Sequence record: NC_000866.4
Source: Escherichia phage T4
Strand: one strand, 5' to 3'
DNA length: 64,000 nucleotides
Part shown: positions 1-64,000 of the stretch, one piece after another
How positions within the stretch are numbered: the stretch's first letter is position 1
How the letters are laid out: every line of letters starts with the position of its first letter
The notes under the pieces: model-generated
What the model saw: the letters and a program-made list of their open reading frames with translations, nothing else
Databases searched by the model: none
Told to the model about the DNA's origin: nothing
Made by a program: the position numbers and the translations under genes

Positions 1-2507
<2,507 letters not shown>

Positions 2508-2535
2508 TATTAAAGCATATTAAAGAGGATTAAAA

Positions 2536-4515
2536 ATGACTTTATTATCTCCGGGCATTGAGCTCAAAGAAACTACGGTTCAAAGCACCGTAGTTAATAA
2601 CTCTACTGGTACAGCAGCTTTGGCCGGTAAATTCCAGTGGGGTCCTGCTTTTCAGATTAAACAGGTTACAAATGAAGTAGATTTAGTTAATACTTTTGGT
2701 CAACCAACCGCTGAAACTGCTGACTATTTTATGTCTGCGATGAATTTCTTGCAGTACGGAAATGACTTACGAGTAGTTCGTGCTGTTGATAGAGATACCG
2801 CTAAAAACTCATCGCCAATTGCTGGTAATATTGATTACACAATTTCTACCCCAGGTAGTAACTATGCGGTTGGAGATAAAATCACGGTCAAATATGTTTC
2901 AGATGATATTGAAACTGAAGGTAAAATTACTGAAGTAGACGCAGATGGAAAAATTAAGAAAATTAATATTCCTACTGGCAAAAATTACGCTAAAGCGAAA
3001 GAAGTCGGTGAATATCCAACACTAGGTTCTAACTGGACTGCGGAAATTTCTTCATCTTCCTCTGGTTTAGCTGCAGTAATAACTCTTGGAAAAATTATTA
3101 CTGATTCTGGTATTTTATTAGCTGAAATTGAAAATGCTGAAGCTGCTATGACAGCGGTTGACTTTCAAGCAAATCTTAAAAAATATGGAATTCCAGGAGT
3201 AGTAGCGCTTTATCCAGGCGAATTAGGCGATAAAATTGAAATTGAAATCGTATCTAAAGCTGACTATGCAAAAGGAGCTTCTGCATTACTCCCAATTTAT
3301 CCAGGTGGTGGTACTCGTGCATCTACTGCTAAAGCAGTGTTTGGATATGGACCGCAAACTGATTCACAGTACGCTATTATAGTTCGTCGTAATGATGCTA
3401 TTGTTCAAAGCGTTGTTCTTTCAACTAAGCGTGGTGAAAAAGATATTTACGATAGTAACATCTATATCGATGACTTTTTCGCAAAAGGTGGTTCAGAATA
3501 TATTTTTGCAACTGCACAAAACTGGCCAGAAGGCTTCTCTGGAATTTTAACTCTGTCTGGTGGATTATCATCAAATGCTGAAGTAACAGCAGGAGATTTG
3601 ATGGAAGCTTGGGACTTCTTTGCTGACCGTGAATCTGTTGACGTTCAACTGTTTATTGCAGGTTCTTGTGCCGGTGAATCTTTAGAAACAGCATCTACTG
3701 TCCAAAAACACGTCGTTTCAATTGGGGATGCTCGCCAAGATTGCTTAGTATTGTGCTCTCCTCCGCGTGAAACTGTAGTTGGAATTCCTGTAACCCGTGC
3801 TGTTGATAACCTAGTCAATTGGAGAACTGCGGCAGGTTCATACACTGATAATAACTTTAATATCAGTTCAACCTATGCAGCAATTGATGGTAACCATAAG
3901 TATCAGTATGACAAATATAATGATGTGAATCGTTGGGTTCCATTAGCAGCTGATATTGCTGGTTTATGCGCAAGAACTGATAACGTATCTCAGACTTGGA
4001 TGTCTCCAGCTGGTTATAATCGTGGTCAGATTCTTAACGTTATTAAACTTGCTATTGAAACTCGCCAGGCTCAGCGCGACCGTTTATACCAAGAAGCTAT
4101 CAACCCGGTAACCGGTACAGGTGGTGATGGTTACGTATTGTATGGTGATAAAACAGCTACTTCTGTTCCTTCTCCATTTGATCGTATTAACGTTCGTCGT
4201 CTGTTTAATATGTTGAAAACGAATATCGGACGTAGTTCAAAATATCGTTTGTTCGAATTAAACAACGCGTTTACTCGTTCATCATTCCGCACAGAAACTG
4301 CCCAGTACTTACAAGGGAATAAAGCTCTCGGTGGAATTTATGAATATCGTGTAGTTTGCGATACAACAAATAACACTCCGTCAGTAATTGATAGAAATGA
4401 GTTTGTTGCAACATTCTACATCCAACCGGCTAGAAGCATTAACTACATTACCTTAAACTTCGTAGCAACTGCTACTGGTGCAGATTTCGATGAGTTAACT
4501 GGTCTTGCTGGTTAA
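2536..4515 (+). CDS. 18: Tail sheath protein
   Basis: 659-aa ORF, T4 gp18 length; preceded by TATAAATA late promoter. Confidence 0.95.
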   Translation: MTLLSPGIELKETTVQSTVVNNSTGTAALAGKFQWGPAFQIKQVTNEVDLVNTFGQPTAETADYFMSAMNFLQYGNDLRVVRAVDRDTAKNSSPIAGNIDYTISTPGSNYAVGDKITVKYVSDDIETEGKITEVDADGKIKKINIPTGKNYAKAKEVGEYPTLGSNWTAEISSSSSGLAAVITLGKIITDSGILLAEIENAEAAMTAVDFQANLKKYGIPGVVALYPGELGDKIEIEIVSKADYAKGASALLPIYPGGGTRASTAKAVFGYGPQTDSQYAIIVRRNDAIVQSVVLSTKRGEKDIYDSNIYIDDFFAKGGSEYIFATAQNWPEGFSGILTLSGGLSSNAEVTAGDLMEAWDFFADRESVDVQLFIAGSCAGESLETASTVQKHVVSIGDARQDCLVLCSPPRETVVGIPVTRAVDNLVNWRTAAGSYTDNNFNISSTYAAIDGNHKYQYDKYNDVNRWVPLAADIAGLCARTDNVSQTWMSPAGYNRGQILNVIKLAIETRQAQRDRLYQEAINPVTGTGGDGYVLYGDKTATSVPSPFDRINVRRLFNMLKTNIGRSSKYRLFELNNAFTRSSFRTETAQYLQGNKALGGIYEYRVVCDTTNNTPSVIDRNEFVATFYIQPARSINYITLNFVATATGADFDELTGLAG

Positions 4516-4550
4516 TACGGTGCATTCTAAAGGCCTGTTTCGGCAGGCCA

Positions 4551-4558
4551 TATAAATA
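4551..4558 (+). promoter_or_regulatory. Late promoter TATAAATA (gene 18-19 intergenic, first copy)
   Basis: Exact TATAAATA directly after a GC hairpin at 4532-4549. Confidence 0.55.
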
Positions 4559-4609
4559 CACTATATCCTTAATTCTTTAATTCTATATGCCCTAGGTTAA
4601 ACATAGGGA

Positions 4610-4617
4610 TATAAATA
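4610..4617 (+). promoter_or_regulatory. Late promoter TATAAATA (second copy, proximal to gene 19)
   Basis: Exact TATAAATA 15 nt upstream of the gene 19 ATG, preceded by a second hairpin. Confidence 0.5.
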
Positions 4618-4631
4618 CTACAGAGGCTAAT

Positions 4632-5123
4632 ATGTTTGTAGATGATGTAACACGAGCGTTTGAATCTGGTGATTTTGCTCGACCTAACTTATTCCAAGTA
4701 GAAATTTCTTATCTTGGACAAAATTTTACGTTCCAATGTAAAGCTACTGCTCTACCAGCTGGTATTGTAGAAAAAATTCCAGTCGGATTTATGAACCGTA
4801 AAATTAACGTAGCAGGCGATCGTACATTCGATGACTGGACTGTTACAGTAATGAACGATGAAGCTCATGATGCTCGTCAGAAGTTCGTTGATTGGCAAAG
4901 CATTGCTGCGGGGCAAGGAAACGAAATTACTGGTGGAAAACCTGCAGAGTATAAAAAGAGCGCTATCGTTCGTCAATATGCTCGTGACGCTAAAACAGTA
5001 ACAAAAGAAATTGAAATTAAAGGTCTGTGGCCTACTAACGTGGGTGAACTTCAATTAGATTGGGATTCAAACAATGAAATCCAAACTTTTGAAGTAACTC
5101 TTGCTCTCGATTATTGGGAATAA
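4632..5123 (+). CDS. 19: Tail tube protein
   Basis: 163-aa ORF following gp18; T4 gp19 length and position. Confidence 0.93.
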   Translation: MFVDDVTRAFESGDFARPNLFQVEISYLGQNFTFQCKATALPAGIVEKIPVGFMNRKINVAGDRTFDDWTVTVMNDEAHDARQKFVDWQSIAAGQGNEITGGKPAEYKKSAIVRQYARDAKTVTKEIEIKGLWPTNVGELQLDWDSNNEIQTFEVTLALDYWE

Positions 5124-5155
5124 AATGAATGGGGAGAAATCCCCATCCTGCTTAA

Positions 5156-6780
<1,625 letters not shown>

Positions 6781-6781
<1 letters not shown>

Positions 6782-7023
6782 TGGAAGGTTTAATTGAAGC
6801 TATTAAATCAAACGACCTCGTAGCCGCTCGTAAATTATTTGCTGAAGCCATGGCTGCAAGAACGATTGATTTAATTAAAGAAGAAAAAATCGCTATCGCT
6901 CGCAATTTCTTAATCGAAGGTGAAGAACCTGAAGACGAGGATGAAGATGAAGATGACGAAGATAGTGATGATAAAGACGACAAAAAAGACGAAGACTCTG
7001 ACGAAGACGAGGATGATGAATAA
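6781..7023 (+). CDS. 67: Prohead core protein with poly-acidic C-terminus
   Basis: 80-aa ORF; C-terminal 30 residues almost entirely D/E; position between portal and gp68. Confidence 0.9.
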
Positions 7024-7448
7024 TGCTTCTGATCCCTGAAACTCATGAATTAGTTCTCGAGAATGTCGAAGCACTTATTCCTGAAGCACAGGGTCGCTTT
7101 GACGAATTGTCTTCTGCTTTAAATAAAGACGATATAAATACAATTGTCGAGAATATGCTTGATGATGAAACTGATTTAGCGGTTGCATTAGCTTCTATTA
7201 ATGAAAATATGCCGTTAAATGAATTCATCGTTAAACATGTTTCTGCCCGTGGTGAAATTACTCGCACTAAAGACCGCAAAACGCGTGAACGAAATGCATT
7301 TCAAACCACTGGGCTGTCTAAAGCAAAACGTAGACAAATTGCTCGTAAAGCTACCAAAACGAAGATTGCCAATCCAGCAGGTCAATCTCGTGCTCAGCGT
7401 AAGCGTAAAAAAGCTCTTAAACGCCGTAAAGCATTAGGATTAAGCTAA
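7023..7448 (+). CDS. 68: Prohead core protein
   Basis: 141-aa ORF with basic C-terminus, overlapping start/stop with neighbours; T4 gene 68 position. Confidence 0.88.
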
Positions 7449-8086
7449 TGAATGAACCCCAATTACTAATTGAAACTTGGGGTCAACCTGGCGAAATTAT
7501 TGATGGCGTACCAATGCTTGAATCTCATGATGGAAAAGACTTAGGTTTAAAACCGGGTTTATACATCGAAGGAATATTCATGCAAGCGGAAGTCGTCAAT
7601 AGAAATAAACGTCTTTATCCAAAACGTATATTAGAAAAAGCGGTAAAAGACTATATTAATGAGCAAGTTTTAACTAAACAAGCTCTCGGAGAATTAAATC
7701 ATCCTCCACGCGCTAATGTTGACCCGATGCAAGCCGCTATCATTATAGAAGATATGTGGTGGAAAGGAAATGACGTATACGGACGAGCTCGTGTTATTGA
7801 AGGTGACCATGGTCCTGGAGATAAATTAGCAGCTAATATTCGTGCCGGATGGATTCCAGGAGTTTCTTCTCGTGGATTAGGTTCATTGACTGACACAAAT
7901 GAAGGTTATCGTATCGTAAACGAAGGATTCAAATTAACTGTAGGTGTTGATGCAGTATGGGGTCCAAGTGCTCCAGATGCATGGGTAACTCCTAAGGAAA
8001 TTACCGAATCACAGACGGCGGAAGCCGATACAAGTGCCGATGACGCCTATATGGCTCTCGCAGAGGCCATGAAAAAAGCGTTATAA
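7448..8086 (+). CDS. 21: Prohead core protease
   Basis: 212-aa ORF; length and position match T4 gp21. Confidence 0.93.
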   Translation: MNEPQLLIETWGQPGEIIDGVPMLESHDGKDLGLKPGLYIEGIFMQAEVVNRNKRLYPKRILEKAVKDYINEQVLTKQALGELNHPPRANVDPMQAAIIIEDMWWKGNDVYGRARVIEGDHGPGDKLAANIRAGWIPGVSSRGLGSLTDTNEGYRIVNEGFKLTVGVDAVWGPSAPDAWVTPKEITESQTAEADTSADDAYMALAEAMKKAL

Positions 8087-8089
8087 ATA
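8082..8089 (+). promoter_or_regulatory. Late promoter TATAAATA for gene 22
   Basis: Exact TATAAATA overlapping the gene 21 stop, 28 nt upstream of the gene 22 ATG. Confidence 0.7.
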
Positions 8090-8116
8090 TTATTATCTAA
8101 ACAACAGGACTACAAA

Positions 8117-8926
8117 ATGCTTAAAGAACAACTGATTGCCGAAGCGCAGAAAATTGATGCTTCCGTTGCTCTTGATAGTATTTTCGAATCAGTTAATATT
8201 TCTCCGGAAGCAAAAGAAACTTTCGGCACTGTATTCGAAGCTACCGTCAAGCAGCACGCCGTTAAATTAGCTGAATCTCATATCGCTAAAATTGCTGAAA
8301 AAGCAGAAGAAGAAGTAGAAAAAAATAAAGAAGAAGCCGAAGAAAAAGCTGAGAAGAAAATCGCTGAGCAAGCTTCTAAATTCATTGACCATCTTGCAAA
8401 AGAATGGCTCGCTGAAAATAAATTAGCAGTTGATAAAGGCATCAAAGCCGAACTGTTTGAATCCATGCTTGGTGGATTAAAAGAGCTCTTTGTTGAACAC
8501 AACGTTGTTGTTCCAGAAGAATCAGTTGATGTTGTAGCTGAAATGGAAGAAGAGCTGCAAGAACATAAAGAAGAATCGCCTCGTCTGTTCGAAGAACTGA
8601 ATATGCGCGACGCATATATCAATTATGTGCAGCGTGAAGTGGCATTGAGCGAAAGTACTAAAGATCTGACTGAGTCTCAAAAAGAAAAAGTCTCTGCTCT
8701 GGTCGAAGGTATGGATTATTCAGATGCATTCTCAAGTAAATTGAGTGCAATCGTAGAAATGGTGAAGAAATCTAATAAAGATGAAAGCACTATTACTGAG
8801 AGTATAAATACTCCTGATACTGAAGCAGCCGGACTGAATTTCGTCACTGAAGCTGTAGAAGATAAAGCTGCACAGGGTGCAGAAGATATTGTAAGTGTAT
8901 ATGCGAAAGTCGCATCTCGTTTCTAA
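8117..8926 (+). CDS. 22: Prohead core scaffold protein
   Basis: 269-aa acidic, coiled-coil-like ORF; TATAAATA upstream; T4 gp22 length. Confidence 0.93.
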   Translation: MLKEQLIAEAQKIDASVALDSIFESVNISPEAKETFGTVFEATVKQHAVKLAESHIAKIAEKAEEEVEKNKEEAEEKAEKKIAEQASKFIDHLAKEWLAENKLAVDKGIKAELFESMLGGLKELFVEHNVVVPEESVDVVAEMEEELQEHKEESPRLFEELNMRDAYINYVQREVALSESTKDLTESQKEKVSALVEGMDYSDAFSSKLSAIVEMVKKSNKDESTITESINTPDTEAAGLNFVTEAVEDKAAQGAEDIVSVYAKVASRF

Positions 8927-8944
8927 TTTTAAAGGTTAACACAA

Positions 8945-10510
8945 ATGACTATCAAAACTAAAGCTGAACTTTTGAACAAATGGAAGCCATTACTGGAAGG
9001 TGAAGGTTTACCGGAAATTGCTAATAGCAAACAAGCGATTATCGCTAAAATCTTTGAAAACCAGGAAAAAGATTTCCAGACAGCTCCGGAATATAAAGAC
9101 GAAAAAATTGCTCAGGCATTCGGTTCTTTCTTAACAGAAGCTGAAATCGGTGGTGACCACGGTTACAATGCTACCAACATCGCTGCAGGTCAGACTTCTG
9201 GCGCAGTAACTCAGATTGGCCCAGCTGTTATGGGTATGGTACGTCGTGCTATTCCTAACCTGATTGCTTTCGATATTTGTGGTGTTCAGCCGATGAACAG
9301 CCCGACTGGCCAGGTATTCGCACTGCGCGCAGTATATGGTAAAGACCCAGTGGCTGCCGGTGCTAAAGAAGCATTCCACCCAATGTATGGTCCAGATGCA
9401 ATGTTCTCTGGTCAGGGTGCTGCTAAGAAATTCCCAGCTCTGGCTGCTAGCACACAAACCACAGTAGGTGATATCTATACTCACTTCTTCCAGGAAACTG
9501 GTACTGTATATCTGCAAGCTTCTGTTCAAGTAACAATCGATGCTGGTGCGACTGATGCTGCTAAATTAGATGCTGAAATTAAGAAACAAATGGAAGCTGG
9601 TGCACTGGTAGAAATCGCTGAAGGTATGGCTACTTCTATCGCTGAACTCCAGGAAGGTTTCAATGGTTCTACCGATAACCCATGGAATGAAATGGGCTTC
9701 CGTATCGATAAGCAAGTTATCGAAGCTAAATCTCGTCAGCTGAAAGCTGCTTACTCTATTGAATTAGCACAAGACCTCCGCGCTGTTCACGGTATGGATG
9801 CTGATGCTGAACTGTCTGGTATTCTGGCTACAGAAATTATGCTGGAAATCAACCGTGAAGTTGTTGATTGGATTAACTACTCAGCTCAGGTTGGTAAATC
9901 TGGTATGACCCTGACTCCGGGTTCTAAAGCTGGTGTATTTGACTTCCAGGACCCAATTGATATTCGTGGTGCTCGCTGGGCGGGTGAATCCTTTAAAGCT
10001 CTGTTGTTCCAGATTGACAAAGAAGCAGTTGAAATTGCTCGTCAGACCGGTCGTGGTGAAGGTAACTTCATTATCGCTTCCCGTAACGTAGTTAACGTTT
10101 TGGCTTCAGTTGATACCGGCATTTCTTATGCTGCACAGGGTCTGGCTACCGGCTTTAGCACTGATACTACCAAGTCAGTATTTGCTGGTGTTCTGGGTGG
10201 TAAATACCGCGTATATATCGACCAGTATGCTAAACAGGATTATTTCACTGTAGGTTATAAAGGTCCGAACGAAATGGATGCTGGTATTTACTATGCTCCA
10301 TATGTAGCTCTGACTCCGCTGCGTGGTTCCGATCCGAAGAACTTCCAACCGGTAATGGGATTCAAAACTCGTTACGGTATCGGTATCAACCCATTTGCAG
10401 AATCCGCTGCTCAGGCTCCGGCTTCTCGCATCCAGAGCGGTATGCCTTCTATTCTGAATAGCCTTGGTAAAAACGCTTACTTTAGACGTGTATATGTTAA
10501 AGGTATCTAA
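8945..10510 (+). CDS. 23: Major capsid protein
   Basis: 521-aa ORF recognised as T4 gp23 (MTIKTKAELLNKWKPLLEGEGLPEIANSKQ...); hairpin terminator downstream. Confidence 0.98.
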   Translation: MTIKTKAELLNKWKPLLEGEGLPEIANSKQAIIAKIFENQEKDFQTAPEYKDEKIAQAFGSFLTEAEIGGDHGYNATNIAAGQTSGAVTQIGPAVMGMVRRAIPNLIAFDICGVQPMNSPTGQVFALRAVYGKDPVAAGAKEAFHPMYGPDAMFSGQGAAKKFPALAASTQTTVGDIYTHFFQETGTVYLQASVQVTIDAGATDAAKLDAEIKKQMEAGALVEIAEGMATSIAELQEGFNGSTDNPWNEMGFRIDKQVIEAKSRQLKAAYSIELAQDLRAVHGMDADAELSGILATEIMLEINREVVDWINYSAQVGKSGMTLTPGSKAGVFDFQDPIDIRGARWAGESFKALLFQIDKEAVEIARQTGRGEGNFIIASRNVVNVLASVDTGISYAAQGLATGFSTDTTKSVFAGVLGGKYRVYIDQYAKQDYFTVGYKGPNEMDAGIYYAPYVALTPLRGSDPKNFQPVMGFKTRYGIGINPFAESAAQAPASRIQSGMPSILNSLGKNAYFRRVYVKGI

Positions 10511-10536
10511 TCTCTAACGATAGAAACACAATTTTA

Positions 10537-10560
10537 GGGAACCTTCGGGTTCCCTTTTTT
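10537..10560 (+). terminator. Rho-independent terminator after gene 23
   Basis: GGGAACC-UUCG-GGUUCCC hairpin followed by a T6 tract. Confidence 0.8.
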
Positions 10561-11232
10561 CTATTTTATACGATAGCAATCAGGCATATCATCCGCATTT
10601 ATCCAATTGCGAATAGTTTTAGGACTAACTTTAAAATGCTCCGCTGCGTAATCAGGATTATCAAATTTAACGCCCTTTATACATATTGGAATAAATTTTT
10701 TAATACCACCAAGTTTTTCAGAAATAGCTTTACGATGTGAAATCGATATAGGTTTGTTTTTTCGTGGATGAACATGTGTTTTATAATATTCATTGCGCCC
10801 TTTAACTCGCTTCGCAATAGTTTCATCAGATTGCTTAACGCCTGTTTTTGCCTTTGATATTTTTCGTTTAGCTTCCACAGTCATTCCTTCTTTTGTTCGT
10901 ATTGATAACATATTACGATATGAAGGATCTTGCAAATGAACTATAACTGGATTTCCTCTGCCACCAATAGCAGCATTATAGGTATCAGTTCTCATAACGA
11001 ATTCCTCATTAACTAGTAAAGCTTCCATTTTATACATCTCCTCAGATGAGGAGAAAGAATAAAGAATTTCTTTTTTAAAGTTATGAATACCATATTTTTT
11101 GATGGATTTTTTGATGTTTACGCCAGAACCCATATAACCATCGTTTTCGTCAAGAGTAGCATGAGCTCCGATGTAAATTTTTCCATTGATGATATTAGTA
11201 ATTTGATATATTAAATATTTCATTTTAAACAT
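10561..11232 (-). CDS. segD: GIY-YIG homing endonuclease-like protein
   Basis: GIY-YIG motif (LIYQITNIINGKIYIG); ORF track starts at GTG 11235, first ATG at 11232 gives 223 aa; lies between genes 23 and 24 as T4 segD. Confidence 0.85.
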   Translation of the reverse strand: MFKMKYLIYQITNIINGKIYIGAHATLDENDGYMGSGVNIKKSIKKYGIHNFKKEILYSFSSSEEMYKMEALLVNEEFVMRTDTYNAAIGGRGNPVIVHLQDPSYRNMLSIRTKEGMTVEAKRKISKAKTGVKQSDETIAKRVKGRNEYYKTHVHPRKNKPISISHRKAISEKLGGIKKFIPICIKGVKFDNPDYAAEHFKVSPKTIRNWINADDMPDCYRIK

Positions 11233-11287
11233 CACTCCGTTTGTATATGATTATAATATCATATTACTTTGGTCTTGTAAATAACTT

Positions 11288-11295
11288 TATAAATA
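11288..11295 (+). promoter_or_regulatory. Late promoter TATAAATA for gene 24
   Basis: Exact TATAAATA 28 nt upstream of the gene 24 ATG. Confidence 0.7.
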
Positions 11296-11322
11296 GTATT
11301 ATATTTCAACAAGGAAAATACA

Positions 11323-12606
11323 ATGGCTAAAATCAACGAACTTCTGCGCGAATCAACCACAACGAATAGCAACTCAATCGGTCGCCCAAATCTCGTTGCT
11401 TTGACTCGCGCTACCACTAAATTAATATATTCTGACATTGTAGCAACGCAAAGAACTAATCAACCTGTTGCTGCTTTTTATGGTATCAAATACCTTAACC
11501 CAGACAACGAATTTACATTTAAAACTGGTGCTACTTACGCTGGCGAAGCTGGATATGTAGACCGAGAACAAATCACAGAATTAACAGAAGAGTCTAAATT
11601 AACTCTCAATAAAGGCGATTTATTCAAATATAATAATATCGTTTATAAAGTATTAGAAGATACTCCATTTGCTACTATCGAAGAAAGTGATTTAGAATTA
11701 GCTCTTCAGATTGCAATCGTTCTTTTAAAGGTTCGTCTATTTTCTGACGCAGCGTCAACAAGCAAATTTGAAAGCTCTGATAGTGAAATTGCGGATGCTA
11801 GATTCCAGATTAATAAATGGCAAACTGCAGTTAAATCTCGTAAACTTAAAACTGGCATCACAGTTGAATTAGCGCAAGATTTAGAAGCAAATGGATTCGA
11901 TGCTCCTAATTTCTTGGAAGATTTGCTTGCAACTGAAATGGCAGATGAAATCAATAAAGACATTCTGCAGTCTTTGATTACAGTGTCAAAACGCTATAAA
12001 GTTACAGGAATTACTGATAGTGGATTCATCGATTTGAGTTATGCATCTGCTCCTGAAGCTGGTCGTTCATTATACCGAATGGTATGTGAAATGGTTTCGC
12101 ATATCCAAAAAGAATCAACTTATACAGCAACGTTCTGTGTTGCTTCAGCTCGTGCCGCTGCGATTCTTGCTGCATCAGGCTGGTTAAAACATAAACCAGA
12201 AGATGACAAATATCTTTCACAAAATGCCTACGGGTTCTTAGCTAATGGTTTACCGCTTTATTGCGATACTAACAGCCCATTAGATTATGTAATCGTTGGC
12301 GTAGTAGAAAATATCGGTGAAAAAGAAATTGTTGGATCAATTTTCTATGCTCCGTATACAGAAGGTCTCGACTTAGATGACCCTGAACATGTAGGTGCAT
12401 TTAAAGTTGTTGTTGATCCAGAAAGCTTACAACCATCTATCGGTTTATTAGTTAGATATGCTTTATCAGCAAATCCTTATACTGTAGCAAAAGATGAAAA
12501 AGAAGCAAGAATAATTGACGGTGGAGACATGGATAAAATGGCAGGTCGTTCAGATTTGTCTGTTTTATTAGGTGTTAAGCTACCAAAAATTATCATTGAT
12601 GAATAA
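11323..12606 (+). CDS. 24: Capsid vertex protein
   Basis: 427-aa ORF; TATAAATA at 11288-11295; T4 gp24 length and position. Confidence 0.95.
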   Translation: MAKINELLRESTTTNSNSIGRPNLVALTRATTKLIYSDIVATQRTNQPVAAFYGIKYLNPDNEFTFKTGATYAGEAGYVDREQITELTEESKLTLNKGDLFKYNNIVYKVLEDTPFATIEESDLELALQIAIVLLKVRLFSDAASTSKFESSDSEIADARFQINKWQTAVKSRKLKTGITVELAQDLEANGFDAPNFLEDLLATEMADEINKDILQSLITVSKRYKVTGITDSGFIDLSYASAPEAGRSLYRMVCEMVSHIQKESTYTATFCVASARAAAILAASGWLKHKPEDDKYLSQNAYGFLANGLPLYCDTNSPLDYVIVGVVENIGEKEIVGSIFYAPYTEGLDLDDPEHVGAFKVVVDPESLQPSIGLLVRYALSANPYTVAKDEKEARIIDGGDMDKMAGRSDLSVLLGVKLPKIIIDE

Positions 12607-12612
12607 AACAAA

Positions 12613-12636
12613 GGGACCTTTCGGTCCCTTTTTATT
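12613..12636. terminator. Hairpin terminator between gene 24 and rnlB (convergent)
   Basis: GGGACC-UUUC-GGUCCC followed by TTTTTATTT on plus strand; sits between two convergent genes. Confidence 0.75.
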
Positions 12637-13640
12637 TAACTTACCAACTCAATCCAAGCTGGACGAAGTACATCTTGTACCATTTTAACTAATTCCTTTT
12701 TAATCAAAGAAGGATTATCTGCTTGAGTTAGAGTAATACCTTCACGAGAAGTTTCTTCCAAAATATCTTGAACAGTTAGCCCCATCACCTTTCCAAAATC
12801 CTTTGGACCAATTTCGCCAATTTTAGAAATAACGTTATTTACGCGGTTCAGTGTAACGTAACAAGCTAAAATTCCCACCAATTTGTTATCAGCTTCTGAT
12901 AGCTCAACTTTAGCTTTAATAGGCTTATCAGACTTTTTCTTTTCACTAAATTTAGAGTTCTTGCATTTAATCGCTACACGATTTCCATTACGAAGCCAAG
13001 AAGGATAACAAGGTTTCAATACATATCCTTCAGCAGTAAATACTTCGCCTTTTGCTTCGGCATTCCAAACGCATTTATTTGCATCAACTAATCCAGCATG
13101 GTCTACTGTAAAATTATAATCTTGGACGACAGAATCTAAATCATTTGGCAATTTAATAAGCTCTTCAAATTTACCGCGACCTAAAAGTGGAGCCATTTTA
13201 AATTTAAATGTATTACAGAATGATTCCATCATATAATCATCTACATAAGTCACATCACCGCTTTCTGTAGTAACAATAATGTCAAATACATAAAAATCTT
13301 TATCACAATAATCAACATTCTTCTGAATGCCAGGTCCAGCGAATTCGCCAAAGACTTGATAAGATACAACCGCTGAGGTTTCCATAATATCTTGTACAGC
13401 TTTAATGGAATCAGCATAATTCTTCAAAATAATTTCATACCCAAAGAAATCTTCAGCAGGAAGAATCGGTCCAGTGCGTTTAGCGCAAGTCACTTTATCA
13501 CGCTCAATAATCAATGAGAAATTTGTGCCGTGAATCTTTTCACGAGCTACCCACTCCCCACCAGTCAATCCCAAGCTATAAAGTTTTTCAATAAATTTAG
13601 AGTTGTAATGATTTTCAAGACTGCTATACTTTTTAAACAT
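12636..13640 (-). CDS. rnlB: RNA ligase 2
   Basis: 334-aa ORF with nucleotidyltransferase motif I (EKIHGTN); T4 Rnl2 length. Confidence 0.92.
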
Positions 13641-13649
13641 AATTAATCC

Positions 13650-13928
13650 TCAAAATGTAATTTCTAACCAATCACCATCACGCTGATCACTATTGACTTT
13701 AAAGCTGAATCCTTCTTTTCTCAGCCAATCACCAATTTCTTCTGTAATCAATTTATCACGAGCAATACAATAATAATTAAAATGTGTTTTACCTTGTTCA
13801 GCTGCTTTATTAGCAAGTTCTGAAAAATCTTTAATAAAACACTCTAGCTTAAACTGTTTACTTTTTAATGCTTTTTCGCGTAATTGATTAGCAAAAGATT
13901 CATTTTCATAAAGATCATACTGTTCCAT
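13650..13928 (-). CDS. 24.2: Hypothetical protein
   Basis: 92-aa ORF with ATG start between rnlB and hoc; name assigned by T4 synteny only. Confidence 0.7.
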   Translation of the reverse strand: MEQYDLYENESFANQLREKALKSKQFKLECFIKDFSELANKAAEQGKTHFNYYCIARDKLITEEIGDWLRKEGFSFKVNSDQRDGDWLEITF

Positions 13929-14097
13929 TTTTCACCTTTTTATTGATATGTCTTTTTCTATAGACAACTTTTTCTCGAGCCCATAATACAGCCACTTCTT
14001 TTGCCTGTAAGTTTAATTCACGAGCAATTTCAATGAATGACTTTCCAGACTCATGAAGAGTAAACACCACAACCTCAGTTCTCATAATCAATCTCAT
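13915..14097 (-). CDS. 24.3: Hypothetical protein
   Basis: 60-aa ORF with ATG start overlapping the downstream ORF; name by synteny only. Confidence 0.6.
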   Translation of the reverse strand: MRLIMRTEVVVFTLHESGKSFIEIARELNLQAKEVAVLWAREKVVYRKRHINKKVKNGTV

Positions 14098-14154
14098 GTT
14101 ATCGAGTTGGTGCCATTATATACATCATTTTCTGATTGTGTTTTGTGTGCTTTC

Positions 14155-14180
14155 AAAATGAAGAAAGGGGCCGAAGCCCC
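14155..14180 (-). terminator. Terminator after hoc
   Basis: Minus strand GGGGC-UUCG-GCCCC then UUUCUUCAUUUU. Confidence 0.65.
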
Positions 14181-14186
14181 TTATGA

Positions 14187-15317
14187 TTATGGATAGGTAT
14201 AGATGATACCAGTTTCTAAAGCAGTTTTATGAATGATGTATCCATTACGCGATTCTTGGACATCAACTTCTGGATAGTCTTTCATCATCTTCTGGAGAGT
14301 GTAACGATGCAGGTAATATTTACTATCTGGGTCGTCAGTTTTCCAATCTTTACCTTCTTCGGTCATTTTTTGGATTTCATCCATAACCCACCAACCGCAC
14401 CAGATGTAAGCTGAGCTACGGTGTGGAAGAGGATGAACATAAGGTAATTCACCTTCTGGTTCTGGAGCAACTTTAGCCGTGACTGTTACATTACCAGTTT
14501 TGGTAACGGTTACAGGGTTATAATCTGCAGCAGTAACAGTTGCAGTAACTTCAATAGTTTGACTTCCAACAGATGAGGTATCGACAGTATATACGTTAGT
14601 TGACCCTTCTACAGGAGAAGAATCTTTCTTCCATGAGTAAGTAATTTGTGCTTCTTCTGGAGCACCCGTAACATTAGCCGTAAATGTAGCCGAAGCATCT
14701 TGCTGAACATTAATAGAAGGAGGAGTCAATGTAACCTGTGGATTCATTGTCTTCTTATTAACCGTTAATGATACTTCATTAGAAGTAACGCTTAGTGCAT
14801 CATAATCTGTCGCGGTTACTTGGGCTACGCATTTAATTCTTTTTACTCCACTTGTAGTTGGAGTATAGCTAAATGTAGAGTTAGTTTCTCCACCAACTTG
14901 TGAATCATCTACATACCACTGATACGTAGCAGATGCTCCATCAGGTTGAGAAGCTAAGGCAGCAGTAAATTGAACTGGGGTTCCAATCACTCCAGCCGCA
15001 GGACTAGCAGGAGTTACGGCTAAGGTAGTCGTCTGTGTCTTATTTTTAACTGTGATAGTTGTTGTCGCTTCAGCCGTTTCCGGGCCTCCTTCAGAAAGTG
15101 TATTTGTTGCAACTACTTTAATAGTCTTTTGACCGGCAGGTCCTTTTAGTACATAACTAAAAGTTGCTTCAGCTCCATCTTGTGGAACATTATCTACGCT
15201 CCAAGCATATGTAATAGTTCCGCCTCCAGTTTGACCACTGGGTGTAGCAGTAAACTGCTTAGTTTCATCAATAACCCCTGTAGGTGTTTTAGGAGTTATA
15301 TCAACTGTAAAAGTCAT
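14187..15317 (-). CDS. hoc: Head outer capsid protein with three tandem Ig-like repeats
   Basis: 376-aa ORF; repeated blocks TITYAWSVD / ATYQWYVDD / QITYSWKKD; T4 Hoc length. Confidence 0.94.
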   Translation of the reverse strand: MTFTVDITPKTPTGVIDETKQFTATPSGQTGGGTITYAWSVDNVPQDGAEATFSYVLKGPAGQKTIKVVATNTLSEGGPETAEATTTITVKNKTQTTTLAVTPASPAAGVIGTPVQFTAALASQPDGASATYQWYVDDSQVGGETNSTFSYTPTTSGVKRIKCVAQVTATDYDALSVTSNEVSLTVNKKTMNPQVTLTPPSINVQQDASATFTANVTGAPEEAQITYSWKKDSSPVEGSTNVYTVDTSSVGSQTIEVTATVTAADYNPVTVTKTGNVTVTAKVAPEPEGELPYVHPLPHRSSAYIWCGWWVMDEIQKMTEEGKDWKTDDPDSKYYLHRYTLQKMMKDYPEVDVQESRNGYIIHKTALETGIIYTYP

Positions 15318-15326
15318 AAGTTATCC

Positions 15327-16007
15327 TTATTTTAATGTTACGAAAGAAGAGTTGCGTGTTTCACGAATTAAAACTGATCCATCGCGATTAATGTAATAAA
15401 TTAAGCTAAATAAAGTTTGGTGTGCTGACGCATGTTCAAAACTAGTTGGGTGAGATTTCCAATCAGGAGTTTCAGCAATCCATTGATAAATCCACCAAGG
15501 AACAGTACAGAATCCTAGATTTTTTCCAATCAGTTGAAGATTCGGACTAAAGTTTTCCGGAAGAGTAAATACAGACGGCTTTTCAGATTCAATAATCTCA
15601 GCTACAGCCTGTTCGAATTTTTCTTCAACAAAAGGAGTATCTTCAATCAAAACATCGGTATTTTCAGGAATTTTATCCGTTTCTACTACTTCAATTTTAA
15701 TGTCAGATTTAATCGGAGAATCAATCAGAAGTGCTGCTTCTGGATTGACTTCTTCATCGTCATATTTTAATCCCTCTGCGGCATCAGCAGCATCAATTAA
15801 GTCTTTAATAGATAACCCATCAGTCTCTGGCATAGGTTCACTAGCGAGCTTCTGGAGGGCTTCTTCAATATCAACAACGATATTATCAAAAGATTTATTC
15901 TTTTTGACCTTTATACCAAACTGTTCAGCATATTCAGCTAATTTAGCTTTAGCTTCTTTGTTATCATCAAGAGCCTTCAGCTCTGCAATATAATCTTTAT
16001 CTATCAT
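15327..16007 (-). CDS. inh: Inhibitor of prohead protease
   Basis: 226-aa acidic ORF adjacent to hoc; T4 inh position and length. Confidence 0.85.
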   Translation of the reverse strand: MIDKDYIAELKALDDNKEAKAKLAEYAEQFGIKVKKNKSFDNIVVDIEEALQKLASEPMPETDGLSIKDLIDAADAAEGLKYDDEEVNPEAALLIDSPIKSDIKIEVVETDKIPENTDVLIEDTPFVEEKFEQAVAEIIESEKPSVFTLPENFSPNLQLIGKNLGFCTVPWWIYQWIAETPDWKSHPTSFEHASAHQTLFSLIYYINRDGSVLIRETRNSSFVTLK

Positions 16008-16020
16008 AATATTTCCTCAG

Positions 16021-16028
16021 TATAAATA
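16021..16028 (+). promoter_or_regulatory. Late-promoter motif TATAAATA upstream of segE
   Basis: Exact TATAAATA 29 nt upstream of the segE ATG, in the inh-segE intergenic region. Confidence 0.5.
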
Positions 16029-16056
16029 TAGATATATTTATTACTCGGAAAATAGT

Positions 16057-16674
16057 ATGTACCACTTTGTATATGAAACAACAAATCTAATAAATGGTAA
16101 AAAGTATATAGGAAAGCACTCTACTGATGACTTGAATGATGGTTACCTTGGTTCCGGTAAGGCAATTCAGCAGGCTATAAAGAAATATGGTGAAAACAAT
16201 TTCTCTAGAACAATACTAAAAGAGTTTAAAACTTCCGAAGAAGCGTACATGTATGAAGAAGAAATTATAACTCCTGAACTAATAAAAAGCAAAAATTATT
16301 ATAATATGAAACCTGGTGGAATTGGTGGAATTGTTATGACTACAGATGTTATAGCAAAGATGAAAGAATCTTCCGCTAAAAGATTTGAAAACTCACCGGG
16401 CACGGTATTAGGTAAAACTTGTTATACTAATGGAACTAAAAATATTTTTATTAAACCTGGAGAACTTGTTCCAGAAGGATTTGTAAAAGGGATGGTTCAT
16501 CCTAATAGAAAGTCCAGAAAAGGATGTAAAGTCAAACCGACTACCACAGGAACTTTTTGGGTCAATAATGGCGCAATAAATAAATTAATACAACCAGACG
16601 GTATTATTCCCGACGGATTTATTAAAGGTCGTCTCATGAAAAGAGATTCTAAAGGCAAATTTAGTAAGGCATAA
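16057..16674 (+). CDS. segE: GIY-YIG homing endonuclease
   Basis: GIY-YIG motif (FVYETTNLINGKKYIG); 205 aa; between inh and uvsW as T4 segE. Confidence 0.88.
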   Translation: MYHFVYETTNLINGKKYIGKHSTDDLNDGYLGSGKAIQQAIKKYGENNFSRTILKEFKTSEEAYMYEEEIITPELIKSKNYYNMKPGGIGGIVMTTDVIAKMKESSAKRFENSPGTVLGKTCYTNGTKNIFIKPGELVPEGFVKGMVHPNRKSRKGCKVKPTTTGTFWVNNGAINKLIQPDGIIPDGFIKGRLMKRDSKGKFSKA

Positions 16675-16676
16675 TT

Positions 16677-18440
16677 ATGGATATTAAAGTACATTTTCAC
16701 GACTTCAGTCATGTACGCATCGATTGTGAAGAGAGCACGTTCCACGAATTAAGAGATTTCTTTTCGTTTGAGGCCGATGGATATAGATTTAATCCTCGCT
16801 TCAGATATGGCAACTGGGATGGACGAATCCGTCTTTTAGATTATAATCGTCTTCTTCCATTCGGCTTAGTCGGGCAAATTAAAAAATTCTGTGATAATTT
16901 TGGCTATAAAGCCTGGATTGACCCACAAATTAACGAAAAAGAAGAATTATCAAGAAAAGATTTTGATGAATGGCTTTCTAAATTAGAAATCTATTCAGGA
17001 AATAAAAGAATTGAACCGCACTGGTATCAAAAAGATGCAGTGTTCGAAGGATTAGTTAATCGTCGTAGAATTCTTAATCTTCCAACATCTGCAGGTAAAT
17101 CTTTAATTCAAGCTTTGCTTGCGCGATATTATTTGGAAAATTATGAAGGTAAAATTCTTATCATTGTTCCAACAACTGCTCTGACAACTCAGATGGCTGA
17201 TGACTTCGTCGACTATCGTTTATTCAGCCATGCAATGATAAAGAAAATTGGTGGCGGAGCATCAAAAGATGATAAATATAAAAATGATGCACCAGTCGTT
17301 GTTGGTACATGGCAAACTGTAGTAAAACAACCGAAAGAATGGTTCTCACAGTTTGGAATGATGATGAATGATGAATGCCATCTTGCTACAGGAAAAAGTA
17401 TTTCATCTATCATATCAGGTTTAAATAACTGCATGTTCAAATTCGGTTTGTCTGGTTCATTACGTGATGGCAAAGCCAATATCATGCAGTATGTTGGAAT
17501 GTTTGGTGAAATATTTAAACCAGTAACGACTTCTAAATTAATGGAAGATGGACAAGTAACTGAGCTAAAAATTAATAGTATTTTTCTTCGCTATCCCGAT
17601 GAGTTCACTACTAAATTAAAGGGAAAAACTTACCAAGAAGAAATAAAAATTATTACTGGGCTTAGTAAAAGAAATAAATGGATCGCTAAATTAGCTATTA
17701 AGCTTGCGCAAAAAGATGAAAACGCTTTTGTCATGTTTAAACATGTATCGCATGGTAAAGCTATTTTCGATTTAATTAAAAATGAATACGATAAAGTTTA
17801 TTACGTATCAGGGGAAGTTGATACCGAAACCCGCAATATAATGAAAACCTTAGCTGAAAATGGTAAAGGAATAATTATAGTAGCTAGTTATGGTGTATTT
17901 TCTACTGGTATTTCAGTTAAAAATCTGCATCACGTTGTTTTAGCGCACGGTGTTAAATCAAAAATCATTGTATTACAAACAATCGGTCGTGTATTACGTA
18001 AGCATGGTTCTAAGACAATAGCAACAGTCTGGGACCTCATAGATAGCGCAGGCGTCAAGCCAAAATCTGCTAATACGAAAAAGAAATATGTTCATTTGAA
18101 CTATCTTTTAAAACACGGCATTGATCGTATTCAGCGCTACGCAGATGAAAAATTTAATTACGTAATGAAAACAGTTAATTTAATAAGCTTCGGCCCTTTG
18201 GAGAAAAAGATGTTACTAGAATTTAAACAATTTCTTTATGAAGCTTCTATTGATGAATTTATGGGTAAAATTGCCTCTTGTCAAACATTAGAAGGTTTAG
18301 AAGAACTTGAAGCTTATTATAAGAAAAGAGTCAAAGAAACTGAATTAAAAGATACTGATGACATCTCTGTGAGAGATGCTTTGGCAGGAAAAAGAGCTGA
18401 ATTAGAAGATTCAGACGATGAAGTAGAAGAAAGCTTTTAA
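16677..18440 (+). CDS. uvsW: SF2 DNA/RNA helicase
   Basis: 587-aa ORF with Walker A (PTSAGKS) and DECH box; matches full-length T4 UvsW. Confidence 0.94.
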   Translation: MDIKVHFHDFSHVRIDCEESTFHELRDFFSFEADGYRFNPRFRYGNWDGRIRLLDYNRLLPFGLVGQIKKFCDNFGYKAWIDPQINEKEELSRKDFDEWLSKLEIYSGNKRIEPHWYQKDAVFEGLVNRRRILNLPTSAGKSLIQALLARYYLENYEGKILIIVPTTALTTQMADDFVDYRLFSHAMIKKIGGGASKDDKYKNDAPVVVGTWQTVVKQPKEWFSQFGMMMNDECHLATGKSISSIISGLNNCMFKFGLSGSLRDGKANIMQYVGMFGEIFKPVTTSKLMEDGQVTELKINSIFLRYPDEFTTKLKGKTYQEEIKIITGLSKRNKWIAKLAIKLAQKDENAFVMFKHVSHGKAIFDLIKNEYDKVYYVSGEVDTETRNIMKTLAENGKGIIIVASYGVFSTGISVKNLHHVVLAHGVKSKIIVLQTIGRVLRKHGSKTIATVWDLIDSAGVKPKSANTKKKYVHLNYLLKHGIDRIQRYADEKFNYVMKTVNLISFGPLEKKMLLEFKQFLYEASIDEFMGKIASCQTLEGLEELEAYYKKRVKETELKDTDDISVRDALAGKRAELEDSDDEVEESF

Positions 18441-18472
18441 ATTAAAAAAGGCCCAACCAAAAAGGAAGGGCC
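18440..18472 (-). terminator. Terminator-like hairpin after the small ORF downstream of uvsY
   Basis: Minus strand GGCCC...GGGCC stem with 13-nt loop followed by UUUUUUAAUUU. Confidence 0.5.
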
Positions 18473-18495
18473 AAAACTATAGACTAAAGGTCACA

Positions 18496-18663
18496 CTATA
18501 GCAAAAGTTGTGTTTCATTTAATTGTTCTTCCGAACTTTCTGAAACTGGTAGTTCTTTAATGTAATTATAGCAAGGCCCAGGATGTACAGGACCTTTGTC
18601 TGTTTCAACAACCAATGCAGAATCGATTGGAGTTTTACAGACAACACAAATCTTATCTGACAT
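18496..18663 (-). CDS. Small Cys-containing protein (55 aa), uvsY.-2-like by position
   Basis: ATG-initiated ORF below the ORF-track cutoff, translated by hand (MSDKICVVCKTPIDSALVVETDKGPVHPGPC...); followed on the minus strand by a hairpin and U-tract. Confidence 0.5.
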   Translation of the reverse strand: MSDKICVVCKTPIDSALVVETDKGPVHPGPCYNYIKELPVSESSEEQLNETQLLL

Positions 18664-18689
18664 GATTGTCTCCTCTGAATTATATCTAT

Positions 18690-18914
18690 TTATACAACTC
18701 TCATATGCATATCAATGCCCATATCTTTAGAATAAAAATATTCATCAAGATATCCGGCAAATTTTCCTTTAATATAAAGGACATCTTCACCACACGGGTG
18801 GTCGGCCAGGATACGAATATCCTGACGCTTAAGATTATGCTTTTTCATTAAGAATTGAATTTCCGTTTCAAATTCTTCTTCATAATTAAAAGCATCATCA
18901 ATGCTATATCTCAT
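18690..18914 (-). CDS. uvsY.-1: Hypothetical protein
   Basis: 74-aa ORF immediately downstream of uvsY on the minus strand with overlapping stop/start; name by synteny. Confidence 0.7.
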   Translation of the reverse strand: MRYSIDDAFNYEEEFETEIQFLMKKHNLKRQDIRILADHPCGEDVLYIKGKFAGYLDEYFYSKDMGIDMHMRVV

Positions 18915-19327
18915 TATTTTCCAGCCTCAAATGCTCGCATGTCTTGAATATGCTTAATAGCAAATCCACGTGATTTAATAGCATCAAGAGCTCCGCTACA
19001 GAAATCTAATAAAATCCCCCAATACTGCAACGAGGTATCAACCTTTAAAACATCCTTATCCGCTGATAGAACTGTCTTCATTTCTGATTTCTCGTAACGA
19101 TCCATACTAAATTCATCACCATCTCCTCGTCCCGAGTAGTAGTCTAATCTAGCTTTAAGAGCAACTTTTTTCTGTGCTTCAATTCTAAGCATTTCCTTTT
19201 TAATACTTGAATGCTTATTAAGCCATTTACTATATAACATCACATTATTAGCTGCTTCATACTGTAATTTAGTCGAATCTATAAACACATCTTTCTTCAA
19301 TTCTTCTTGAAGATCTTCTAATCTCAT
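18914..19327 (-). CDS. uvsY: Recombination mediator protein
   Basis: 137-aa ORF beginning MRLEDLQEEL, recognised as T4 UvsY; MotA-type middle promoter upstream. Confidence 0.95.
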   Translation of the reverse strand: MRLEDLQEELKKDVFIDSTKLQYEAANNVMLYSKWLNKHSSIKKEMLRIEAQKKVALKARLDYYSGRGDGDEFSMDRYEKSEMKTVLSADKDVLKVDTSLQYWGILLDFCSGALDAIKSRGFAIKHIQDMRAFEAGK

Positions 19328-19377
19328 ATTGTTCTCTATTCAATTGTTATTGGTTGTTATTGGATGGACTTAGATTC

Positions 19378-19405
19378 ATTATACCACGTTTTAACGTGAA
19401 GCATT
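19378..19405 (-). promoter_or_regulatory. MotA-dependent middle promoter for uvsY
   Basis: Minus strand AATGCTTCA (MotA box) - 13 nt - TATAAT, about 50 nt upstream of the uvsY ATG. Confidence 0.65.
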
Positions 19406-19802
19406 ATACTCTATTACTGGAAGCCAGCTGCAGTTTTATCTGCTCAATATCATCAGGATTATCGATGACCGAAAAGCGTATTTCTACTATCAGAGTATAA
19501 TCGTCATAAACGGGTATCACATTAACTGCTAATTTATCAATACGTGGCTCATAGTTTCTTACTGCGCTTTCGATATTGCGTTCAACCGTGTCAGCAGTAA
19601 GAGGAGTCATATTTTCAAAAAGCTGGTCTGATAAATCACATCCAAATTCAGGGTCAAACGGTCTTGAACCTTTTCTTGTTGTAATAATTCCCAAAAGACT
19701 GTTTTTAATTGACCTTAATCCAAGCGATCTGGAAACGTCTTTGTTCCAATCCATTTTCATTTCCGGGTCAATATCAGAATAAAGCTTATTAATATTTGCC
19801 AT
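19404..19802 (-). CDS. 25: Baseplate wedge protein
   Basis: 132-aa ORF; T4 gp25 length and position. Confidence 0.92.
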   Translation of the reverse strand: MANINKLYSDIDPEMKMDWNKDVSRSLGLRSIKNSLLGIITTRKGSRPFDPEFGCDLSDQLFENMTPLTADTVERNIESAVRNYEPRIDKLAVNVIPVYDDYTLIVEIRFSVIDNPDDIEQIKLQLASSNRV

Positions 19803-20428
19803 TATAGTAACTCAAAGAACTCTTTGAGGCCTCTTATTACGTGAGCATGGGTTTTTCCACACTCTGGACACTTAATTGGAACAGCCAAATAAACGGTAGG
19901 CTTTAAAAGCATATCTTTTATAGCTACAATATCTGACTCTGTGATGATAGAATATAAATCTTCTAGTTCCTTTTCATTTAAGTCTTCAACTGGAATGCTT
20001 TCCCCGTTAGCATGAATCGTTTCTATACATGATACTATCATGTGGGCTATATTTTTATCATCAAAAATTTTAGGGTATCGGAATTTAATTTTAATGTCAC
20101 CTAGTGTATACCAGAGGTCTTCTGGTGCATCTATTTGTGTATGTAATAGATTTATATGGGTTGGTATTTCAGTTCCACAGGTGCACTTCCAGGAGTTTTC
20201 GTGATTAACTTCACCGAGAGAATGTGCCCATAAATGAATCAACAATAGTTCTGATTCTTGGCGGTTTAAATCTTTTGCATTTGTGCAGTCTTTGATTAGC
20301 TTTTTAACAATTACTTCTACGGAACCATTATTTTTGGCAGTAATAAGTTCTAGATATTCTTTAAGCGTGAATGCGCGACAATTGATTATTTTAGAACCAA
20401 CTCTCACATCAAATTTGTATTCATACAT
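19802..20428 (-). CDS. 26: Baseplate hub protein
   Basis: 208-aa ORF; T4 gp26 length and position; TATAAATA on minus strand upstream. Confidence 0.9.
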
Positions 20429-20449
20429 ATTTAGCTCCTTTATTTATCA

Positions 20450-20461
20450 TATTTATAAATA
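20450..20461. promoter_or_regulatory. Overlapping divergent late promoters for gene 26 (minus) and gene 51 (plus)
   Basis: TATTTATAAATA reads TATAAATA on both strands (plus 20454-20461, minus 20450-20457), about 20 nt from each ATG. Confidence 0.6.
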
Positions 20462-20478
20462 GAATAAAAGGAGCATCT

Positions 20479-21228
20479 ATGGCAAACATTATTCGTTGTA
20501 AATTACCAGATGGTGTTCATCGTTTTAAACCATTTACGGTAGAAGATTATCGAGATTTTTTGTTAGTTCGAAACGATATAGAACATCGGTCACCACAAGA
20601 ACAAAAGCAAATAATTACTGATTTAATTGATGATTATTTTGGAGACTATCCGAAGACTTGGCAACCATTTATATTTTTGCAGGTATTTGTAGGGTCAATA
20701 GGTAAAACTAAAAGTACGGTCACATTTATATGTCCAAAATGTAAAAAAGAAAAGACAGTTCCATTTGAAATATATCAAAAAGAATTAAAGGACCTTGTTT
20801 TTGATGTAGCTAATGTTAAAATTAAATTAAAGTTTCCTTCTGAGTTTTATGAAAATAAAGCAAAGATGATTACTGAAAATATTCATTCTGTTCAAGTAGA
20901 TGAAATATGGTATGATTGGAAGGAAATTAGCGAGTCCAGTCAAATAGAACTAGTTGACGCCATCGAGATAGAAACATTAGAAAAAATTCTCGATGCAATG
21001 AATCCTATTAATTTAACTCTACACATGTCATGCTGTAATAAGTACATTAAAAAATACACTGATATAGTAGACGTGTTTAAGCTATTAGTTAACCCAGATG
21101 AGATATTTACTTTTTATCAAATTAATCACACACTCGTAAAAAGTAATTATAGCTTAAATTCAATAAGTAAAATGATTCCTGCCGAGCGCGGATTCGTATT
21201 AAAACTGATTGAGAAGGATAAACAATAA
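20479..21228 (+). CDS. 51: Baseplate hub assembly protein
   Basis: 249-aa ORF; TATAAATA at 20454-20461; T4 gp51 length. Confidence 0.92.
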
Positions 21229-22403
21229 TGAGTATGTTGCAACGCCCCGGATATCCAAATCTCAGCGTTAAATTATTTGATAGCTACGACGCTTGGAGTA
21301 ATAATAGATTTGTTGAATTAGCTGCTACTATTACCACATTAACTATGCGGGATTCTCTTTATGGCCGAAATGAAGGAATGCTGCAGTTTTATGATTCTAA
21401 AAACATCCATACAAAAATGGATGGAAATGAAATAATTCAGATTTCTGTAGCTAATGCAAATGATATTAATAATGTTAAAACACGAATTTATGGATGTAAG
21501 CATTTTTCCGTGTCAGTAGATTCAAAAGGTGATAACATCATTGCTATTGAATTGGGAACTATTCATTCTATAGAAAATCTTAAATTTGGTAGACCATTTT
21601 TCCCTGATGCAGGTGAATCTATAAAAGAAATGCTTGGTGTCATTTATCAGGATCGCACATTATTAACTCCAGCAATAAATGCTATAAATGCTTATGTTCC
21701 TGATATTCCATGGACTAGCACATTTGAAAACTATTTGTCATATGTAAGAGAAGTTGCTCTAGCTGTAGGAAGCGACAAATTTGTATTTGTATGGCAAGAC
21801 ATCATGGGCGTTAACATGATGGACTATGATATGATGATAAATCAAGAACCATATCCAATGATTGTCGGTGAGCCATCTTTAATAGGTCAATTCATCCAAG
21901 AATTAAAATATCCATTAGCATATGATTTCGTTTGGTTGACTAAATCGAATCCTCACAAACGTGACCCAATGAAAAACGCTACTATCTATGCGCATTCATT
22001 TTTAGATTCTTCAATACCAATGATTACTACAGGAAAGGGTGAAAACTCTATTGTGGTGTCAAGGTCAGGTGCTTATTCTGAAATGACTTATAGGAATGGA
22101 TATGAAGAAGCTATTCGTCTTCAAACTATGGCACAATATGACGGCTATGCTAAATGTTCTACTATCGGTAATTTTAACTTGACTCCTGGTGTTAAAATTA
22201 TTTTTAATGATAGTAAAAACCAATTTAAAACAGAATTTTACGTTGATGAAGTTATCCATGAATTATCCAATAATAATTCAGTAACTCATCTATATATGTT
22301 CACTAATGCAACGAAACTGGAAACAATAGACCCAGTTAAGGTTAAAAATGAATTTAAATCTGATACTACCACTGAAGAAAGTAGTTCTTCCAATAAGCAA
22401 TAA
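21228..22403 (+). CDS. 27: Baseplate hub protein
   Basis: 391-aa ORF; T4 gp27 length and position. Confidence 0.93.
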
Positions 22404-22881
22404 AGAAGTTTCTATTCCTAAAATGGGTCTTAAACATTATAACATTTTAAAAGATGTTAAAGGTCCTGATGAAAATTTAAAACTTCTCATTGATTCTATT
22501 TGTCCGAATTTATCACCGGCAGAAGTTGATTTCGTTTCTATTCATTTATTGGAATTTAATGGAAAGATTAAATCTCGTAAAGAAATAGATGGTTATACTT
22601 ATGACATTAATGATGTTTATGTATGCCAAAGATTGGAATTTCAATACCAAGGAAATACATTTTATTTTAGACCTCCTGGAAAATTTGAACAATTTTTAAC
22701 GGTGAGCGATATGTTATCTAAATGCTTACTTAGGGTCAACGATGAAGTTAAAGAAATTAATTTTCTTGAGATGCCAGCATTCGTTTTAAAATGGGCAAAT
22801 GATATTTTTACAACTTTAGCAATTCCTGGCCCTAATGGTCCAATAACTGGAATTGGCAATATTATTGGATTATTTGAATGA
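22348..22881 (+). CDS. 28: Baseplate hub distal subunit
   Basis: 177-aa ORF overlapping the 3' end of gene 27; T4 gp28 length. Confidence 0.9.
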
Positions 22882-24650
22882 AAAAGCCACAAGAAATGCA
22901 AACGATGCGTAGAAAAGTTATTTCAGATAATAAACCAACACAGGAAGCGGCTAAATCCGCTTCTAATACTTTATCTGGGCTTAATGACATATCTACGAAA
23001 TTGGATGATGCTCAAGCTGCTTCTGAATTAATAGCTCAAACTGTCGAAGAAAAATCGAATGAAATAATTGGAGCAATTGACAATGTAGAAAGCGCAGTGA
23101 GTGATACATCTGCCGGTTCTGAGTTAATTGCTGAAACTGTCGAAATTGGCAACAATATTAATAAAGAAATCGGTGAATCGCTCGGAAGCAAATTAGATAA
23201 ATTAACAAGTTTACTAGAGCAAAAAATCCAGACAGCTGGAATTCAACAGACTGGAACTAGTTTAGCTACGGTTGAAAGCGCTATTCCTGTTAAAGTCGTT
23301 GAGGATGATACTGCTGAATCTGTGGGTCCTTTATTACCAGCTCCTGAAGCAGTTAATAATGATCCTGACGCTGATTTTTTCCCTACCCCTCAGCCAGTTG
23401 AGCCAAAGCAAGAATCACCAGAAGAAAAACAGAAAAAAGAAGCATTTAACTTAAAATTATCTCAAGCTTTAGATAAATTAACGAAGACTGTTGATTTTGG
23501 ATTTAAAAAATCCATTTCAATTACTGATAAAATATCAAGCATGCTATTTAAGTACACCGTCAGTGCTGCTATTGAAGCTGCTAAAATGACTGCAATGATA
23601 TTGGCTGTTGTTGTTGGAATAGACCTTTTGATGATTCACTTTAAATACTGGTCAGATAAATTTTCAAAAGCCTGGGATTTGTTTAGTACAGACTTTACCA
23701 AATTCTCTAGCGAAACCGGAACTTGGGGTCCTTTATTACAGAGCATCTTTGATTCTATTGATAAAATTAAACAACTTTGGGAAGCGGGAGATTGGGGTGG
23801 ATTGACAGTAGCTATTGTTGAAGGGCTTGGAAAGGTTCTTTTTAATTTAGGTGAACTTATTCAATTAGGTATGGCTAAATTATCTGCAGCAATTCTTCGA
23901 GTCATTCCTGGTATGAAGGATACTGCTGATGAAGTAGAAGGAAGAGCATTAGAAAATTTCCAAAATTCTACTGGAGCATCTCTCAATAAAGAAGACCAAG
24001 AAAAAGTAGCAAATTATCAAGATAAACGAATGAATGGAGACCTTGGCCCAATAGCAGAAGGACTAGACAAAATCTCTAACTGGAAAACTCGTGCATCTAA
24101 CTGGATTCGTGGTGTAGATAATAAAGAAGCGCTGACTACCGACGAAGAGCGTGCGGCAGAAGAAGAAAAATTAAAGCAACTTTCACCGGAAGAAAGAAAA
24201 AATGCTTTAATGAAGGCTAATGAAGCTCGTGCTGCGATGATTCGTTTTGAAAAATATGCCGATTCAGCTGATATGAGTAAAGACTCAACGGTTAAATCAG
24301 TTGAAGCTGCCTATGAAGACCTTAAAAAACGGATGGATGACCCGGATTTAAATAATTCACCGGCAGTTAAAAAAGAACTTGCTGCTAGATTTTCTAAAAT
24401 TGATGCTACTTATCAAGAGCTCAAGAAAAATCAGCCTAATGCCAAACCTGAAACTTCTGCTAAATCACCAGAAGCGAAACAAGTCCAGGTGATTGAAAAG
24501 AACAAAGCACAGCAAGCTCCTGTTCAACAAGCATCTCCTTCGATCAATAATACTAATAATGTTATTAAGAAAAATACTGTCGTTCATAATATGACACCTG
24601 TAACGAGCACGACTGCTCCTGGTGTATTTGATGCGACTGGAGTTAATTAA
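22878..24650 (+). CDS. 29: Baseplate hub / tail length determinator
   Basis: 590-aa ORF with extended helical/coiled regions; T4 gp29 length. Confidence 0.93.
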   Translation: MKKPQEMQTMRRKVISDNKPTQEAAKSASNTLSGLNDISTKLDDAQAASELIAQTVEEKSNEIIGAIDNVESAVSDTSAGSELIAETVEIGNNINKEIGESLGSKLDKLTSLLEQKIQTAGIQQTGTSLATVESAIPVKVVEDDTAESVGPLLPAPEAVNNDPDADFFPTPQPVEPKQESPEEKQKKEAFNLKLSQALDKLTKTVDFGFKKSISITDKISSMLFKYTVSAAIEAAKMTAMILAVVVGIDLLMIHFKYWSDKFSKAWDLFSTDFTKFSSETGTWGPLLQSIFDSIDKIKQLWEAGDWGGLTVAIVEGLGKVLFNLGELIQLGMAKLSAAILRVIPGMKDTADEVEGRALENFQNSTGASLNKEDQEKVANYQDKRMNGDLGPIAEGLDKISNWKTRASNWIRGVDNKEALTTDEERAAEEEKLKQLSPEERKNALMKANEARAAMIRFEKYADSADMSKDSTVKSVEAAYEDLKKRMDDPDLNNSPAVKKELAARFSKIDATYQELKKNQPNAKPETSAKSPEAKQVQVIEKNKAQQAPVQQASPSINNTNNVIKKNTVVHNMTPVTSTTAPGVFDATGVN

Positions 24651-24658
24651 GGAATAAT

Positions 24659-25753
24659 ATGGCAATTGTTAAAGAAATAACTGCTGATTTAATTAAAAAG
24701 TCCGGTGAGAAAATTTCAGCCGGACAGAGTACTAAATCAGAAGTAGGAACTAAAACATACACAGCCCAGTTTCCAACTGGGCGTGCTAGTGGTAATGACA
24801 CTACAGAGGACTTCCAGGTAACAGATCTATATAAGAATGGATTATTATTTACTGCATACAATATGTCATCTAGGGATTCTGGAAGTCTTAGATCGATGAG
24901 ATCTAACTACTCTTCTTCATCTTCGAGTATTTTACGTACAGCTAGAAACACTATTAGTAGTACAGTATCAAAACTATCAAATGGATTAATATCAAATAAT
25001 AATTCAGGAACAATAAGTAAATCTCCTATCGCAAACATTCTTTTACCGAGATCTAAATCTGATGTTGATACATCATCACATAGATTTAATGATGTTCAAG
25101 AAAGCCTTATCAGTAGAGGCGGAGGTACTGCTACTGGTGTGCTAAGTAATATTGCTTCAACCGCAGTATTTGGGGCACTGGAAAGTATAACACAAGGTAT
25201 AATGGCTGATAATAATGAACAGATTTATACGACAGCCAGAAGTATGTATGGTGGTGCTGAAAATAGAACTAAAGTGTTTACATGGGATTTGACTCCACGT
25301 TCAACAGAAGATTTAATGGCTATTATTAATATCTATCAATATTTTAACTATTTTTCTTATGGTGAAACGGGTAAATCTCAATATGCTGCTGAAATAAAGG
25401 GGTATTTAGATGATTGGTATCGTTCTACGTTAATTGAACCTTTATCTCCGGAAGACGCAGCTAAAAATAAAACACTATTTGAGAAAATGACATCGAGTTT
25501 AACTAACGTTCTAGTAGTTTCAAACCCGACAGTTTGGATGGTGAAAAACTTTGGCGCAACATCTAAGTTTGATGGAAAAACGGAAATATTTGGTCCATGT
25601 CAAATACAGAGCATTAGATTTGATAAAACACCTAATGGTAACTTTAACGGATTAGCTATTGCTCCAAACCTCCCTAGTACATTTACTCTCGAGATTACTA
25701 TGAGAGAAATTATCACGTTAAACCGTGCTTCTTTATATGCGGGGACTTTTTAA
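24659..25753 (+). CDS. 48: Baseplate-tail tube junction protein
   Basis: 364-aa ORF; T4 gp48 length and position. Confidence 0.92.
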   Translation: MAIVKEITADLIKKSGEKISAGQSTKSEVGTKTYTAQFPTGRASGNDTTEDFQVTDLYKNGLLFTAYNMSSRDSGSLRSMRSNYSSSSSSILRTARNTISSTVSKLSNGLISNNNSGTISKSPIANILLPRSKSDVDTSSHRFNDVQESLISRGGGTATGVLSNIASTAVFGALESITQGIMADNNEQIYTTARSMYGGAENRTKVFTWDLTPRSTEDLMAIINIYQYFNYFSYGETGKSQYAAEIKGYLDDWYRSTLIEPLSPEDAAKNKTLFEKMTSSLTNVLVVSNPTVWMVKNFGATSKFDGKTEIFGPCQIQSIRFDKTPNGNFNGLAIAPNLPSTFTLEITMREIITLNRASLYAGTF

Positions 25754-26715
25754 TGTATTCTTTAGAGGAATTTAATAATCAAGCAATAAACGCAGATTTC
25801 CAACGTAATAATATGTTTAGCTGCGTTTTTGCGACAACTCCATCAACTAAAAGCTCTTCGTTGATAAGTTCAATTAGCAACTTTTCTTATAATAACTTGG
25901 GCCTAAATTCAGATTGGTTAGGATTAACTCAAGGTGATATTAATCAGGGAATTACCACGCTAATTACAGCTGGCACACAAAAACTGATAAGAAAATCAGG
26001 AGTCAGTAAATATCTTATTGGTGCCATGAGTCAACGTACAGTTCAAAGTTTATTAGGCTCATTTACAGTTGGTACATATTTAATTGACTTCTTTAACATG
26101 GCATATAACTCATCTGGATTGATGATATACTCTGTAAAAATGCCAGAGAATAGATTATCCTATGAAACTGACTGGAACTATAATTCTCCTAATATTCGTA
26201 TAACCGGAAGAGAATTAGACCCTTTGGTTATTTCATTTAGAATGGATTCAGAAGCTTGTAACTATCGTGCAATGCAAGACTGGGTTAACTCCGTTCAAGA
26301 CCCAGTAACTGGACTGCGTGCTTTGCCACAAGATGTCGAGGCAGATATTCAGGTTAATCTTCATTCTCGCAATGGATTACCTCATACTGCGGTGATGTTC
26401 ACGATGCATTCAATATCAGTGAGCGCTCCTGAGTTATCATATGATGGAGATAACCAAATAACTACATTTGATGTTACTTTTGCGTACAGAGTGATGCAGG
26501 CTGGAGCAGTTGATAGGCAACGTGCGCTTGAATGGCTTGAATCTGCTGCTATAAATGGTATTCAAAGCGTTCTCGGAAATAGTGGAGGTGTTACTGGACT
26601 ATCTAATTCGCTTTCACGACTTAGTAGATTAGGGGGAACTGCAGGAAGCATTTCAAACATTAATACTATGACAGGAATTGTCAATTCGCAGAGTAAAATA
26701 TTAGGAGCAATATAA
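25753..26715 (+). CDS. 54: Baseplate-tail tube initiator
   Basis: 320-aa ORF; T4 gp54 length; hairpin terminator downstream. Confidence 0.92.
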   Translation: MYSLEEFNNQAINADFQRNNMFSCVFATTPSTKSSSLISSISNFSYNNLGLNSDWLGLTQGDINQGITTLITAGTQKLIRKSGVSKYLIGAMSQRTVQSLLGSFTVGTYLIDFFNMAYNSSGLMIYSVKMPENRLSYETDWNYNSPNIRITGRELDPLVISFRMDSEACNYRAMQDWVNSVQDPVTGLRALPQDVEADIQVNLHSRNGLPHTAVMFTMHSISVSAPELSYDGDNQITTFDVTFAYRVMQAGAVDRQRALEWLESAAINGIQSVLGNSGGVTGLSNSLSRLSRLGGTAGSISNINTMTGIVNSQSKILGAI

Positions 26716-26720
26716 CAATG

Positions 26721-26747
26721 GGGACCGAAAGGTCCATATTTTTATTT
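26721..26747 (+). terminator. Terminator after gene 54
   Basis: GGACC-GAAA-GGUCC hairpin followed by a T-rich tract. Confidence 0.75.
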
Positions 26748-27032
26748 ACGGAATGAAATGAAAGCAGCAACTGAAGCAACTAAACTGTCTTCAATATAAA
26801 CTTCAATTTTTACAGGAGCTTCTGACTCAAATTTACCTGTTACTACACCCTGAAAAATACTTTCAGTCTGTTCTGGCTTTGAAAAATTTTCAGAAGGAAA
26901 AATTCCGAACTTTTTATCTGTTCCAAAAATTTTGATAAATTCATCGTAAACCGCTTCGTTAAAAGCATTATCAGCAGGAATAACGCCTTCAACTACAAGT
27001 TCTTGACCTAAAAAGCGTAAAGAAGATTTCAT
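26742..27032 (-). CDS. alt.-3: Hypothetical protein
   Basis: 96-aa ORF with ATG start and GAGGA RBS, downstream of an early promoter cassette; name by synteny. Confidence 0.7.
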   Translation of the reverse strand: MKSSLRFLGQELVVEGVIPADNAFNEAVYDEFIKIFGTDKKFGIFPSENFSKPEQTESIFQGVVTGKFESEAPVKIEVYIEDSLVASVAAFISFRK

Positions 27033-27063
27033 TTTGTGTTCCTCATGTTATGTTAGTAAGACT

Positions 27064-27093
27064 ACTATAACACAACACGAGGGACTTGTAAAC
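27064..27093 (-). promoter_or_regulatory. Early sigma70-like promoter upstream of alt.-3
   Basis: Minus strand GTTTACA - 17 nt - TATAGT, then leader with GAGGA RBS; part of a duplicated 52-bp cassette. Confidence 0.6.
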
Positions 27094-27268
27094 TACATTT
27101 TGAACTTTTTAGTACGCGTAATAGGCATGCGTCGATTTTATACTGTTTCATTGTTTGAAGAGCAGTATCAAAAACAGCATTAATGACACCAATTGGATTT
27201 CCACCCAAGTTTTTAAGCTTAACTAATGATAGTTTCTCATTAACACCTATCATTACGATATGCATCAT
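27065..27268 (-). CDS. alt.-2: Alt N-terminal paralogue fragment (matches Alt residues ~64-128)
   Basis: 67-aa ORF MMHIVMIGVN...KQYKIDACLLRVLK aligns to Alt MMHIVPFTLT...RQYKIDACMLRILK. Confidence 0.75.
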   Translation of the reverse strand: MMHIVMIGVNEKLSLVKLKNLGGNPIGVINAVFDTALQTMKQYKIDACLLRVLKSSKCSLQVPRVVL

Positions 27269-27450
27269 TTTATCGCCTGGTTTAACGTTTTATTTGTATC
27301 ACCGCCAGAGGTGTATGTACAAAATCTAAATCCAGGAAGTACACTTTCTTCACCGGCTTGAATAGCAAAAATTTGTGGTATTTTATGCTTAGGATTTAAT
27401 GTAACAACCGGCGCCGAAGCGCCGTCAAATAATTCTGTAATAAGTTCCAT
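27265..27450 (-). CDS. alt.-1: Alt N-terminal paralogue fragment (matches Alt residues ~1-61)
   Basis: 61-aa ORF MELITELFD...PGFRFCTYTSGGDTN aligns to Alt MMELITELFD...PGFRLCTYTSGGDTN; stop overlaps the start of the next fragment. Confidence 0.75.
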   Translation of the reverse strand: MELITELFDGASAPVVTLNPKHKIPQIFAIQAGEESVLPGFRFCTYTSGGDTNKTLNQAIK

Positions 27451-27453
27451 GAT

Positions 27454-29505
27454 TTATCCTTGAACGAACTTGTAAGGCATGTTTGCAATATCTATGCAAG
27501 ACGCAATAATTCCAAGAGATGATTCTACTTTCTGTTTAACATTTGATGAAACAAATGATGCAAAGTCAACTCTATCTTCTATATCACCTGTCATTGTAAC
27601 CAATTCACCAGTTTCCATTAAATGGTCTCCGTCATAGATTACCGATTCGGTGAGTTCTTCTGTGGTCATAACTTCAGCTTGAATAAGCTTGTTGTTAGTT
27701 TTAACTGTTCCATCATTGTAAGATGCATCGGTTATTTTATTAACTTTGACCATTAATCCACGTGGCAAAATGACTTCCATTTCATTTGAAGGCGCTAAAC
27801 TTCCACCGGGTAAAACAACATTGACCTTATCAGCCCCAGTAATAACCCATCCAATTCCAACTAAATTATCGCTAGAATTTACAAGTCCTTCATCAGTTTT
27901 ATCAATAGAAACGCTTAAACGCTTTTCGTCTGGTAAAACACCTATAGATGAATCAGTCATCCAAGTACCAAAAATATTTGGATATAATGATGTTGACACA
28001 AAGTTTCTAAAATAAAAAACTCGATTTTTTACCATTGCTTCGTATATTGAAGGTAACATTCGTTGTGAACGATACAAAGTAATACCTTTTGGTAATCGTT
28101 CACCATTTTTAAAGGCTGAATCTAAATTATCAATAGCTTTTTCTATGTCAGATGCTGTCAAAATACTTGTACGCTCATCTGGATTATATAATCCCAAAAG
28201 AGCATTATTTATGTCTACATATCCTGAACCTACGTATTCACGAATTCCGCGTTTTTGCGCTGGTGTGTATTTAGATGAATCTTTATTTTCGACTATAGGA
28301 TGTAATGACCATCCAGCGGTAAGAGCATATCCACGTAATTCTCTTCGAATAATCTTTGTTTTTATTGCATTCCAAGAATTTTGTACTAACTCATTTGCAG
28401 CATCTTGGTTTAAATGCGAATGTTTGTTAATATTTCTTTCAAACCAAGCACCCTTATATTTTTCTAAAGTATCATCGACGATAGAAGCAATAGTTTCTAA
28501 GGTTTTTATTGAAGTAATAGATTCTTTTCGTAATCTTTCTAAAGCTTTATTTTTTATTTCTGCGTTAATAATGGATTCTTTATCTTCAGGAATTATAGAA
28601 GCTTCTCTGAATGCCATCCCAGCTGTAACACTGCTAAGAGCATTCTCTAGTGCAAATCCTGAAGTAGAAATTACCGTTAATTCATTAGAATCAGAAATTA
28701 AAGGCGCGTCCGCTGGTTTATTTAATTCGGCCGCTGAAGCCTCAAATTTTTGAAACATTGGTGTTTCAAATCTAGAAGATTCCAATGACTGACTTTGCGC
28801 AATTGCTCTACGGGAAATTTTAACTTTAACGATTACAGCTTGGTCAGAACGTTTATCATTTTCTTGCGCAATAGATGCTGCAATTGCCTCATTTTTAGTT
28901 ACTTGAGCCCCAGTATCTTTATTGATATAAACATCACCGACCTTCGATTCAACTTTAGTAAAGAGCTCGGTACTAATTTCCGGAACTCCTGGAATGTCTT
29001 CTAGTGATACATTTTTGCGATGTATAAGAATATATGCATACTTTTTATCGTAATCCCAGAGTTCCTTAAGAAGGACGTATCTACCACCTGAACGACTACG
29101 GATAAGTCTATCAGCAATAACTTGAATTTGTCGAGCTTGGCCAGCAGTTTTAGACTTAAGAATACGGAGCATACAGGCATCAATTTTATACTGGCGCATT
29201 GTTTGCATTGCAACAGTAAAAACTGAATTGATATAATTAATTGGGCTTGGACCAAGACCTTTTAATTTAGCAATTGAACCTTTAGCAGTTAATGTAAAAG
29301 GAACAATATGCATCATTTTATCGCCCATCTTTAAATCACGATTAGTATCACCTCCAGATGTATAGGTACATAAACGAAAGCCTGGTTGTTCAATTGCATC
29401 ATCAACATGAACTGAAAAAATTTGCGGTATTTTCTTCTTTGGATATAAGTTTGTAATTGGAAGAGTAGTATCTTCGTCAAATAATTCTGTAATAAGTTCC
29501 ATCAT
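27454..29505 (-). CDS. alt: ADP-ribosyltransferase, packaged head protein
   Basis: 683-aa ORF (two consecutive ATG; the second at 29502 gives 682 aa); R / STS / E-x-E triad elements (YRSQR, FVSTSL, NEMEV); TATAAATA on minus strand upstream. Confidence 0.93.
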   Translation of the reverse strand: MMELITELFDEDTTLPITNLYPKKKIPQIFSVHVDDAIEQPGFRLCTYTSGGDTNRDLKMGDKMMHIVPFTLTAKGSIAKLKGLGPSPINYINSVFTVAMQTMRQYKIDACMLRILKSKTAGQARQIQVIADRLIRSRSGGRYVLLKELWDYDKKYAYILIHRKNVSLEDIPGVPEISTELFTKVESKVGDVYINKDTGAQVTKNEAIAASIAQENDKRSDQAVIVKVKISRRAIAQSQSLESSRFETPMFQKFEASAAELNKPADAPLISDSNELTVISTSGFALENALSSVTAGMAFREASIIPEDKESIINAEIKNKALERLRKESITSIKTLETIASIVDDTLEKYKGAWFERNINKHSHLNQDAANELVQNSWNAIKTKIIRRELRGYALTAGWSLHPIVENKDSSKYTPAQKRGIREYVGSGYVDINNALLGLYNPDERTSILTASDIEKAIDNLDSAFKNGERLPKGITLYRSQRMLPSIYEAMVKNRVFYFRNFVSTSLYPNIFGTWMTDSSIGVLPDEKRLSVSIDKTDEGLVNSSDNLVGIGWVITGADKVNVVLPGGSLAPSNEMEVILPRGLMVKVNKITDASYNDGTVKTNNKLIQAEVMTTEELTESVIYDGDHLMETGELVTMTGDIEDRVDFASFVSSNVKQKVESSLGIIASCIDIANMPYKFVQG

Positions 29506-29525
29506 ATCCTCTCTAGTGTTTATTC

Positions 29526-29533
29526 TATTCTAT
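29526..29533 (-). promoter_or_regulatory. Late promoter TATAAATA for alt
   Basis: Minus-strand TATAAATA about 21 nt upstream of the alt ATG, after a CGAA-loop hairpin. Confidence 0.65.
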
Positions 29534-29559
29534 TTATAAAATTAAAGGCCCGAAGGCCT

Positions 29560-29748
29560 TTAATAATCTATTGGTAAGAGAGTACGATATATTTCAAACT
29601 TTGGACCTTTTTCATAAGCATCAAATGTTTCTGTGAATTTATTATAAGCATATGCATCTATAAATTCAATCATGATTTGTGATACAGAAGTAGAAACATC
29701 TCCACCTTCTTTTTGAGCCACGACAATTGTTTCTAAGTAAGCTTTCAT
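29560..29748 (-). CDS. Hypothetical protein (62 aa) between DNA ligase and alt
   Basis: ATG overlaps the ligase stop; no recognisable motif. Confidence 0.6.
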   Translation of the reverse strand: MKAYLETIVVAQKEGGDVSTSVSQIMIEFIDAYAYNKFTETFDAYEKGPKFEIYRTLLPIDY

Positions 29749-31208
29749 AGACCAGTTACCTCATGAAAATCACCAAATACATCTTCGAATGTATTAGCTT
29801 TAGTTTTATCTTCACGTAAACGAATCGCAATCGGAAGAAATAATTTAACGTAATCAGTGCGGCCATCAGATTTTAACCAACCGTTGCATTCGCACTCTAG
29901 AATTTTTCCAATATAATAATTTTGGTTTTCCATAATGCGAGTACGGTCAAGTTCATGCGATTTTACACCGGCTTTATCTTTTAAGCCTGAACCAGCATTT
30001 ACCTTAATTTTTCCACACTCTGACTCAAGAATAAATCCACCCGCTTTAGTAGGGTCTTTACGGTGAGGATAAATTCCTACAATTTTTAAATCAACATCAA
30101 TTACTTCTTTAAATTTATAAAGATTTTTTGAACGAGCATTTTCCCATAATCCATCGATATTTTTGAGAATAATACCTTCAAGACCTTGGTCAATATACTT
30201 TTTATAAATTACCTTAGCTTCATCTAGGTTATTTACTACCTGGTTTTCAATTAAAATTACTTTATCATATCCAGATGTCATTTGTTCTAGTTTAGAAAAA
30301 CGTACATCATATTTCAAACGAAATGCAGGAAGACTGTATATTTCTACCAACGGGACATAATCCCAGACCTGAAACTTCATGCATTGTGCTTCTTTTTCAG
30401 AAATGGTTCCCTTTAAAGATTTATTGGCGATTCCATTAGAAGCAGTACGTGATTCAGCTACTTCGGCGAATTCTTTAGCTTTACTGTTTTCAGGATAAGC
30501 ATCAAAAAGAAAATCTAGGCCTTCTGGCTCCTTTTTAACTTGCTCATGGTATACCAATTCGCCATCAATCAACACACCTTCTGGATGAATCTGGCGGGCT
30601 TCAGCGGTCATTTTAATTAACTCTTCCTTAAGAAGATCTAATCCTAGATATTCATTACCAGCTCGTGATAAAAGACGAACATCATCTAATTCATCACCTC
30701 TAACTTCAGCAAAACACCGAGCTCCATCAGCTTTTAACTGAGCAAAGGCTGGAAATTTGATATTCTTATTAATGCCTTTTTCATCATAAGAACTTGCGAG
30801 CATTTGAGGTTGTTCAGGAATTAAACCTGGCCAAACTTTGTTTGCAATAGATACTGAAGCACCACATTCAAGGTCTCGCATCATCACTCGACGCAAAACT
30901 TCAACATCATCTTTTTTACCATCGGTGATATATCCAGTTAATTCCTCAATTGCTGCATTTCCAGTCAATTTCCGAGTAGCTAATGTGAATTCAATGAAGT
31001 CAAGCATATCGGTAAGAGTCAACATTCCAAAACTCTGGGTAGCAATACCAGGTTTAGGCCATTTCTTGATATAATACTGTAACCCACGAGAATAAGTCAG
31101 ACGATATACTCGTTTAAGCAATTCATTATCTTTATTCTTTTCAAGAATTGCTTGCTTCTGTTTAGTTGAACCAATAGATGCTATTTCGTTCAGAATTTTA
31201 AGAATCAT
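29745..31208 (-). CDS. 30: ATP-dependent DNA ligase
   Basis: 487-aa ORF with adenylation motif I (LKADG); T4 DNA ligase length. Confidence 0.96.
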   Translation of the reverse strand: MILKILNEIASIGSTKQKQAILEKNKDNELLKRVYRLTYSRGLQYYIKKWPKPGIATQSFGMLTLTDMLDFIEFTLATRKLTGNAAIEELTGYITDGKKDDVEVLRRVMMRDLECGASVSIANKVWPGLIPEQPQMLASSYDEKGINKNIKFPAFAQLKADGARCFAEVRGDELDDVRLLSRAGNEYLGLDLLKEELIKMTAEARQIHPEGVLIDGELVYHEQVKKEPEGLDFLFDAYPENSKAKEFAEVAESRTASNGIANKSLKGTISEKEAQCMKFQVWDYVPLVEIYSLPAFRLKYDVRFSKLEQMTSGYDKVILIENQVVNNLDEAKVIYKKYIDQGLEGIILKNIDGLWENARSKNLYKFKEVIDVDLKIVGIYPHRKDPTKAGGFILESECGKIKVNAGSGLKDKAGVKSHELDRTRIMENQNYYIGKILECECNGWLKSDGRTDYVKLFLPIAIRLREDKTKANTFEDVFGDFHEVTGL

Positions 31209-31474
31209 TGTTCATCCTTTAGAGTTTGGTTTACAGCTCTATTATAAATCAATTCATCATTAAGCTCAGTCAAAGACCTGTGGTACGTGGTTCTAACTTT
31301 ATTTCCTTGCATCCAGTGCTTGATATAAATGAAACCTTGCTCTACACATTTTTTAAAAATTCGTTCGTCTTTTTGAGCTCGGAATTCTGGATTGCATCTA
31401 AAAAATTGATTTACGTGACCGTAATCACGTGTAGTATTACCTTCATTTTCATAAATAGTGTGAACAACAAACAT
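31205..31474 (-). CDS. Hypothetical protein (T4 30.x cluster)
   Basis: 89-aa ORF with ATG start overlapping neighbour. Confidence 0.65.
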   Translation of the reverse strand: MFVVHTIYENEGNTTRDYGHVNQFFRCNPEFRAQKDERIFKKCVEQGFIYIKHWMQGNKVRTTYHRSLTELNDELIYNRAVNQTLKDEQ

Positions 31475-32310
31475 TAGAATGCTCCTTGGAAAATATTATC
31501 ACCACAAGTAGGTCTATTATACAAATACTCTATACCGCCGGGCTTAATATAGTTCCATGTCTGAAACGGATGCGTCTGATATGGATGATATGGATTATAA
31601 GGATTAAATCCAGGAGTTCTCCAGGTAGTGTTCCAAGGAAAAGAATCGTTTTTAATCATCTTTTCAATTACATCTTTTATAGCTTTTTCACTATCAAAAC
31701 TTTCTTTATTTTCCTTTGGTGAAAAAAGCTTATTCTCTACATCGTTCCATGTATAAACTCGCTGAGCAGTTTTTGGAATATTGTCACGCTCTCCTCGAGC
31801 CATCCAATACACAGGAACACGTAATATTTCACTCGCGTGATCGCAGTGGTGAGCGAGATCGTCAATATAACAAATTACGTTATATTTCTCTTTTGCTTTT
31901 TTGAACAACTCTTCTTTTGAAGAATCATGACTACACATCAGTACTTCTGAGAAAGCACCAGGAAAAAGAGCATTCAAATTAAATTGACGATTTAATAGAG
32001 CGTCAATAGAATCACCCAATGCTGTAACAGCAACAAAATTATAATCTTCTTTTAATTTGTTAATTACACACAGAGCATCTTTATATGGAGACAAGTAACG
32101 AATAAAATCCGAACGATTGTATTTTTCAATTAACTTGACGCCAAGTTCTTCATCACAGTTAAAGAGTTTACCAGGAGAAATAAATTTCTCATCTTGGATC
32201 ATTTTTAAAATATGTTCTAACGGAAGATTATATTTCTGAGCAAAATAAGGAAGGCCTGATTGCCAGCTTAAACATACTCCATCAATATCAGTTAAAATAG
32301 TAGGCTTCAT
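31474..32310 (-). CDS. HAD-superfamily phosphatase / nucleotidase-like protein (T4 30.x cluster)
   Basis: 278 aa; N-terminal ILTDIDGV matches the HAD motif I (DxDGx); later acidic YIDD resembles the metal-binding motif. Confidence 0.75.
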   Translation of the reverse strand: MKPTILTDIDGVCLSWQSGLPYFAQKYNLPLEHILKMIQDEKFISPGKLFNCDEELGVKLIEKYNRSDFIRYLSPYKDALCVINKLKEDYNFVAVTALGDSIDALLNRQFNLNALFPGAFSEVLMCSHDSSKEELFKKAKEKYNVICYIDDLAHHCDHASEILRVPVYWMARGERDNIPKTAQRVYTWNDVENKLFSPKENKESFDSEKAIKDVIEKMIKNDSFPWNTTWRTPGFNPYNPYHPYQTHPFQTWNYIKPGGIEYLYNRPTCGDNIFQGAF

Positions 32311-32771
32311 AGAGAGTCTCTTAATAGGTTTAACACATCAATAAATTCAGCTTCGGTTAGTATTGTATCATCTTTTGTTAGACCACTAGCAATGCTGTGC
32401 TTCAAAACTTTTCCTTTCGAGGCTTGTAATGCATCACGAAAGCCCTTGTTTTGAATCGCTGCTTCAAAATATGCATTTGTGTATAATTCTTTCCACGCCG
32501 GGGAGTATCTTGAAAACGGAACTCCAAGCCAAAAGAGGGTCCCACGGTCCTGAGCTCTAGCATAAGACCTTCCAGCTTGTTGGGCGGCAAGCCCGGATAA
32601 CCCAAATATACGACGTTGTTGTTCAACATTTTTCACCTTACACCCTTGGAGGAATCCTTCAAGACCTCCAAATTGAATACCATCCATAACGAAAGGCCAT
32701 TGGGCGAAATTACTTAATGCACATGATGGCCACCTAAAATTGCTTCTAATCTCTAACTCAGACATTTTCAA
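32307..32771 (-). CDS. NADAR (YbiA/DUF1768)-like protein (T4 30.x cluster)
   Basis: 154 aa; LSNFAQWPFVMDGIQF...EGFLQGCK resembles the YbiA-family core FSNFAAWPIKVDGKTW...EHYFQAQK. Confidence 0.7.
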   Translation of the reverse strand: MKMSELEIRSNFRWPSCALSNFAQWPFVMDGIQFGGLEGFLQGCKVKNVEQQRRIFGLSGLAAQQAGRSYARAQDRGTLFWLGVPFSRYSPAWKELYTNAYFEAAIQNKGFRDALQASKGKVLKHSIASGLTKDDTILTEAEFIDVLNLLRDSL

Positions 32772-32964
32772 TGCTTATAATTTCAACATCAGCCCAATGA
32801 CCATAGCAAGGAAGACGAAATTCAACTGGCCAGTTAGGGTCCCTTTCTAATATAATAGACTCAACTTGTGGTTCTTCGTGTTCATCAGTATACGGATTTT
32901 TATCTGTTACTTTATATGTGACCTTAATGTACTGAATTCCAAAAATCTTATTAATTATATTCAT
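32758..32964 (-). CDS. Hypothetical protein (T4 30.x cluster)
   Basis: 68-aa ORF, overlapping neighbours. Confidence 0.55.
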   Translation of the reverse strand: MNIINKIFGIQYIKVTYKVTDKNPYTDEHEEPQVESIILERDPNWPVEFRLPCYGHWADVEIISIENV

Positions 32965-33158
32965 ACTAATTCCTTTAATCCGTAGATAGGAGATAATTCA
33001 TCACCCATACGAAGGTCTTCATTTCCATCTACCCAGGAAACAATATAAGCCTCTTTTATTTGAATACCACTCCATTTAAATGGAGGTAGAACCTTAGAAA
33101 TTAATCCAGGTATACCAACTCCCTTTAATTCAACAGTTTGACCTAAAAAGAATTTCAT
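32961..33158 (-). CDS. Hypothetical protein (T4 30.x cluster)
   Basis: 65-aa ORF, overlapping neighbours. Confidence 0.55.
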   Translation of the reverse strand: MKFFLGQTVELKGVGIPGLISKVLPPFKWSGIQIKEAYIVSWVDGNEDLRMGDELSPIYGLKELV

Positions 33159-33445
33159 TAGAACCTCATCTGAAAACCGTGCGATTTAACATTACCGCCG
33201 CCAATATCAGAAATGTTAATTTCACGCGCAATTGAAGGGTCAATGTCAATTTCACGATTGAGTTTAGTGATAGCTAAAGTATCACGCCCATTTACAGTAC
33301 GGAACTCTAAAGGACAAACCACATCAACGTAGTTTTTAATCGATTCGCTAGTAAGTTGCAAATGTGCAGGAAGGTCTTTAGGTGCCTTTGAGAAAACCAC
33401 TTCACAGAAATTTTTGCGGGTATCAAAATAAGTAGTCATAAACAT
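33158..33445 (-). CDS. Hypothetical protein (T4 30.x cluster)
   Basis: 95-aa ORF; AGGAAAA RBS; hairpin upstream. Confidence 0.6.
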   Translation of the reverse strand: MFMTTYFDTRKNFCEVVFSKAPKDLPAHLQLTSESIKNYVDVVCPLEFRTVNGRDTLAITKLNREIDIDPSIAREINISDIGGGNVKSHGFQMRF

Positions 33446-33486
33446 AATATTTTCCTCAGTAAGGGGCTGAAGCCCCTCATTTTATT

Positions 33487-33852
33487 TTAAATATCAAATT
33501 CATTAAGAACTACATCAAAGATTGCTTCAAGATGCTCAGGTTTAGCTCTGTTACTCAGAATATGACGAATCCAAGTTTTAACTAAGAGTTTACGATTAGC
33601 ACCATTCCAGCAAGGATGAGTCCCTAAATCGCGTTGGCGGAAATCATCATCCAGAGCGATTTTGAAGTTGGAACCTTTCATCGTGATTGAAACCGTGATA
33701 CCGTTTTCAAATCGCATATAAACGTAGTTAGGAGTCATATACTGTTCAATTTCGCATACTGATCCATTTTGATGTTTCCAGAGGCAAATAGTATCAATAG
33801 AACCTGCAATACCATTAGAAACATATTTACGTTCAAAGTTAATGTAGTTCAT
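33487..33852 (-). CDS. Hypothetical protein (T4 30.x cluster)
   Basis: 121-aa ORF with ATG start. Confidence 0.6.
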   Translation of the reverse strand: MNYINFERKYVSNGIAGSIDTICLWKHQNGSVCEIEQYMTPNYVYMRFENGITVSITMKGSNFKIALDDDFRQRDLGTHPCWNGANRKLLVKTWIRHILSNRAKPEHLEAIFDVVLNEFDI

Positions 33853-33920
33853 TTTTATTCTCCGAGATGTTTAATTGCGGTACAGGTATATAATATCATA
33901 TCCTGTACCAAAGTAAACAA

Positions 33921-34253
33921 TTATTTTACTACTTTCCAATGCTGCATGTCAAGTTTACCAACTTTTTTCATCTTCTCAATTAAGCGTTCTGCACGTTGGC
34001 GAGCTGTAACATAATGCCATTCGCCTAATTCATTTTGTTCAATTTTTCCAACGATTACTGTATTCAATTCATAAATCCAACCAGTAAAGAAATTATGAAC
34101 TTGAATTGTAAAGGTGAAATCTGTTCCCATACCTTCTGTTGTTTCTACTTCAATAATATCACCTTCAACTGCCATTAAGAACCACATAGTTTCATCATAT
34201 TTACCATTGAAGCATTTAGTTTTAACTGCAGCGTTCAGATTAATCGTTTTCAT
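33921..34253 (-). CDS. Hypothetical protein (T4 30.x cluster)
   Basis: 110-aa ORF with AAGGAG RBS, just downstream of an early promoter. Confidence 0.65.
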   Translation of the reverse strand: MKTINLNAAVKTKCFNGKYDETMWFLMAVEGDIIEVETTEGMGTDFTFTIQVHNFFTGWIYELNTVIVGKIEQNELGEWHYVTARQRAERLIEKMKKVGKLDMQHWKVVK

Positions 34254-34281
34254 TTTATTCTCCTTTGTTTGTGTAAGATAA

Positions 34282-34311
34282 TACTATCACAAAGGAACTA
34301 TACTGTAAACA
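34282..34311 (-). promoter_or_regulatory. Early sigma70-like promoter in the 30.x cluster
   Basis: Minus strand GTTTACA - 17 nt - TAGTAT, upstream of the 110-aa ORF (AAGGAG RBS). Confidence 0.55.
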
Positions 34312-34329
34312 ACTTTGTGCAATCTTTGG

Positions 34330-34358
34330 AAAATAAAAAAGGACTCCCGAAGGAGTCC
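34330..34358 (-). terminator. Terminator at the end of the 30.x cluster
   Basis: Minus strand GGACUCC-UUCG-GGAGUCC then UUUUUUAUUUU. Confidence 0.75.
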
Positions 34359-34363
34359 TCAAC

Positions 34364-34540
34364 TTATGCTTTCTGCTTACCAAAACGAGAAGCATCATCT
34401 CGAAGAACCGCACGTGCTCGGCGCATGATCTTCTCAACAGTTTGATTGATACGAGAGTTCGACCCACGCTTGTAGCCAGCGCGTTTAGAATCACCAACTT
34501 TCTTTTCAACTGCTTTCTTTGCTTTAGCTTGTTTTGCCAT
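34364..34540 (-). CDS. Small basic protein (58 aa, T4 30.x cluster)
   Basis: Taken from the first ATG (MAKQAKAKK...); Lys/Arg-rich; hairpin terminator immediately downstream. Confidence 0.5.
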   Translation of the reverse strand: MAKQAKAKKAVEKKVGDSKRAGYKRGSNSRINQTVEKIMRRARAVLRDDASRFGKQKA

Positions 34541-34784
34541 TATAAATTCTCTTTTAAATGAAAATGCAGGACTTATTGGCATTGCCTGCGCAAGCCCTCA
34601 AGGGGAACATAGGTTTTTGGATATTTAACGACCAGGATAACCATAAACCCGTCATCATTCACATTCAAGAGGTACACCGTAAAACTGTCGGGGTCTTAAA
34701 ACTATAATGATTCGCAAATCATTAATCAGACAGTTCGACGGCTCCTCGATTTAGCTCACACTAAGGCAGTGAATCTCCAATAAA

Positions 34785-35033
34785 TTACTTCAGTGTTACC
34801 ACAAAGTGACGAACTGCTTTTCGTGCAGCAGAAGCCAGAGGCTTAGCATATTTAAGTTCATCTTTTTCCTGAAGCTCAGCAGCTAATGCAGTTTGAGCAG
34901 GATTCAGATGTTTGAAATAACGCAGGATTTCAAGAGCTTCGGCTTCAACATCAATAGATGCGCCATAGTTTTCGTGACCATTATTCCATGCGTTTCGTTG
35001 CAGTTCAAGAGCGTGTTGTAATTGTTTAATCAT
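34785..35033 (-). CDS. rIII: Lysis inhibition accessory protein
   Basis: 82-aa ORF; T4 rIII length and position. Confidence 0.88.
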   Translation of the reverse strand: MIKQLQHALELQRNAWNNGHENYGASIDVEAEALEILRYFKHLNPAQTALAAELQEKDELKYAKPLASAARKAVRHFVVTLK

Positions 35034-35180
35034 TTAAAAATTCTCGTTAGAGATTAAAACTCGGTAGTCACGTTCTTCTGAATTTCATCTTCTTTCGACA
35101 GATCTCTCAGTTGTAGACTACCACATAGAATTGTTCGGTTAACTTATTATTCCGACACCCAATTCATATTATTATTTATA

Positions 35181-35516
35181 TCACTTATAAAGACACGGAA
35201 TAGCTTTATAGTGACAGGTAACGAATTTTTGTTTAATTTCTTTTGGCTGCTTAAGACCCAGAGCTACAAAAGGATGCGGAACATTTCGAATTTGACCAAC
35301 TGGAAGAGAAGTCAAATCACCAACTTCGCAGAAACCTTCAGGAACATCAGGACCGACAGAGTGAACTACACACAGTTCAGGAACTTCACCTTGAACACGT
35401 TTACCGATAATAAGTCCTGATTCTGTAACTTCTTCATCACCGGCTTGTGCAGGTTCAGAAACTAAAATAACATATTCACCGACAGCACGAATTGGTAGCT
35501 GTTGTACTTCAGACAT
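35181..35516 (-). CDS. 31: GroES-like co-chaperonin for capsid folding
   Basis: 111-aa ORF beginning [22 protein letters not shown], recognised as T4 gp31. Confidence 0.95.
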
Positions 35517-35546
35517 CGTTTTTCCTTTTTGTTAACAGATGAATTA

Positions 35547-35573
35547 ATAATAACAAATAGTTCTTAAAGCATT
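35547..35573 (-). promoter_or_regulatory. MotA-type middle promoter candidate for gene 31
   Basis: Minus strand AATGCTTTA - 12 nt - TATTAT, upstream of the gene 31 ATG. Confidence 0.5.
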
Positions 35574-35881
35574 TATTTACCAATAAATTGAAGCAAATGC
35601 TCAACTTTCATACCATTAACGGAAATCAATTTGTCAATAGAAAAACCTCGCCACGCACCAAGCTCAACATCAAATACTGGAATCATGTCAGTAGATTCTT
35701 TCCGAGTAGATTCAGTCAATTTGCCAGTTTGCATGGTTGGCATAAAGTCTGCATCACGAGTACCTTTCATAGTACGAATAGTACCATCAGACTTTTCAAA
35801 AACTACGTTTGAAACACCCATGGACAATTTAGTTTTCAAAATTTCACGAATTGCTACTTTCTGCTCAGTTGTCAGTTTCAT
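35573..35881 (-). CDS. 31.1: Hypothetical protein
   Basis: 102-aa ORF; name by synteny. Confidence 0.7.
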   Translation of the reverse strand: MKLTTEQKVAIREILKTKLSMGVSNVVFEKSDGTIRTMKGTRDADFMPTMQTGKLTESTRKESTDMIPVFDVELGAWRGFSIDKLISVNGMKVEHLLQFIGK

Positions 35882-36118
35882 TTATTTACCTATTACAGTT
35901 TTAATATGAGTTGTTCCACGTTCTTTAAGGGTGGAAAGTAATTTTTGGCATTTTTCTAAATCAGATTTCCAACTATATGGTCTATCAATACAAACCCAAT
36001 TTGTCTTATAATACTGTTTCCATTTAGAGAAAAAATATTTCTTATACTCTACAGCAAATGAGATGTTCTCGTTAGAATAAGAACTAATTGCTGTGAGTTT
36101 TACCAAACGAAATTTCAT
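35882..36118 (-). CDS. 31.2: Hypothetical protein
   Basis: 78-aa ORF abutting cd; name by synteny. Confidence 0.65.
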   Translation of the reverse strand: MKFRLVKLTAISSYSNENISFAVEYKKYFFSKWKQYYKTNWVCIDRPYSWKSDLEKCQKLLSTLKERGTTHIKTVIGK

Positions 36119-36699
36119 TATTCACCACAGAATTCGTTGATATTTTCCCAGTTTAACTTATTCAAGTTTTTCTTAGGAACATTAAACACTTCAATACCTG
36201 CATTTCGCAGAATATCATCCCAACCGGGTTTATTTTTGTCGTATGTTTCACAATAAACCAGCTTTTTAATACCAGATTGAGCTATCGCTTTTGCGCAATC
36301 TGGACAAGGAGAAAGTGTTACATACATAGTAGCACCTTCAATAGAAGAACCATTTCGTGCAGCAAACAAAATTGCATTTAGTTCAGCATGAATTTCATTT
36401 TTAGATGACCATTCCGAGTGAGCACTACGATGTTCTTTCGCCAAAACAAAACGATCAGTTGAACCAAATGATACGCATTCAGGCTTATGACCTTGAATGA
36501 TAGCATGTTTAGGCTTATTCAACAACCATCCTTGCTCAGCAGCATAATCACAACAGTTCACACCCCCTGCGGGTGAACCATTATACCCAGTAGAAATAAT
36601 ACGTCCATTCTTTTCAATTACTGCTCCTACCTTCCAGGAGCAACATTTTGATTCCTGCGATACTAAATATGCAATTTGAAGTACTGTACTCGCTTTCAT
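36118..36699 (-). CDS. cd: dCMP deaminase
   Basis: 193-aa ORF with zinc-deaminase motifs HAE and PCPDC; T4 cd length. Confidence 0.95.
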   Translation of the reverse strand: MKASTVLQIAYLVSQESKCCSWKVGAVIEKNGRIISTGYNGSPAGGVNCCDYAAEQGWLLNKPKHAIIQGHKPECVSFGSTDRFVLAKEHRSAHSEWSSKNEIHAELNAILFAARNGSSIEGATMYVTLSPCPDCAKAIAQSGIKKLVYCETYDKNKPGWDDILRNAGIEVFNVPKKNLNKLNWENINEFCGE

Positions 36700-37034
36700 T
36701 TCATAATCACCAGATAAGCAGATTTAGCAGTTTCAACACGATAAATTTCGTGACGAAGTTTAGTTATACTTTTAATAACAGAACTAATTATATTCTGCCC
36801 ATCTTTAAAGCGGTTTTTCTTATCAATAAAAACTGCGCCAGTCATCTTTTTGTGAAGCTCAACTGGATACTTCGTCACAATAATAGCATCATACACAGAA
36901 GGATGAATACTATTCACCAGAGTATCATTCATTAAAGTTATTCTAATGAACTGTGCTGTTTCAGAATCAAGCGCTCTATGATCGCCAGTATCATTTTCAA
37001 GACAATTATCAATTATATCAGTTAAATTCATCAT
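36696..37034 (-). CDS. cd.1: Hypothetical protein
   Basis: 112-aa ORF; name by synteny. Confidence 0.65.
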   Translation of the reverse strand: MMNLTDIIDNCLENDTGDHRALDSETAQFIRITLMNDTLVNSIHPSVYDAIIVTKYPVELHKKMTGAVFIDKKNRFKDGQNIISSVIKSITKLRHEIYRVETAKSAYLVIMK

Positions 37035-37261
37035 AGTACGCCATACACCCTTTGTGCTTCAACTAATCCATCAAAATCCAGTTTAAGATGCGATATTTGA
37101 TCGCCATCACCTGGATTCACAATTACTAATACTGAACGAGGAGTTTCGGTAATAACACGAACCGATGTTTCAGGAAATCGTTCAGAAACCTTATTTACTA
37201 ATTCCTGCGCAAATAGTTTAACTTTTTCTTGGAATTCCTTTAACAGTAATCGGTTTTTCAC
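37031..37261 (-). CDS. cd.2: Hypothetical protein
   Basis: 76-aa ORF; ORF-track start is GTG directly after a stop, so the true start is uncertain; early promoter upstream. Confidence 0.55.
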   Translation of the reverse strand: MKNRLLLKEFQEKVKLFAQELVNKVSERFPETSVRVITETPRSVLVIVNPGDGDQISHLKLDFDGLVEAQRVYGVL

Positions 37262-37301
37262 TTAGCAACATTTTGTTTTCCTCATTTGTTTTGGTAGAGC
37301 T

Positions 37302-37331
37302 ATAATATCACAACTCTACCGTAAAGTAAAC
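37302..37331 (-). promoter_or_regulatory. Early sigma70-like promoter upstream of cd.2
   Basis: Minus strand GTTTACT - 17 nt - TATTAT. Confidence 0.5.
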
Positions 37332-37333
37332 CA

Positions 37334-37609
37334 TTAAATCGCTTTGAATTCCGCAGTTTGAGATTCAAAGCGAATATCGCCTTTGATAACAAGCTCAGCA
37401 TCAAGACCAAATACGACAATGATATGCGCGGAACCTGGATACAGTGTAATGGCAATAGAATCCACCTGGTCTGGAAGCAAAGTGTTCAATACATGAGTCA
37501 CTTGAGCATGGATTCGAAGCTCAGCTGCGTTATCAAGTTTTTCAAACATATTATTAGCGATAATTTGGCTAAACACTACTTCTACGATTTTAGAGTAAGT
37601 CGGAAACAT
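37334..37609 (-). CDS. cd.3: Hypothetical protein
   Basis: 91-aa ORF; name by synteny. Confidence 0.65.
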   Translation of the reverse strand: MFPTYSKIVEVVFSQIIANNMFEKLDNAAELRIHAQVTHVLNTLLPDQVDSIAITLYPGSAHIIVVFGLDAELVIKGDIRFESQTAEFKAI

Positions 37610-37611
37610 AT

Positions 37612-37804
37612 TTACCTCACATAATTTTCTTCAAGCCAATCAATAACATCCAACGCATTATCAAAAGTTGAACCATCTACTCTGTCTTCTGTTTCATAAT
37701 CAAGAACATCTAGGCCTACTCTTCCGTCAACAATAGGCCATAGACAAAATAGATATTTCTTTTCTTTTTCAATTTTATCACAAAGACGATAAATCTTTTC
37801 TAGG

Positions 37805-37812
<8 letters not shown>
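37612..37812 (-). CDS. cd.4: Hypothetical protein
   Basis: 66-aa ORF; name by synteny. Confidence 0.6.
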
Positions 37813-39131
<1,319 letters not shown>

Positions 39132-39135
<4 letters not shown>

Positions 39136-39431
39136 TTACATTTATCCTCTTTTAGCTCTTGACGATAATAACATATCATAGTTTTCTGGTCATGTACATA
39201 TCGTTTTACATCATTAAGCCAAATACGAAATTCCTGAGAATCTTCAAATGGCATACCGACCCAGGCTTTACCATCAATAACTTTAACTTGCCAAGATAGT
39301 TTAGCTTCATCATATGACTTTATTTGCACAGGCCAATTAGGATGAACTGTTTCTTTCTTTACTTCTAGAGGCTTTGTCGAACAACCAACTAGAAGACCAA
39401 TAGATAATATTACTGCTGATAGTTTAATCAT
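39132..39431 (-). CDS. pseT.2: Outer-membrane lipoprotein, o-spanin (Rz1 equivalent)
   Basis: 99 aa; signal peptide with lipobox LLVGC; overlaps the upstream i-spanin-like ORF by 4 nt. Confidence 0.8.
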
Positions 39432-39781
39432 TTAGAAAGGTCCTGGATGTCTTCTGCGAACTTGTTGAAGGAGTTGTTGATTTGTTTTTCAACCAATCCT
39501 GGCTTATGAGCCACCACATCCGCCTTCTTTGCATCTTTGCGCAGTTTTTCATTTTCACGCTCAATAGCAGCAATTGCCTCACGATTTTTATTATTCATCG
39601 CATCAATATAATTATACTGAATTCGCAAATTATTTAATGCTAAGGCGTTTTCATTGGCCGTTTTTGTAATTTCAGTAACTGATGTTTCTAATCTTTCTAC
39701 CTTATGTTTTAAAATAATAGATGTTCCGCCAAATGCTATTACAAGTAATAGCAATCCAGCTGTAAAATTACTTACATGCAT
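39428..39781 (-). CDS. pseT.3: Inner-membrane i-spanin (Rz equivalent)
   Basis: 117 aa; N-terminal transmembrane segment (LLLLVIAFGGTSIIL) followed by a charged helical region. Confidence 0.8.
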   Translation of the reverse strand: MHVSNFTAGLLLLVIAFGGTSIILKHKVERLETSVTEITKTANENALALNNLRIQYNYIDAMNNKNREAIAAIERENEKLRKDAKKADVVAHKPGLVEKQINNSFNKFAEDIQDLSK

Positions 39782-40278
39782 AAAGTTTTAATAACCTCTA
39801 CAATATCGTCTTGAGAAAGACCGTTAATTAAAATATGATGTTCAGCTGGAGATTTAGAAATTTTAAAGCATGCCTCAACATCTTCTGCCATATCCGATGC
39901 ACTACGATTTGGATTACTAATACCAAGGCGATGTTTTCCCGTCAAAGGATTAACGATGATATAGCATTTGCAGCTATTGATATGAACATTGGGTTGAGTC
40001 TGATTAATGAACACTTCACAATCATACTTAGCAAGTTGATTTTCTAAAAAGACTTTCATCTCTTCAACCGCATCAGGAAGCATATCACGGGCTTGCTCAA
40101 GACGACGATTTCGATATTCTTTAATGGTCGTTTTCCGCTTGACTTGCTTAGCTAAATCTTTCTTAAGACCAGTGATATATCCAACTCGACGATTTCCTTT
40201 GAATACAGAAATCCCATCTGTAGTATCACCGTATGCTTCAACGACCATTTCAGTAGTAATAAGTTGTAAATCCATCAT
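39772..40278 (-). CDS. alc: Alc, inhibitor of host transcription on cytosine-containing DNA
   Basis: 168-aa ORF (two consecutive ATG); lies between the spanin pair and rnlA as in T4. Confidence 0.85.
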   Translation of the reverse strand: MMDLQLITTEMVVEAYGDTTDGISVFKGNRRVGYITGLKKDLAKQVKRKTTIKEYRNRRLEQARDMLPDAVEEMKVFLENQLAKYDCEVFINQTQPNVHINSCKCYIIVNPLTGKHRLGISNPNRSASDMAEDVEACFKISKSPAEHHILINGLSQDDIVEVIKTLCM

Positions 40279-40306
40279 AAAGTCCTCATGTTATGTCAGT
40301 AAGACT

Positions 40307-40336
40307 ACTATAACACAACACGAGGGACTTGTAAAC
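40307..40336 (-). promoter_or_regulatory. Early sigma70-like promoter upstream of alc
   Basis: Minus strand GTTTACA - 17 nt - TATAGT, then leader with GAGGA RBS; second copy of the duplicated cassette. Confidence 0.6.
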
Positions 40337-40339
40337 AAC

Positions 40340-41927
<1,588 letters not shown>

Positions 41928-41949
41928 AATAAAATGGGCCTTGCGGCCC
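41928..41949 (-). terminator. Hairpin between nrdB and denA
   Basis: Minus strand GGGCC-GCAA-GGCCC then AUUUUAUU, immediately before the denA AUG. Confidence 0.55.
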
Positions 41950-41954
41950 ACTCC

Positions 41955-42457
41955 TTAAAAGTATTTTTTAAAACTCATCATAACTTTATCATCAACATCA
42001 TTATCAATCTGTGCAACAAGGTAAGATGACAGTTCTACTTCTTGCGGCGCGGATTGAACATTATCAGAATTAAGATATTCACGAATCCAAGGATATGGAT
42101 GTTTAACCGGAGCATCGGTAATTGGGCATGGAAGACCGCACTGTTTCATACGAGATACAGTTAAGTAATCAATAAAGCTCCACATGCTATTTGTATTTAA
42201 TCCAGGAACATCACCATCTTTAAATAAATGAACTGCCCAGTCTTTTTCCTGGCGGTTAACTTCCATGAAAATATCAACTGCTTCTTGTTCACACTCTTGG
42301 GCAATTTTAACCCATTCATCACCATCAGTACCGGATTGAAGTTGACGAATAATATATTGGGTGCCTTTAAGGTGAAGCTGTTCATCACGTGCAATGAACT
42401 TCATAATCTTGGCATTACCTTCCATGATTTCCATGTTCTTATGGAAGTTAAAGGTAC
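41955..42457 (-). CDS. nrdB: Ribonucleotide reductase small subunit, exon 2
   Basis: Continues exon 1 after a group I intron; contains the second iron-ligand motif (ARDEQLHL); boundary inferred from the E. coli R2 sequence recalled from memory. Confidence 0.8.
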
Positions 42458-43055
42458 CGTATGTTCGATTGAGCTCGCTAATTCTCAACCCGTTCTCTTA
42501 TGAACTGCTGCATGTTACCATGCAGTCCAGACTATATCACAATCCCGGAGGGATTCTCCCCATTTCGAGTCGCTTGACCCTACGTCCGAAGACTAGTCGT
42601 TGAACCTTGTTTTGCAATTGTCGCCGTGCCATCGTTTATATGTTGATGGTGATAAATCTTTCTTATCACAATATGGACAATTCAATTGAATTCTATTTGG
42701 ATTTAATTTACATCTGTCATTATGTTTTAGATAAAATCCAGGACCTTTACCAATGTGACCACAGAAATCACATGTGATTTCTTTTTGTGCAGGATGGGTC
42801 CCGTTCTTAACCATTTCTAATGTTTTTGCTGATGTTCTTTTCTTATGTTCTTCCATCAGAATCTTTAGGTATAGGTCCGTTAGCATCTATCCAAATTTTT
42901 CTATAGTTCAATTGTGCATCCTCTTAAAAGTATAATCATATTTATATTATACTAATTAAAGGTGCAAGCAAAACCTTGGCTGCTAGTTTTCCATAAAGGA
43001 CTTTCCAGCAATTAAAGGAGTTTTCGATAAACGTTACCGTTTAAAGGCGCATTTT
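42458..43055 (-). mobile_element. Group I self-splicing intron in nrdB (598 nt)
   Basis: Interrupts nrdB; shares core blocks with the td intron (CATG.ACCATGCAG..CAGACTATATC and TTTCGAGTC.CTTGACCCTAC); exon 1 ends in U and the intron ends in G at the inferred junctions. Confidence 0.8.
42593..42886 (-). pseudogene. I-TevIII: Truncated intron-encoded endonuclease remnant (I-TevIII-like)
   Basis: 97-aa ORF inside the nrdB intron with Cys/His zinc-finger-like motifs (CDFCGH, CPYCDK) but no N-terminal catalytic domain. Confidence 0.7.
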
Positions 43056-43719
43056 ACGCAAAAGATACATAAAAACGAATAGCTTCTAAGGCATTAATAA
43101 CGTGCAAACAGAGGTAAAGAGATTTCATCAGATCTCGTTTAGCTCTTTGCTCAACGTCTTTATCAGCTAGAATTAGACCTTGGTCTTTATAATATTCAAC
43201 CATGTCTTTAGCATTTTCCCATTCACGGGTTTTAACCAAGACATCATCGTAATATCGCCCAATGGACTCAGCACGTTTCATAATAGCTTCATCTAATACA
43301 ATCTCATCAAACACCTTCGATGGATCAGTATAAAGATTTCGCATGATATGAGTATATGAACGACTGTGAATAGTTTCACTAAAAGTCCATGTAGCAACCC
43401 ATGTATCAAGGCTTGGGTCTGAAATTAATGACATAAGTACAGCAGATGGCGCACGACCCTGAATGCTATCCAAAAGTGATTGATACTTCAGGTTGTTAGT
43501 AAAAATATTTTGCTGATACTGAGGAAGCTTATTAAATTGCGCAGCATCCATCATTAAGTTTACTTCTTCAGGACGCCAAAAAAAACTGATCTGCCGCTCA
43601 ATGAGTTCTTCAAATACTCGATGTCGTTGAATATCATATCGAGCTAAACCTAATCCAGAACCAAAGAACATCGGTTCATTCAAAACATCAACTGGATTTG
43701 TATTAAAAACTGTACTCAT
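43056..43719 (-). CDS. nrdB: Ribonucleotide reductase small subunit, exon 1
   Basis: Contains the first iron-ligand motif (ETIHSRSYTH) and ends ...FYVSFA plus the first nt of a split Cys codon. Confidence 0.8.
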
Positions 43720-44415
43720 TTAGAATCCTTAAATTTACATTTATCATAATGCCATCTTAAAGCATTGCCTTTATTAACTTTCTTACCACAGTGCGGGCAA
43801 GGTGGATACTCTGCTCCTTGTTTAGTTCTCAAAGAAATCAAATCACGGGTTTCTTTAGTATGAGGAACATCTCTTGTCGGAGAAATTGTACCATACATCG
43901 GATTAAGCACGCCGACTTTAGCAGCAGCTATATTCTTTTTAGCTTCTTCAGTTTTAGGCTTTCTCATCTTTTTCTTAGGTTTCTTCGCTTTTAGCCCTTC
44001 CTTTGGTTGCCGCCGATATTTTGTGTTTGGTTTCTTCTGTTAAACGCAGACCTGTTTTCGCTTTTTGACATTTTCAGTCTCGTTTCTTCAGAAATGACCG
44101 TACCTTTGCGAAATTGCGAATTTAACTTCTTTGCATGGGCATATATTTTAGAATGAACTTTATAATGACGTTTCTTAGTTCCTTTCATATTGCACATCAT
44201 GAAAAATGCGAATATAACAGATTTTACCGGATAAATCTTTGATAAAATAGCATGCGCTATAAAATGCTCTCTAGCTGTTAATTCAACTAAATTTTCTTTA
44301 TCATCAGAACCTCCCATGCATCTAGGGATTATATGATGTGTCTCTTTATATTCGGATAAAGGTTCCCGAGCCTGAGCTCGGGAAATTAGGTCGTTATAGA
44401 TTTTTTGATAATTCA

Positions 44416-46680
44416 TTACAATTTACACGCTGCACAATCATCGGCTTTAGGAGTTTCTATTTCATAATCATCAGTACCAGAACCATCACGGGTATTATGA
44501 TAATAGAAATTTTTAATGCCATAATACCATCCGTATAGCATGTCATCAATCATTATTGACATTGGAACCTTTCCTTTTGGAAAAATCTGCGGGTCATAAT
44601 ATGTATTCGCTGAAGCTGATTGACATACCCATTTCAGCATAATAGCTACCTGCGTAAGATAAGGTTTATTACCTTTCTTAGCTAATTTCCATGTATAATC
44701 ATAGAGGTCTATGTTATGCTCAATATTGGGCACGACTTGATTAAAGGAACCCTCTTTTGATTCTTTAACACTTACCGGTCCACGTGGAGGCTCGTAGCCG
44801 TTTGTACTGTTAGAAACTTGGGAAGATGACTCACATGGCATAAGTGCTGATAATGTGCTATTACGGATGCCAAATAGCTTAAGGTCTTCCCGCAGCGCCG
44901 ACCAGTCACAAACGTATTTTGGAGCTGCGATTTGGTCAATCTTTTTATTGTACCAGTCGATAGGTAATTCGCCTCGAGACCAACGAGTGTCTGAATAATA
45001 TTCCGAAGGTCCTTTTTCTTTGGCGAGCTTAATGGATGCTTTAATGAGTCCATACTGTAATCTCTCAAATAGTTCATGTGTTAAATCGTTAGCATCTTCA
45101 TAAGAAGCAAAGTTACTTGCCAGCCAAGCTGCATAGTTGGTAACACCTACACCGAGGTTACGACGCTTTTTAGCTTTTTCTGCTTCAGGAACCGGATATC
45201 CTTGGTAATCCAACAGATTATCAAGAGCACGAACTTGAACTTCTGCCAATTCATTAATTTTATCTTGGTCTTGCCAGTCAAAATTATCTAATACGAATGC
45301 AGAGAGAGTACACAATCCAATTTCAGCATCAGGGCTATTCACATCATTTGTTGGAATAGCAATTTCACAGCACAAGTTACTCTGACGAATAGGTGCCTTT
45401 TCACGAATAAACGGAGTATAGTTATTCGTATTATCAATGAACTGCACATAAATCCTTGCTGTTCCTGAACGTTCAGTCATGAGCAATTCAAATAGTTCAC
45501 GGGCTTTAATACGCTTTTTACGAATATTAGGGTCTTTTTCTGCTGCTTCGTATAATTCACGGAAACGGTCTTGGTCTTTAAAATAAGAATAATAAAGCTC
45601 GCCACCCATTTCATGCGGACTGAACAAAGTAATGTAATCGTTTTTTCCAAAACGTTCCATCATCAAATCATTCAGTTGAACACCATAATCCATATGACGA
45701 ATGCGGTTTTCTTCTACGCCTTTGTTATTTTTCAAAACGAGAAGATTTTCAACTTCCAAATGCCAAATAGGATAATAAGCAGTAGCAGCGCCGCCACGAA
45801 TTCCACCCTGTGAACATGATTTAACTGCAGTCTGAAAATGTTTCCAAAAAGGAATAACACCAGTATGGCGTACTTCACCCATGCCAATCTTAGAACCTTC
45901 GGCACGAATCATACCAACGTTAATACCAATTCCAGCGCGTTTAGAGATATATTCAACAATTGAAGCAGAAGCCTTATTGATAGACTTCAATGAATCTCCT
46001 GCCTCAATAACAACACATGAACTAAACTGTCGAGTCGGAGTACGACAACCAGCCATAATAGGAGTTGGCAATGAAATCTGTCGAGTTGATACTGCTTCAT
46101 AAAAACGGATAACATGTTTTAATCTATCAACAGGTTCATCTTGATGCAGTGCCATTCCAATAGTCATAAATGCAAACTGTGGAGTTTCATAAATTTGACC
46201 AGTGGTTTTATCTTTAACTAGATATTTTTCTTTTAATTGCATTGCCCCGGAATAAGTAAATTCCATATCCCGTTCGTGCTTAATTTTTGATTCTAAAAAT
46301 GTAATTTCTTCTGCTGAATATTTTGACAATAATTCAGGGTCGTATTTACCTGCATTTACACAATAAGAAATATGGTCAATAAATGAACGTGGTTCATACT
46401 GCCCATAAACATGCTTACGAAGAGCAAACATTAAACAGCGTGCAGCTACATATTGATAATCAGGTTCTTCAACCGAAATAGAATTCGCAGCAGCCTTAAT
46501 GACAATAGTCTGAATATCATCAGTTGTCATTCCATCACGGAGATAAGATTTAATATTTTCATATAATTCATAAGGATCTACTGATGTTCCTTCAGCTGCC
46601 CAAGATAAAACTTTAATAATTTTTTGTGGGTCAAAGCTCTGAGAAACACCACTACTTTTGATAACATTAATTAATTGCAT
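44416..46680 (-). CDS. nrdA: Ribonucleotide reductase large subunit
   Basis: 754-aa ORF with the class I active-site motif SNLCCEI; T4 NrdA length. Confidence 0.96.
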   Translation of the reverse strand: MQLINVIKSSGVSQSFDPQKIIKVLSWAAEGTSVDPYELYENIKSYLRDGMTTDDIQTIVIKAAANSISVEEPDYQYVAARCLMFALRKHVYGQYEPRSFIDHISYCVNAGKYDPELLSKYSAEEITFLESKIKHERDMEFTYSGAMQLKEKYLVKDKTTGQIYETPQFAFMTIGMALHQDEPVDRLKHVIRFYEAVSTRQISLPTPIMAGCRTPTRQFSSCVVIEAGDSLKSINKASASIVEYISKRAGIGINVGMIRAEGSKIGMGEVRHTGVIPFWKHFQTAVKSCSQGGIRGGAATAYYPIWHLEVENLLVLKNNKGVEENRIRHMDYGVQLNDLMMERFGKNDYITLFSPHEMGGELYYSYFKDQDRFRELYEAAEKDPNIRKKRIKARELFELLMTERSGTARIYVQFIDNTNNYTPFIREKAPIRQSNLCCEIAIPTNDVNSPDAEIGLCTLSAFVLDNFDWQDQDKINELAEVQVRALDNLLDYQGYPVPEAEKAKKRRNLGVGVTNYAAWLASNFASYEDANDLTHELFERLQYGLIKASIKLAKEKGPSEYYSDTRWSRGELPIDWYNKKIDQIAAPKYVCDWSALREDLKLFGIRNSTLSALMPCESSSQVSNSTNGYEPPRGPVSVKESKEGSFNQVVPNIEHNIDLYDYTWKLAKKGNKPYLTQVAIMLKWVCQSASANTYYDPQIFPKGKVPMSIMIDDMLYGWYYGIKNFYYHNTRDGSGTDDYEIETPKADDCAACKL

Positions 46681-46997
46681 AAGTCCTCAACTTGAAAATC
46701 GTCTTTAAACAATCGGTTAACTATATGAGCTATTATATCACCATGACACGGCTTTGGTTTACATGTGCATCCTAGCCTCATTCCACGTAAAGGCTCTAAA
46801 TGTGCTTTAGTTATTTCTCCGGATTTAATTCGACGTATAAAATCTTTTTTGAATAATTCAATGGCAGCCTCCCGGCTGCCAGCATCTTTACCGACGTAAT
46901 TTCCCCAAAATGTACCGCGGTGAATATTAACATCAAAGTCGGATTTATATTTATTCACTACCCGGCATAGACGGCCCACGCTGGAATAATTCGTCAT
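46671..46997 (-). CDS. nrdA.1: Hypothetical protein with Cys/His cluster
   Basis: 108-aa ORF containing [12 protein letters not shown]; name by synteny. Confidence 0.65.
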
Positions 46998-47226
46998 ATT
47001 GTTTTTCCGTTAAAACAGTAATATCGTAGTAACAGTCAGAAGAAGTTTTAACTGTGGAAATTTTATTATCAAAATACTCACGAGTCATTTTATGAGTATA
47101 GTATTTTTTACCATAAATGGTAATAGGCTGTTCTGGTCCTGGAACTTCTAACTCGCTTGGGTTAGGAAGTGTAAAAAGAACTACACCAGAAGTATCTTTA
47201 AATCGTAAAATCATATATCCTCGCAA
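46951..47226 (-). CDS. nrdA.2: Hypothetical protein
   Basis: 91-aa ORF; name by synteny. Confidence 0.6.
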
Positions 47227-47234
47227 TAATAAAA

Positions 47235-47546
47235 TTACACCGCCATCTTTCCTTTAATAGGAGGGTGTGATACATAGTTGTTAAGAACGAAATCTTTAGG
47301 CCTAAGTTTAAGAACATATTTTAATTGTTCTTTAGTAGAAAGATATCGGAATTTATAAGGTAGACCACTTATTACCAGCTCACAAAGCTCTTTAGGTTCA
47401 CGCCTCAAAATTTCTTTACATTGTTCTACGTGATTCATATAGATATGAGTATTACCACCAGAAAATATCAAATCCCCTGGAATAAGATTACACATCTTAG
47501 CTACAATATGAACTAACGTAGCATATGACGCAATATTAAACGGTAG
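47235..47546 (-). CDS. td: Thymidylate synthase, exon 2
   Basis: Begins [12 protein letters not shown] immediately after the intron-terminal G at 47547; the ORF-track ATG at 47549-47547 is intron sequence. Confidence 0.9.
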
Positions 47547-48563
47547 CATTATGTTCAGATAAGGTCGTTAATCTTACCCCGGAATTATATCCAGCTGCAT
47601 GTCACCATGCAGAGCAGACTATATCTCCAACTTGTTAAAGCAAGTTGTCTATCGTTTCGAGTCACTTGACCCTACTCCCCAAAGGGATAGTCGTTAGGCA
47701 TTTATGTAGAACCAATTCCATTTATCAGATTTTACACGATAAGTAACTAATCCAGACGAAATTTTAAAATGTCTAGCTGCATCTGCTGCACAATCAAAAA
47801 TAACCCCATCACATGAAATCTTTTTAATATTACTAGGCTTTTTACCTTTCATCTTTTCTGATATTTTAGATTTAGTTATGTCTGAATGCTTATGATTAAA
47901 GAATGAATTATTTTCACCTGAACGATTTCTGCATTTACTACAAGTATAAGCAGAAGTTTGTATGCGAACACCGCACTTACAAAACTTATGGGTTTCTGGA
48001 TTCCAACGCCCGTTTTTACTTCCGGGTTTACTGTAAAGAGCTTTCCGACCATCAGGTCCAAGTTTAAGCATCTTAGCTTTAACAGTTTCAGAACGTTTCT
48101 TAATAATTTCTTCTTTTAATGGATGCGTAGAACATGTATCACCAAACGTTGCATCAGCAATATTGTATCCATTAATTTTAGAATTAAGCTCTTTAATCCA
48201 AAAATTTTCTCGTTCAATAATCAAATCTTTCTCATATGGAATTTCTTCCAAAATAGAACATTCAAACACATTACCATGTTTGTTAAAAGACCTCTGAAGT
48301 TTTATAGAAGAATGGCATCCTTTTTCTAAATCTTTAAAATGCCTCTTCCATCTCTTTTCAAAATCTTTAGCACTTCCTACATATACTTTATTGTTTAAAG
48401 TATTTTTAATCTGATAAATTCCGCTTTTCATAAATACCTCTTTAAATATAGAAGTATTTATTAAAGGGCAAGTCCTACAATTTAGCACGGGATTGTCTAC
48501 TAGAGAGGTTCCCCGTTTAGATAGATTACAAGTATAAGTCACCTTATACTCAGGCCTCAATTA
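47547..48563 (-). mobile_element. Group I self-splicing intron in td (about 1.0 kb) carrying I-TevI
   Basis: Exon 1 ends ...TTGGGT followed by intron TAATTGAGGCC; intron ends ...ATAATG before exon 2; conserved core shared with the nrdB intron. Confidence 0.92.
47694..48431 (-). CDS. I-TevI: Intron-encoded GIY-YIG homing endonuclease
   Basis: 245 aa from ATG at 48431 (MKSGIYQIKNTLNNKVYVGSAKD...), recognised as I-TevI; the ORF track extends 43 codons upstream by in-frame read-through. Confidence 0.95.
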   Translation of the reverse strand: MKSGIYQIKNTLNNKVYVGSAKDFEKRWKRHFKDLEKGCHSSIKLQRSFNKHGNVFECSILEEIPYEKDLIIERENFWIKELNSKINGYNIADATFGDTCSTHPLKEEIIKKRSETVKAKMLKLGPDGRKALYSKPGSKNGRWNPETHKFCKCGVRIQTSAYTCSKCRNRSGENNSFFNHKHSDITKSKISEKMKGKKPSNIKKISCDGVIFDCAADAARHFKISSGLVTYRVKSDKWNWFYINA

Positions 48564-49705
<1,142 letters not shown>

Positions 49706-49761
49706 TTAATTGAAAACGAATGCTTACTTGGATAATTTCAATGACATACATAATATTTTCC

Positions 49762-50004
49762 TCAAACAGACTTTTTCACAATTTTCCAATCAGCTTTAAA
49801 CTGCTCGACGTCAGAATGGTAAATCCAAAATCCTGCGCTTTCTCCGTCTTCATAAAGAGGACATCCATCGCATTCATCTTCCCATCCCATATCACGTAAA
49901 AGATGTTCAGCTTTTTCAACAAGTTCAGAATCTTTACCGATGATATTAAAATACCATTTACCTCTAACTTCTGAATCTTTGATGCTCTGGCGTTGTAATC
50001 TCAT
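49762..50004 (-). CDS. frd.1: Hypothetical protein
   Basis: 80-aa ORF with AAGGAG RBS; name by synteny. Confidence 0.7.
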   Translation of the reverse strand: MRLQRQSIKDSEVRGKWYFNIIGKDSELVEKAEHLLRDMGWEDECDGCPLYEDGESAGFWIYHSDVEQFKADWKIVKKSV

Positions 50005-50113
50005 TTTATTCTCCTTAGCAAGCTTTAATCAAAAGATATAAACAGACCAACATAACTGCTGCCATAATATAAGGTGCGAACATTTTCTTTTCTCCATTAG
50101 TTTTGATAGGGTA

Positions 50114-50143
50114 ATAGTATCACACTACTACCCTGATGTAAAC
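50114..50143 (-). promoter_or_regulatory. Early sigma70-like promoter upstream of frd.1
   Basis: Minus strand GTTTACA - 17 nt - TACTAT, overlapping the frd.2 stop. Confidence 0.5.
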
Positions 50144-50544
50144 TACTTTTTGAAAGTTTTTCGCAAAAGTTCAATGATTTCATCTACATTGTTTTCGTCA
50201 ACAATGCAGTGAATTTTTGTTACGCCAGAAACCTTGTCTTTGACTTCATCTTCTTCAGAAGTCGGTTCTTTATATTCGCGGAAACAATAAAACTCTTCTT
50301 CACTAAGTTCAAAATAATCATCACCCATACCATCATCATTATAGATTTCACCATTAGCACAAATGATTTCGGTTACATAATCAAAGCCATCTAAACTTGA
50401 TATTGATTTAACTTCAAACCAACCGCCATTTTCTTGAATGATGCCGACCATACTAGCATTTGATGAACTAATATCAATGAAAGATTTAATACGATGTGGA
50501 TTTAACTCGTATTTTTTGCCGATTTCCATTTTGATTTTCCTCAT
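50143..50544 (-). CDS. frd.2: Hypothetical protein
   Basis: 133-aa acidic ORF with GAGGAAAA RBS; name by synteny. Confidence 0.7.
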   Translation of the reverse strand: MRKIKMEIGKKYELNPHRIKSFIDISSSNASMVGIIQENGGWFEVKSISSLDGFDYVTEIICANGEIYNDDGMGDDYFELSEEEFYCFREYKEPTSEEDEVKDKVSGVTKIHCIVDENNVDEIIELLRKTFKK

Positions 50545-50574
50545 TTTAATAGGGGCTTGATAGCCCCTTGATAA

Positions 50575-50802
50575 TTATTGTTCAATCAGTCCCATGTAAA
50601 ATTCTGCGTCTTCAGAATCCATGCCATCACAATATTCATTAGCCATAAAGCGGGTGAGGTCTTCAAGAGGACCTTCAATAACGATTTGAATACTCCAAAA
50701 CTTAGAATCTTGCACGCTTGTGATACTAAGTTCAGGATAACGATTACGAATAATCTCTTCAATATATTCAAAATCAACGATGTCAATATCAACTTTAGCC
50801 AT
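50575..50802 (-). CDS. frd.3: Hypothetical protein
   Basis: 75-aa ORF; name by synteny. Confidence 0.65.
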
Positions 50803-50889
50803 ATTATTTTCCTCTTTAATTATTAGCAGTATTGCCGATAGTTGTATAGTACCATAAAGCTTTATGCTTGTAAACCGTTTTGTGAAAAA

Positions 50890-50925
50890 ATTTTTAAAAT
50901 AAAAAAGGGGACCTCTAGGGTCCCC
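50890..50925 (-). terminator. Terminator after gene 32
   Basis: Minus strand GGGGACC-CUAGA-GGUCCCC followed by a long U-rich tract. Confidence 0.8.
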
Positions 50926-50947
50926 AATTAATTAGTAATATAATCTA

Positions 50948-51853
50948 TTAAAGGTCATTCAAAAGGTCATCCAGGTCCGTGTCATCAGCACTAGATGAAC
51001 TACCAGAGCTTGAGCTCATAAAATCATCTTCAGTTTTTGTATTGAAGTCATCAACATTGAATGCATCCAAATCATCAGCCACTTTATCAGCTTTCTTAGC
51101 AGCAGTTGCAGCAGCACCGCCCATCACAGCAGTTCCCATAACTTGACCGAATTTAGTATTAAGTTCTTCAAACGATTTGAATTTATCTTTAGAAGTCATT
51201 TCAGAAAGGTCAACCATTTGTTCGAACAGTTCTTTCTGGAAAGATTCATCGTCAATGTTTGGAATCGCAGATTGATTCAGGAATTTAGATTCATCGTAGT
51301 TACTAAATCCAGAAACTTGTTTAACTTTCAGTACAAAGTTAGCACCTTCCCACGGACAAGTTACATCAACTGGAGTTTCACCCATTTCAACATCAACCGC
51401 AATCATTGCATTGATTTTATCCCAGATTTTCTTACCAAAGCGGTATTTAAATACTTTACCTTCGTTTTCTGGAGCAGCTGGGTCTTTTACTACAAGAATG
51501 TTAGCCCAGTAAGAAGTTTTACGTTTAACAAGACTGTACTCTTTATTGTCAGTGTTGTATAGATCATTTTTACTGATGTATTGACATACTGGGCAAGAAT
51601 CGTAATCACCATGGGTAGATGAACATGTTTCAATATACCATTTACCATTTTTCTTGAAACCGTGATTTACAAGAATTGCGAATGGTGCTTGTTCATCATT
51701 TTTAGACGGAAGAAAACGAATTACTGCTTGACCGTTACCCGCATTATCGAGTTTCAGTTTCCACTCGCCTTTATCTTCAGAAGAAAAACCTTTATTGCCA
51801 TTCAGTTTAGCCATTTGTGCAGCGAGTTCAGCAGTAGATTTACGTTTAAACAT
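50948..51853 (-). CDS. 32: Single-stranded DNA-binding protein
   Basis: 301-aa ORF with zinc site ([14 protein letters not shown]) and acidic C-terminus; recognised as T4 gp32. Confidence 0.97.
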
Positions 51854-51920
51854 TTTTATTTCCTTTTTAATTTAATTTAATTAACAGTTGGTGCTATGAC
51901 ACTTTACCTCATAGCTGGCA
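51854..51920 (-). promoter_or_regulatory. Gene 32 translational operator (5' leader)
   Basis: Leader reads GCCAGCUAUGAGGUAAAGUGUCAUAGCACCAACUGUUAAUUAAAUUAAAUUAAAAAGGAAAUAAAA-AUG: hairpin GCUAUGA/UCAUAGC followed by an unstructured UUAAA-repeat tract. Confidence 0.75.
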
Positions 51921-52541
51921 TAATTCGCAATACTCTGGGTCTTCGAGAGGTATCCAACCTGAGTTGAAATACTTTACCATCGATTTAGCAGTTGTATCAG
52001 TTATATTTATATTACCTTTAACTCTTCGCCATCCAGGAGTTTTACCGTACAGATTAGAGGATAATAATAACACATAATTCTCGTAAGCAATATGAGATAA
52101 TTTCCAAGACTCTATATTAGCTCGTGATGTTTTCCAAGGTCTAAAATCGTCACGGTTCATATAATTAGCCAATCTCATATGCTCTCTAACTTCCGGGTCT
52201 TTGGCTGGATGAGTTTCACCACTCACACCAAATCCACCACCAGCATATACCAGATTAAAATAGTCTGGATTATCTCTGGCATTTACTTCAAGTTGGTATT
52301 TTCGTTCTGCTTCAATAACATCCAAGTCATCATCAATTTGAATTATTTTAACGCTCGGTTTTTGAAGCATTAGCGCATTCAAAAATCTTTTTTGTTTACA
52401 TGAGCTCCAGTATTCCTTTCCGGAAGAGTCATATATTATTCCGTTCTCAAATGAGCAATTTAATTTACTACCGATATAGTAGTATGGCGGAGTCTTATTT
52501 TTGACACGGTCTTCAAATGTAAACCAATATACTATATTCAT
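51909..52541 (-). CDS. segG: GIY-YIG-like homing endonuclease
   Basis: 210-aa ORF with a degenerate GIY-YIG N-terminus (VYWFTFEDRVKNKTPPYYYIG); lies between genes 32 and 59 as T4 segG. Confidence 0.7.
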   Translation of the reverse strand: MNIVYWFTFEDRVKNKTPPYYYIGSKLNCSFENGIIYDSSGKEYWSSCKQKRFLNALMLQKPSVKIIQIDDDLDVIEAERKYQLEVNARDNPDYFNLVYAGGGFGVSGETHPAKDPEVREHMRLANYMNRDDFRPWKTSRANIESWKLSHIAYENYVLLLSSNLYGKTPGWRRVKGNINITDTTAKSMVKYFNSGWIPLEDPEYCELCQL

Positions 52542-52542
52542 A

Positions 52543-53196
52543 TCAATACTTGCAAGATTTCACAGTTTCAATGAAAACATTTTTAGCTTTCTGTGAATCA
52601 ATATTTAAAATTTTTCTATAAGCCTTTAACTTTATAGAATAATTATTCCAGACTAAATTATCAGTCTGTTCATCATGTTTATCAATTATATTTAAAAACG
52701 AATCAAGCAAGATAAACGTCTCAAACGAAATTATGTTCGATTGCAGAAGTTTAAAAATATAACTTGATTGAACTTTTGGATTATACTCAAAAATTTCTTT
52801 AAAAGCAGAAACTTCAACTTTTTTACTAAAATAATAAATGTTGCGAATATCTTCTTCAAACTTAAATTTAATTTGCTTTAAGCGTCCGATATATTCACGA
52901 TAAAACACAAGTGCATCAGCGTCAGAGATGTCACCAATCCAAGCATCTTGGTTAGCAACCAAATTGCTTATAAAGATTAAAGCAAGTTCCTTTAATTTAT
53001 ATTTTTCTGATAACTTCTGGAAAAAATACTTATCCCTTCGCTTTTGATAAGCGGCATCAGACACCCGCATGCACCAATTATACTTAATTACATCATACTT
53101 TCCATTCATATGTTGTTTTATCATTAAGTATAATTTATAAACTGATTTACCATCAATGTATCTTTCACCACCAGCAGGCATGCGGAGTTTAATCAT
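52543..53196 (-). CDS. 59: Helicase loader
   Basis: 217-aa ORF; T4 gp59 length and position. Confidence 0.92.
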   Translation of the reverse strand: MIKLRMPAGGERYIDGKSVYKLYLMIKQHMNGKYDVIKYNWCMRVSDAAYQKRRDKYFFQKLSEKYKLKELALIFISNLVANQDAWIGDISDADALVFYREYIGRLKQIKFKFEEDIRNIYYFSKKVEVSAFKEIFEYNPKVQSSYIFKLLQSNIISFETFILLDSFLNIIDKHDEQTDNLVWNNYSIKLKAYRKILNIDSQKAKNVFIETVKSCKY

Positions 53197-53531
53197 AGTA
53201 GAAAATCTAATGTATTAGTTTTTTCACAACGAACAACAGAAGGACGTAAAAGATTTTCGTCAATAGCTTCTGACTGAATTTTTTCAATTATACCCGAAGG
53301 AATAAATTTAGCAAATTGAGTTTCAGGAATAGAATTTTCTTCTAAGAATGCTGTTGTAGCTTCAAGATAACTCATTCCAAACTCTTCTACCATTTTTTCA
53401 ATAATAAATCCATTTTCTTGGCGGTCAAGAAGCTTTGCTATTTCATCCTTTTCTTTCTTAATTGAAAGTTCTTTTTCTGAAAGACCGGTCTCATCGACCG
53501 GACGAATATCATTTAGAGAAAACTGTGTCAT
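53193..53531 (-). CDS. 33: Late transcription co-activator
   Basis: 112 aa from ATG at 53531 (MTQFSLNDIRP...); ORF track extends 3 codons upstream. Confidence 0.9.
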   Translation of the reverse strand: MTQFSLNDIRPVDETGLSEKELSIKKEKDEIAKLLDRQENGFIIEKMVEEFGMSYLEATTAFLEENSIPETQFAKFIPSGIIEKIQSEAIDENLLRPSVVRCEKTNTLDFLL

Positions 53532-53778
53532 AAAGTTCAACTACCTCTTCAGTTTCAGCTTCAAACACATCACGGTTATCTTTATGATACAAAGCTAATA
53601 GACGATTAAACATCTTACCATCAACGCCAAGTTCATCTTTAGCACGAATTCGAATATCTTTAATCAGTTCATTATAACCGGAAATTTTCAGTTTATGATC
53701 AGATGCTTCTTTAATAAATTTAGCCAAGTCTTCGCCATGGATAGCTTCATCAAATTCAACCATTTCTTTTTTAGCCAT
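53509..53778 (-). CDS. dsbA: Double-stranded DNA-binding protein
   Basis: 89-aa ORF overlapping the start of gene 33; T4 dsbA length. Confidence 0.88.
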   Translation of the reverse strand: MAKKEMVEFDEAIHGEDLAKFIKEASDHKLKISGYNELIKDIRIRAKDELGVDGKMFNRLLALYHKDNRDVFEAETEEVVELYDTVFSK

Positions 53779-53786
53779 TATTCACC

Positions 53787-54704
53787 TCAAAATTCATTAA
53801 TGCTATTAGTTAATTTAGAAAGACCCGCTTTTACAAAATATGAATAAATTTTGCCACGCGGTGGTAATTTATATGAATTATAGTAATTCACAATGTTTGA
53901 AGCAATATTATCAGGAATATAATCAAAATCAATTAGAACTAAATTTTCTTTATAACGATTATATTCAGATTCAGTGAGAAGCACCTTAGCTTGCTCACGG
54001 TCATTAGCAATAGCTTCAACGATTGAAGTTTTCATTGAAGGAGTTCGTTCACCTTCAACTCTGGTAAACCAAAAGTCAGATCGTACTTTAACTGAAGCAA
54101 CGTTATCCTTTTTGTCGCCTTTAAGGATTTTAGTCATACAGTCAATTTCAGCAGAACCGCTTTTAATTTTAACCCATTTCTTATGCATCGGAGACCATTG
54201 CTTAACATTTGGATATTTGTGAAGCTGAGTAAAGTCACCATCTGACGAAATGATTAAAATCTTATGTCCTTCTAAAGAGAACTTTTTAACAAGAACAGCA
54301 ATGTGGTCATCTGCTTCATACTTATCAATATCCATAACAATGTATGGCATATAAGCTTTCAATTCATCTATAACTTTATGGCTGGATTCAAAATAACCTT
54401 CCCAGTCCCAAGTAGATTCTTCTCGTGCTTTTCCACGGTTTTTCTTATAATAATAAGCGAAATCACGACGCCAATATCCAGATTTCGCGTTATCAATACA
54501 CAGTACAATTTTAGTGTATCCAAGCGTTTTTGCTTTTTTGACATTAAACTTAATTGAGTTCAATATCAAATGACGAACCATTGATAAATTAATTTTTTCT
54601 TTATCTGGGAAGTTTACCAAAGCAGTTGAAAGCGCAATTTGACTAAAGTCAATTAAGCAGATTCCTTCTTTGTAATCTTCATCCAACATCATTTCTAAAT
54701 CCAT
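53787..54704 (-). CDS. rnh: RNase H / 5'-3' exonuclease (FEN family)
   Basis: 305 aa from ATG at 54704 (MDLEMMLDEDYKEG...); ORF-track start at 54719 is TTG. Confidence 0.93.
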   Translation of the reverse strand: MDLEMMLDEDYKEGICLIDFSQIALSTALVNFPDKEKINLSMVRHLILNSIKFNVKKAKTLGYTKIVLCIDNAKSGYWRRDFAYYYKKNRGKAREESTWDWEGYFESSHKVIDELKAYMPYIVMDIDKYEADDHIAVLVKKFSLEGHKILIISSDGDFTQLHKYPNVKQWSPMHKKWVKIKSGSAEIDCMTKILKGDKKDNVASVKVRSDFWFTRVEGERTPSMKTSIVEAIANDREQAKVLLTESEYNRYKENLVLIDFDYIPDNIASNIVNYYNSYKLPPRGKIYSYFVKAGLSKLTNSINEF

Positions 54705-54733
54705 ATGAACCTCGTTCAATTAGTGAGATTTCT

Positions 54734-54763
54734 ATTATATACCATCCAAATCTTAAAGTAAAC
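54734..54763 (-). promoter_or_regulatory. Early sigma70-like promoter for rnh
   Basis: Minus strand GTTTACT - 17 nt - TATAAT, about 30 nt upstream of the rnh ATG; back-to-back with the gene 34 late promoter. Confidence 0.55.
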
Positions 54764-54766
54764 AAG

Positions 54767-54774
54767 TATAAATA
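54767..54774 (+). promoter_or_regulatory. Late promoter TATAAATA for gene 34
   Basis: Exact TATAAATA 35 nt upstream of the gene 34 ATG. Confidence 0.7.
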
Positions 54775-54808
54775 CTTATTATTGAAAACACAATAGGAGC
54801 CCGGGAGA

Positions 54809-57800
54809 ATGGCCGAGATTAAAAGAGAATTCAGAGCAGAAGATGGTCTGGACGCAGGTGGTGATAAAATAATCAACGTAGCTTTAGCTGATCGTACCGT
54901 AGGAACTGACGGTGTTAACGTTGATTACTTAATTCAAGAAAACACAGTTCAACAGTATGATCCAACTCGTGGATATTTAAAAGATTTTGTAATCATTTAT
55001 GATAACCGCTTTTGGGCTGCTATAAATGATATTCCAAAACCAGCAGGAGCTTTTAATAGCGGACGCTGGAGAGCATTACGTACCGATGCTAACTGGATTA
55101 CGGTTTCATCTGGTTCATATCAATTAAAATCTGGTGAAGCAATTTCGGTTAACACCGCAGCTGGAAATGACATCACGTTTACTTTACCATCTTCTCCAAT
55201 TGATGGTGATACTATCGTTCTCCAAGATATTGGAGGAAAACCTGGAGTTAACCAAGTTTTAATTGTAGCTCCAGTACAAAGTATTGTAAACTTTAGAGGT
55301 GAACAGGTACGTTCAGTACTAATGACTCATCCAAAGTCACAGCTAGTTTTAATTTTTAGTAATCGTCTGTGGCAAATGTATGTTGCTGATTATAGTAGAG
55401 AAGCTATAGTTGTAACACCAGCGAATACTTATCAAGCGCAATCCAACGATTTTATCGTACGTAGATTTACTTCTGCTGCACCAATTAATGTCAAACTTCC
55501 AAGATTTGCTAATCATGGCGATATTATTAATTTCGTCGATTTAGATAAACTAAATCCGCTTTATCATACAATTGTTACTACATACGATGAAACGACTTCA
55601 GTACAAGAAGTTGGAACTCATTCCATTGAAGGCCGTACATCGATTGACGGTTTCTTGATGTTTGATGATAATGAGAAATTATGGAGACTGTTTGACGGGG
55701 ATAGTAAAGCGCGTTTACGTATCATAACGACTAATTCAAACATTCGTCCAAATGAAGAAGTTATGGTATTTGGTGCGAATAACGGAACAACTCAAACAAT
55801 TGAGCTTAAGCTTCCAACTAATATTTCTGTTGGTGATACTGTTAAAATTTCCATGAATTACATGAGAAAAGGACAAACAGTTAAAATCAAAGCTGCTGAT
55901 GAAGATAAAATTGCTTCTTCAGTTCAATTGCTGCAATTCCCAAAACGCTCAGAATATCCACCTGAAGCTGAATGGGTTACAGTTCAAGAATTAGTTTTTA
56001 ACGATGAAACTAATTATGTTCCAGTTTTGGAGCTTGCTTACATAGAAGATTCTGATGGAAAATATTGGGTTGTACAGCAAAACGTTCCAACTGTAGAAAG
56101 AGTAGATTCTTTAAATGATTCTACTAGAGCAAGATTAGGCGTAATTGCTTTAGCTACACAAGCTCAAGCTAATGTCGATTTAGAAAATTCTCCACAAAAA
56201 GAATTAGCAATTACTCCAGAAACGTTAGCTAATCGTACTGCTACAGAAACTCGCAGAGGTATTGCAAGAATAGCAACTACTGCTCAAGTGAATCAGAACA
56301 CCACATTCTCTTTTGCTGATGATATTATCATCACTCCTAAAAAGCTGAATGAAAGAACTGCTACAGAAACTCGTAGAGGTGTCGCAGAAATTGCTACGCA
56401 GCAAGAAACTAATGCAGGAACCGATGATACTACAATCATCACTCCTAAAAAGCTTCAAGCTCGTCAAGGTTCTGAATCATTATCTGGTATTGTAACCTTT
56501 GTATCTACTGCAGGTGCTACTCCAGCTTCTAGCCGTGAATTAAATGGTACGAATGTTTATAATAAAAACACTGATAATTTAGTTGTTTCACCTAAAGCTT
56601 TGGATCAGTATAAAGCTACTCCAACACAGCAAGGTGCAGTAATTTTAGCAGTTGAAAGTGAAGTAATTGCTGGACAAAGTCAGCAAGGATGGGCAAATGC
56701 TGTTGTAACGCCAGAAACGTTACATAAAAAGACATCAACTGATGGAAGAATTGGTTTAATTGAAATTGCTACGCAAAGTGAAGTTAATACAGGAACTGAT
56801 TATACTCGTGCAGTCACTCCTAAAACTTTAAATGACCGTAGAGCAACTGAAAGTTTAAGTGGTATAGCTGAAATTGCTACACAAGTTGAATTCGACGCAG
56901 GCGTCGACGATACTCGTATCTCTACACCATTAAAAATTAAAACCAGATTTAATAGTACTGATCGTACTTCTGTTGTTGCTCTATCTGGATTAGTTGAATC
57001 AGGAACTCTCTGGGACCATTATACACTTAATATTCTTGAAGCAAATGAGACACAACGTGGTACACTTCGTGTAGCTACGCAGGTCGAAGCTGCTGCGGGA
57101 ACATTAGATAATGTTTTAATAACTCCTAAAAAGCTTTTAGGTACTAAATCTACTGAAGCGCAAGAGGGTGTTATTAAAGTTGCAACTCAGTCTGAAACTG
57201 TGACTGGAACGTCAGCAAATACTGCTGTATCTCCAAAAAATTTAAAATGGATTGCGCAGAGTGAACCTACTTGGGCAGCTACTACTGCAATAAGAGGTTT
57301 TGTTAAAACTTCATCTGGTTCAATTACATTCGTTGGTAATGATACAGTCGGTTCTACCCAAGATTTAGAACTGTATGAGAAAAATAGCTATGCGGTATCA
57401 CCATATGAATTAAACCGTGTATTAGCAAATTATTTGCCACTAAAAGCAAAAGCTGCTGATACAAATTTATTGGATGGTCTAGATTCATCTCAGTTCATTC
57501 GTAGGGATATTGCACAGACGGTTAATGGTTCACTAACCTTAACCCAACAAACGAATCTGAGTGCCCCTCTTGTATCATCTAGTACTGGTGAATTTGGTGG
57601 TTCATTGGCCGCTAATAGAACATTTACCATCCGTAATACAGGAGCCCCGACTAGTATCGTTTTCGAAAAAGGTCCTGCATCCGGGGCAAATCCTGCACAG
57701 TCAATGAGTATTCGTGTATGGGGTAACCAATTTGGCGGCGGTAGTGATACGACCCGTTCGACAGTGTTTGAAGTTGGCGATGACACATCTCATCACTTTT

Positions 57801-58678
57801 ATTCTCAACGTAATAAAGACGGTAATATAGCGTTTAACATTAATGGTACTGTAATGCCAATAAACATTAATGCTTCCGGTTTGATGAATGTGAATGGCAC
57901 TGCAACATTCGGTCGTTCAGTTACAGCCAATGGTGAATTCATCAGCAAGTCTGCAAATGCTTTTAGAGCAATAAACGGTGATTACGGATTCTTTATTCGT
58001 AATGATGCCTCTAATACCTATTTTTTGCTCACTGCAGCCGGTGATCAGACTGGTGGTTTTAATGGATTACGCCCATTATTAATTAATAATCAATCCGGTC
58101 AGATTACAATTGGTGAAGGCTTAATCATTGCCAAAGGTGTTACTATAAATTCAGGCGGTTTAACTGTTAACTCGAGAATTCGTTCTCAGGGTACTAAAAC
58201 ATCTGATTTATATACCCGTGCGCCAACATCTGATACTGTAGGATTCTGGTCAATCGATATTAATGATTCAGCCACTTATAACCAGTTCCCGGGTTATTTT
58301 AAAATGGTTGAAAAAACTAATGAAGTGACTGGGCTTCCATACTTAGAACGTGGCGAAGAAGTTAAATCTCCTGGTACACTGACTCAGTTTGGTAACACAC
58401 TTGATTCGCTTTACCAAGATTGGATTACTTATCCAACGACGCCAGAAGCGCGTACCACTCGCTGGACACGTACATGGCAGAAAACCAAAAACTCTTGGTC
58501 AAGTTTTGTTCAGGTATTTGACGGAGGTAACCCTCCTCAACCATCTGATATCGGTGCTTTACCATCTGATAATGCTACAATGGGGAATCTTACTATTCGT
58601 GATTTCTTGCGAATTGGTAATGTTCGCATTGTTCCTGACCCAGTGAATAAAACGGTTAAATTTGAATGGGTTGAATAA
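54809..58678 (+). CDS. 34: Long tail fibre proximal subunit
   Basis: 1289-aa ORF with internal repeats; TATAAATA at 54767-54774; T4 gp34 length. Confidence 0.96.
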   Translation: MAEIKREFRAEDGLDAGGDKIINVALADRTVGTDGVNVDYLIQENTVQQYDPTRGYLKDFVIIYDNRFWAAINDIPKPAGAFNSGRWRALRTDANWITVSSGSYQLKSGEAISVNTAAGNDITFTLPSSPIDGDTIVLQDIGGKPGVNQVLIVAPVQSIVNFRGEQVRSVLMTHPKSQLVLIFSNRLWQMYVADYSREAIVVTPANTYQAQSNDFIVRRFTSAAPINVKLPRFANHGDIINFVDLDKLNPLYHTIVTTYDETTSVQEVGTHSIEGRTSIDGFLMFDDNEKLWRLFDGDSKARLRIITTNSNIRPNEEVMVFGANNGTTQTIELKLPTNISVGDTVKISMNYMRKGQTVKIKAADEDKIASSVQLLQFPKRSEYPPEAEWVTVQELVFNDETNYVPVLELAYIEDSDGKYWVVQQNVPTVERVDSLNDSTRARLGVIALATQAQANVDLENSPQKELAITPETLANRTATETRRGIARIATTAQVNQNTTFSFADDIIITPKKLNERTATETRRGVAEIATQQETNAGTDDTTIITPKKLQARQGSESLSGIVTFVSTAGATPASSRELNGTNVYNKNTDNLVVSPKALDQYKATPTQQGAVILAVESEVIAGQSQQGWANAVVTPETLHKKTSTDGRIGLIEIATQSEVNTGTDYTRAVTPKTLNDRRATESLSGIAEIATQVEFDAGVDDTRISTPLKIKTRFNSTDRTSVVALSGLVESGTLWDHYTLNILEANETQRGTLRVATQVEAAAGTLDNVLITPKKLLGTKSTEAQEGVIKVATQSETVTGTSANTAVSPKNLKWIAQSEPTWAATTAIRGFVKTSSGSITFVGNDTVGSTQDLELYEKNSYAVSPYELNRVLANYLPLKAKAADTNLLDGLDSSQFIRRDIAQTVNGSLTLTQQTNLSAPLVSSSTGEFGGSLAANRTFTIRNTGAPTSIVFEKGPASGANPAQSMSIRVWGNQFGGGSDTTRSTVFEVGDDTSHHFYSQRNKDGNIAFNINGTVMPININASGLMNVNGTATFGRSVTANGEFISKSANAFRAINGDYGFFIRNDASNTYFLLTAAGDQTGGFNGLRPLLINNQSGQITIGEGLIIAKGVTINSGGLTVNSRIRSQGTKTSDLYTRAPTSDTVGFWSIDINDSATYNQFPGYFKMVEKTNEVTGLPYLERGEEVKSPGTLTQFGNTLDSLYQDWITYPTTPEARTTRWTRTWQKTKNSWSSFVQVFDGGNPPQPSDIGALPSDNATMGNLTIRDFLRIGNVRIVPDPVNKTVKFEWVE

Positions 58679-58686
58679 GAGGTATT

Positions 58687-59805
58687 ATGGAAAAATTTAT
58701 GGCCGAGTTTGGACAAGGATATGTCCAAACGCCATTTTTATCGGAAAGTAATTCAGTAAGATATAAAATAAGTATAGCGGGTTCTTGCCCGCTTTCTACA
58801 GCAGGACCATCATATGTTAAATTTCAGGATAATCCTGTAGGAAGTCAAACATTTAGCGCAGGCCTCCATTTAAGAGTTTTTGACCCTTCCACCGGAGCAT
58901 TAGTTGATAGTAAGTCATATGCCTTTTCGACTTCAAATGATACTACATCAGCTGCTTTTGTTAGTTTCATGAATTCTTTGACGAATAATCGAATTGTTGC
59001 TATATTAACTAGTGGAAAGGTTAATTTTCCTCCTGAAGTAGTATCTTGGTTAAGAACCGCCGGAACGTCTGCCTTTCCATCTGATTCTATATTGTCAAGA
59101 TTTGACGTATCATATGCTGCTTTTTATACTTCTTCTAAAAGAGCTATCGCATTAGAGCATGTTAAACTGAGTAATAGAAAAAGCACAGATGATTATCAAA
59201 CTATTTTAGATGTTGTATTTGACAGTTTAGAAGATGTAGGGGCTACCGGGTTTCCAAGAGGAACGTATGAAAGTGTTGAGCAATTCATGTCGGCAGTTGG
59301 TGGAACTAATGACGAAATTGCGAGATTGCCAACTTCAGCTGCTATAAGTAAATTATCTGATTATAATTTAATTCCTGGAGATGTTCTTTATCTTAAAGCT
59401 CAGTTATATGCTGATGCTGATTTACTTGCTCTTGGAACTACAAATATATCTATCCGTTTTTATAATGCATCTAACGGATATATTTCTTCAACACAAGCTG
59501 AATTTACTGGGCAAGCTGGGTCATGGGAATTAAAGGAAGATTATGTAGTTGTTCCAGAAAACGCAGTAGGATTTACGATATACGCACAGAGAACTGCACA
59601 AGCTGGCCAAGGTGGCATGAGAAATTTAAGCTTTTCTGAAGTATCAAGAAATGGCGGCATTTCGAAACCTGCTGAATTTGGCGTCAATGGTATTCGTGTT
59701 AATTATATCTGCGAATCCGCTTCACCCCCGGATATAATGGTACTTCCTACGCAAGCATCGTCTAAAACTGGTAAAGTGTTTGGGCAAGAATTTAGAGAAG
59801 TTTAA
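58687..59805 (+). CDS. 35: Long tail fibre hinge connector
   Basis: 372-aa ORF; T4 gp35 length; terminator downstream. Confidence 0.93.
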   Translation: MEKFMAEFGQGYVQTPFLSESNSVRYKISIAGSCPLSTAGPSYVKFQDNPVGSQTFSAGLHLRVFDPSTGALVDSKSYAFSTSNDTTSAAFVSFMNSLTNNRIVAILTSGKVNFPPEVVSWLRTAGTSAFPSDSILSRFDVSYAAFYTSSKRAIALEHVKLSNRKSTDDYQTILDVVFDSLEDVGATGFPRGTYESVEQFMSAVGGTNDEIARLPTSAAISKLSDYNLIPGDVLYLKAQLYADADLLALGTTNISIRFYNASNGYISSTQAEFTGQAGSWELKEDYVVVPENAVGFTIYAQRTAQAGQGGMRNLSFSEVSRNGGISKPAEFGVNGIRVNYICESASPPDIMVLPTQASSKTGKVFGQEFREV

Positions 59806-59810
59806 ATTGA

Positions 59811-59834
59811 GGGACCCTTCGGGTTCCCTTTTTC
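59811..59834 (+). terminator. Terminator after gene 35
   Basis: GGGACCC-UUCG-GGUUCCC hairpin then TTTTTC, immediately upstream of the gene 36 late promoter. Confidence 0.8.
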
Positions 59835-59836
59835 TT

Positions 59837-59844
59837 TATAAATA
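59837..59844 (+). promoter_or_regulatory. Late promoter TATAAATA for gene 36
   Basis: Exact TATAAATA directly after the gene 35 terminator, 24 nt upstream of the gene 36 ATG. Confidence 0.7.
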
Positions 59845-59867
59845 CTATTCAAATAAAGGGGCATACA

Positions 59868-60533
59868 ATGGCTGATTTAAAAGTAGGTTCAACAACTGGA
59901 GGCTCTGTCATTTGGCATCAAGGAAATTTTCCATTGAATCCAGCCGGTGACGATGTACTCTATAAATCATTTAAAATATATTCAGAATATAACAAACCAC
60001 AAGCTGCTGATAACGATTTCGTTTCTAAAGCTAATGGTGGTACTTATGCATCAAAGGTAACATTTAACGCTGGCATTCAAGTCCCATATGCTCCAAACAT
60101 CATGAGCCCATGCGGGATTTATGGGGGTAACGGTGATGGTGCTACTTTTGATAAAGCAAATATCGATATTGTTTCATGGTATGGCGTAGGATTTAAATCG
60201 TCATTTGGTTCAACAGGCCGAACTGTTGTAATTAATACACGCAATGGTGATATTAACACAAAAGGTGTTGTGTCGGCAGCTGGTCAAGTAAGAAGTGGTG
60301 CGGCTGCTCCTATAGCAGCGAATGACCTTACTAGAAAGGACTATGTTGATGGAGCAATAAATACTGTTACTGCAAATGCAAACTCTAGGGTGCTACGGTC
60401 TGGTGACACCATGACAGGTAATTTAACAGCGCCAAACTTTTTCTCGCAGAATCCTGCATCTCAACCCTCACACGTTCCACGATTTGACCAAATCGTAATT
60501 AAGGATTCTGTTCAAGATTTCGGCTATTATTAA
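59868..60533 (+). CDS. 36: Long tail fibre distal subunit (small)
   Basis: 221-aa ORF; TATAAATA at 59837-59844; T4 gp36 length. Confidence 0.93.
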
Positions 60534-60541
60534 GAGGACTT

Positions 60542-63500
60542 ATGGCTACTTTAAAACAAATACAATTTAAAAGAAGCAAAATCGCAGGAACACGTCCTGC
60601 TGCTTCAGTATTAGCCGAAGGTGAATTGGCTATAAACTTAAAAGATAGAACAATTTTTACTAAAGATGATTCAGGAAATATCATCGATCTAGGTTTTGCT
60701 AAAGGCGGGCAAGTTGATGGCAACGTTACTATTAACGGACTTTTGAGATTAAATGGCGATTATGTACAAACAGGTGGAATGACTGTAAACGGACCCATTG
60801 GTTCTACTGATGGCGTCACTGGAAAAATTTTCAGATCTACACAGGGTTCATTTTATGCAAGAGCAACAAACGATACTTCAAATGCCCATTTATGGTTTGA
60901 AAATGCCGATGGCACTGAACGTGGCGTTATATATGCTCGCCCTCAAACTACAACTGACGGTGAAATACGCCTTAGGGTTAGACAAGGAACAGGAAGCACT
61001 GCCAACAGTGAATTCTATTTCCGCTCTATAAATGGAGGCGAATTTCAGGCTAACCGTATTTTAGCATCAGATTCGTTAGTAACAAAACGCATTGCGGTTG
61101 ATACCGTTATTCATGATGCCAAAGCATTTGGACAATATGATTCTCACTCTTTGGTTAATTATGTTTATCCTGGAACCGGTGAAACAAATGGTGTAAACTA
61201 TCTTCGTAAAGTTCGCGCTAAGTCCGGTGGTACAATTTATCATGAAATTGTTACTGCACAAACAGGCCTGGCTGATGAAGTTTCTTGGTGGTCTGGTGAT
61301 ACACCAGTATTTAAACTATACGGTATTCGTGACGATGGCAGAATGATTATCCGTAATAGCCTTGCATTAGGTACATTCACTACAAATTTCCCGTCTAGTG
61401 ATTATGGCAACGTCGGTGTAATGGGCGATAAGTATCTTGTTCTCGGCGACACTGTAACTGGCTTGTCATACAAAAAAACTGGTGTATTTGATCTAGTTGG
61501 CGGTGGATATTCTGTTGCTTCTATTACTCCTGACAGTTTCCGTAGTACTCGTAAAGGTATATTTGGTCGTTCTGAGGACCAAGGCGCAACTTGGATAATG
61601 CCTGGTACAAATGCTGCTCTCTTGTCTGTTCAAACACAAGCTGATAATAACAATGCTGGAGACGGACAAACCCATATCGGGTACAATGCTGGCGGTAAAA
61701 TGAACCACTATTTCCGTGGTACAGGTCAGATGAATATCAATACCCAACAAGGTATGGAAATTAACCCGGGTATTTTGAAATTGGTAACTGGCTCTAATAA
61801 TGTACAATTTTACGCTGACGGAACTATTTCTTCCATTCAACCTATTAAATTAGATAACGAGATATTTTTAACTAAATCTAATAATACTGCGGGTCTTAAA
61901 TTTGGAGCTCCTAGCCAAGTTGATGGCACAAGGACTATCCAATGGAACGGTGGTACTCGCGAAGGACAGAATAAAAACTATGTGATTATTAAAGCATGGG
62001 GTAACTCATTTAATGCCACTGGTGATAGATCTCGCGAAACGGTTTTCCAAGTATCAGATAGTCAAGGATATTATTTTTATGCTCATCGTAAAGCTCCAAC
62101 CGGCGACGAAACTATTGGACGTATTGAAGCTCAATTTGCTGGGGATGTTTATGCTAAAGGTATTATTGCCAACGGAAATTTTAGAGTTGTTGGGTCAAGC
62201 GCTTTAGCCGGCAATGTTACTATGTCTAACGGTTTGTTTGTCCAAGGTGGTTCTTCTATTACTGGACAAGTTAAAATTGGCGGAACAGCAAACGCACTGA
62301 GAATTTGGAACGCTGAATATGGTGCTATTTTCCGTCGTTCGGAAAGTAACTTTTATATTATTCCAACCAATCAAAATGAAGGAGAAAGTGGAGACATTCA
62401 CAGCTCTTTGAGACCTGTGAGAATAGGATTAAACGATGGCATGGTTGGGTTAGGAAGAGATTCTTTTATAGTAGATCAAAATAATGCTTTAACTACGATA
62501 AACAGTAACTCTCGCATTAATGCCAACTTTAGAATGCAATTGGGGCAGTCGGCATACATTGATGCAGAATGTACTGATGCTGTTCGCCCGGCGGGTGCAG
62601 GTTCATTTGCTTCCCAGAATAATGAAGACGTCCGTGCGCCGTTCTATATGAATATTGATAGAACTGATGCTAGTGCATATGTTCCTATTTTGAAACAACG
62701 TTATGTTCAAGGCAATGGCTGCTATTCATTAGGGACTTTAATTAATAATGGTAATTTCCGAGTTCATTACCATGGCGGCGGAGATAACGGTTCTACAGGT
62801 CCACAGACTGCTGATTTTGGATGGGAATTTATTAAAAACGGTGATTTTATTTCACCTCGCGATTTAATAGCAGGCAAAGTCAGATTTGATAGAACTGGTA
62901 ATATCACTGGTGGTTCTGGTAATTTTGCTAACTTAAACAGTACAATTGAATCACTTAAAACTGATATCATGTCGAGTTACCCAATTGGTGCTCCGATTCC
63001 TTGGCCGAGTGATTCAGTTCCTGCTGGATTTGCTTTGATGGAAGGTCAGACCTTTGATAAGTCCGCATATCCAAAGTTAGCTGTTGCATATCCTAGCGGT
63101 GTTATTCCAGATATGCGCGGGCAAACTATCAAGGGTAAACCAAGTGGTCGTGCTGTTTTGAGCGCTGAGGCAGATGGTGTTAAGGCTCATAGCCATAGTG
63201 CATCGGCTTCAAGTACTGACTTAGGTACTAAAACCACATCAAGCTTTGACTATGGTACGAAGGGAACTAACAGTACGGGTGGACACACTCACTCTGGTAG
63301 TGGTTCTACTAGCACAAATGGTGAGCACAGCCACTACATCGAGGCATGGAATGGTACTGGTGTAGGTGGTAATAAGATGTCATCATATGCCATATCATAC
63401 AGGGCGGGTGGGAGTAACACTAATGCAGCAGGGAACCACAGTCACACTTTCTCTTTTGGGACTAGCAGTGCTGGCGACCATTCCCACTCTGTAGGTATTG

Positions 63501-63622
63501 GTGCTCATACCCACACGGTAGCAATTGGATCACATGGTCATACTATCACTGTAAATAGTACAGGTAATACAGAAAACACGGTTAAAAACATTGCTTTTAA
63601 CTATATCGTTCGTTTAGCATAA
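60542..63622 (+). CDS. 37: Long tail fibre distal subunit / receptor-binding adhesin
   Basis: 1026-aa ORF with C-terminal His-x-His repeats; T4 gp37 length. Confidence 0.96.
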
Positions 63623-63651
63623 GGAGAGGGGCTTCGGCCCTTCTAAATATG
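63623..63651 (+). promoter_or_regulatory. Gene 38 translation initiation region with hairpin between SD and AUG
   Basis: GGAG is 22 nt upstream of the ATG; a GGGC-UUCG-GCCC tetraloop hairpin lies between them. Confidence 0.65.
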
Positions 63652-64000
63652 AAAATATATCATTATTATTTTGACACTAAAGAATTTTACAAAGAAGAAA
63701 ATTACAAACCGGTTAAAGGCCTCGGTCTTCCTGCTCATTCAACAATTAAAAAACCTTTAGAACCTAAAGAAGGATACGCGGTTGTATTTGATGAACGTAC
63801 TCAGGATTGGATTTATGAAGAAGACCATCGCGGAAAACGCGCATGGACTTTTAATAAAGAAGAAATTTTTATAAGTGACATTGGAAGCCCGGTTGGTATA
63901 ACTTTCGATGAGCCCGGCGAATTTGATATATGGACTGATGACGGTTGGAAAGAAGACGAAACATATAAGCGAGTTTTAATTCGTAATAGAAAAATTGAAG
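63649..64000 (+). CDS. 38: Tail fibre assembly chaperone, 5' partial
   Basis: ATG at 63649 opens MKIYHYYFDTKEFYKEENYKPVKG..., recognised as the T4 gp38 N-terminus; runs off the window edge. Confidence 0.88.
   Translation, partial: MKIYHYYFDTKEFYKEENYKPVKGLGLPAHSTIKKPLEPKEGYAVVFDERTQDWIYEEDHRGKRAWTFNKEEIFISDIGSPVGITFDEPGEFDIWTDDGWKEDETYKRVLIRNRKIE

What the first reader, a model, noticed from the sequence alone, without database searches (positions are those of the whole stretch)
27042..27093. Near-identical 52-bp early promoter plus leader cassette present twice, about 13 kb apart
The 52 nt at 27042-27093 (upstream of alt.-3) and 40285-40336 (upstream of alc) differ at one position. Each contains GTTTACA - 17 nt - TATAGT and a leader ACAUAACAUGAGGA ending in the RBS. 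Such conservation in non-coding DNA suggests recent duplication, gene conversion, or selection on a shared leader; direct repeats could also mediate deletion of the intervening 13 kb.
Basis: seen in the sequence. Interest (0 to 1): 0.45.

Follow-up and report, generated by a model that had tools for sequence, protein, structure and literature searches.

The report
Duplicated T4 early-promoter hairpin cassette
The repeat is real: phage T4 carries two near-identical copies of a 54-base control module in which a strong early promoter sits inside a hairpin that would hide the next gene's ribosome-binding site on RNA arriving from upstream; it is an old, conserved module of a known kind, not a recent duplication.

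Summary
CONFIRMED. The window is phage T4 (genome 96001-160000). On the minus strand, 27093..27040 (before alt.-3) and 40336..40283 (before alc) are 54 nt with one mismatch. No such match occurred in 100 shuffles. Each copy fills the whole gap between the upstream stop codon and the downstream Shine-Dalgarno (SD) sequence.

It is more than a promoter plus leader. Read as RNA, the module folds into an 18-bp hairpin (-23/-25 kcal/mol). The 5' arm lies in the -35/-10 spacer, the -10 box sits near the top, and the 3' arm contains the SD. RNA started at the module's own promoter lacks the 5' arm and is unstructured.

At the orthologous rnlA|alc junction, eight other genus-level lineages keep this layout with different, mutually compensating sequences. 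The alt.-3 junction in other genera carries a different module, so the alc-type module was copied there in the Tequatrovirus ancestor. About 496 genomes have both copies.

I found no sign of ongoing gene conversion. The 13 kb between the copies holds DNA ligase (30) and co-chaperonin (31), which are essential by established knowledge, so a viable deletion is unlikely.

Closest known are PeSL promoter/stem-loop cassettes and the T4 e/soc/49/I-TevI hairpins; here the internal promoter is early, not late. The function is inferred, not shown.

The parts
27040..27093 (-). Cassette copy A: the whole intergenic module between the alt-like remnant alt.-2 and alt.-3 (GTTTAC...GAGGA)
   Evidence: CM hit 64.6 bits
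40283..40336 (-). Cassette copy B: the whole intergenic module between gene 63 (rnlA) and alc
   Evidence: CM hit 61.8 bits
27087..27092 (-). Copy A -35 hexamer TTTACA
27064..27069 (-). Copy A -10 hexamer TATAGT, preceded by TGn. It lies in the apical part of the hairpin. Predicted +1 is about 27057 (inferred from 7-nt spacing)
27070..27082 (-). Copy A 5' arm (anti-SD arm) CCUCGUGUUGUGU, inside the promoter spacer
27041..27053 (-). Copy A 3' arm ACAUAACAUGAGG, containing the SD GAGG (27044..27041)
40330..40335 (-). Copy B -35 hexamer TTTACA
40307..40312 (-). Copy B -10 hexamer TATAGT with TGn. Predicted +1 is about 40300 (inferred)
40313..40325 (-). Copy B 5' arm (anti-SD arm)
40284..40296 (-). 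Copy B 3' arm with the SD GAGG (40287..40284)
26742..27032 (-). alt.-3, the gene served by copy A (early RNA and early protein)
39772..40278 (-). alc, the gene served by copy B (early RNA and early protein)
40340..41500 (-). Gene 63 (rnlA). Its stop codon TAA (40342..40340) lies 3 nt before the -35 G of copy B
27065..27268 (-). alt.-2, a remnant of the second alt copy. In T4 its frame runs into copy A and stops at the TAG within TATAGT. In T2 and RB14 the intact Alt-like gene stops at a TAG overlapping the first G of GTTTAC
29531..29538 (-). Late-promoter motif TATAAATA just upstream of alt, a likely source of late read-through RNA into copy A
   Evidence: alt is late in PMC9697503
26722..26735 (.). 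Bidirectional terminator-like hairpin after alt.-3. It is the only terminator-like site found on the minus strand in the scanned stretch 26700-27500
34251..34310 (-). Third module of the same architecture but unrelated sequence, before gene 30.8: UUCCUUUGU in the spacer pairs with ACAAAGGAG at the SD

Best explanation
The repeat is two copies of a complete intergenic regulatory module. Each copy is a strong sigma-70-type T4 early promoter (TTTACA, 17 bp, TGn, TATAGT) nested inside a long inverted repeat. The 5' arm of that repeat lies in the promoter spacer. The 3' arm is the mRNA leader and includes the Shine-Dalgarno sequence.

Inferred mechanism: RNA polymerase starting at the module's own promoter begins about 7 nt after the -10 box, inside the hairpin. 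That transcript lacks the anti-SD arm, so its ribosome-binding site is open and alc or alt.-3 is made early. RNA that enters from upstream (gene 63, or the late-transcribed alt and alt-like genes) contains both arms, folds into an 18-bp hairpin and buries the SD. Read-through RNA would therefore not be translated into Alc or Alt.-3. The hairpin may also attenuate transcription or stabilise the 3' end of the upstream message.

History, inferred from comparison: the alc copy is ancestral, because the same layout is kept with compensating sequence changes at rnlA|alc in many genera. The module was copied to the Alt-like|alt.-3 junction in the Tequatrovirus ancestor, where it replaced a different spacer-hairpin module. 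The two copies stay nearly identical because the genus is young and the promoter and helix are under purifying selection, not because of ongoing gene conversion.

Shown here: the repeat, the promoter consensus, the predicted hairpin and its statistics, co-evolution of spacer and leader, the distribution across genomes, and the published early timing of the downstream genes. Inferred: the transcription start site, the existence of read-through RNA, and the translational block.
For: Repeat and extent. Identity of the window as T4.

Promoter: both sites rank top in the consensus scan, with TG. A deposited Tequatrovirus record annotates this part as 'promoter'. alt.-3 and alc are early in both RNA and protein (PMC9697503 supplement).

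Hairpin: -23.0 and -25.1 kcal/mol, z -4.8 and -4.0, with 0 of 200 shuffles folding as well. RNA started near the module's own +1 folds at only -2.1 and -5.7 kcal/mol, no better than shuffles.

The single A/G difference is U-A in one copy and U.G in the other.

Orthologous rnlA|alc junctions in JS98, STP4-a, KP179, CHI14, UFV01, CIP9, Clarke_MM3 and NM4.3 keep -35, anti-SD arm, -10 and SD arm with different sequences, for example CCTCATTTCGTT/AACGAAATGAGG, CTCCATTTGGTT/AACCAAATGGAG and ATCCCATTTTGTT/AACAAAATGGGGAT.

RNAalifold on a plain MAFFT alignment gives 10 pairs, 7 with both-side compensatory changes.

Swap control: cognate spacer-leader duplexes average -18.9 kcal/mol against -11.0 for non-cognate pairs, and only 1 of 20,000 random reassignments does as well.

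Within Tequatrovirus, 7 of 12 variable sites keep or improve a pair (C->U opposite G, G->A opposite U, U.G->C-G, G-C->G.U), 2 lie in the loop and 3 break a pair. The sense strand folds 5-10 kcal/mol better than the antisense strand.

No T-run follows the stem, so neither copy is flagged as an intrinsic terminator.

A late promoter motif sits upstream of alt and alt is a late gene.

The alt.-3 junction in six other genera carries a different module. Only T4-group genomes have near-identical modules at both junctions. About 496 genomes hold both copies. I found no signal of concerted evolution.
Against: There is no experimental 5'-end, 3'-end or translation data for these two junctions in the searchable literature, so the start site, the read-through and the block are predictions.

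In genera other than Tequatrovirus the helices are perfect Watson-Crick, so they fold equally well on either strand and do not distinguish an RNA function from a DNA-level one.

Other T4 early promoters in the window (-35 at 37330 and 33917) have inverted repeats around the -10 box that do not include the SD. That suggests the stem-loop may also have a function unrelated to the SD.

RB69 lacks the anti-SD helix at alc, so the layout is dispensable.

rnlA RNA is classed as early, not late, so the timing rationale at the alc junction is weaker than at alt.-3.

The model-fitted alignment gave only a weak covariation signal (67.8% of cells paired) because the helices sit in different registers.

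Five of the 13 Tequatrovirus genomes were collected with an exact 3'-arm probe, which biases apparent 3'-arm conservation.
Confidence: 0.6

Rival explanations
1. PeSL reading: the module is a promoter/stem-loop cassette. Its stem-loop terminates or attenuates upstream transcription, and its main evolutionary role is as a portable recombination linker that moves or swaps genes. Pairing with the SD would then be incidental to a short intergenic space.
For: The layout matches the published PeSL definition: upstream stop codon, early promoter, stem-loop overlapping the -10 or lying between -35 and -10, then SD and start codon (PMC2839356). PeSLs were catalogued in the T4/PST pair with TTTACW-N17-TAYWAT (PMC4122927). 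The module has evidently been copied between two loci. RB69 alc carries the alt.-3-type module. JS09 ndd.1 shares the 3' half of cassette A. Other T4 promoters have stems that exclude the SD.
Against: No T-run follows the stem in either copy, and in the listed orthologues I saw none by eye, so they are not canonical intrinsic terminators. In all 9 rnlA|alc lineages with the helix, the SD lies inside the 3' arm and the anti-SD starts 1-5 nt after the -35 hexamer. That is more specific than a generic stem-loop requires. There are exactly two copies in every full-length record listed, with no spread to other loci and no loss within Tequatrovirus.
Confidence: 0.25
2. DNA-level reading: the inverted repeat acts in DNA, as a cruciform or hairpin on the melted or single-stranded template, or as a protein-binding palindrome. 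It would modulate or shut off the early promoter, or serve as a recombination or replication signal.
For: Helices in eight non-Tequatrovirus lineages are almost all Watson-Crick and fold equally on both strands. Several early promoters carry repeats centred on the -10 box regardless of the SD. How T4 early promoters are shut off is described as not completely understood (PMC3014915).
Against: In T4 and T2 the stem has 2-3 G.U pairs. The sense strand folds at -23 to -24 kcal/mol against -14 to -18 for the antisense strand. Natural variants are C->U opposite G and G->A opposite U, which preserve pairing only in the sense strand. The loop is 4 nt with a 2-nt bulge and the stem spans about 45 bp of AT-rich DNA; no protein partner is known.
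Confidence: 0.08
3. Plain duplication reading: the two copies are alike simply because a promoter + leader was duplicated recently or is homogenised by gene conversion, and the sequence between the hexamers has no function of its own.
For: The copies are 53/54 identical in T4. Both T2 copies share the derived G32A.
Against: Both copies are present genus-wide. Within-genome paralogue divergence equals between-genome divergence (2.1 vs 2.2). The cassette changes at about half the third-codon-position rate of the flanking genes (0.051 vs 0.099 and 0.026 vs 0.066 per site). Spacer and leader co-evolve across genera.
Confidence: 0.05

Closest known systems
PeSL (promoter-early stem-loop) cassettes of T4-type phages (Arbiol et al. 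2010, PMC2839356; Comeau et al. 2014, PMC4122927), and the analogous early-promoter/stem-loop elements at the T-even internal-protein loci (Repoila et al. 1994, as cited there)
   Same: [quoted passage not shown] It has a strong early promoter, a stem-loop that overlaps the -10 box or lies in the spacer, and an SD at the 3' end. Similar copies occur at more than one locus, and there is evidence that a copy moved between loci.
   Different: PeSL stem-loops were interpreted as terminators or attenuators and as recombination linkers. Pairing of the promoter spacer with the SD was not described. The original PeSLs have GGGG...CCCC stems and occur at about 50 per genome in hyperplastic regions. Here there are exactly two near-identical copies, 13 kb apart, flanking genes conserved across genera, with no indel association observed.
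T4 translation-initiation-region hairpins with an internal promoter: genes e, soc, 49 and I-TevI (reviewed in Uzan & Miller 2010, PMC3014915)
   Same: The SD and/or start codon is buried in a helix on long transcripts from upstream. A promoter lies inside the structure, so the gene's own transcript lacks the 5' arm and is translatable.
   Different: In all four known cases the internal promoter is a late promoter and the silenced RNA is early or middle read-through. Here the internal promoter is an early sigma-70 promoter and the RNA predicted to be silenced is later read-through. This would be the mirror image, and it has not been tested experimentally.
T4 'uber' early promoters (UP/-35/TGn/-10; Hinton 2010, PMC2988021)
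   Same: GTTTAC-type -35, 17-bp spacer, TGn and a near-consensus -10. The downstream genes are expressed immediately after infection.
   Different: The promoter consensus does not account for identity of the 17-nt spacer and the 20-nt leader, nor for their complementarity. UP-element content upstream of -35 is not shared by the two copies.

Membership tests
T4 early (sigma-70-type) promoter | -35 (G)TTTAC/TTGACA-like hexamer, 16-18 bp spacer, -10 TATAAT-like hexamer, often with TGn | tested here: met
   TTTACA, 17 bp, TG, TATAGT; 10 of 12 matches at both sites
T4 early (sigma-70-type) promoter | Downstream gene transcribed immediately after infection, with a mapped start site | tested here: inconclusive
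   alt.-3 and alc are early in RNA and protein (PMC9697503 supplement), but I found no 5'-end mapping for these sites
T4 early (sigma-70-type) promoter | A/T-rich UP element upstream of -35 | tested here: inconclusive
   Copy A is preceded by AAAAAGTTCAAAATGTA. Copy B is preceded by coding sequence CCAGAAGGATACTAAGTT. The two are not shared
PeSL cassette | Early promoter plus a stable stem-loop within or overlapping the promoter | tested here: met
   18-bp hairpin spanning spacer, -10 and leader; z -4.8 and -4.0
PeSL cassette | [quoted passage not shown] | tested here: met
   Gene 63 stop lies 3 nt before -35. The Alt-like stop overlaps the first G. The SD is the last element
PeSL cassette | Stem-loop acts as a transcription terminator or attenuator | not testable with these tools
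   There is no T-run after the stem and the site is not flagged by the terminator scan. Function needs an assay
PeSL cassette | Repeated in the genome and associated with insertions, deletions or exchanges; mediates recombination and mini-circles | tested here: inconclusive
   Two copies exist and there is clear evidence of one ancient copy event. But there are exactly two places in every full-length record listed and no indel at the cassette edge: the T4 alt-like deletion ends at least 19 nt upstream. Mini-circles are not testable here
T4 sequestered-TIR hairpin with internal promoter (e, soc, 49, I-TevI) | SD and/or AUG base-paired in transcripts that start upstream | tested here: met
   Predicted: all four SD bases lie in a 13-bp stem at both copies. 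The layout is conserved with compensation in 8 other lineages. Prediction only
T4 sequestered-TIR hairpin with internal promoter (e, soc, 49, I-TevI) | A promoter inside the structure gives a transcript lacking the 5' arm | tested here: met
   The -10 box is apical and the predicted +1 lies in the 3' half. Own-transcript folding energy is -2.1 and -5.7 kcal/mol, no better than shuffles
T4 sequestered-TIR hairpin with internal promoter (e, soc, 49, I-TevI) | The internal promoter is a late promoter (TATAAATA) | tested here: not met
   No TATAAATA lies within either cassette. The internal promoter is of the early type
T4 sequestered-TIR hairpin with internal promoter (e, soc, 49, I-TevI) | Demonstrated reduction of translation from long transcripts | not testable with these tools
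   Needs reporter or ribosome-profiling experiments
Rho-independent terminator | GC-rich stem followed directly by a U-run | tested here: not met
   The tails are ACACAAAAUG and CUUUAUGAUG. Neither cassette is reported by the terminator scan
Any curated Rfam RNA family | Match reaching the family's gathering score | tested here: not met
   No hit at either cassette even at E <= 1 over 26000-41600

The most novel reading that the evidence does not exclude
Promoter-nested anti-SD hairpins may be a general, portable insulator class in Tevenvirinae. By placing the anti-SD in the promoter spacer, the phage would make translation of an early gene conditional on which promoter produced the RNA. Early proteins such as Alc would then stop being made once early promoters shut off, however much later read-through RNA crosses the gene. 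This would be the mirror image of the e/soc/49/I-TevI late-gene switch. The whole unit can be transplanted between junctions as a cassette (alc to alt.-3 in Tequatrovirus, and possibly the reverse direction in Mosigvirus).
Probability: 0.4. Interest if true: 0.6.

Novelty: new variant of a known kind. Interest (0 to 1): 0.45.

Why it matters
T4 is the reference system for timed phage gene expression. The shut-off of early protein synthesis is attributed to an incompletely understood promoter shut-off plus RegB cleavage (PMC3014915).

A conserved design in which the early promoter's own spacer encodes the anti-SD would add a third, purely cis-acting layer: only RNA born at that promoter is translatable. 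It would also explain why bases between and after the promoter hexamers, which the promoter consensus does not require, are conserved. It gives the PeSL stem-loops a concrete second function.

The two T4 copies, and the swap of module types between the alc and alt.-3 junctions in different genera, are a clean natural example of a regulatory cassette being transplanted as a unit.

In practice the 54-nt module is a compact, self-insulating expression part, and the prediction can be tested with a few reporter constructs. If the block does not occur, the element is still an ordinary, already catalogued kind of T4 early-promoter/stem-loop cassette.

Tried and rejected
1. A fuzzy-regex scan for weak copies timed out. 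I replaced it with a Hamming scan.

2. An exact 14-mer scan of IMG/VR (ACATAACATGAGGA) returned about 100 loci that were mostly chance hits. Only 5 genome pairs were true cassettes, and they are biased toward an invariant 3' arm. I flagged this and added 5 unbiased copies chosen by BLAST.

3. The reference T4 records NC_000866 and AF158101 are not in the collection, and the Miller 2003 review is not held. I therefore could not check published early-promoter lists or any earlier remark on these two promoters.

4. A covariance-model alignment of 35 hits gave only a weak signal: 67.8% of cells paired, 1/500 shuffles reaching the covariation score, and the +3 slide almost as good. The helices of different genera sit in different registers, and non-member promoters were included. 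I replaced this with the alignment-free swap control.

5. Gene conversion is rejected.

6. An intrinsic-terminator reading is rejected for lack of a T-run.

7. A viable 13-kb deletion is considered unlikely because genes 30 and 31 lie in the interval, and no listed full-length record has one copy.

8. I considered translational coupling. A ribosome terminating at the gene 63 or Alt-like stop codon would stop a few nucleotides short of the helix base by my own geometric estimate, so it probably does not open the helix. In T4 itself the alt.-2 remnant frame does run through the 5' arm, so coupling cannot be excluded there. This was not tested.

9. RegB targeting is not applicable, because the T4 SD is GAGG, not GGAG.

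10. There is no Rfam family at either site, and no paper in the library prints the sequence.

Full report
**1. Observation**

The two stretches were read and aligned. The genes here run on the minus strand, where the shared block reads GTTTACAAGTCCCTCGTGTTGTGTTATAGTAGTCTTACT[A/G]ACATAACATGAGGA.

- It occupies 27093..27040 and 40336..40283: 54 nt with one mismatch, 2 nt longer than reported. The repeat finder extends it to 57 nt with two mismatches, 13,243 bp apart (family D5).
- Similarity ends abruptly on both sides.
- A search allowing three mismatches finds only these two sites in the window, and none in 100 dinucleotide-preserving shuffles.

**2. Context**

The window is phage T4. It is 99.6% identical to the T4 records, and gene coordinates in a published table place it at T4 96001-160000.

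- Copy A lies between alt.-2, a remnant of a second alt gene, and alt.-3 (ATG at 27032).
- Copy B lies between gene 63 (rnlA) and alc.

In both places the block is the entire intergenic region.

- The gene 63 stop codon is 3 nt before the first G.
- In T2 and RB14, where the second Alt-like gene is intact (2058 nt), its TAG stop overlaps that G.
- The block ends with the SD GAGGA, 4-7 nt before the ATG.

**3. Promoter**

Both copies are the best sigma-70-type matches in their neighbourhoods: TTTACA, 17 bp, TG, TATAGT, 10 of 12.

- This fits the published description of T4 early promoters as UP/-35/TGn/-10 promoters (PMC2988021).
- One deposited Tequatrovirus record annotates this part as a promoter.
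- alt.-3 and alc are early in both RNA and protein in time-resolved omics (PMC9697503 supplement).
- I found no start-site mapping for these sites.

**4.

Read as RNA, the whole block folds into an 18-bp hairpin of -23.0 (A) and -25.1 (B) kcal/mol, with z -4.8 and -4.0. None of 200 shuffles folds as well.

- The 13-bp lower stem pairs CCUCGUGUUGUGU, which lies in the -35/-10 spacer, with ACAUAACAUGAGG, the leader including the SD.
- The -10 box and the predicted start (about 7 nt after it) lie in the apical part.
- RNA beginning near the predicted start has no significant structure (-2.1 and -5.7 kcal/mol, z about 0).
- The single A/G difference between the copies falls opposite a U, giving U-A in one copy and U.G in the other.
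- Neither copy has a T-run after the stem, and neither is called a terminator.
- No Rfam family matches.

**5. Is the hairpin selected?**

I fetched the orthologous rnlA|alc junction from other genera. The gap is always about 60-68 nt. Eight lineages show the same layout with different sequences. By genus they are Dhakavirus JS98, Gelderlandvirus STP4-a, Jiaodavirus KP179, Winklervirus CHI14, Karamvirus UFV01, Kanagawavirus CIP9, Moonvirus NM4.3 and the unclassified Clarke_MM3. Examples of the arms:

| Phage | 5' arm (spacer) | 3' arm (leader + SD) |
|---|---|---|
| CHI14 | TCCTCATTTCGTT | AACGAAATGAGGA |
| UFV01 | TCTCCATTTGGTT | AACCAAATGGAGA |
| KP179 | ATCCTCATCAG | CTGATGAGGAT |
| STP4-a | CTCCGTTT | AAACGGAG |
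| CIP9 | ATCCCATTTTGTT | AACAAAATGGGGAT |
| Clarke_MM3 | CCTCGTTTGTT | AACAAACGAGG |

- RNAalifold on an ordinary MAFFT alignment recovers the helix: 10 pairs, 7 with both-side compensatory changes.
- An alignment-free swap control gives cognate spacer-leader duplexes a mean of -18.9 kcal/mol against -11.0 for non-cognate pairs. Only 1 of 20,000 random reassignments does as well.
- A covariance-model alignment of 35 hits was much less clear, because of register differences and the inclusion of non-member promoters.
- Within Tequatrovirus (13 genomes), 7 of 12 variable sites keep or improve a pair, 2 are in the loop and 3 break a pair. The SD itself never varies.
- The T4 and T2 stems contain G.U pairs, so the sense strand folds 5-10 kcal/mol better than the antisense strand. 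In the other genera the stems are almost all Watson-Crick and give no strand information.

**6. Origin of the second copy**

The Alt-like|alt.-3 junction is also syntenic across genera. There it carries a different module: a small hairpin wholly inside the spacer, for example CCACAAGGATGTGG, with the SD unpaired.

- In Dhakavirus, Karamvirus and Kanagawavirus the two junction modules share only the generic promoter and leader consensus. In T4 they are 55/57 identical.
- RB69 (Mosigvirus) is the exception at alc. It has the spacer-hairpin type at both junctions, with the two copies about 70% alike.
- The simplest history is that the alc-type module was copied to the alt.-3 junction in the Tequatrovirus ancestor.
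- The copy is not recent. 496 phage records contain a full-length match, and every full-length record listed has exactly two places.
- It is not kept alike by ongoing conversion. Paralogue differences within genomes average 2.1 and between genomes 2.2.
- The cassette changes at about half the rate of third codon positions in the flanking genes, and the genus is young: third-position divergence is 0.07-0.10 per site. Age plus purifying selection is enough to explain one mismatch in T4.

**7. Mechanism**

My best-supported reading, at confidence about 0.6, is a promoter nested in an anti-SD hairpin.

- Transcripts born at the cassette promoter are translatable.
- Transcripts entering from upstream fold and hide the SD.

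At copy A the upstream gene alt has a late promoter motif (29538..29531) and is a late gene. The only terminator-like site on that strand in the scanned stretch (26700-27500) lies after alt.-3. Late RNA should therefore cross the cassette.

At copy B the rationale is weaker, because rnlA has early RNA and late protein.

The design mirrors the known T4 cases e, soc, 49 and I-TevI. In those a late promoter sits inside a helix that sequesters the translation-initiation region, and early read-through RNA is silent (PMC3014915).

A third module with unrelated sequence but the same layout lies before gene 30.8, at 34310..34251.

**8. Rivals**

- *PeSL terminator and recombination-linker reading (about 0.25).* It fits the anatomy and the evident copy event. 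It does not explain why the SD is always in the helix, nor the lack of a T-run.
- *DNA-level cruciform or protein-site reading (about 0.08).* It is compatible with the Watson-Crick stems of the other genera and with stems around the -10 box that exclude the SD at 37330 and 33917. It is disfavoured by the G.U asymmetry in T4 and T2.
- *Plain recent duplication or conversion (about 0.05).* It is largely refuted.

These readings are not mutually exclusive. The hairpin could both attenuate transcription and block translation.

**9. Comparison with what is known, and novelty**

Early-promoter/stem-loop/SD cassettes are a described kind (PeSLs: PMC2839356, PMC4122927), including in the T4/PST pair. 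Promoter-within-hairpin translational control is a classic T4 theme.

What I did not find described in the accessible literature is the combination of an early promoter whose spacer is the anti-SD, its compensatory conservation across genera at rnlA|alc, and the transplantation of that module to alt.-3. The older subscription literature, including the 2003 genome review, could not be read, so prior mention cannot be excluded.

I rate it a new variant of a known kind, with interest 0.45. The repeat itself is ordinary for T4-type phages. The anti-SD design is a neat, testable addition rather than a surprise.

**10. The deletion idea**

The 13 kb between the copies contains DNA ligase (30), co-chaperonin (31), cd, pseT, rIII and alt. 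By established T4 knowledge, genes 30 and 31 are essential. No listed full-length record has a single copy. Non-viable deletions or circles could still form transiently, as shown for PeSLs, but that cannot be tested here.

Noticed in passing
window 27423-27453 and 29475-29505 (minus strand); L002 13961-16018; L003 13961-16018: A 31-nt, 97% identical repeat marks the 5' ends of alt.-1 and alt (both begin MELITELFD). alt.-1 and alt.-2 are the decayed second alt copy in T4. T2 and RB14 keep an intact 2058-nt Alt-like gene there. In T4 the alt.-2 frame runs into cassette A and stops at the TAG inside TATAGT.
   Followed up: partly
window 34251-34310 (minus strand): A third early-promoter module with the same anti-SD layout but unrelated sequence (UUCCUUUGU / ACAAAGGAG, TGn-TAGTAT) lies before gene 30.8. 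It is conserved in T2, RB14 and two metagenomic relatives (about 33 bits with model R1).
   Followed up: partly
window about 37269-37331 and 33850-33918 (minus strand): Early-promoter-like sites before cd.2 and 30.7 carry 8-12 bp inverted repeats centred on the -10 box (GGTAGAG...CTCTACC and GGTACAGG...CCTGTACC). These do not include the SD, so they are PeSL-like stems of a second type.
   Followed up: partly
L004 4519-4579 (Mosigvirus JS09, upstream of ndd.1): The ndd.1 leader shares TATAGTAGTCcTACTGA-AACATGAGGAACACAAAATG with cassette A, including the post-SD spacer, but it has a different 5' half with its own stem (GTAGGA...TCCTAC). This hints at exchange of half-cassettes between loci and genera.
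   Followed up: no
L115 (Kosakonia phage 305, alt.-3 junction); L120 (Aeromonas phage 31.2, alc junction): In these phages the promoter spacer pairs with the start codon and first codons of the downstream gene rather than with the SD (-30.2 and -26.3 kcal/mol). The logic is the same but the target differs.
   Followed up: no
L106 and L124 (RB69, alc and alt.-3 junctions): RB69 has the small spacer-hairpin module at both junctions, with the two copies about 70% alike. This is possibly the reverse replacement (alt.-3 type copied to alc) in Mosigvirus.
   Followed up: partly
window 10530-10574 and 59804-59848: Two similar (78%) terminator-like hairpins, GGGAACCTTCGGGTTCCC followed by a T-run, lie 49 kb apart.
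   Followed up: no
window 26722-26735: A bidirectional terminator-like hairpin, GGACCGAAAGGTCC, lies between the convergent genes alt.-3 and 54.
   Followed up: no
window 26000-28200: This stretch is only 99.6% identical, with a 5-nt length difference, to all 13 T4 records in the phage collection. The window may be the older reference sequence, or a slightly different stock.
   Followed up: no
window 27027-27044 (minus strand): The leader of cassette A contains a tiny ORF, AUGAGGAACACAAAAUGA (MRNTK*), whose stop overlaps the alt.-3 AUG. It has no SD of its own and is probably chance.
   Followed up: no
window 34325-34408 (minus strand): A sub-threshold Rfam hit to the Rhizobiales sRNA Atu_C8 (31.4 bits against a gathering score of 50, E 0.006) lies just upstream of the 30.8 module. 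It is most likely chance.
   Followed up: no

Follow-up and report, generated by a model that had tools for sequence, protein, structure and literature searches.

The Alt protein of phage T4 is a packaged NAD+:arginine ADP-ribosyltransferase, and gp21 cleavage at an ITE-6 motif takes six N-terminal residues off it (PMC5694885). The two small ORFs that follow its gene, alt.-1 and alt.-2, have been connected with alt before. Nolan et al. (2006) listed 'T4 ORFs alt.-1 alt.-2' as duplications paralogous to alt (PMC1524935), a note in the T4 record MT984581 says that the ORFs jointly go back to an ancient duplication of the beginning of alt, with an inserted stop codon, and phage fPS-2 carries the annotation 'similar to N-terminal of ... 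Alt; putative pseudogene'. The homology of alt.-1 and alt.-2 to alt is already known, and its observation in the initial annotation is a rediscovery. Searchable papers were not found to state that the ancestor was full-length, that one microhomology deletion of 1,699 bp shortened it, or that further lesions and neutral decay followed.

A second full-length alt gene, hereafter alt2, is present in relatives of T4: most Tequatrovirus phages have it directly downstream of alt. In phage AR1 it measures 2058 nt (685 aa) and fills the space between alt and alt.-3. Intact CDS of 2058 nt are annotated between the same two genes in AR1, A2, RB14, wV7, Sf22, G4507 and phiD1, under various names (AR1_201; 'alt.-2', ORF194, in RB14; RB32ORF194c-like; gp210, 'distinct from T4 Alt', in Sf22). 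AR1 Alt2 and T4 Alt are 41% identical at the protein level over their full length, their LYR, FVSTS and ExE motifs line up, and AR1 Alt2 carries the PF03496 domain (E=7e-20); judged on its sequence, it looks like an active, diverged paralog. No experimental characterisation of full-length Alt2 was found in the searchable literature. Full-length Alt2 is widespread in T-even-type phages (about 400 phage records; positions 3291-5348 of the locus segment in AR1) and absent from T4. In Shigella phage sb1 the alt2 locus (1426-3483 of the locus segment) has the full-length span, distributed over two ORFs (534 and 1248 nt) in a record that contains N's, and in G2540-3 (1041-1587 of the locus segment) the upstream alt is itself annotated as split ORFs. 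These two splits may represent either further independent decay or assembly errors.

The window analysed here is a stretch of 64,000 nucleotides of the T4 genome (NC_000866.4). Its coordinates are T4 reference coordinates minus 96,000; alt.-2, for example, is found at 123065-123268 in Table S2 of PMC9697503. In this region, which shows 99.6% identity to phage T4, gp29, gp48 and gp54 lie on the plus strand and are followed by alt.-3, alt.-2, alt.-1 and alt on the minus strand. The features considered are the following:

27454-29505, minus strand: alt, packaged ADP-ribosyltransferase (683-aa ORF; Alt in T4 records)
27457-27461, minus strand: Shine-Dalgarno sequence AAGGA, 6 nt before the alt.-1 ATG, within GTTCAAGGATAAATCATGGAA
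27265-27450, minus strand: alt.-1 ORF, 61 aa, MELITELFD... (PHROG 802 and alignments)
27288-27291, minus strand: site of a 1-nt deletion in an A-run (AAAA in T4; alignment column 160)
27065-27268, minus strand: alt.-2 ORF, 67 aa, MMHIV... (PHROG 802 and alignments)
27104-27112, minus strand: deletion junction, single surviving copy of the 9-bp repeat CTAAAAAGT (overlapping HSPs with AR1 alt2)
27064-27092, minus strand: promoter-like TTTACA-17-TATAGT with TG extension (best match in the region, 10/12)
26742-27032, minus strand: alt.-3, 96 aa, DUF5498 (PF17602, E=1e-64)

The annotated T4 start of alt is the second ATG of its ORF, at 29502, and residues 375-615 of Alt match Pfam PF03496 (ADPrib_exo_Tox, E=6e-36). 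The alt.-1 ORF retains codons 1-54 of the former second paralog of alt, after which come 7 frameshifted codons and a TGA stop. Residues 1-55 of alt.-2 correspond to codons 62-116 of that paralog, and residues 56-67 (SKCSLQVPRVVL) are an out-of-frame or non-coding read-through of the old 3' end and the downstream promoter. A 4-nt overlap (ATGA) joins the alt.-1 stop to the alt.-2 ATG, the frame of alt.-2 being -1 relative to that of alt.-1. The predicted products contain the peptides IPQIFAIQAGEESVLPGFR (Alt.-1) and NLGGNPIGVINAVFDTALQTMK (Alt.-2), and the junction peptide QAIKMMHIVMIGVNEK is expected solely from a -1 frameshift fusion of the two. Downstream, alt.-3 is a separate expressed gene, outside the remnant; it is the site of CmdTAC escape mutations, C-terminal extensions of its product letting T4 escape the CmdTAC defence (PMC11618068).

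The initial annotation had described two small ORFs immediately downstream of alt that together re-encode Alt residues ~1-128. Both are present on the minus strand at the coordinates given above, and both align significantly with Alt (683 aa) in BLASTP: alt.-1 with Alt 2-63 (35/62 identical residues, 56%, E=1e-21), and alt.-2 with Alt 64-118 (34/55 identical, 62%, E=2e-21). At the level of sequence this likeness is far above chance. It covers Alt up to about residue 118 and no further, the last 12 residues of alt.-2 being not Alt-like. The -1 frame change that had been placed exactly at MMHIV is indeed located there as an ORF boundary, but the lesion that causes it lies ~21 nt upstream. The expected lack of a C-terminal catalytic domain was confirmed: a Pfam scan gave no match to PF03496, the Alt/VIP2-type ADP-ribosyltransferase domain with the R-S-E motif, in alt.-1 or alt.-2, whereas Alt and AR1 Alt2 both match at the E-values cited above. 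Homology of the fragments stops at residue 116, upstream of the catalytic domain (about 375-620). On the profile of PHROG 802 (Alt-like ART), alt.-1 covers positions 2-60 (E=4e-18) and alt.-2 positions 64-120 (E=8e-20). The remnant thus resembles T4 Alt by its first ~116 homologous codons (56-62% amino acid identity), and the MELITE propeptide/cleavage motif, PGFR(L/F)CTYTSGGDTN and QYKIDAC are common to both. It differs from it in being frameshifted, in lacking the catalytic domain and about half of the N-terminal module, and by a DNA identity of 69% to T4 alt (334 nt, E=9e-28). An NCBIfam scan returned no family for Alt, Alt2 or the fragments, and a PDB sequence search with Alt returned no solved relative.

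The remnant has its closest relative in the second alt paralog that other T-even-type phages carry (94% DNA identity), and not in T4 alt (69%). Aligned with AR1 alt2, it matches the first 358 nt at 337 positions (94%); its 3'-terminal 80 nt match the final 20 nt of AR1 alt2 and the intergenic region that follows at 99% identity. The remnant and the alt2 genes occupy the same position between alt and alt.-3 and are orthologous; the alt2 genes are intact and encode the ART domain, whereas T4 lacks nt 349-2047 and is short by 1 nt. The two remnant-versus-AR1 alignments overlap on the 9-mer CTAAAAAGT, which occurs exactly twice in the intact 2058-nt gene, at nt 340 and nt 2039. The overlap, together with the two copies in the intact gene, therefore indicates a 1,699-bp deletion in T4 between direct 9-bp repeats. 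The loss corresponds to codons 117-680, the whole catalytic domain included, and shifts the frame of the gene's last 20 nt. As 1,699 is not a multiple of three, the frame of alt.-2 passes the old stop and ends at the TAG at 27065-27067.

The sole other length difference between T4 and AR1 is one A fewer in T4 (AAATAAAAC in T4, AAATAAAAAT in AR1). The run is AAAAA in all 8 full-length paralogs compared and in 3 deletion-class phages, and alignment column 160 is gapped in 12/15 deletion-class sequences versus 0/8 full-length ones. Residues 55-61 of alt.-1 (TLNQAIK) are the resulting frameshifted sequence. The frame shifted from codon 55 meets a TGA within AAATGATG (AAA-TGA-TG), and the overlapping ATG re-opens the ancestral frame. 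Loss of 1 nt from the A-run and the TGA/ATG overlap thus account for the whole origin of the two-ORF layout.

A megablast search with the locus as query showed how the two forms are distributed: of 50,697 phage records, about 500 match. The deletion junction is carried by 88-89 records (a 77-nt junction-spanning query is fully covered in 88), and the remainder match up to the junction only (27104-27700), most of them with two Alt-like genes annotated. In an evenly spaced sample of the match ranking, 11/60 rows are deletion-class and 47/60 stop at the junction. The T4-type remnant is present in roughly one fifth of the relatives and the long form in about four fifths. A scan of IMG/VR for the deletion junction gave 2 contigs only, one of which is phage G8.

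Sequences were compared for 17 of the about 88 other deletion-class records and for 8 of the about 400 full-length records. The junction is identical in all 17 deletion-class sequences, which indicates that the deletion happened once. Further lesions are frequent among these 17: 14 have the frameshift, 8 have a stop at codon 6 (E6 stop, GAA to TAA), 5 have both, and in phage LH2 the ATG start is changed to GTG. The three phages that lack the frameshift (fPS-2, 215Ecol030PP and AV120) all have the codon-6 stop, so that an intact 5' ORF is found in none of the 17 sampled phages. Gene g192c of fPS-2 has a deletion junction identical to that of T4, but it has no frameshift and carries a TAA at codon 6, its annotated ORF being a 92-aa internal restart. 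The alt.-2 ORF is open in 18/18 sequences.

To examine selection on the retained codons, 348 nt were aligned for 15 deletion-class and 8 full-length alleles and variants were classified in the ancestral frame, with the counts below; in a sample of this size (15 + 8 alleles) variants called private could occur in other full-length alleles.

Private to the deletion class: 12 non-synonymous (11 plus 1 nonsense), 1 synonymous
Private to full-length alleles: 1-2 non-synonymous (one ambiguous base), 19 synonymous
Common to both classes: 1 non-synonymous, 19 synonymous

The private variants of the deletion class differ from either other set (Fisher's exact test, p=4.6e-7), and the ratio 12:1 also differs from the 2:38 obtained in full-length alleles when these sets are combined (p=4e-9). 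The same 12:1 is not different from the neutral site ratio 272:76 (p=0.32). This pattern indicates that purifying selection on the protein was lost once the deletion had occurred. C:G to T:A transitions affecting Gly and Pro codons account for seven of the 13 private changes, consistent with mutation bias. Of the private changes, 11 are located in the alt.-1 half, against 2 in the alt.-2 half (binomial p=0.018, post hoc, over 27104-27450); GC content does not account for this asymmetry, which may be due to chance.

Comparison with the related phages makes it highly probable (about 90%) that alt.-1 and alt.-2 are what is left, as a pseudogene, of alt2, a second full-length ADP-ribosyltransferase gene resembling alt. 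We draw this from the existence of intact 685-aa orthologues, the two lesions of T4, the extra lesions in relatives and the neutral private substitutions. The tandem alt pair is ancestral and has diverged to 41% protein identity; in the T4 lineage one deletion of 1,699 bp between the 9-bp direct repeats, presumably by slipped mispairing or microhomology-mediated recombination, cut codons 117-680, and the separate loss of 1 nt in the A-run shifted the frame at codon 55 and left two overlapping small ORFs. The initial annotation had proposed a pseudogene as one of its alternatives, and this is strongly supported by the intact orthologues, the two disabling lesions of T4, the independent lesions added elsewhere and the neutral private substitutions. 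Its description of the locus as a tandem duplicated copy of the alt N-terminus has to be revised: it is the whole gene that was duplicated and diverged (41%), the 1.7-kb internal deletion coming afterwards. Its other suggestion, a decoy or targeting module, receives no support, given the codon-6 stop in 8/17 relatives, a length of about half of the ~238-residue module, and the failure to detect either protein in a study where Alt.-3 was detected.

Signals at both edges of the remnant were examined. The end of alt, from its last codons to its stop, contains the Shine-Dalgarno sequence AAGGA of alt.-1. AR1 has an identical junction in front of its full-length alt2, and the ribosome-binding site of alt.-1 (AAGGA-N6-ATG) is inherited from the intact second paralog. 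The start of alt.-2 has a weak upstream AGG and the ATGA overlap only. The alt.-1 Shine-Dalgarno and the coupling overlap of alt.-2 make translation plausible, which is a point against the pseudogene reading; the retention of MELITE, the open alt.-2 ORF in 18/18 sequences and the presence of only 2/13 private changes in the alt.-2 half were also weighed against it. At the other edge, the promoter-like site is located upstream of alt.-3 and within the tail of alt.-2, with the TAG stop of alt.-2 inside its -10 hexamer. Phage Lutter has an annotated promoter at the corresponding position, and the segment is 99% identical in AR1, where it lies downstream of full-length alt2. This element probably explains the preserved 3' end of the remnant. 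The remnant DNA may thus be kept by its edges (the 5' overlap with the alt stop and ribosome-binding site region, and the alt.-3 promoter in 3') and not by its peptides. It would be transcribed by read-through, and alt.-1 may be weakly translated from the inherited ribosome-binding site, the products being non-functional half-domains.

In the time-resolved proteome of T4 (PMC9697503, Table S2), alt.-1 and alt.-2 transcripts are classified as 'middle' (Class_Tx) and the proteins are undetected (Class_P = NA), while Alt.-3 is detected and early for both RNA and protein. The promoter-like site upstream of alt.-3 fits this difference between an early alt.-3 and 'middle' alt.-1 and alt.-2. Because small proteins (61-67 aa) can escape shotgun proteomics, the non-detection of Alt.-1 and Alt.-2 is weak negative evidence. 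A literature search found no usable ribosome profiling of T4.

It is unlikely that the remnant is not inert, that is, that its peptides or a 128-aa fusion are made and enter the prohead or modulate Alt loading, or that knock-outs were selected because the stump poisons Alt packaging. In either case the determinant of Alt incorporation into the capsid would fall within the first ~116 residues. The first of these cases is, taken by itself, quite improbable. It supposes functional micro-proteins or decoys: Alt.-1, Alt.-2 or both, or else a 128-aa fusion that arises when tRNA-Lys slips by -1 on A_AAA_UGA where the ORFs meet, would be produced and, through the Alt N-terminus, would gain access to the prohead core, compete with Alt or regulate it. 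It agrees with the strong inherited ribosome-binding site of alt.-1 and the ATGA overlap, with transcription of the locus (PMC9697503), and with an alt.-2 ORF that is intact in all 18 sequences and has few private changes. The N-terminus of T4 alt.-1, MELITE, is moreover identical to the ITE-6 site at which gp21 cleaves Alt (PMC5694885), yet the Glu codon of this motif is the one replaced by a stop in 8/17 relatives, and the start codon itself is GTG in another. The frameshift being absent in 3/17, the two-ORF layout is not conserved, and the ratio of private changes is neutral. Neither protein was detected, although many other T4 proteins of 43-67 aa were (PMC9697503). The sequence proposed as a slip site, GAT AAA ATG ATG, is ancestral and in frame, and not an evolved signal.

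The size of the retained fragment also argues against functional micro-proteins. A conserved N-terminal region runs to ~residue 238 in Alt, Alt2, a Melville protein and RB49 Alt (32% identity). For the N-terminus of Alt, AlphaFold (AF2) predicts one compact alpha/beta fold over residues ~11-216 (pLDDT 75, pTM 0.74, from a 5-sequence alignment); a homologue search with Alt 1-238 gave 5 hits, so that the model is built on a shallow alignment of 5 sequences. In this model the deletion falls after the strand of residues 109-115. The compact fold and the extent of conservation imply that the 116-residue remnant is a partial domain, about half of the predicted fold.

Programmed ribosomal frameshifting and transcriptional slippage were both rejected. 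The former is contradicted by the absence of the frame change in 8/8 full-length and 3/17 deletion alleles, and by the closure of the upstream frame at codon 6 in 8/17. As for transcriptional slippage, an A-run of 4 nt is too short for it, and the layout is not conserved.

The second case, selected silencing, appears very improbable. The in-frame 116-residue fragment would be harmful, for example by competing with Alt for incorporation into the core, and second-site knock-outs would have been positively selected. This could explain why 0/17 deletion alleles keep an intact 5' ORF, why at least two independent knock-out lesions exist, both being present in 5 phages, and why private changes cluster in the alt.-1 half (10 non-synonymous and 1 stop to 1 synonymous). 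However, with the two lesions at 14/17 and 8/17, only ~1.6 haplotypes with neither are expected among 17, so that zero is not significant; the non-synonymous excess is not different from neutral (p=0.32), and the C:G to T:A changes in Gly and Pro codons (7/13) fit mutation bias. Hardly credible is a partial duplication, by which only the first ~350 nt of alt would have been copied in the T4 lineage, a stop and a new start being acquired later: the note in MT984581 ('an old duplication of the first part of gene alt') and the listing of Nolan et al. (2006) are in its favor, but the remnant is 69% identical to T4 alt versus 94% to the 5' end of the downstream paralog, its 3' end is that of the full-length gene and is attached at a 9-bp repeat of which the intact gene has two copies, the full-length form occupies the same position in about 80% of relatives, and the structure of the deletion junction makes it implausible that full-length paralogs derive from a T4-like fragment.

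With alt.-1 and alt.-2 read as the remnant of alt2, T4 is in the minority state: it has lost a second, diverged and probably active packaged ADP-ribosyltransferase (predicted) that ~4/5 of its close relatives keep. One deletion at a microhomology accounts for the loss, and the deleted form has since spread through phages and gone on decaying. T4 is therefore not representative for the Alt repertoire, and the full-length Alt2 of other T-even phages is a more interesting object than the remnant. For annotation, two 'hypothetical proteins', as well as PHROGs 23015 and 15247, are pieces of a pseudogene. This refinement is an incremental annotation point, of little weight for biology at large.

Other products of rearrangement in the tandem alt array are found downstream of alt in RB49 and ECML-134. 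ORF183c of RB49 (6490-7314 of the locus segment) lies directly downstream of alt and encodes a 274-aa paralog, annotated as an ADP-ribosyltransferase, which is like the C-terminal part of Alt only; it is the opposite partial paralog to the N-terminal stump of T4. ECML-134 (JX128259) has a single intact chimeric alt (3880-5940 of the locus segment), in which about 450 nt of alt 5' sequence are fused to the body of alt2: the first ~450 nt are 95-98% identical to the upstream paralog and the rest is 91-100% alt2-type. The sequence of this chimera suggests an unequal crossover between tandem paralogs and an interchangeable N-terminal module.

Codon 17 of alt.-1 (27400-27401) reads ACA (Thr) in the window, whereas AAC (Asn) is found in every other sequence compared, namely two further T4 records and 22 remnants or alt2 genes. 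From the aligned sequences, this swap of adjacent bases looks like either an old sequencing error in the T4 reference or a difference between strains. On the plus strand, ORFs of 33-49 aa and a terminator-like hairpin (27114-27132) had no supporting context and were taken as chance. An Rfam scan of 26600-27600 found no RNA element in the remnant, and a match to IRES_APC inside alt.-3 is sub-threshold chance (21 bits versus a gathering score of 50). Between gp54 and alt.-3, a GGACC-GAAA-GGTCC hairpin (26722-26735) has a terminator score on both strands and is annotated in fPS-2 as bidirectional terminators; it parts the converging late (plus-strand) and early/middle (minus-strand) transcripts.

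What the first reader, a model, noticed from the sequence alone, without database searches (positions are those of the whole stretch)
31205..34540. Dense run of nine small ORFs of unknown function between ligase and rIII
About 3.3 kb packed with overlapping, translationally coupled ORFs of 58-278 aa, with an internal early promoter and a strong terminator at the end. Only two show recognisable domains. This is the stretch most likely to hold unassigned host-takeover or counter-defence functions.
Basis: inference. Interest (0 to 1): 0.4.

Follow-up and report, generated by a model that had tools for sequence, protein, structure and literature searches.

The report
Phage T4 early accessory genes 30.1–30.9
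This stretch is the long-annotated block of nine small, dispensable early genes (30.1 to 30.9) upstream of the DNA ligase gene of bacteriophage T4; two of them already have published roles in the phage-versus-bacterial-immunity arms race, so the finding is real but not new.

Summary
Window 31205-34540 is 100% identical to phage T4 (T4T 127222-130557) and holds genes 30.1-30.9, all on the minus strand. The nine ORFs are real. Each has homologues in T4-like phages, and substitutions fall mostly at third codon positions. Published omics shows all are transcribed early.

This is not one system. Gene 30.9 ends at a strong, conserved intrinsic terminator. Genes 30.8 and 30.7 each follow an early-type promoter. 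Genes 30.6 to 30.1 overlap by 1-8 nt and run straight into ligase gene 30.

Functions by gene:
- gp30.3 is AdfN, a NADAR DNA ADP-ribosylglycohydrolase shown experimentally to defeat DarTG1 (PMC11825919).
- gp30.5 binds host polyphosphate kinase and triggers the bNACHT11 defence (bioRxiv 2024.12.17.629029).
- gp30.2 is, by my analysis, an intact capped HAD phosphatase closest to 5'(3')-deoxyribonucleotidases. Its substrate is untested.
- gp30.7 gives a confident model with no known fold neighbour.
- gp30.1, 30.4, 30.6, 30.8 and 30.9 remain unassigned.

CRISPRi knock-downs show no strong fitness cost for any of the nine.

Verdict: observation confirmed, interpretation partly supported, already known, low-to-moderate interest. 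In passing, relatives (not T4) carry a covariation-supported structured RNA upstream of 30.9 that matches no Rfam family.

The parts
31205..31474 (-). Gene 30.1 (89 aa, Pfam DUF3045); overlaps the ligase start by 4 nt. Function unknown.
   Evidence: Homologues in 25 of 62 loci. The family profile finds nothing in PDB sequences. CRISPRi-ART classes it 'Semi-Fit' (1.15, p 0.084).
31474..32310 (-). Gene 30.2 (278 aa): capped HAD-superfamily phosphatase, 5'(3')-deoxyribonucleotidase-like core (residues 1-200), plus a low-confidence C-terminal tail ending in a conserved short motif.
   Evidence: HAD motifs D8xD10, T96, K132 and D150-D151 are invariant or nearly so in 36 sequences. The profile's best PDB hit is cdN 2jao, E 0.016. 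Family members weakly match Pfam NT5C, Hydrolase and HAD_2. The AF2 core has pLDDT above 90. Foldseek finds HAD C1-cap enzymes at E about 1e-7, with the best TM-scores for deoxyribonucleotidases 3bwv, 4yih and 2i7d.
32307..32765 (-). Gene 30.3 = adfN (152 aa from the ATG; a TTG at 32771 would give 154 aa): NADAR-family DNA ADP-ribosylglycohydrolase, counter-defence against DarTG1.
   Evidence: 100% identical to T4 gp30.3. Pfam PF08010. Experiments are in PMC11825919 and PMC11125620. E36 and K43 are present. Six of 12 family members weakly match Pfam NADAR, and the profile touches YbiA 2b3w.
32402..32629 (-). Annotated alternative-frame ORF 30.3' inside 30.3 (75 aa, DUF2883); probably not an independently selected gene.
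   Evidence: Differences fall at its own codon position 2 (0.37, against 0.07 and 0.19 at positions 1 and 3), with 7 synonymous and 33 non-synonymous changes. The start ATG is lost in RB69-like loci and one locus has an in-frame stop.
32758..32964 (-). Gene 30.4 (68 aa); function unknown; the narrowest distribution of the nine.
   Evidence: Homologues in 14 of 62 loci. Early RNA and early protein.
32961..33158 (-). Gene 30.5 (65 aa): small protein that binds host polyphosphate kinase and activates the bNACHT11 defence.
   Evidence: bioRxiv 10.1101/2024.12.17.629029 uses T4 NP_049819.1. Homologues in 32 of 62 loci.
33158..33445 (-). Gene 30.6 (95 aa); function unknown; first gene of the overlapping run 30.6 to 30.
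   Evidence: The profile finds nothing in PDB sequences. CRISPRi-ART classes it 'Semi-Fit' (0.72, p 0.067).
33462..33477 (-). GC-rich hairpin (GGGGC-UUCA-GCCCC core) between 30.7 and 30.6 with no U tract after it on the sense strand. Likely an RNA-stabilising or processing structure, not a clear terminator.
   Evidence: dG -13.2 kcal/mol, z -3.49. Sequence.
33487..33852 (-). Gene 30.7 (121 aa, PF06919): seven-stranded sheet plus C-terminal helices, invariant RDLGTHPxW-type loop, no assignable fold or function.
33890..33917 (-). Early-type promoter match upstream of 30.7 (GTTTACT ... TATTAT).
   Evidence: 30.7 is classed as early RNA.
33921..34253 (-). Gene 30.8 (110 aa, PF06019); function unknown.
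   Evidence: Homologues in 32 of 62 loci. The profile finds nothing in PDB sequences.
34281..34309 (-). Early-type promoter match upstream of 30.8 (GTTTACA, 17 nt, TAGTAT).
   Evidence: GTTTAC recurs at the same place in many relatives.
34330..34360 (-). Intrinsic terminator directly after the 30.9 stop codon (9-bp stem, UUCG loop, U6).
   Evidence: A hairpin plus T-run is kept after 30.9 in nearly all 38 distinct relatives, with compensatory stem changes.
34364..34540 (-). Gene 30.9 (58 aa; T4T annotates a 72-aa form from 34582): very basic small protein with an invariant R-x-x-Y-K-R-x-x-N-x-R core followed by a helix. Function unknown.
   Evidence: An exhaustive profile search finds only 26 representatives, all small stand-alone proteins apart from one spurious repeat protein. 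RNA is early; the protein was not classified.
29745..31208 (-). Flank: gene 30, ATP-dependent DNA ligase, the last cistron of the overlapping run.
   Evidence: Its start overlaps the 30.1 stop by 4 nt.

Best explanation
The region is the bacteriophage T4 gene block 30.1-30.9. It is a set of independent, early-expressed, individually dispensable accessory genes packed upstream of the DNA ligase gene, not a single multi-part system.

Transcription runs right to left. Gene 30.9 closes an upstream unit at a strong terminator. New early transcripts start before 30.8 and before 30.7. Genes 30.6, 30.5, 30.4, 30.3, 30.2 and 30.1 are translated from a read-through message in which each stop overlaps the next start, and this run ends in ligase. 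RegB cleavage at GGAG in the ribosome-binding sites helps shut the early messages off.

The products act separately. gp30.3 (AdfN) removes ADP-ribose that the DarT1 toxin puts on phage DNA guanines. gp30.5 binds host polyphosphate kinase and is itself the molecule sensed by the bNACHT11 immune protein. gp30.2 is predicted to be a Mg-dependent HAD phosphatase acting on a small phospho-substrate, most likely a deoxynucleoside monophosphate. The remaining six are small proteins that most likely bind host or phage macromolecules; gp30.9, being very basic, probably binds nucleic acid.

Shown: identity with T4, gene layout, coding status, early expression, dispensability, and the AdfN and gp30.5 activities (the last two from the literature). 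Inferred: the gp30.2 chemistry, promoter and terminator use, and everything about the function of 30.1, 30.4, 30.6, 30.7, 30.8 and 30.9.
For: - Identity: 100% nucleotide identity to T4T, with matching annotation.
- Coding status: homologues for every ORF and third-position-biased substitution.
- Layout: gaps and overlaps, Shine-Dalgarno sites and promoter motifs. The terminator has dG -16.4 and z -3.95 and is conserved in relatives.
- Expression: 30.4-30.8 give early RNA and early protein. 30.1, 30.2 and 30 give early RNA and middle protein. 30.9 gives early RNA (PMC9697503 supplements).
- RegB: a cleavage site in the 30.7 Shine-Dalgarno region is published (PMC9409239).
- Dispensability: CRISPRi-ART classes none of the nine as 'Fit'; eight (counting 30.3') are 'Not Fit' and two are 'Semi-Fit' (PMC11879866 supplement 15).
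- AdfN: necessary and sufficient against DarTG1, with enzymatic removal of ADP-ribose and E36A/K43A mutants (in vitro). AdfN alone rescues RB69, so it needs no neighbour.
- gp30.5: activates bNACHT11 and co-purifies with Ppk.
- gp30.2: complete HAD motif set, NT5C-like profile and fold matches, and a helical cap between motifs I and II.
- Patchy, independent distribution of the genes among relatives: 14 to 62 of 62 loci.
Against: - Tight overlap of 30.6 through 30 would also fit a functionally linked operon.
- 30.2 lies directly upstream of ligase in all 62 T4-like loci examined, which could mean more than inherited synteny.
- No biochemical data exist for gp30.2.
- No function of any kind is known for six of the proteins, so 'independent host-interaction factors' is an extrapolation from two characterised members.
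- Promoter and terminator calls are consensus matches. The promoter count in the region (22) is no higher than in shuffled sequence (20.0 +/- 4.1).
Confidence: 0.88

Rival explanations
1. The overlapping genes 30.3-30.2-30.1-30 form one functional DNA-damage-reversal module. NADAR removes ADP-ribose from DNA, the HAD phosphatase processes the released product or a damaged DNA end, and ligase seals the DNA.
For: Stop/start overlaps of 1-4 nt link 30.3, 30.2, 30.1 and 30. 30.2 is immediately upstream of ligase in 62 of 62 T4-like loci, and a 30.3 homologue is nearby in 29 of them, including distant lineages. PHROGs gives a weak polynucleotide-kinase family hit for gp30.2 (E 0.0033).
Against: AdfN alone, expressed from a plasmid, restores RB69 growth on DarTG1 cells, and NADAR hydrolysis leaves intact DNA with nothing to ligate. 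33 of 62 loci have 30.2 and ligase with no detectable 30.3 within 6 kb. In more distant phages (PA5oct, Vibrio 6E35-1b) the 30.2 homologue is not next to a ligase. gp30.2 has a closed helical cap typical of small-molecule HAD enzymes. It aligns with the T4 Pnk 3'-phosphatase domain only over motif I (hhalign probability 13%).
Confidence: 0.08
2. gp30.2 is a counter-defence enzyme in its own right. It would be a phosphatase that destroys a nucleotide-derived immune signal or rebalances nucleotide pools attacked by host defences, not a housekeeping nucleotidase.
For: It is an early, dispensable gene sitting next to a proven counter-defence gene. The active site is intact and conserved in more than 1400 phage records. 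The fold class acts on nucleotides.
Against: There is no experimental link to any defence system and no match in PADLOC (PADLOC holds defence proteins, not anti-defence proteins). It is nearly universal in T4-like phages, unlike the patchy distribution typical of anti-defence genes. This fits a conserved metabolic role better.
Confidence: 0.15
3. Some of the small ORFs are not genes but chance open frames in an AT-rich genome.
For: Several are under 70 codons. gp30.9 protein was not classified in the proteome data. The annotated 30.3' behaves like a non-selected frame.
Against: All nine have protein-level homologues with conserved motifs. All show p3 above p1 and p2 and have ribosome-binding sites. 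30.1, 30.2 and 30.4-30.8 were classified at the protein level. Only 30.3' fails these tests.
Confidence: 0.03

Closest known systems
AdfN / phage gp30.3-type NADAR (anti-DarT factor NADAR), relative of the DarG1 antitoxin
   Same: The window's gp30.3 is the very protein characterised (100% identity). It has a NADAR fold, catalytic E36 and K43, and a His in place of the usual acidic residue in the last strand. It removes ADP-ribose from guanine in DNA and neutralises DarTG1.
   Different: Nothing differs; it is the type member. Compared with DarG1, it lacks the N-terminal extension and works best in T-even infections.
5'(3')-deoxyribonucleotidases of the HAD superfamily (Pfam NT5C; human/mouse cdN and mdN; S. 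epidermidis 3bwv)
   Same: gp30.2 shares the DxDGV nucleophile motif, the Thr, Lys and DD motifs, the Rossmann-like core and a four-helix C1 cap. These enzymes are the best profile hit and give the best TM-scores.
   Different: Sequence identity is only 14-18%, and the T4 protein itself scores below Pfam thresholds. gp30.2 carries an extra tail of about 80 residues, predicted disordered, with a conserved terminal motif. Substrate specificity is untested. Other C1-cap HAD enzymes score equally well by E-value.
Small phage proteins that bind host kinases and trigger bNACHT11 (T2 gp6, gp9, gp57)
   Same: T4 gp30.5 is one of the published activators. It is small, beta-rich, binds a host kinase (Ppk), and its deletion helps T4 escape bNACHT11.
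   Different: It is unrelated in sequence to the other activators. What binding Ppk achieves for the phage is not known.
Other T4 clusters of small, non-essential early genes of unknown function (general knowledge of the T4 genome; not tested here)
   Same: Early promoters, tight packing, RegB-sensitive ribosome-binding sites, dispensability in laboratory hosts, and patchy conservation among T4-like phages.
   Different: This block is co-transcribed with an important replication gene (ligase) and contains one nearly universal member (30.2).

Membership tests
Bacteriophage T4 genes 30.1-30.9 | Nucleotide identity and the same gene order between gene 30 (ligase) and rIII | tested here: met
   100% identity over 3336 nt to T4T HM137666.1 127222-130557. 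The annotation lists 30.1-30.9 between 30 and rIII.
NADAR superfamily (gp30.3 / AdfN) | Sequence match to the NADAR family model | tested here: inconclusive
   The T4 protein hits only the phage-specific PF08010. Six of 12 family members hit PF08719 NADAR, best E 0.0039, below Pfam's curated threshold. The family profile hits YbiA 2b3w at E 0.16.
NADAR superfamily (gp30.3 / AdfN) | Catalytic residues that contact ADP-ribose (E36 and K43 in T4 numbering) | tested here: met
   Both are present in the window's protein. E36 is invariant in 12 diverse homologues; position 43 is not among the invariant or near-invariant columns. The residues are defined in PMC11825919.
NADAR superfamily (gp30.3 / AdfN) | DNA ADP-ribosylglycohydrolase activity and neutralisation of DarT1 | not testable with these tools
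   Shown experimentally for this exact protein in PMC11825919 and PMC11125620.
HAD-superfamily phosphatase (gp30.2) | Four catalytic motifs: DxD nucleophile/acid, Thr/Ser, Lys, and acidic DD | tested here: met
   D8, D10 and K132 are invariant. T96, D150 and D151 are conserved in at least 90% of 36 sequences.
HAD-superfamily phosphatase (gp30.2) | Rossmann-like HAD core fold with a cap domain | tested here: met
   The AF2 core has pLDDT above 90. 105 PDB matches have E <= 0.001, and all 50 listed are HAD-fold enzymes. Helices between motif I and motif II form a C1-type cap.
5'(3')-deoxyribonucleotidase family (NT5C) (gp30.2) | Family-level sequence match above the curated threshold | tested here: not met
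   The T4 protein has no Pfam hit at E <= 0.1. Six of 36 homologues hit PF06941, best E 1.2e-4. The profile hits cdN 2jao at E 0.016. It works like this family but is not shown to be a member.
5'(3')-deoxyribonucleotidase family (NT5C) (gp30.2) | Hydrolysis of deoxynucleoside monophosphates | not testable with these tools
   No biochemical report was found in four literature searches.
Polynucleotide kinase-type DNA 3'-phosphatase (gp30.2, considered) | Specific similarity to the capless Pnk phosphatase domain | tested here: not met
   hhalign against T4 Pnk (window 38002-38907) aligns 25 columns around motif I only, probability 13%. gp30.2 has a helical cap.
bNACHT11 activators / host-kinase binders (gp30.5) | Identity with the tested protein NP_049819.1 (T4 30.5) | tested here: met
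   The window is 100% identical to T4 across gene 30.5. Activity is reported in bioRxiv 10.1101/2024.12.17.629029.
Intrinsic (Rho-independent) terminator (34330-34360) | GC-rich stem-loop followed directly by a U tract, more stable than shuffled sequence | tested here: met
   9-bp stem, UUCG loop, U6 tail, dG -16.4, z -3.95. Conserved with compensatory changes. Termination in vivo was not tested.

The most novel reading that the evidence does not exclude
At least one of the six still-unassigned products (30.1, 30.4, 30.6, 30.7, 30.8, 30.9) may turn out to be a new kind of host-factor inhibitor or counter-defence protein. The best candidates are gp30.7, which has a confident model but no structural neighbour in the PDB, and the very basic, strongly conserved gp30.9. 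Alternatively, the gp30.2 phosphatase may act against a nucleotide-based immune pathway and not in ordinary nucleotide metabolism.
Probability: 0.3. Interest if true: 0.5.

Novelty: already known. Interest (0 to 1): 0.22.

Why it matters
The block illustrates how small early genes of a model phage are being decoded one by one as weapons in, or liabilities to, bacterial immunity. Two of the nine have been assigned in the last two years. The practical value of this analysis is a short, prioritised list of what is left. gp30.2 is an intact nucleotidase-like phosphatase, nearly universal in T4-like phages, with no known substrate. gp30.7 has a well-predicted but unclassifiable fold. gp30.9 is a narrowly distributed, very basic 58-residue protein. 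None of this changes current understanding.

Tried and rejected
- Single-sequence searches of gp30.2 and gp30.3 against PDB sequences gave only noise.
- NCBIfam and PADLOC gave nothing for any of the ten ORFs.
- Family profiles of 30.1, 30.6, 30.7, 30.8 and 30.9 against PDB sequences gave nothing significant.
- The exhaustive gp30.9 profile search found no larger proteins or domain fusions. The one long hit is a repeat protein with a chance RSGYKRK motif.
- I first read the 97% identity of gp30.9 in phages whose ligase is 55% identical as extreme functional constraint. I rejected that as the sole explanation because synonymous divergence there is also low (p3 0.22, against about 0.55 in neighbouring genes). 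This points to recent exchange of that segment.
- Ligase adjacency as evidence for a 30.2-ligase functional link was rejected. It is absent outside the T4-like family.
- A Pnk-type 3'-phosphatase identity for gp30.2 was rejected.
- Rfam found only a sub-threshold sRNA hit on the terminator hairpin (31 bits against a gathering score of 50), which I treat as chance.
- Literature searches for 30.1, 30.2, 30.4 and 30.6-30.9 by several spellings found no functional study.
- The Miller et al. T4 genome review could not be read.

Full report
**Identity and observation.** A megablast of window 31205-34540 against phage genomes gives 100% identity over all 3336 bases to Enterobacteria phage T4T, positions 127222-130557. 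About 470 other T4-like genomes cover at least 80% of the stretch. The T4T annotation names the genes 30.1 to 30.9, plus an alternative-frame ORF 30.3', between gene 30 (DNA ligase) and rIII. The stretch is therefore the classical T4 '30.x' block. The ORFs cover about 94% of the region.

**Are they genes?** I fetched 61 related loci through the gp30.2 family and searched each for all the T4 proteins.
- Every ORF has homologues. Out of 62 loci, 30.2 is found in 62, 30.9 in 42, 30.7 in 36, 30.5 and 30.8 in 32 each, 30.3 in 29, 30.1 in 25, 30.6 in 19 and 30.4 in 14.
- In codon-aligned comparisons with four diverged relatives, all nine genes change most at the third codon position.
- The exception is the annotated 30.3'. 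Its changes peak at its own second position, which is the third position of the overlapping 30.3 frame. It has 7 synonymous against 33 non-synonymous codon changes. Its ATG is replaced in RB69-like phages, and one relative has an in-frame stop. It shows no sign of independent selection.
- Published time-resolved omics classes 30.4-30.8 as early RNA and early protein. It classes 30.1, 30.2 and ligase as early RNA and middle protein. Gene 30.9 is early RNA with no protein class (PMC9697503 supplements).

**Anatomy.** The block is not one uniformly coupled unit.
- Directly after the 30.9 stop codon lies a 9-bp GC-rich hairpin with a UUCG loop and a U6 tail. Its dG is -16.4 kcal/mol, z -3.95 against shuffles.
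- A hairpin plus T-run at this position is kept in essentially all 38 distinct relatives, with compensatory stem changes. It is often followed by a GTTTAC box.
- About 30 nt downstream is an early-type promoter match (GTTTACA, 17 nt, TAGTAT; 34309-34281), then 30.8.
- A second match (GTTTACT ... TATTAT; 33917-33890) precedes 30.7.
- A stable hairpin without a U tract follows 30.7.
- From 30.6 onward, every stop overlaps the next start by 1-8 nt, through 30.5, 30.4, 30.3, 30.2 and 30.1 into ligase.
- The ribosome-binding sites of 30.7 and 30.8 contain GGAG, the RegB target. A RegB cut in the 30.7 leader is published (PMC9409239).
- Consensus promoter matches are no more frequent here than in shuffled sequence (22 against 20.0 +/- 4.1). 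The promoter assignments therefore rest on position, on the T4-specific GTTTAC box and on the early expression data. They are inferences.

**What the products do: published.**
- gp30.3 is AdfN. Phage crosses mapped DarTG1 resistance to gene 30.3. RB69 is sensitive because a frameshift truncates its copy. T4 AdfN expressed alone restores RB69 growth. The purified protein removes ADP-ribose from DNA, and E36A and K43A mutants are impaired (PMC11825919; in vitro also PMC11125620). The window's protein carries E36 and K43, and E36 is invariant in 12 diverse homologues. By sequence alone the NADAR link is weak: Pfam NADAR is hit in 6 of 12 members at best E 0.0039, and YbiA at E 0.16.
- gp30.5 was found by an AlphaFold-multimer screen to activate the NLR-related defence protein bNACHT11. 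Deleting it together with two other activators lets T4 escape that defence. The tagged protein co-purifies with host polyphosphate kinase (bioRxiv 10.1101/2024.12.17.629029).
- Genome-wide CRISPRi-ART knock-down classes 30.2, 30.3, 30.3', 30.4, 30.5, 30.7, 30.8 and 30.9 as 'Not Fit', and 30.1 and 30.6 as 'Semi-Fit' (PMC11879866 supplement 15). None is important in a standard host.

**What the products do: this analysis.**
- gp30.2. An alignment of 36 diverse homologues keeps all four HAD motifs: D8xD10, T96, K132 and D150-D151. Its profile's best PDB sequence hit is mouse cytosolic 5'(3')-deoxyribonucleotidase (E 0.016). Individual homologues weakly hit Pfam Hydrolase, NT5C and HAD_2.
- The AlphaFold model is confident for residues 1-200. 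It shows a helical cap inserted between motifs I and II. Residues about 225-278 are low-confidence.
- Foldseek finds only HAD enzymes with C1 caps, at E about 1e-7. The highest target-normalised TM-scores go to deoxyribonucleotidases: 3bwv 0.71, 4yih 0.68, 2i7d 0.64-0.67.
- Against the T4 Pnk 3'-phosphatase domain, only motif I aligns.
- I therefore read gp30.2 as an active small-molecule phosphatase that works like a deoxyribonucleotidase. Family membership is not established, because the T4 protein itself scores below family thresholds, and the substrate is unknown.
- Some database records already call homologues '5' nucleotidase', 'putative phosphatase' or 'HAD-like'.
- Gene 30.2 sits directly upstream of ligase in all 62 T4-like loci but not in PA5oct or a Vibrio jumbo phage. 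The adjacency looks inherited, not functional.
- gp30.9. It is a 58-residue, very basic protein with an invariant R-x-x-Y-K-R-x-x-N-x-R core. An exhaustive profile search of 1.84 billion representatives finds 26 relatives. All are small stand-alone proteins except one spurious repeat protein. Its 97% identity in phages whose ligase is 55% identical comes with unusually low synonymous divergence. Recent exchange of the segment, and not only constraint, explains it.
- Profiles of 30.1, 30.6 and 30.8 found nothing.

**Mechanism and rivals.** The best-supported picture is a string of independent early accessory genes. Some face bacterial immunity, and they ride on the ligase transcript. The rival of one integrated NADAR-HAD-ligase repair module is weakened by four findings:
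- AdfN is sufficient on its own.
- 33 of 62 loci have 30.2 and ligase with no detectable 30.3 nearby.
- The ligase adjacency is lost in distant phages.
- gp30.2 has the capped architecture of a small-molecule enzyme.

A counter-defence role for gp30.2 is possible but unsupported. Apart from 30.3', the idea that some ORFs are spurious is excluded.

**Novelty and score.** Everything central here is already annotated or published. The new elements are modest: a firmer fold assignment for gp30.2, negative results for the others, and doubts about 30.3'. A specialist would not be surprised. Interest is low to moderate.

**Seen in passing.**
- In 20 of 61 related loci, but not in T4, the spacer between rIII and 30.9 holds a roughly 140-nt element. 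It is 85-99% identical between phages whose flanking proteins are far more diverged.
- RNAalifold predicts 45 pairs in seven helices. Of these, 22 pairs show double compensatory changes. 96.6% of cells are paired, against 29-42% when partners are slid, and 0 of 500 shuffles reach the observed covariation.
- G-U pairs support the gene-sense strand.
- No Rfam family matches at E <= 0.1.
- A covariance model finds no copy in the window or in loci that lack it.
- An exact 20-mer occurs once per genome, and only in those same T4-like contigs.
- It looks like an undescribed structured RNA, possibly a leader of 30.9, with presence/absence polymorphism among close relatives.

Noticed in passing
L016:2906-3040, L010:3506-3640, L029:2797-2932, L034 about 2704-2857, L061 about 3082-3228 (rIII-30.9 spacer of relatives); absent from the window, where the corresponding site is about 34660-34670: A roughly 140-nt conserved element sits upstream of 30.9 in 20 of 61 T4-like loci. 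It has a strongly covariation-supported multi-helix structure: 45 pairs, 22 with double changes, 96.6% of cells paired against 29-42% for slid controls. It has no Rfam match and occurs once per genome. It is present or absent among close relatives, giving three alleles at the site: empty in T4, a 47-nt filler, or the element. It may be an undescribed structured RNA or a leader of 30.9.
   Followed up: partly
window 32402-32629 (-): The annotated alternative-frame gene 30.3' (Pfam DUF2883) shows no independent purifying selection. Changes peak at its codon position 2, with 7 synonymous and 33 non-synonymous differences. Its start codon is lost in RB69-like phages, and one relative has an in-frame stop. 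The Pfam family may describe a non-gene.
   Followed up: yes
window 34364-34540 (-) and L016/L017: Gene 30.9 is 97% identical in protein to copies in phages whose neighbouring genes are 50-67% identical. Its synonymous divergence is also low (p3 0.22 against about 0.55). This indicates recent horizontal exchange of this small segment. At least three allelic types of the C-terminal helix are distributed mosaically.
   Followed up: partly
window 34589-34604 (-): A 16-nt box, CCCTTGAGGGCTTGCG, lies about 50-65 nt upstream of the 30.9 start. Its GAGGGCTTG core is the most conserved part of the rIII-30.9 spacer across the 17 aligned loci. Its local fold is no more stable than shuffled sequence (z 0.01). 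Its function is unknown; it could be a promoter or an operator.
   Followed up: partly
window about 31504-31539 (-), gp30.2 residues about 258-269: After a Pro/Trp/Tyr-rich linker of variable length that is predicted to be disordered, many gp30.2 homologues end in a conserved short motif, G-I-E-Y-L-x-x-x-P-T. It looks like a docking peptide for an unknown partner. Shorter homologues lack the whole tail.
   Followed up: no
window 34540 versus 34582 (-): T4T annotates 30.9 as 72 aa starting at 34582, while the reference T4 annotation uses 58 aa starting at 34540. The homologues recovered here align from MAKQ (three with a two-residue MK extension), although my extraction script trimmed N-terminal extensions. 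The upstream spacer varies by indels that are not multiples of three. The evidence leans towards the 58-aa start.
   Followed up: partly
window 34325-34408 (-): There is a sub-threshold Rfam hit to the Rhizobiales sRNA Atu_C8 (31.4 bits against a gathering score of 50, E 0.0015). It covers the 3' end of 30.9 and the terminator hairpin and is most likely driven by the terminator alone.
   Followed up: no
L082 (Vibrio phage 6E35-1b) 419-4076: In this distant jumbo phage, the gp30.2-like HAD gene lies about 1.5 kb from a nicotinamide phosphoribosyltransferase gene and not near a ligase. This hints at a possible link to NAD or nucleotide salvage.
   Followed up: no

What the first reader, a model, noticed from the sequence alone, without database searches (positions are those of the whole stretch)
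31474..32310. HAD-superfamily phosphatase-like protein adjacent to the NADAR ORF
The 278-aa ORF opens with the HAD motif I (ILTDIDGV) and has a downstream acidic motif, consistent with a nucleotidase or phosphatase. A nucleotide phosphatase next to a NADAR-like protein suggests a small nucleotide-processing module distinct from the cd/nrd/td/frd dNTP pathway further along.
Basis: partly seen in the sequence, partly recalled or inferred. Interest (0 to 1): 0.35.

Follow-up and report, generated by a model that had tools for sequence, protein, structure and literature searches.

The report
T4 gene 30.2: nucleotidase-like HAD phosphatase
The ORF is phage T4 gene 30.2, a real but unstudied enzyme of the HAD phosphatase superfamily that most resembles 5'(3')-deoxyribonucleotidases; its constant genomic partner is the DNA ligase gene rather than the NADAR gene, and its floppy tail carries a peptide that looks like a sliding-clamp docking site.

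Summary
The window is phage T4, and the 278-aa ORF (31474-32310, minus strand) is gene 30.2, annotated "hypothetical".

- **Fold and motifs:** all four HAD motifs are conserved (D8, D10, T96, K132, D150-D151). AlphaFold2 gives a confident HAD core with a helical C1 cap.
- **Family:** Pfam does not hit the T4 protein. A profile of its relatives does reach the 5'(3')-deoxyribonucleotidase (NT5C) family: PDB 3bwv at E=1e-6, and 47 of 129 relatives match PF06941. The aromatic residues W16, F43 and Y64 align with the base-pocket aromatics of cdN.
- **Best reading:** a Mg-dependent nucleoside-monophosphate phosphatase. The physiological substrate is unknown.

The "NADAR module" idea is only weakly supported. 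Gene 30.3 is the published anti-DarT DNA ADP-ribosylglycohydrolase AdfN, and it accompanies 30.2 in 30 of 64 related loci. DNA ligase accompanies it in 64 of 64.

One new lead came up. The disordered tail contains GIEYLY. In the whole T4 genome this pattern otherwise occurs only in the gp45 clamp-binding peptides of gp43, gp55 and DNA ligase. This is untested.

Overall, 30.2 is a divergent member of a known enzyme class, with one intriguing feature.

The parts
31474..32310 (-). T4 gene 30.2 CDS (278 aa plus TAA stop)
   Evidence: ORF list; 100% identical to T4T gene 30.2; 1451 phage records carry a homologue.
32275..32298 (-). HAD motif I, ILTDIDGV (residues 5-12). D8 is the predicted nucleophile and D10 the acid/base.
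   Evidence: D8, D10 and G11 are invariant in A1. D8 and D10 are invariant in 129 distant representatives.
32083..32271 (-). C1 cap, a four-helix insertion (residues 14-76). It carries W16 (32263-32265), F43 (32182-32184) and Y64 (32119-32121).
   Evidence: AF2 helices 16-26, 32-40, 46-50 and 54-65 with pLDDT >90. W16 and Y64 are invariant and F43 >=90% conserved. They align to F20, F46 and Y67 of mouse cdN 2jao.
32023..32025 (-). HAD motif II, T96
   Evidence: >=90% conserved in A1; Ser in two sequences.
31978..31989 (-). R108-x-x-N111, a family signature on the helix after motif II
   Evidence: R108 is invariant and N111 >=90% conserved in 129 representatives. R108 aligns to a Lys of 3bwv.
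31915..31917 (-). HAD motif III, K132
   Evidence: Invariant in A1 and A2.
31858..31863 (-). HAD motif IV, D150-D151 (Mg2+ ligands)
   Evidence: Codons GAC GAT read. Both >=90% conserved in A1; D151 >=90% in A2.
31477..31719 (-). C-terminal extension (residues 198-278), P/W/Y/N-rich. One confident helix at 207-220, then disordered from about residue 224.
   Evidence: pLDDT <50 for 227-278 in two AF2 runs. Absent or different in many homologues of about 200 aa.
31507..31539 (-). Conserved tail peptide G-G-I-E-Y-L-Y-N-R-P-T (residues 258-268); candidate gp45 sliding-clamp-binding motif
   Evidence: E261, Y262 and T268 are invariant in 18 tail-bearing homologues. The only helix AF2 places in this part of the tail is 260-264. 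Genome-wide motif scan.
32307..32310 (-). ATGA overlap: stop codon of 30.3 and start codon of 30.2 (translational coupling)
   Evidence: Coordinates, sequence.
31472..31476 (-). TAATG overlap: stop codon of 30.2 and start codon of 30.1
   Evidence: Coordinates, sequence.
32307..32771 (-). Upstream neighbour, gene 30.3 = adfN (NADAR DNA ADP-ribosylglycohydrolase)
   Evidence: Pfam PF08010 at 5e-71; PMC11825919.
31205..31474 (-). Downstream neighbour, gene 30.1 (DUF3045, function unknown)
   Evidence: Pfam PF11243 at 1e-64. Found beside 30.2 homologues in 24 of 64 loci.
29745..31208 (-). Gene 30, DNA ligase. Its gp45-binding LDFLF (residues 231-235) lies at 30504-30518.
   Evidence: Annotation. 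Adjacent to the 30.2 homologue in 64 of 64 loci. The loop binds gp45 with Kd about 10.7 uM (PMC6212786).

Best explanation
gp30.2 is a catalytically competent, Mg2+-dependent phosphomonoesterase of HAD subfamily IA.

- **Chemistry:** Asp8 attacks the substrate phosphate to form an aspartyl-phosphate intermediate. Asp10 acts as general acid/base. Thr96, Lys132 and probably Arg108 hold the phosphate. Asp150 and Asp151 bind Mg2+.
- **Substrate:** the four-helix cap closes over the site. Like the related 5'(3')-deoxyribonucleotidases, it offers an aromatic slot (W16, F43, Y64) for a nucleobase. The substrate is therefore most likely a (deoxy)nucleoside monophosphate or a close analogue.
- **Expression:** the gene is translationally coupled within the run 30.3(adfN)-30.2-30.1-30(ligase).
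- **Tail:** the tail is an optional appendage for protein docking.

Shown here: the fold, motif conservation, relatedness to NT5C and the synteny. Inferred: the catalytic activity, the nucleotide substrate and the role of the tail.
For: - **HAD motifs:** motifs I-IV are invariant or nearly so across 35 close and 129 distant relatives.
- **Profile searches:** the A1 profile has cdN 2jao as its best PDB hit. DGVLxxWxSGL aligns to DGVLADFESGL, and F43 and Y64 fall on cdN F46 and Y67. The A2 profile gives 3bwv 'putative 5'(3')-deoxyribonucleotidase' at E=1.4e-6 over its full length, followed by mdN/cdN.
- **Pfam on relatives:** PF06941 NT5C is the commonest family among relatives (47 of 129, best 4e-10). 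Relatives of P0200 carry PF06941 in the precomputed annotation.
- **Phage precedents:** BFVD neighbours include phage proteins named '5' nucleotidase'. A characterised phage PF06941 enzyme exists, the PBS1 dTMP phosphatase (PMC12697855).
- **General principle:** HAD 5'-nucleotidases bind the base by aromatic stacking from the cap (PMC3946280).
- **Charge:** the core is acidic (pI 5.8; family median 5.4), which suits a small-molecule enzyme.
Against: - The T4 protein itself matches no Pfam, NCBIfam or PADLOC model, so the NT5C link is transitive.
- T4 has no obvious need for a nucleotidase: it recycles dNMPs and replaces no base other than C, and the gene also occurs in T4-like phages without hmC.
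- The role of cdN F18, F44 and Y65 in base binding is recalled from Wallden et al. 2007, not read here.
- The constant ligase neighbour and the clamp-like tail motif hint at an activity on DNA instead.
- No assay or phenotype for 30.2 was found in the searchable literature.
Confidence: 0.6

Rival explanations
1. gp30.2 is a DNA-end-cleaning phosphatase. It would remove 3'-phosphates (or similar blocking groups) at nicks so that the neighbouring DNA ligase can seal them, working on the gp45 clamp.
For: - Ligase lies next to the gene in 64 of 64 loci, and is still within 700 bp in the rearranged locus L002.
- The tail peptide GIEYLY resembles the gp45-binding LDFLF/LDFLY of ligase, gp43 and gp55.
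- Distant homologues sit beside RNase H, a clamp loader and an exonuclease.
- One homologue is fused to a Pol-beta-like nucleotidyltransferase.
Against: - By established HAD classification (Burroughs et al. 2006, recalled), HAD enzymes that act on macromolecule ends, such as Pnk and PNKP, are capless. This protein has a full C1 cap.
- T4 already has the Pnk 3'-phosphatase (pseT).
- The core is acidic.
- Many homologues lack any tail.
- Ligase adjacency is lost in PA5oct, the Vibrio phage and DLP6, so it may simply be inherited synteny.
Confidence: 0.13
2. The first reader's module: gp30.2 processes an ADP-ribose-derived phosphate ester (ADP-ribose phosphate, ribose-5-phosphate or AMP) downstream of NADAR/AdfN. 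It might be the unknown T-even factor that AdfN needs.
For: - 30.3 and 30.2 overlap by ATGA in T4.
- AdfN from T4 works fully only in T-even infections, and the authors suspect an additional T-even protein (PMC11825919).
- RB69, which is rescued by AdfN from T4, has a 30.2 homologue.
- T4 also encodes Alt, ModA, ModB, a macro-domain protein and the Nudix NudE, which is active on ADP-ribose.
Against: - NADAR is present in only 30 of 64 loci and is often not adjacent.
- It is absent around the distant homologues.
- Removing ADP-ribose from guanine needs no phosphatase.
- Purified AdfN alone de-ADP-ribosylates DNA in vitro.
- About a hundred other T-even-specific genes are equally eligible as the missing factor.
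Confidence: 0.07
3. gp30.2 is a phosphatase (or phosphomutase) for a non-nucleotide small molecule, such as a sugar phosphate, phosphoglycolate or a flavin/riboflavin intermediate.
For: - NCBIfam gives only HAD-IA-type models for relatives.
- One metagenome annotator named a homologue 'FMN phosphatase YigB', and a BFVD neighbour is named phosphoglycolate phosphatase.
Against: - The sequence-level affinity is specifically to NT5C: the best PDB profile hits and the commonest Pfam family among relatives.
- The cap aromatics that align with the cdN pocket residues are conserved.
- Those names are automatic annotations.
Confidence: 0.15
4. The chemistry is as in the best explanation, but the role is counter-defence. 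The enzyme would destroy a nucleotide that acts as an alarm or toxin for the host, for example modified dNMPs released from degraded host DNA.
For: - The gene lies in a stretch with known counter-defence genes (adfN, alt).
- In L133 a homologue lies two genes from Acb1.
- m6-dAMP from T-even-induced host DNA breakdown triggers the PUA-Cal-HAD defence (PMC12871103).
- Phage dNMP phosphatases reshape pools that defences sense (T5 Dmp and Clover; PMC12265719).
Against: - T2 carries 30.2 yet is restricted by PUA-Cal-HAD. T4's escape is attributed to Arn.
- There is no PADLOC or anti-defence annotation.
- The gene is far more conserved than typical anti-defence genes.
Confidence: 0.12

Closest known systems
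5'(3')-deoxyribonucleotidases cdN/mdN (NT5C, NT5M; Pfam PF06941) and the bacterial homologue PDB 3bwv
   Same: HAD-IA core with a four-helix C1 cap. Motif I is DxDGVL followed by an aromatic residue eight positions after the nucleophile. Cap aromatics sit at aligned positions (W16, F43, Y64 against F20, F46, Y67 of mouse cdN). A basic residue lies 12-13 positions after motif II. Motifs K and DD are present, and the domain length is similar at about 195 aa.
   Different: The T4 protein does not reach any Pfam NT5C score. Identity is 14-19%. It has W instead of F at the first stacking position and R instead of K after motif II. It carries its own invariant signature (S18, S67, N111, FPxAF 116-120, R172) and an 80-residue tail. 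Its activity is untested.
PBS1 Dtm, a phage dTMP phosphatase of PF06941 (PMC12697855)
   Same: A phage-encoded, Mg-dependent nucleotidase of the HAD/NT5C type that remodels the dNMP pool.
   Different: Dtm serves the replacement of thymine by uracil. T4-like phages with 30.2 replace no thymine, and many replace no base at all. No sequence comparison was made here.
T5 Dmp, deoxynucleoside 5'-monophosphatase
   Same: An early phage enzyme that dephosphorylates dNMPs released from host DNA (cited in PMC12265719).
   Different: No T5-like phage appeared among the listed genera or records of the 1451 tblastn matches to 30.2. The resemblance is in function, not in family.
T4 polynucleotide kinase/3'-phosphatase (PseT), HAD phosphatase domain
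   Different: The Pnk phosphatase domain is capless and acts on nucleic-acid 3' ends. gp30.2 has a full C1 cap and no kinase domain.
gp45 sliding-clamp-binding peptides of T4 gp43 (SLDFLFG), gp55 (SLDFLYEAND), gp33 (TLDFLL) and DNA ligase (GLDFLFD)
   Same: The tail peptide GIEYLY has the same pattern: small, aliphatic, acidic, aromatic, Leu, aromatic. It lies in a disordered segment and is predicted helical, as the ligase peptide is when bound to gp45. Natural gp55 variants include LEFLY and LDYLY.
   Different: Ile, Glu and Tyr replace Leu, Asp and Phe. The last aromatic is not conserved among homologues, which have N, T, M and others there. A conserved QPT follows. Some close T4 relatives have a degenerate version, GDAGYF. 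Binding to gp45 is untested.

Membership tests
HAD (haloacid dehalogenase-like) superfamily, phosphatase type | Motif I hhhhDxDx[TV], with nucleophile Asp and a second Asp two residues on | tested here: met
   ILTDIDGV; D8 and D10 are invariant in 129 representatives.
HAD (haloacid dehalogenase-like) superfamily, phosphatase type | Motif II Thr/Ser, motif III Lys, motif IV DD, in the canonical order and spacing | tested here: met
   T96 (S in two sequences), K132 invariant, D150-D151. Each lies at the end of a core strand in the AF2 model.
HAD (haloacid dehalogenase-like) superfamily, phosphatase type | Rossmann-like alpha/beta core fold | tested here: met
HAD (haloacid dehalogenase-like) superfamily, phosphatase type | Mg2+-dependent phosphoryl transfer through an aspartyl-phosphate intermediate | not testable with these tools
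   Needs an enzyme assay and a D8N control.
HAD subfamily I (C1 cap) | Helical cap inserted directly after motif I, between strand 1 and the next core helix | tested here: met
   Four helices at residues 16-65. Relatives match TIGR01509 HAD-IA weakly.
5'(3')-deoxyribonucleotidase family (NT5C, Pfam PF06941) | Match to the family model at or above its curated threshold | tested here: not met
   No Pfam hit for the T4 protein even at E<=1. By contrast, 47 of 129 relatives match PF06941 at E<=0.01 (best 4e-10). The family profile hits 3bwv at 1.4e-6 and mdN/cdN at 0.004-0.1. The homology is therefore transitive.
5'(3')-deoxyribonucleotidase family (NT5C, Pfam PF06941) | Aromatic residues from motif I+8 and from the cap that sandwich the nucleobase | tested here: inconclusive
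   W16, F43 and Y64 are conserved and align with F20, F46 and Y67 of mouse cdN. That these cdN residues contact the base is recalled from the literature. No ligand-bound model was made.
5'(3')-deoxyribonucleotidase family (NT5C, Pfam PF06941) | Hydrolysis of 5'- and 3'-(deoxy)nucleoside monophosphates | not testable with these tools
   No assay of gp30.2 was found in the literature searches.
gp45 sliding-clamp client proteins of T4 | A short [S/T/G]-L-D-F-L-[F/Y/L]-type peptide in a disordered terminus or loop | tested here: inconclusive
   GIEYLY (259-264) lies in a tail with pLDDT <50. The conservative pattern has 4 hits in all T4 ORFs, namely gp43, gp55, ligase and gp30.2, against 0.38 expected. 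The pattern was defined after seeing the peptide.
gp45 sliding-clamp client proteins of T4 | Physical binding to gp45 | not testable with these tools
   gp45 lies outside the window, so it could not be submitted for structure prediction. ITC or pull-down is needed.
   NADAR is present in 30 of 64 loci, against ligase in 64 of 64. It is absent near the distant homologues.

The most novel reading that the evidence does not exclude
gp30.2 would be a previously unrecognised client of the T4 sliding clamp. Its disordered tail peptide G-I-E-Y-L-Y would dock into the same hydrophobic pocket of gp45 as LDFLF of DNA ligase and LDFL[FY] of gp43 and gp55. This would station a nucleotidase-like HAD phosphatase at replication forks or nicks, next to the ligase with which it is always co-encoded. 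Other lineages would achieve the same with PIP-like tail ends such as DLRAYYGE, SALRASF and EEIFNGFF. A clamp-tethered phosphatase has no described counterpart in phage replication. It would imply either nick or end cleaning, or local destruction of nucleotides released at the fork.
Probability: 0.4. Interest if true: 0.7.

Novelty: new member of a known kind. Interest (0 to 1): 0.42.

Why it matters
Gene 30.2 is one of the more widely conserved "hypothetical" genes of T4-like phages. It is found in 1451 phage records, and its family spans 1452 clusters at 50% identity.

Assigning it to the NT5C-like HAD phosphatases gives a concrete, cheap assay for a dark-matter gene of the best-studied phage. 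It also corrects the tempting idea that it is a partner of the anti-DarT NADAR enzyme.

If the tail really binds gp45, T4 would gain a fifth clamp client. That would raise a new question: why is a phosphatase needed at the fork beside ligase? The answer would bear on Okazaki-fragment maturation, nucleotide sanitation and phage-host conflicts over nucleotide pools.

Tried and rejected
- **Direct family scans:** Pfam, NCBIfam and PADLOC scans of the T4 protein gave nothing. phmmer against PDB gave only noise.
- **Promoter and terminator scan of 29.5-35.3 kb:** no better than shuffles, so no transcription claims are made beyond the overlapping stop and start codons.
- **AFDB50 fold library:** unavailable.
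- **Literature:** Miller et al. 2003 is not held. Searches for 'gp30.2', '30.2' with T4, '30.2' with core genes and '30.2' with gp45 found nothing on this gene.
- **Fusion partners:** the N-terminus of P0151 is a Pol-beta-like NTase of unknown function. The extra domains of P0140 and P0210 gave no hits.
- **Covariation test:** I tested whether the type of 30.2 tail motif tracks the type of ligase-loop motif in the same phage. By my reading of the pairs listed it does not do so cleanly (about half agree). gp55 keeps L[DE][FY]LY in nearly all of these phages, so this test cannot discriminate.
- **Replication of the genome-wide scan:** the scan of Klebsiella phage Roth34 was uninformative. That phage has a different tail class (NDWWNN), and the shorter 5-residue pattern is no more frequent than chance there.
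- **AF2 with tail-bearing homologues only:** the tail did not dock onto the core, so an intramolecular role is not supported.
- **Pseudo-enzyme idea:** rejected, because every catalytic residue is invariant.
Full report
**What is there.** The window is bacteriophage T4. Bases 31000-33000 are 100% identical to T4T 127017-129017. The ORF at 31474-32310 on the minus strand encodes 278 aa and is T4 gene 30.2, annotated "hypothetical protein".

The gene lies in a run of minus-strand genes:
- alt (27454-29505)
- alt.1
- gene 30, DNA ligase (29745-31208)
- 30.1 (31205-31474; DUF3045)
- 30.2
- 30.3 (32307-32771; Pfam Phage_30_3)
- 30.4 to 30.9, rIII, 31, cd and pseT further upstream

The 30.3 stop codon overlaps the 30.2 start codon (ATGA, 32307-32310). 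The 30.2 stop overlaps the 30.1 start (TAATG, 31472-31476), and 30.1 overlaps gene 30. These four genes therefore look translationally coupled. A consensus promoter and terminator scan was no better than shuffled sequence, so I make no promoter claims.

**Checking the observation.** The protein starts MKPTILTDIDGV, and the acidic motif is D150-D151. An alignment of 35 homologues (A1) shows these residues as invariant:
- D8, D10, G11, W16, S18, Y64, S67
- R108, N111, F116, P117, A119, F120
- K132, R172

T96, D150, D151 and F43 are at least 90% conserved. An exhaustive profile search of 1.84 billion representatives found 1452 clusters at E<=1e-3. In 129 of them, down to about 22% identity (A2), D8, D10, R108 and K132 are still invariant. 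V12, W16, N111 and D151 are at least 90% conserved. All four HAD motifs are thus present and under strong constraint. The DxD form of motif I is the phosphotransferase type, not the dehalogenase type (established HAD knowledge).

**Fold.** AlphaFold2 with A1 gives pLDDT above 90 for residues 1-200. The model has a Rossmann-like core and four helices (16-26, 32-40, 46-50, 54-65) inserted right after motif I, which is a C1 cap.
- Foldseek against PDB returns HAD enzymes at E about 1e-8. The lowest rmsd and best target-normalised TM-scores are for cytosolic and mitochondrial 5'(3')-deoxyribonucleotidases (2jao, 2i7d, 4yih) and for the deoxyribonucleotidase-like protein 3bwv.
- Among predicted viral structures, the neighbours are phage proteins of about 195-200 aa, several of them named "5' nucleotidase".

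**Which HAD family.** The T4 protein matches no Pfam model even at E<=1. It also matches no NCBIfam model and no PADLOC model. In PHROGs it falls in phrog_420 (unknown function), with a weak hit to polynucleotide kinase.

Profiles reach further.
- The A1 profile has mouse cdN (2jao) as its best PDB hit, at E=0.019. DGVLvkWqSGL aligns to DGVLADFESGL, the conserved F43 to cdN F46, and Y64 to cdN Y67.
- The wider A2 profile hits 3bwv at E=1.4e-6 over its full length. R108 falls on a Lys there. mdN and cdN follow at 0.004-0.1.
- When the 129 relatives are scanned one by one, PF06941 (NT5C) is the commonest Pfam family: 47 members, best 4e-10. The generic Hydrolase (24) and HAD_2 (22) models come next.
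- Two relatives of the distant member P0200 carry PF06941 in the precomputed annotation.

From memory of Wallden et al. 2007, human cdN F18, F44 and Y65 (mouse F20, F46, Y67) line the base pocket. That HAD 5'-nucleotidases hold the base by aromatic stacking from the cap is stated in PMC3946280.

I therefore read gp30.2 as a divergent NT5C-like nucleotidase. It is not a member by Pfam's own threshold; the homology is transitive. A characterised phage enzyme of PF06941 exists, the PBS1 dTMP phosphatase (PMC12697855). Some GenBank annotators already call homologues "putative phosphatase", "5' nucleotidase" or "HAD-like", so the domain assignment itself is not new.

**The NADAR idea.** Gene 30.3 is the published AdfN, a NADAR DNA ADP-ribosylglycohydrolase that removes DarT1 modifications from phage DNA (PMC11825919). 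That paper notes that AdfN from T4 works fully only in T-even infections, and it suspects an extra T-even protein. This keeps a link to 30.2 formally possible.

The comparative data argue against a module. I examined 64 loci that carry a 30.2 homologue by tblastn.
- DNA ligase lies within a few hundred bases in 64 of 64.
- 30.3 is present in 30 of 64, and in the RB43-like group it is not adjacent.
- 30.1 is present in 24 of 64.

In the most divergent T4-like locus (L002, 39% identity) the order is rearranged: PhoH, ligase, two ORFs, then the HAD gene. Ligase is still close and no NADAR gene is present. Outside this group the ligase link is also lost:
- In PA5oct the gene abuts PhoH.
- In a KVP40-like Vibrio phage it lies among NAD-salvage genes.
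- In Stenotrophomonas DLP6 it lies between RNase H and PhoH.
- In L131 it overlaps the end of a clamp-loader-like AAA+ gene, with PhoH nearby.
- In L133 it follows RNase H and a second NT5C-like gene, and precedes PhoH and Acb1.

The ligase adjacency may therefore be inherited synteny. The recurrent company of replication and lagging-strand genes and of PhoH is still noteworthy.

**The tail.** Residues 198-278 are absent from many homologues of about 200 aa and are otherwise highly variable. AF2 predicts disorder from about residue 224 in both runs, except for a short helix at 260-264.

Among 18 tail-bearing homologues down to 49% identity, the tail has two conserved islands. One is W230-x-x-P. 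The other is G-[IVLT]-E-Y-[LWY]-x-x-[QR]-P-T, in which E261, Y262 and T268 are invariant.

GIEYLY resembles the gp45 sliding-clamp-binding peptides of T4. I read these from the genome: gp43 ends ASLDFLFG, gp55 ends PSLDFLYEAND and gp33 ends TLDFLL. The ligase loop EPEGLDFLFD binds gp45 with Kd 10.7 uM as an alpha-helix, through L231, F233, L234 and F235 (PMC6212786).

I assembled the whole T4 genome (plus the window). The conservative pattern [GSAT][ILVM][DE][FYW]L[FYW] occurs four times in 69,367 residues of ORFs: in gp43, gp55, ligase and gp30.2. Residue-shuffled ORFs give a mean of 0.38.

In 40 other T4-like phages the gp55 terminus is nearly always x-L-[DE]-[FY]-L-Y, with variants LEFLY and LDYLY. 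A few divergent phages have forms such as LSFLF or LDSFY. This holds even where the ligase loop is of the LDDIF or LFGMF type. IEYLY is thus one conservative step from natural variants. Other tail classes of 30.2 homologues end in PIP-like h-x-x-aromatic-aromatic peptides: DLRAYYGE, TLKAYY, SALRASF and EEIFNGFF.

Caveats:
- The pattern was defined after I saw the peptide.
- The final aromatic is not conserved.
- Some close T4 relatives have a degenerate GDAGYF.
- Many homologues lack a tail.
- A replication attempt in Klebsiella phage Roth34 was uninformative, because that phage has another tail class.

I put clamp binding at about 0.4.

**Mechanism and rivals.** The best-supported reading (0.6) is a Mg-dependent nucleoside-monophosphate phosphatase that works through an Asp8 phospho-intermediate, with the capped active site selecting a nucleotide.

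The C1 cap and the acidic core (pI 5.8) argue against direct action on DNA ends. T4 also already has the Pnk 3'-phosphatase. The ligase synteny, the clamp-like tail and one fusion keep a nick-cleaning role alive (0.13). That fusion joins a 30.2-like domain to a Pol-beta-like nucleotidyltransferase, which also occurs free-standing near the HAD gene in L002 (31% identity, E=2e-54).

The other rivals are a non-nucleotide small-molecule substrate (0.15), a counter-defence role for the same chemistry (0.12) and the NADAR-partner idea (0.07). Why T4-like phages, which recycle dNMPs, keep a nucleotidase remains unexplained.

**Verdict.** The HAD and nucleotidase reading is supported by fold and profile evidence, and the NADAR-module reading is not. 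This is a divergent, uncharacterised member of a known enzyme class. It has one unexpected and testable feature, the candidate clamp-binding tail.

Noticed in passing
window 31507-31539 (30.2 residues 258-268); window 30504-30518 (ligase LDFLF): The tail peptide GGIEYLYNRPT fits the gp45 clamp-binding pattern. A scan of the whole T4 genome finds that pattern only in gp43, gp55, DNA ligase and gp30.2 (4 hits against 0.38 expected).
   Followed up: partly
window 31615-31635 (30.2 residues about 226-232): There is a second conserved island in the otherwise variable tail, (F)P-x-x-W-[RKV]-x-P-[GD], with W230 at least 90% conserved in tail-bearing homologues. No partner or role is known.
   Followed up: no
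L002 2999-3826, L066 5665-6438, L068 6045-6752, L131 9115-9873, L133 3112-3849: In five divergent phage contexts outside the T-even group, a PhoH-like ATPase gene lies within about 0.1-2.2 kb of the 30.2-like HAD gene. T4 itself has no PhoH.
   Followed up: partly
P0151 (591 aa); L002 7333-8379: A Pol-beta-like nucleotidyltransferase (phrog_24943, annotated 'DNA polymerase') is fused N-terminally to a 30.2-like HAD domain in P0151. The same family is free-standing three genes downstream of the HAD gene in L002 (31% identity, E=2e-54). It also occurs in Stenotrophomonas, Xanthomonas and Acinetobacter ME3 phages.
   Followed up: partly
L131 6085-7585; L133 432-2799: A distant homologue overlaps the 3' end of a clamp-loader-like AAA+ gene (Rad17/DNA_pol3_delta2). 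Another follows T4-type RNase H and a second, shorter NT5C-like gene in tandem, two genes away from Acb1.
   Followed up: no
ligase genes of L004-L065, aligned to T4 ligase residues 216-252: The gp45-binding loop of the ligase exists in nearly all T4-like phages, but its motif varies widely: LDFLF, LGFLF, LFSMF, LFGMF, LDDIF, LDDMF, LDHLF, IEWMM, FSLAGFM and DLSWLL. gp55 keeps L[DE][FY]LY in nearly all of them.
   Followed up: partly
P0012 (302 aa, 1.4-kb contig): This is an apparent read-through fusion of a 30.2 homologue with the downstream 30.1 (DUF3045) protein. The sequence also has G11D, so it may be an assembly or frameshift artefact rather than a true fusion.
   Followed up: no
L003 5702-6004: In a 179-kb T4-like contig, a 30.1-like gene (phrog_2054, weak DUF3045) lies upstream of the HAD gene instead of downstream, and no NADAR gene is present.
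   Followed up: no
L067 (Vibrio phage 6E35-1b) 1919-5576: The distant homologue in a KVP40-like phage sits beside nicotinamide phosphoribosyltransferase genes (NAD salvage) and radical-SAM genes, which hints at a different substrate there. The record holds two matching places.
   Followed up: no
window 32402-32629: T4T annotates 30.3', an internal ORF in another frame inside adfN (75 aa in the ORF list). It was not examined.
   Followed up: no
T4 genome outside the window (L071 16911-17378 and 23016-23471): T4 also encodes Tk.4, which carries an 'A1pp phosphatase' (macro-domain) note, and the Nudix NudE, active on ADP-ribose. Together with Alt, ModA, ModB and AdfN they form a dispersed ADP-ribose toolkit.
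   Followed up: no

What the first reader, a model, noticed from the sequence alone, without database searches (positions are those of the whole stretch)
32307..32771. NADAR (YbiA-like) protein in the early gene cluster after DNA ligase
The 154-aa ORF carries the conserved NADAR core (LSNFAQWPFVMDGIQF...EGFLQGCK), close to the E. coli YbiA motif. NADAR enzymes include ADP-ribosyl-guanine hydrolases that reverse DarT-type DNA ADP-ribosylation, so an early phage copy is a plausible counter-defence or DNA damage-control factor. It sits in the least characterised stretch of the window. That role is inference; I do not know whether it has been tested for this protein.
Basis: partly seen in the sequence, partly recalled or inferred. 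Interest (0 to 1): 0.55.

Follow-up and report, generated by a model that had tools for sequence, protein, structure and literature searches.

The report
T4 AdfN, a known anti-DarT enzyme

Summary
The window is phage T4 (NC_000866 96001-160000). The ORF is gene 30.3, annotated 32307..32765 on the minus strand, 152 aa from an ATG.

The protein matches Pfam PF08010 (Phage_30_3, E 5e-71), not the NADAR model PF08719. Three results still place it in the NADAR superfamily:
- 40 of 94 relatives also hit PF08719.
- A family profile aligns to E. coli YbiA (hhalign 94%, E 1e-7).

The catalytic Glu36 and Lys43 are present. His123 replaces the third acidic residue, which marks the phage clade.

The proposed function has been tested. 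Johannesman et al. (Nat Commun 2025) renamed gp30.3 AdfN and showed it is necessary and sufficient for resistance to DarTG1. It removes ADP-ribose from DNA in vitro. RB69 is sensitive because of a one-base frameshift, which I reproduced here. In vitro work (2024, 2026) and a transposon screen (2025) agree.

Verdict: correct and already known. Still open are the T-even factor AdfN needs for full activity and the role of the adjacent HAD nucleotidase-like gene 30.2.

The parts
32307..32765 (-). Gene 30.3 / adfN coding sequence (152 aa plus TGA stop), ATG start
   Evidence: ORF list. T4T and X53848 annotation. Pfam PF08010 at E 4.8e-71. Identified as AdfN in PMC11825919.
32658..32660 (-). Codon GAA for Glu36, a catalytic residue that contacts the distal ribose of ADP-ribose in NADARs
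   Evidence: Read from the sequence. Invariant in 94 homologues. Aligns to YbiA E48. E36A is inactive in vitro.
32637..32639 (-). Codon AAG for Lys43, the second conserved catalytic or ADPr-binding residue
   Evidence: Read from the sequence. At least 90% conserved. Aligns to YbiA K55. K43A is impaired in vivo.
32397..32399 (-). Codon CAC for His123, at the end of the last beta-strand. It replaces the Glu of the YbiA family and the Asp of the DarG1 family and marks the phage gp30.3 clade.
   Evidence: Invariant H123. hhalign ends at T4 K122 aligned to YbiA V124, so H123 corresponds to YbiA E125. The literature describes this His as the phage-clade signature.
32310..32354 (-). Codons 138-152, the C-terminal alpha-helix, which RB69 loses through a frameshift
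   Evidence: AF2 helix 138-151. RB69 has an extra T at gene position 411, giving a stop after Thr137. The truncated T4 protein has reduced activity.
32758..32765 (-). 8-nt overlap between the end of gene 30.4 and the start of 30.3 (ATGTCTGA)
32307..32310 (-). ATGA overlap: the 30.3 stop codon and the 30.2 start codon, suggesting translational coupling
   Evidence: Sequence. Annotation.
32402..32629 (-). Gene 30.3', a 75-aa ORF in another reading frame inside 30.3. Its annotated ribosome-binding site is at 32636..32640.
   Evidence: Annotation. Pfam DUF2883. The protein is listed as detected, early class. It is cut to 34 aa in RB69.
32362..32387 (-). Annotated middle promoter PM30.2, inside the 3' part of 30.3, which drives 30.2 and the genes downstream
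   Evidence: X53848 feature 553-578, converted to window coordinates.
31474..32310 (-). Gene 30.2, the downstream neighbour: a HAD-superfamily hydrolase that resembles 5'(3')-deoxyribonucleotidases. It is context, not shown to be part of the mechanism.
   Evidence: AF2 model with Foldseek. Profile hit to 2jao. Invariant DxD motif. Conserved position next to gp30.3 homologues.

Best explanation
The ORF is T4 gene 30.3 (adfN). It encodes a minimal, core-only NADAR-fold N-glycosidase. DarT1, the toxin of the host DarTG1 toxin-antitoxin defence, ADP-ribosylates guanine in phage DNA and so blocks replication. AdfN is transcribed early in infection. It hydrolyses the bond between guanine and ADP-ribose, which restores unmodified guanine and lets replication proceed. 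In effect the phage carries an orphan copy of the antitoxin's enzymatic activity.

The active site uses Glu36 and Lys43 on the conserved SNF...EGFLQ..K segment, plus the clade-specific His123. The C-terminal helix (residues 138-151) is needed for full activity.

Shown here: the gene's identity, the fold, conservation of the catalytic residues, and the RB69 frameshift. Shown in the literature: the genetics and the enzymology. Inferred: the exact chemical role of His123, and the reason the enzyme works fully only during T-even infection.
For: Identity: about 100% to T4 over the region; annotated gene 30.3.

Family: PF08010 at E 4.8e-71. 40 of 94 homologues also hit Pfam NADAR PF08719, best E 4.8e-7. 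A family profile hits YbiA 2b3w. hhalign against YbiA gives 94.2% probability, E 1.1e-7, over T4 residues 15-122.

Residues: E36 and H123 are invariant and K43 is at least 90% conserved.

Natural loss of function: the RB69 allele has a T insertion at position 411, giving a 137-aa product. This matches RB69's published DarTG1 sensitivity.

Literature:
- Deleting adfN in T4 and T2 abolishes plaquing on DarTG1. Ectopic adfN rescues RB69. E36A, K43A and the truncation are impaired. Purified protein removes ADPr from DNA. There is no two-hybrid interaction with DarT1 and no effect on DarTG2.
- In vitro hydrolysis of G-ADPr but not T-ADPr. G-ADPr but not C-ADPr is removed.
- Transposon insertions in 30.3 are lost on DarTG1 hosts.
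- The transcript is in the early class.
Against: - The T4 protein does not hit the Pfam NADAR model directly, and phmmer finds no solved NADAR structure. NADAR membership therefore rests on profile and structure comparison.
- E36A and K43A still rescue partially when overexpressed.
- AdfN does not neutralise DarT1 in uninfected E. coli, and it rescues T5 and Bas25 only weakly. The simple 'free enzyme erases the mark' picture is therefore incomplete.
- In one proteomic time course the protein accumulates in the late class.
- The Toxins 2024 methods give 'residues 1-208' for the T4 construct, which does not match 152 aa.
Confidence: 0.93

Rival explanations
1. AdfN mainly acts on soluble, low-molecular-weight ADP-ribose derivatives or ADP-ribosylated nucleotides, for example ADPr-dGMP released when modified DNA is degraded. 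It might work together with the adjacent HAD nucleotidase-like gp30.2 as a module that cleans up the nucleotide pool. On this view, repair of polymeric DNA is only part of its role.
For: Comparative genomics proposed soluble ADPr derivatives as the preferred substrates of phage NADARs. gp30.2 has a 5'(3')-deoxyribonucleotidase-like HAD fold and overlaps 30.3 by ATGA. A HAD or NT5C gene directly follows the NADAR gene in 7 of 13 phages sampled. Two of these are vibriophages with different flanking genes. AdfN needs an unidentified T-even factor for full activity.
Against: Purified AdfN alone removes ADPr from DNA. Ectopic adfN alone fully rescues RB69, although RB69 has its own 30.2. The transposon-screen text names only adfN as conditionally essential on DarTG1. 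Six sampled phages have the NADAR without an adjacent HAD gene. The pairing could simply be inherited gene order.
Confidence: 0.08
2. The protein's main or additional targets are ADP-ribosylated RNAs (tRNA or mRNA guanosines) or by-products of RNA repair. It would then counter RNA-directed ADP-ribosyltransferase defences.
For: gp30.3-family genes sit inside tRNA gene clusters in Aeromonas phage B614 and Ralstonia phage RSP15. In Sinorhizobium phiN3 the gene lies near a tRNA nucleotidyltransferase and an RNA ligase. Representatives of all NADAR families are reported to remove RNA G-ADPr in vitro. The AdfN authors raise this possibility themselves.
Against: In T4 the gene is not near the tRNA cluster. 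The demonstrated phenotype is against a toxin that modifies DNA, and DNA de-modification was shown directly. No RNA-related phenotype has been reported for T4 adfN.
Confidence: 0.1
3. It is a housekeeping YbiA-type N-glycosidase that acts on riboflavin-pathway intermediates for metabolic damage control, and is unrelated to defence.
For: E. coli YbiA is the best Foldseek match and the only match by sequence profile. The shared motif is SNFAxWP...E...Q..K.
Against: The defining YbiA-family Glu in the last strand is replaced by His123. The gene is dispensable on plain K-12 and essential only when DarTG1 is present. YbiA itself does not protect against DarT1 in vivo.
Confidence: 0.02
4. It is a stoichiometric inhibitor that binds and blocks DarT1, as AdfA does, and catalysis is incidental.
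For: The E36A and K43A mutants keep partial rescue when overexpressed.
Against: The bacterial two-hybrid assay shows no AdfN-DarT1 association. Catalytic mutants are impaired in vivo and E36A is inactive in vitro. The enzyme also acts on DNA modified by the unrelated transferase ScARP.
Confidence: 0.02

Closest known systems
AdfN (T4 gp30.3), anti-DarT factor NADAR; Johannesman et al., Nat Commun 2025 (PMC11825919)
   Same: It is the same gene and protein. The sequence is 100% identical to the T4 30.3 records. Residue numbering E36/K43 and the RB69 frameshift at position 411 are both reproduced here.
   Different: Nothing differs in the protein.
DarG1, the DarT1-associated NADAR antitoxin (BC4488 family; G. 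lovleyi NADAR, PDB 8bat; E. coli C7 NADAR)
   Different: AdfN has no adjacent DarT gene. It lacks the basic N-terminal extension of DarG1 (152 aa against 219). It has His123 where DarG1 has the catalytic Asp. It cannot act as an antitoxin in uninfected cells.
E. coli YbiA (PDB 2b3w) and the YbiA NADAR family
   Same: Best sequence and structure match. The SNFAxWP and E-x6-K motifs are shared. YbiA also hydrolyses G-ADPr in vitro.
   Different: YbiA has Glu125 where AdfN has His123. YbiA is chromosomal and sits in a LexA-controlled operon with housekeeping or riboflavin damage-control roles. It also removes C-ADPr, which the T4 enzyme does not.
AdfN-Bas32 and AdfN-Bas60, NADARs of T5-like and Vequintavirinae phages
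   Same: They are phage-encoded NADARs that counter DarTG1 and are specific for guanine.
   Different: They belong to different NADAR clades and were acquired independently. They neutralise DarT1 without phage infection and rescue unrelated phages, whereas AdfN-T4 works fully only in T-even infection.
AdfA (T4 gp61.2) and AdfM (T4 Tk.4 macrodomain)
   Same: They are other T4 anti-DarT factors.
   Different: AdfA is non-enzymatic and binds DarT1. AdfM is a macrodomain directed against DarT2 (thymidine-ADPr). Going by their T4 coordinates, both genes lie outside this window (for 61.2).

Membership tests
NADAR superfamily (YbiA-like fold) | An alpha+beta YbiA-like fold: a helical core flanked by small beta-sheets | tested here: met
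NADAR superfamily (YbiA-like fold) | A conserved catalytic Glu and Lys seven residues apart on the active-site helix, after the SNF motif | tested here: met
   E36 is invariant and K43 is at least 90% conserved. They align to YbiA E48 and K55 and to the E..K pair of P. nicotianae NADAR.
NADAR superfamily (YbiA-like fold) | A polar or charged catalytic residue in the last beta-strand: Glu in YbiA, Asp in DarG1/BC4488, His in phage gp30.3 | tested here: met
   H123 is invariant. It lies at the end of strand 120-122 and is the residue after the hhalign end point, T4 K122 aligned to YbiA V124, so it corresponds to YbiA E125. This is the phage variant described.
NADAR superfamily (YbiA-like fold) | N-glycosidase activity on guanine-linked ADP-ribose | not testable with these tools
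   Reported for this protein in vitro.
Pfam PF08719 (NADAR model) | A score above the model's gathering threshold | tested here: not met
   The T4 protein gives no PF08719 hit at E <= 1. 40 of 94 homologues hit it at E <= 0.01. This is a limit of the model, not of the superfamily assignment.
Pfam PF08010 Phage_30_3 / phage NADAR (AdfN-T4) clade | A score above the gathering threshold, with a core-only architecture | tested here: met
DarG1 antitoxin (DarTG1 toxin-antitoxin system) | Encoded next to a DarT1 ADP-ribosyltransferase gene | tested here: not met
   The neighbours are 30.4 and the HAD-like 30.2. PADLOC gives no hit. The gene is an orphan.
DarG1 antitoxin (DarTG1 toxin-antitoxin system) | Catalytic Asp in the last strand, plus the basic N-terminal extension | tested here: not met
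   His123 takes the place of the Asp. The protein begins about 10 residues before the conserved core.
YbiA family (riboflavin damage-control N-glycosidases) | A conserved Glu in the last strand (YbiA E125) | tested here: not met
   His123 occupies this position in all 94 family members.

The most novel reading that the evidence does not exclude
The unidentified T-even factor that AdfN needs for full activity could be the translationally coupled downstream gene product gp30.2. Here gp30.2 is shown to be a HAD-fold, 5'(3')-deoxyribonucleotidase-like hydrolase. A HAD or NT5C gene directly follows the phage NADAR gene in seven sampled T4-like phages, including two vibriophages with different flanking genes. 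The pair could form a two-enzyme module that clears ADP-ribosylated guanine nucleotides or DNA ends as well as repairing polymeric DNA.
Probability: 0.07. Interest if true: 0.45.

Novelty: already known. Interest (0 to 1): 0.12.

Why it matters
It shows how a lytic phage disarms a toxin-antitoxin defence by carrying an orphan copy of the antitoxin's enzyme. That has already been published for this exact gene, so the scan finding adds no new biology.

The remaining value is modest:
- The gene start is corrected.
- It documents that a direct Pfam NADAR search gives a false negative for this clade.
- It yields testable leads on the still-unknown T-even cofactor, namely the neighbouring HAD nucleotidase-like gp30.2 and the overlapping 30.3' gene.

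Tried and rejected
- Direct phmmer of gp30.3 against PDB sequences returned only a chance hit at E 0.68.
- Pfam at E <= 1 gave no NADAR (PF08719) hit for the T4 protein.
- NCBIfam and PADLOC gave nothing. PHROGs gave only 'unknown function' families.
- The sigma-70 promoter and terminator scan of 31000-37500 found no more sites than shuffled sequence (24 against 22.4 expected). The candidate early promoter at 33952..33923 upstream of 30.7 is therefore only a suggestion.
- A literature search for gp30.2 found nothing relevant.
- I considered whether the overlapping 30.3' ORF could explain the phenotype or be the missing cofactor, and rejected it. It is cut to 34 aa in RB69. The RB69 defect maps 3' of it, at position 411. 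It is carried on the same adfN plasmids that still fail to rescue T5.
- I considered a link to the nearby Alt ADP-ribosyltransferase gene (27454..29505). The proximity is conserved gene order, and there is no evidence that NADARs reverse protein ADP-ribosylation.
- I considered DarG1 membership and rejected it: there is no adjacent DarT, no N-terminal extension, and His stands in place of Asp.

Full report
**1. What is at the coordinates**

The window region is phage T4. Bases 31400-33500 match T4 records at about 100%. Over 9.1 kb the window differs from T4T (HM137666) at a single base, 32843, which lies in gene 30.4. Published NC_000866 coordinates for gene 30.3 (128307..128765) equal the window coordinates plus 96000.

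It is annotated 32307..32765 on the minus strand and gives 152 aa from an ATG. That TTG is TTA in RB69 while the ATG is conserved. The published residue numbers Glu36 and Lys43 fit only the ATG start.

The gene overlaps its neighbours at both ends. It shares 8 nt with the end of 30.4, and its TGA stop shares ATGA with the start of 30.2. Inside it lie two further annotated features:
- an out-of-frame 75-aa gene, 30.3' (32402..32629);
- the middle promoter PM30.2 (32362..32387).

**2. Is it a NADAR?**

A direct Pfam scan gives only PF08010 'Phage_30_3' (E 4.8e-71). It gives no hit to the NADAR model PF08719, even at E <= 1. phmmer against PDB sequences finds nothing meaningful.

Indirect evidence is strong:
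- Of 94 full-length homologues collected from metagenomes and phages, 40 also match PF08719, best E 4.8e-7.
- A profile of the family hits E. coli YbiA (2b3w) on the SNF...E...K segment.
- hhalign against YbiA gives 94.2% probability, E 1.1e-7, over T4 residues 15-122.
- Plain BLASTP gives 33% identity over 57 residues.
- An AlphaFold2 model built on this alignment is confident (pLDDT 93.4, pTM 0.89).
- Foldseek's top three PDB matches are YbiA, Geobacter lovleyi NADAR (8bat) and Phytophthora NADAR with ADP-ribose (8bau).

Catalytic residues:
- Glu36 is invariant and Lys43 nearly so. They align to YbiA E48 and K55.
- His123 is invariant. It sits at the end of the last strand, where YbiA and Phytophthora NADAR have Glu125 and DarG1 has Asp.
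- This histidine is the described signature of the phage 'gp30.3' NADAR clade.
- The protein consists of the NADAR core only and has no DarG1-type N-terminal extension.

**3. What it does: already established**

Johannesman et al. (Nat Commun 2025, PMC11825919) mapped DarTG1 resistance of T-even phages to the 3' part of gene 30.3 and renamed it adfN. They showed:
- T4 and T2 deletion mutants no longer plaque on DarTG1 hosts.
- Ectopic adfN fully rescues RB69.
- E36A, K43A and a C-terminal truncation are impaired.
- Purified AdfN removes ADP-ribose from DarT1-modified DNA, and E36A does not.
- AdfN does not bind DarT1 in a two-hybrid assay.
- It has no effect on DarTG2.

Other work agrees:
- Cihlova et al. 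(Toxins 2024) showed in vitro hydrolysis of guanosine-ADPr but not thymidine-ADPr. They saw no antitoxin activity in uninfected cells.
- A 2026 study found the T4 enzyme removes G-ADPr but not C-ADPr.
- A transposon screen (HIDEN-SEQ, bioRxiv 2025) found 30.3 dispensable on K-12 but lost on DarTG1 hosts.
- Earlier comparative genomics had already listed T4-like NADARs as early genes.

I reproduced the natural loss-of-function allele. RB69 has an extra T at gene position 411, which gives a stop after Thr137 and removes the C-terminal helix. This agrees with the paper.

The protein falls in the late-accumulating class in the Wolfram-Schauerte 2022 data set.

**4. Mechanism and open points**

The best-supported mechanism is enzymatic erasure of the DarT1 mark on phage DNA, by hydrolysis of the bond between guanine and ADP-ribose. 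Glu36 and Lys43 hold the distal ribose and diphosphate, and His123 stands in for the usual acidic residue.

Not explained:
- AdfN-T4 does not protect uninfected cells from DarT1.
- It rescues T5 and Bas25 only weakly.
- The authors infer an unidentified T-even factor.

**5. Context**

The family is widespread. tblastn finds it in 1509 phage records, mostly Straboviridae infecting Escherichia, Klebsiella, Aeromonas, Acinetobacter and Vibrio. It also occurs in Sinorhizobium, Rhizobium and Ralstonia phages.

The downstream gene 30.2 has no Pfam or NCBIfam hit, but it is a HAD-fold hydrolase:
- D8, D10, K132 and R172 are invariant, and T96, D150 and D151 are nearly so.
- The N-terminal domain is modelled with pLDDT above 90.
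- Foldseek hits are HAD phosphatases and cytosolic or mitochondrial 5'(3')-deoxyribonucleotidases at E about 1e-7.
- A family profile hits 2jao at E 0.045.

A 30.2-family gene follows the NADAR gene in T4, RB69, Acinetobacter KARL-1, Providencia PSTRCR_127 and Klebsiella VAC13. In vibriophages K567 and VH7D the overlapping downstream gene is a Pfam NT5C deoxyribonucleotidase (E 6.5e-11 and 3e-12), and it is flanked by gp47/46 rather than ligase.

Six other sampled phages lack this pairing. In two of them (Aeromonas B614, Ralstonia RSP15) the NADAR gene sits within tRNA clusters. gp30.2 and gp30.3 have almost the same taxonomic distribution, 1438 against 1509 records.

This is compatible with a functional pair or with inherited gene order. 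The transposon-screen text names only adfN for DarTG1, so I rate gp30.2 as the cofactor at under 10%.

**6. Verdict**

The function has been demonstrated experimentally for this exact protein since 2024-2025, so the finding is already known and of low interest as a discovery.

The residual questions are the cofactor, the role of His123, the overlapping 30.3' gene and the HAD neighbour.

Noticed in passing
window 31474..32310 (-), gene 30.2: This 'hypothetical' protein is a HAD-superfamily hydrolase that resembles 5'(3')-deoxyribonucleotidases. It has the DxD motif at D8/D10, and the Foldseek hits are cdN, mdN and YfnB at E about 1e-7. Its last ~80 residues are modelled with low confidence. Its start overlaps the adfN stop (ATGA). 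A HAD or NT5C gene directly follows the NADAR gene in 7 of 13 sampled phages, including two vibriophages with different flanking genes.
   Followed up: partly
window 32402..32629 (-), gene 30.3': This 75-aa ORF lies in another reading frame inside adfN, with its own annotated ribosome-binding site and its own Pfam family (DUF2883). It is listed as a detected early protein in a T4 proteome table. In RB69 it is cut to 34 aa, so it is not conserved even among close relatives. Any adfN deletion or plasmid also removes or carries this ORF.
   Followed up: partly
window 32362..32387 (-): The annotated MotA-dependent middle promoter PM30.2 lies inside the 3' part of the adfN coding sequence. Deleting adfN may therefore alter expression of 30.2, 30.1 and the ligase gene 30.
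   Followed up: no
L008 (Aeromonas phage B614) 5001..5450; L009 (Ralstonia phage RSP15) 4995..5513; L014 (Citrobacter phage Moon) 2501..2944; L007 (Sinorhizobium phiN3) 5007..5462: In B614 and RSP15 the gp30.3-family NADAR gene is embedded in a tRNA gene cluster. In Moon a tRNA cluster lies 1.4 kb upstream. In phiN3 the gene is near a tRNA nucleotidyltransferase and an RNA ligase. This hints at an RNA-related role for some family members.
   Followed up: partly
window 32843 (gene 30.4): This is the only difference from T4T HM137666 in 9.1 kb: C in the window, T in T4T. It changes one residue of gp30.4 relative to that record.
   Followed up: partly
window 27454..29505 (-), gene alt: The virion-packaged ADP-ribosyltransferase Alt is encoded about 3 kb from the ADP-ribosyl-guanine hydrolase gene. 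The order NADAR, HAD, ligase, alt is conserved in Acinetobacter phage KARL-1. No functional link was tested.
   Followed up: no
literature: PMC11125620, methods section: The T4 NADAR construct is described as 'gp30.3; residues 1-208', but T4 gp30.3 is 152 aa. The discrepancy is unexplained. It may be an error or reflect tag or linker residues.
   Followed up: no
window 33923..33952 (-) and 34339..34360 (-): There is a near-consensus sigma-70 site (TTGACA-18-TAAAAT, 11 of 12) just upstream of gene 30.7. There is also a terminator-like hairpin with a T-run in the 30.9-30.8 intergenic gap, overlapping the 3' end of 30.9. Together they could bound an early transcription unit running 30.7 through adfN to gene 30. 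The scan as a whole found no more sites than chance.
   Followed up: no
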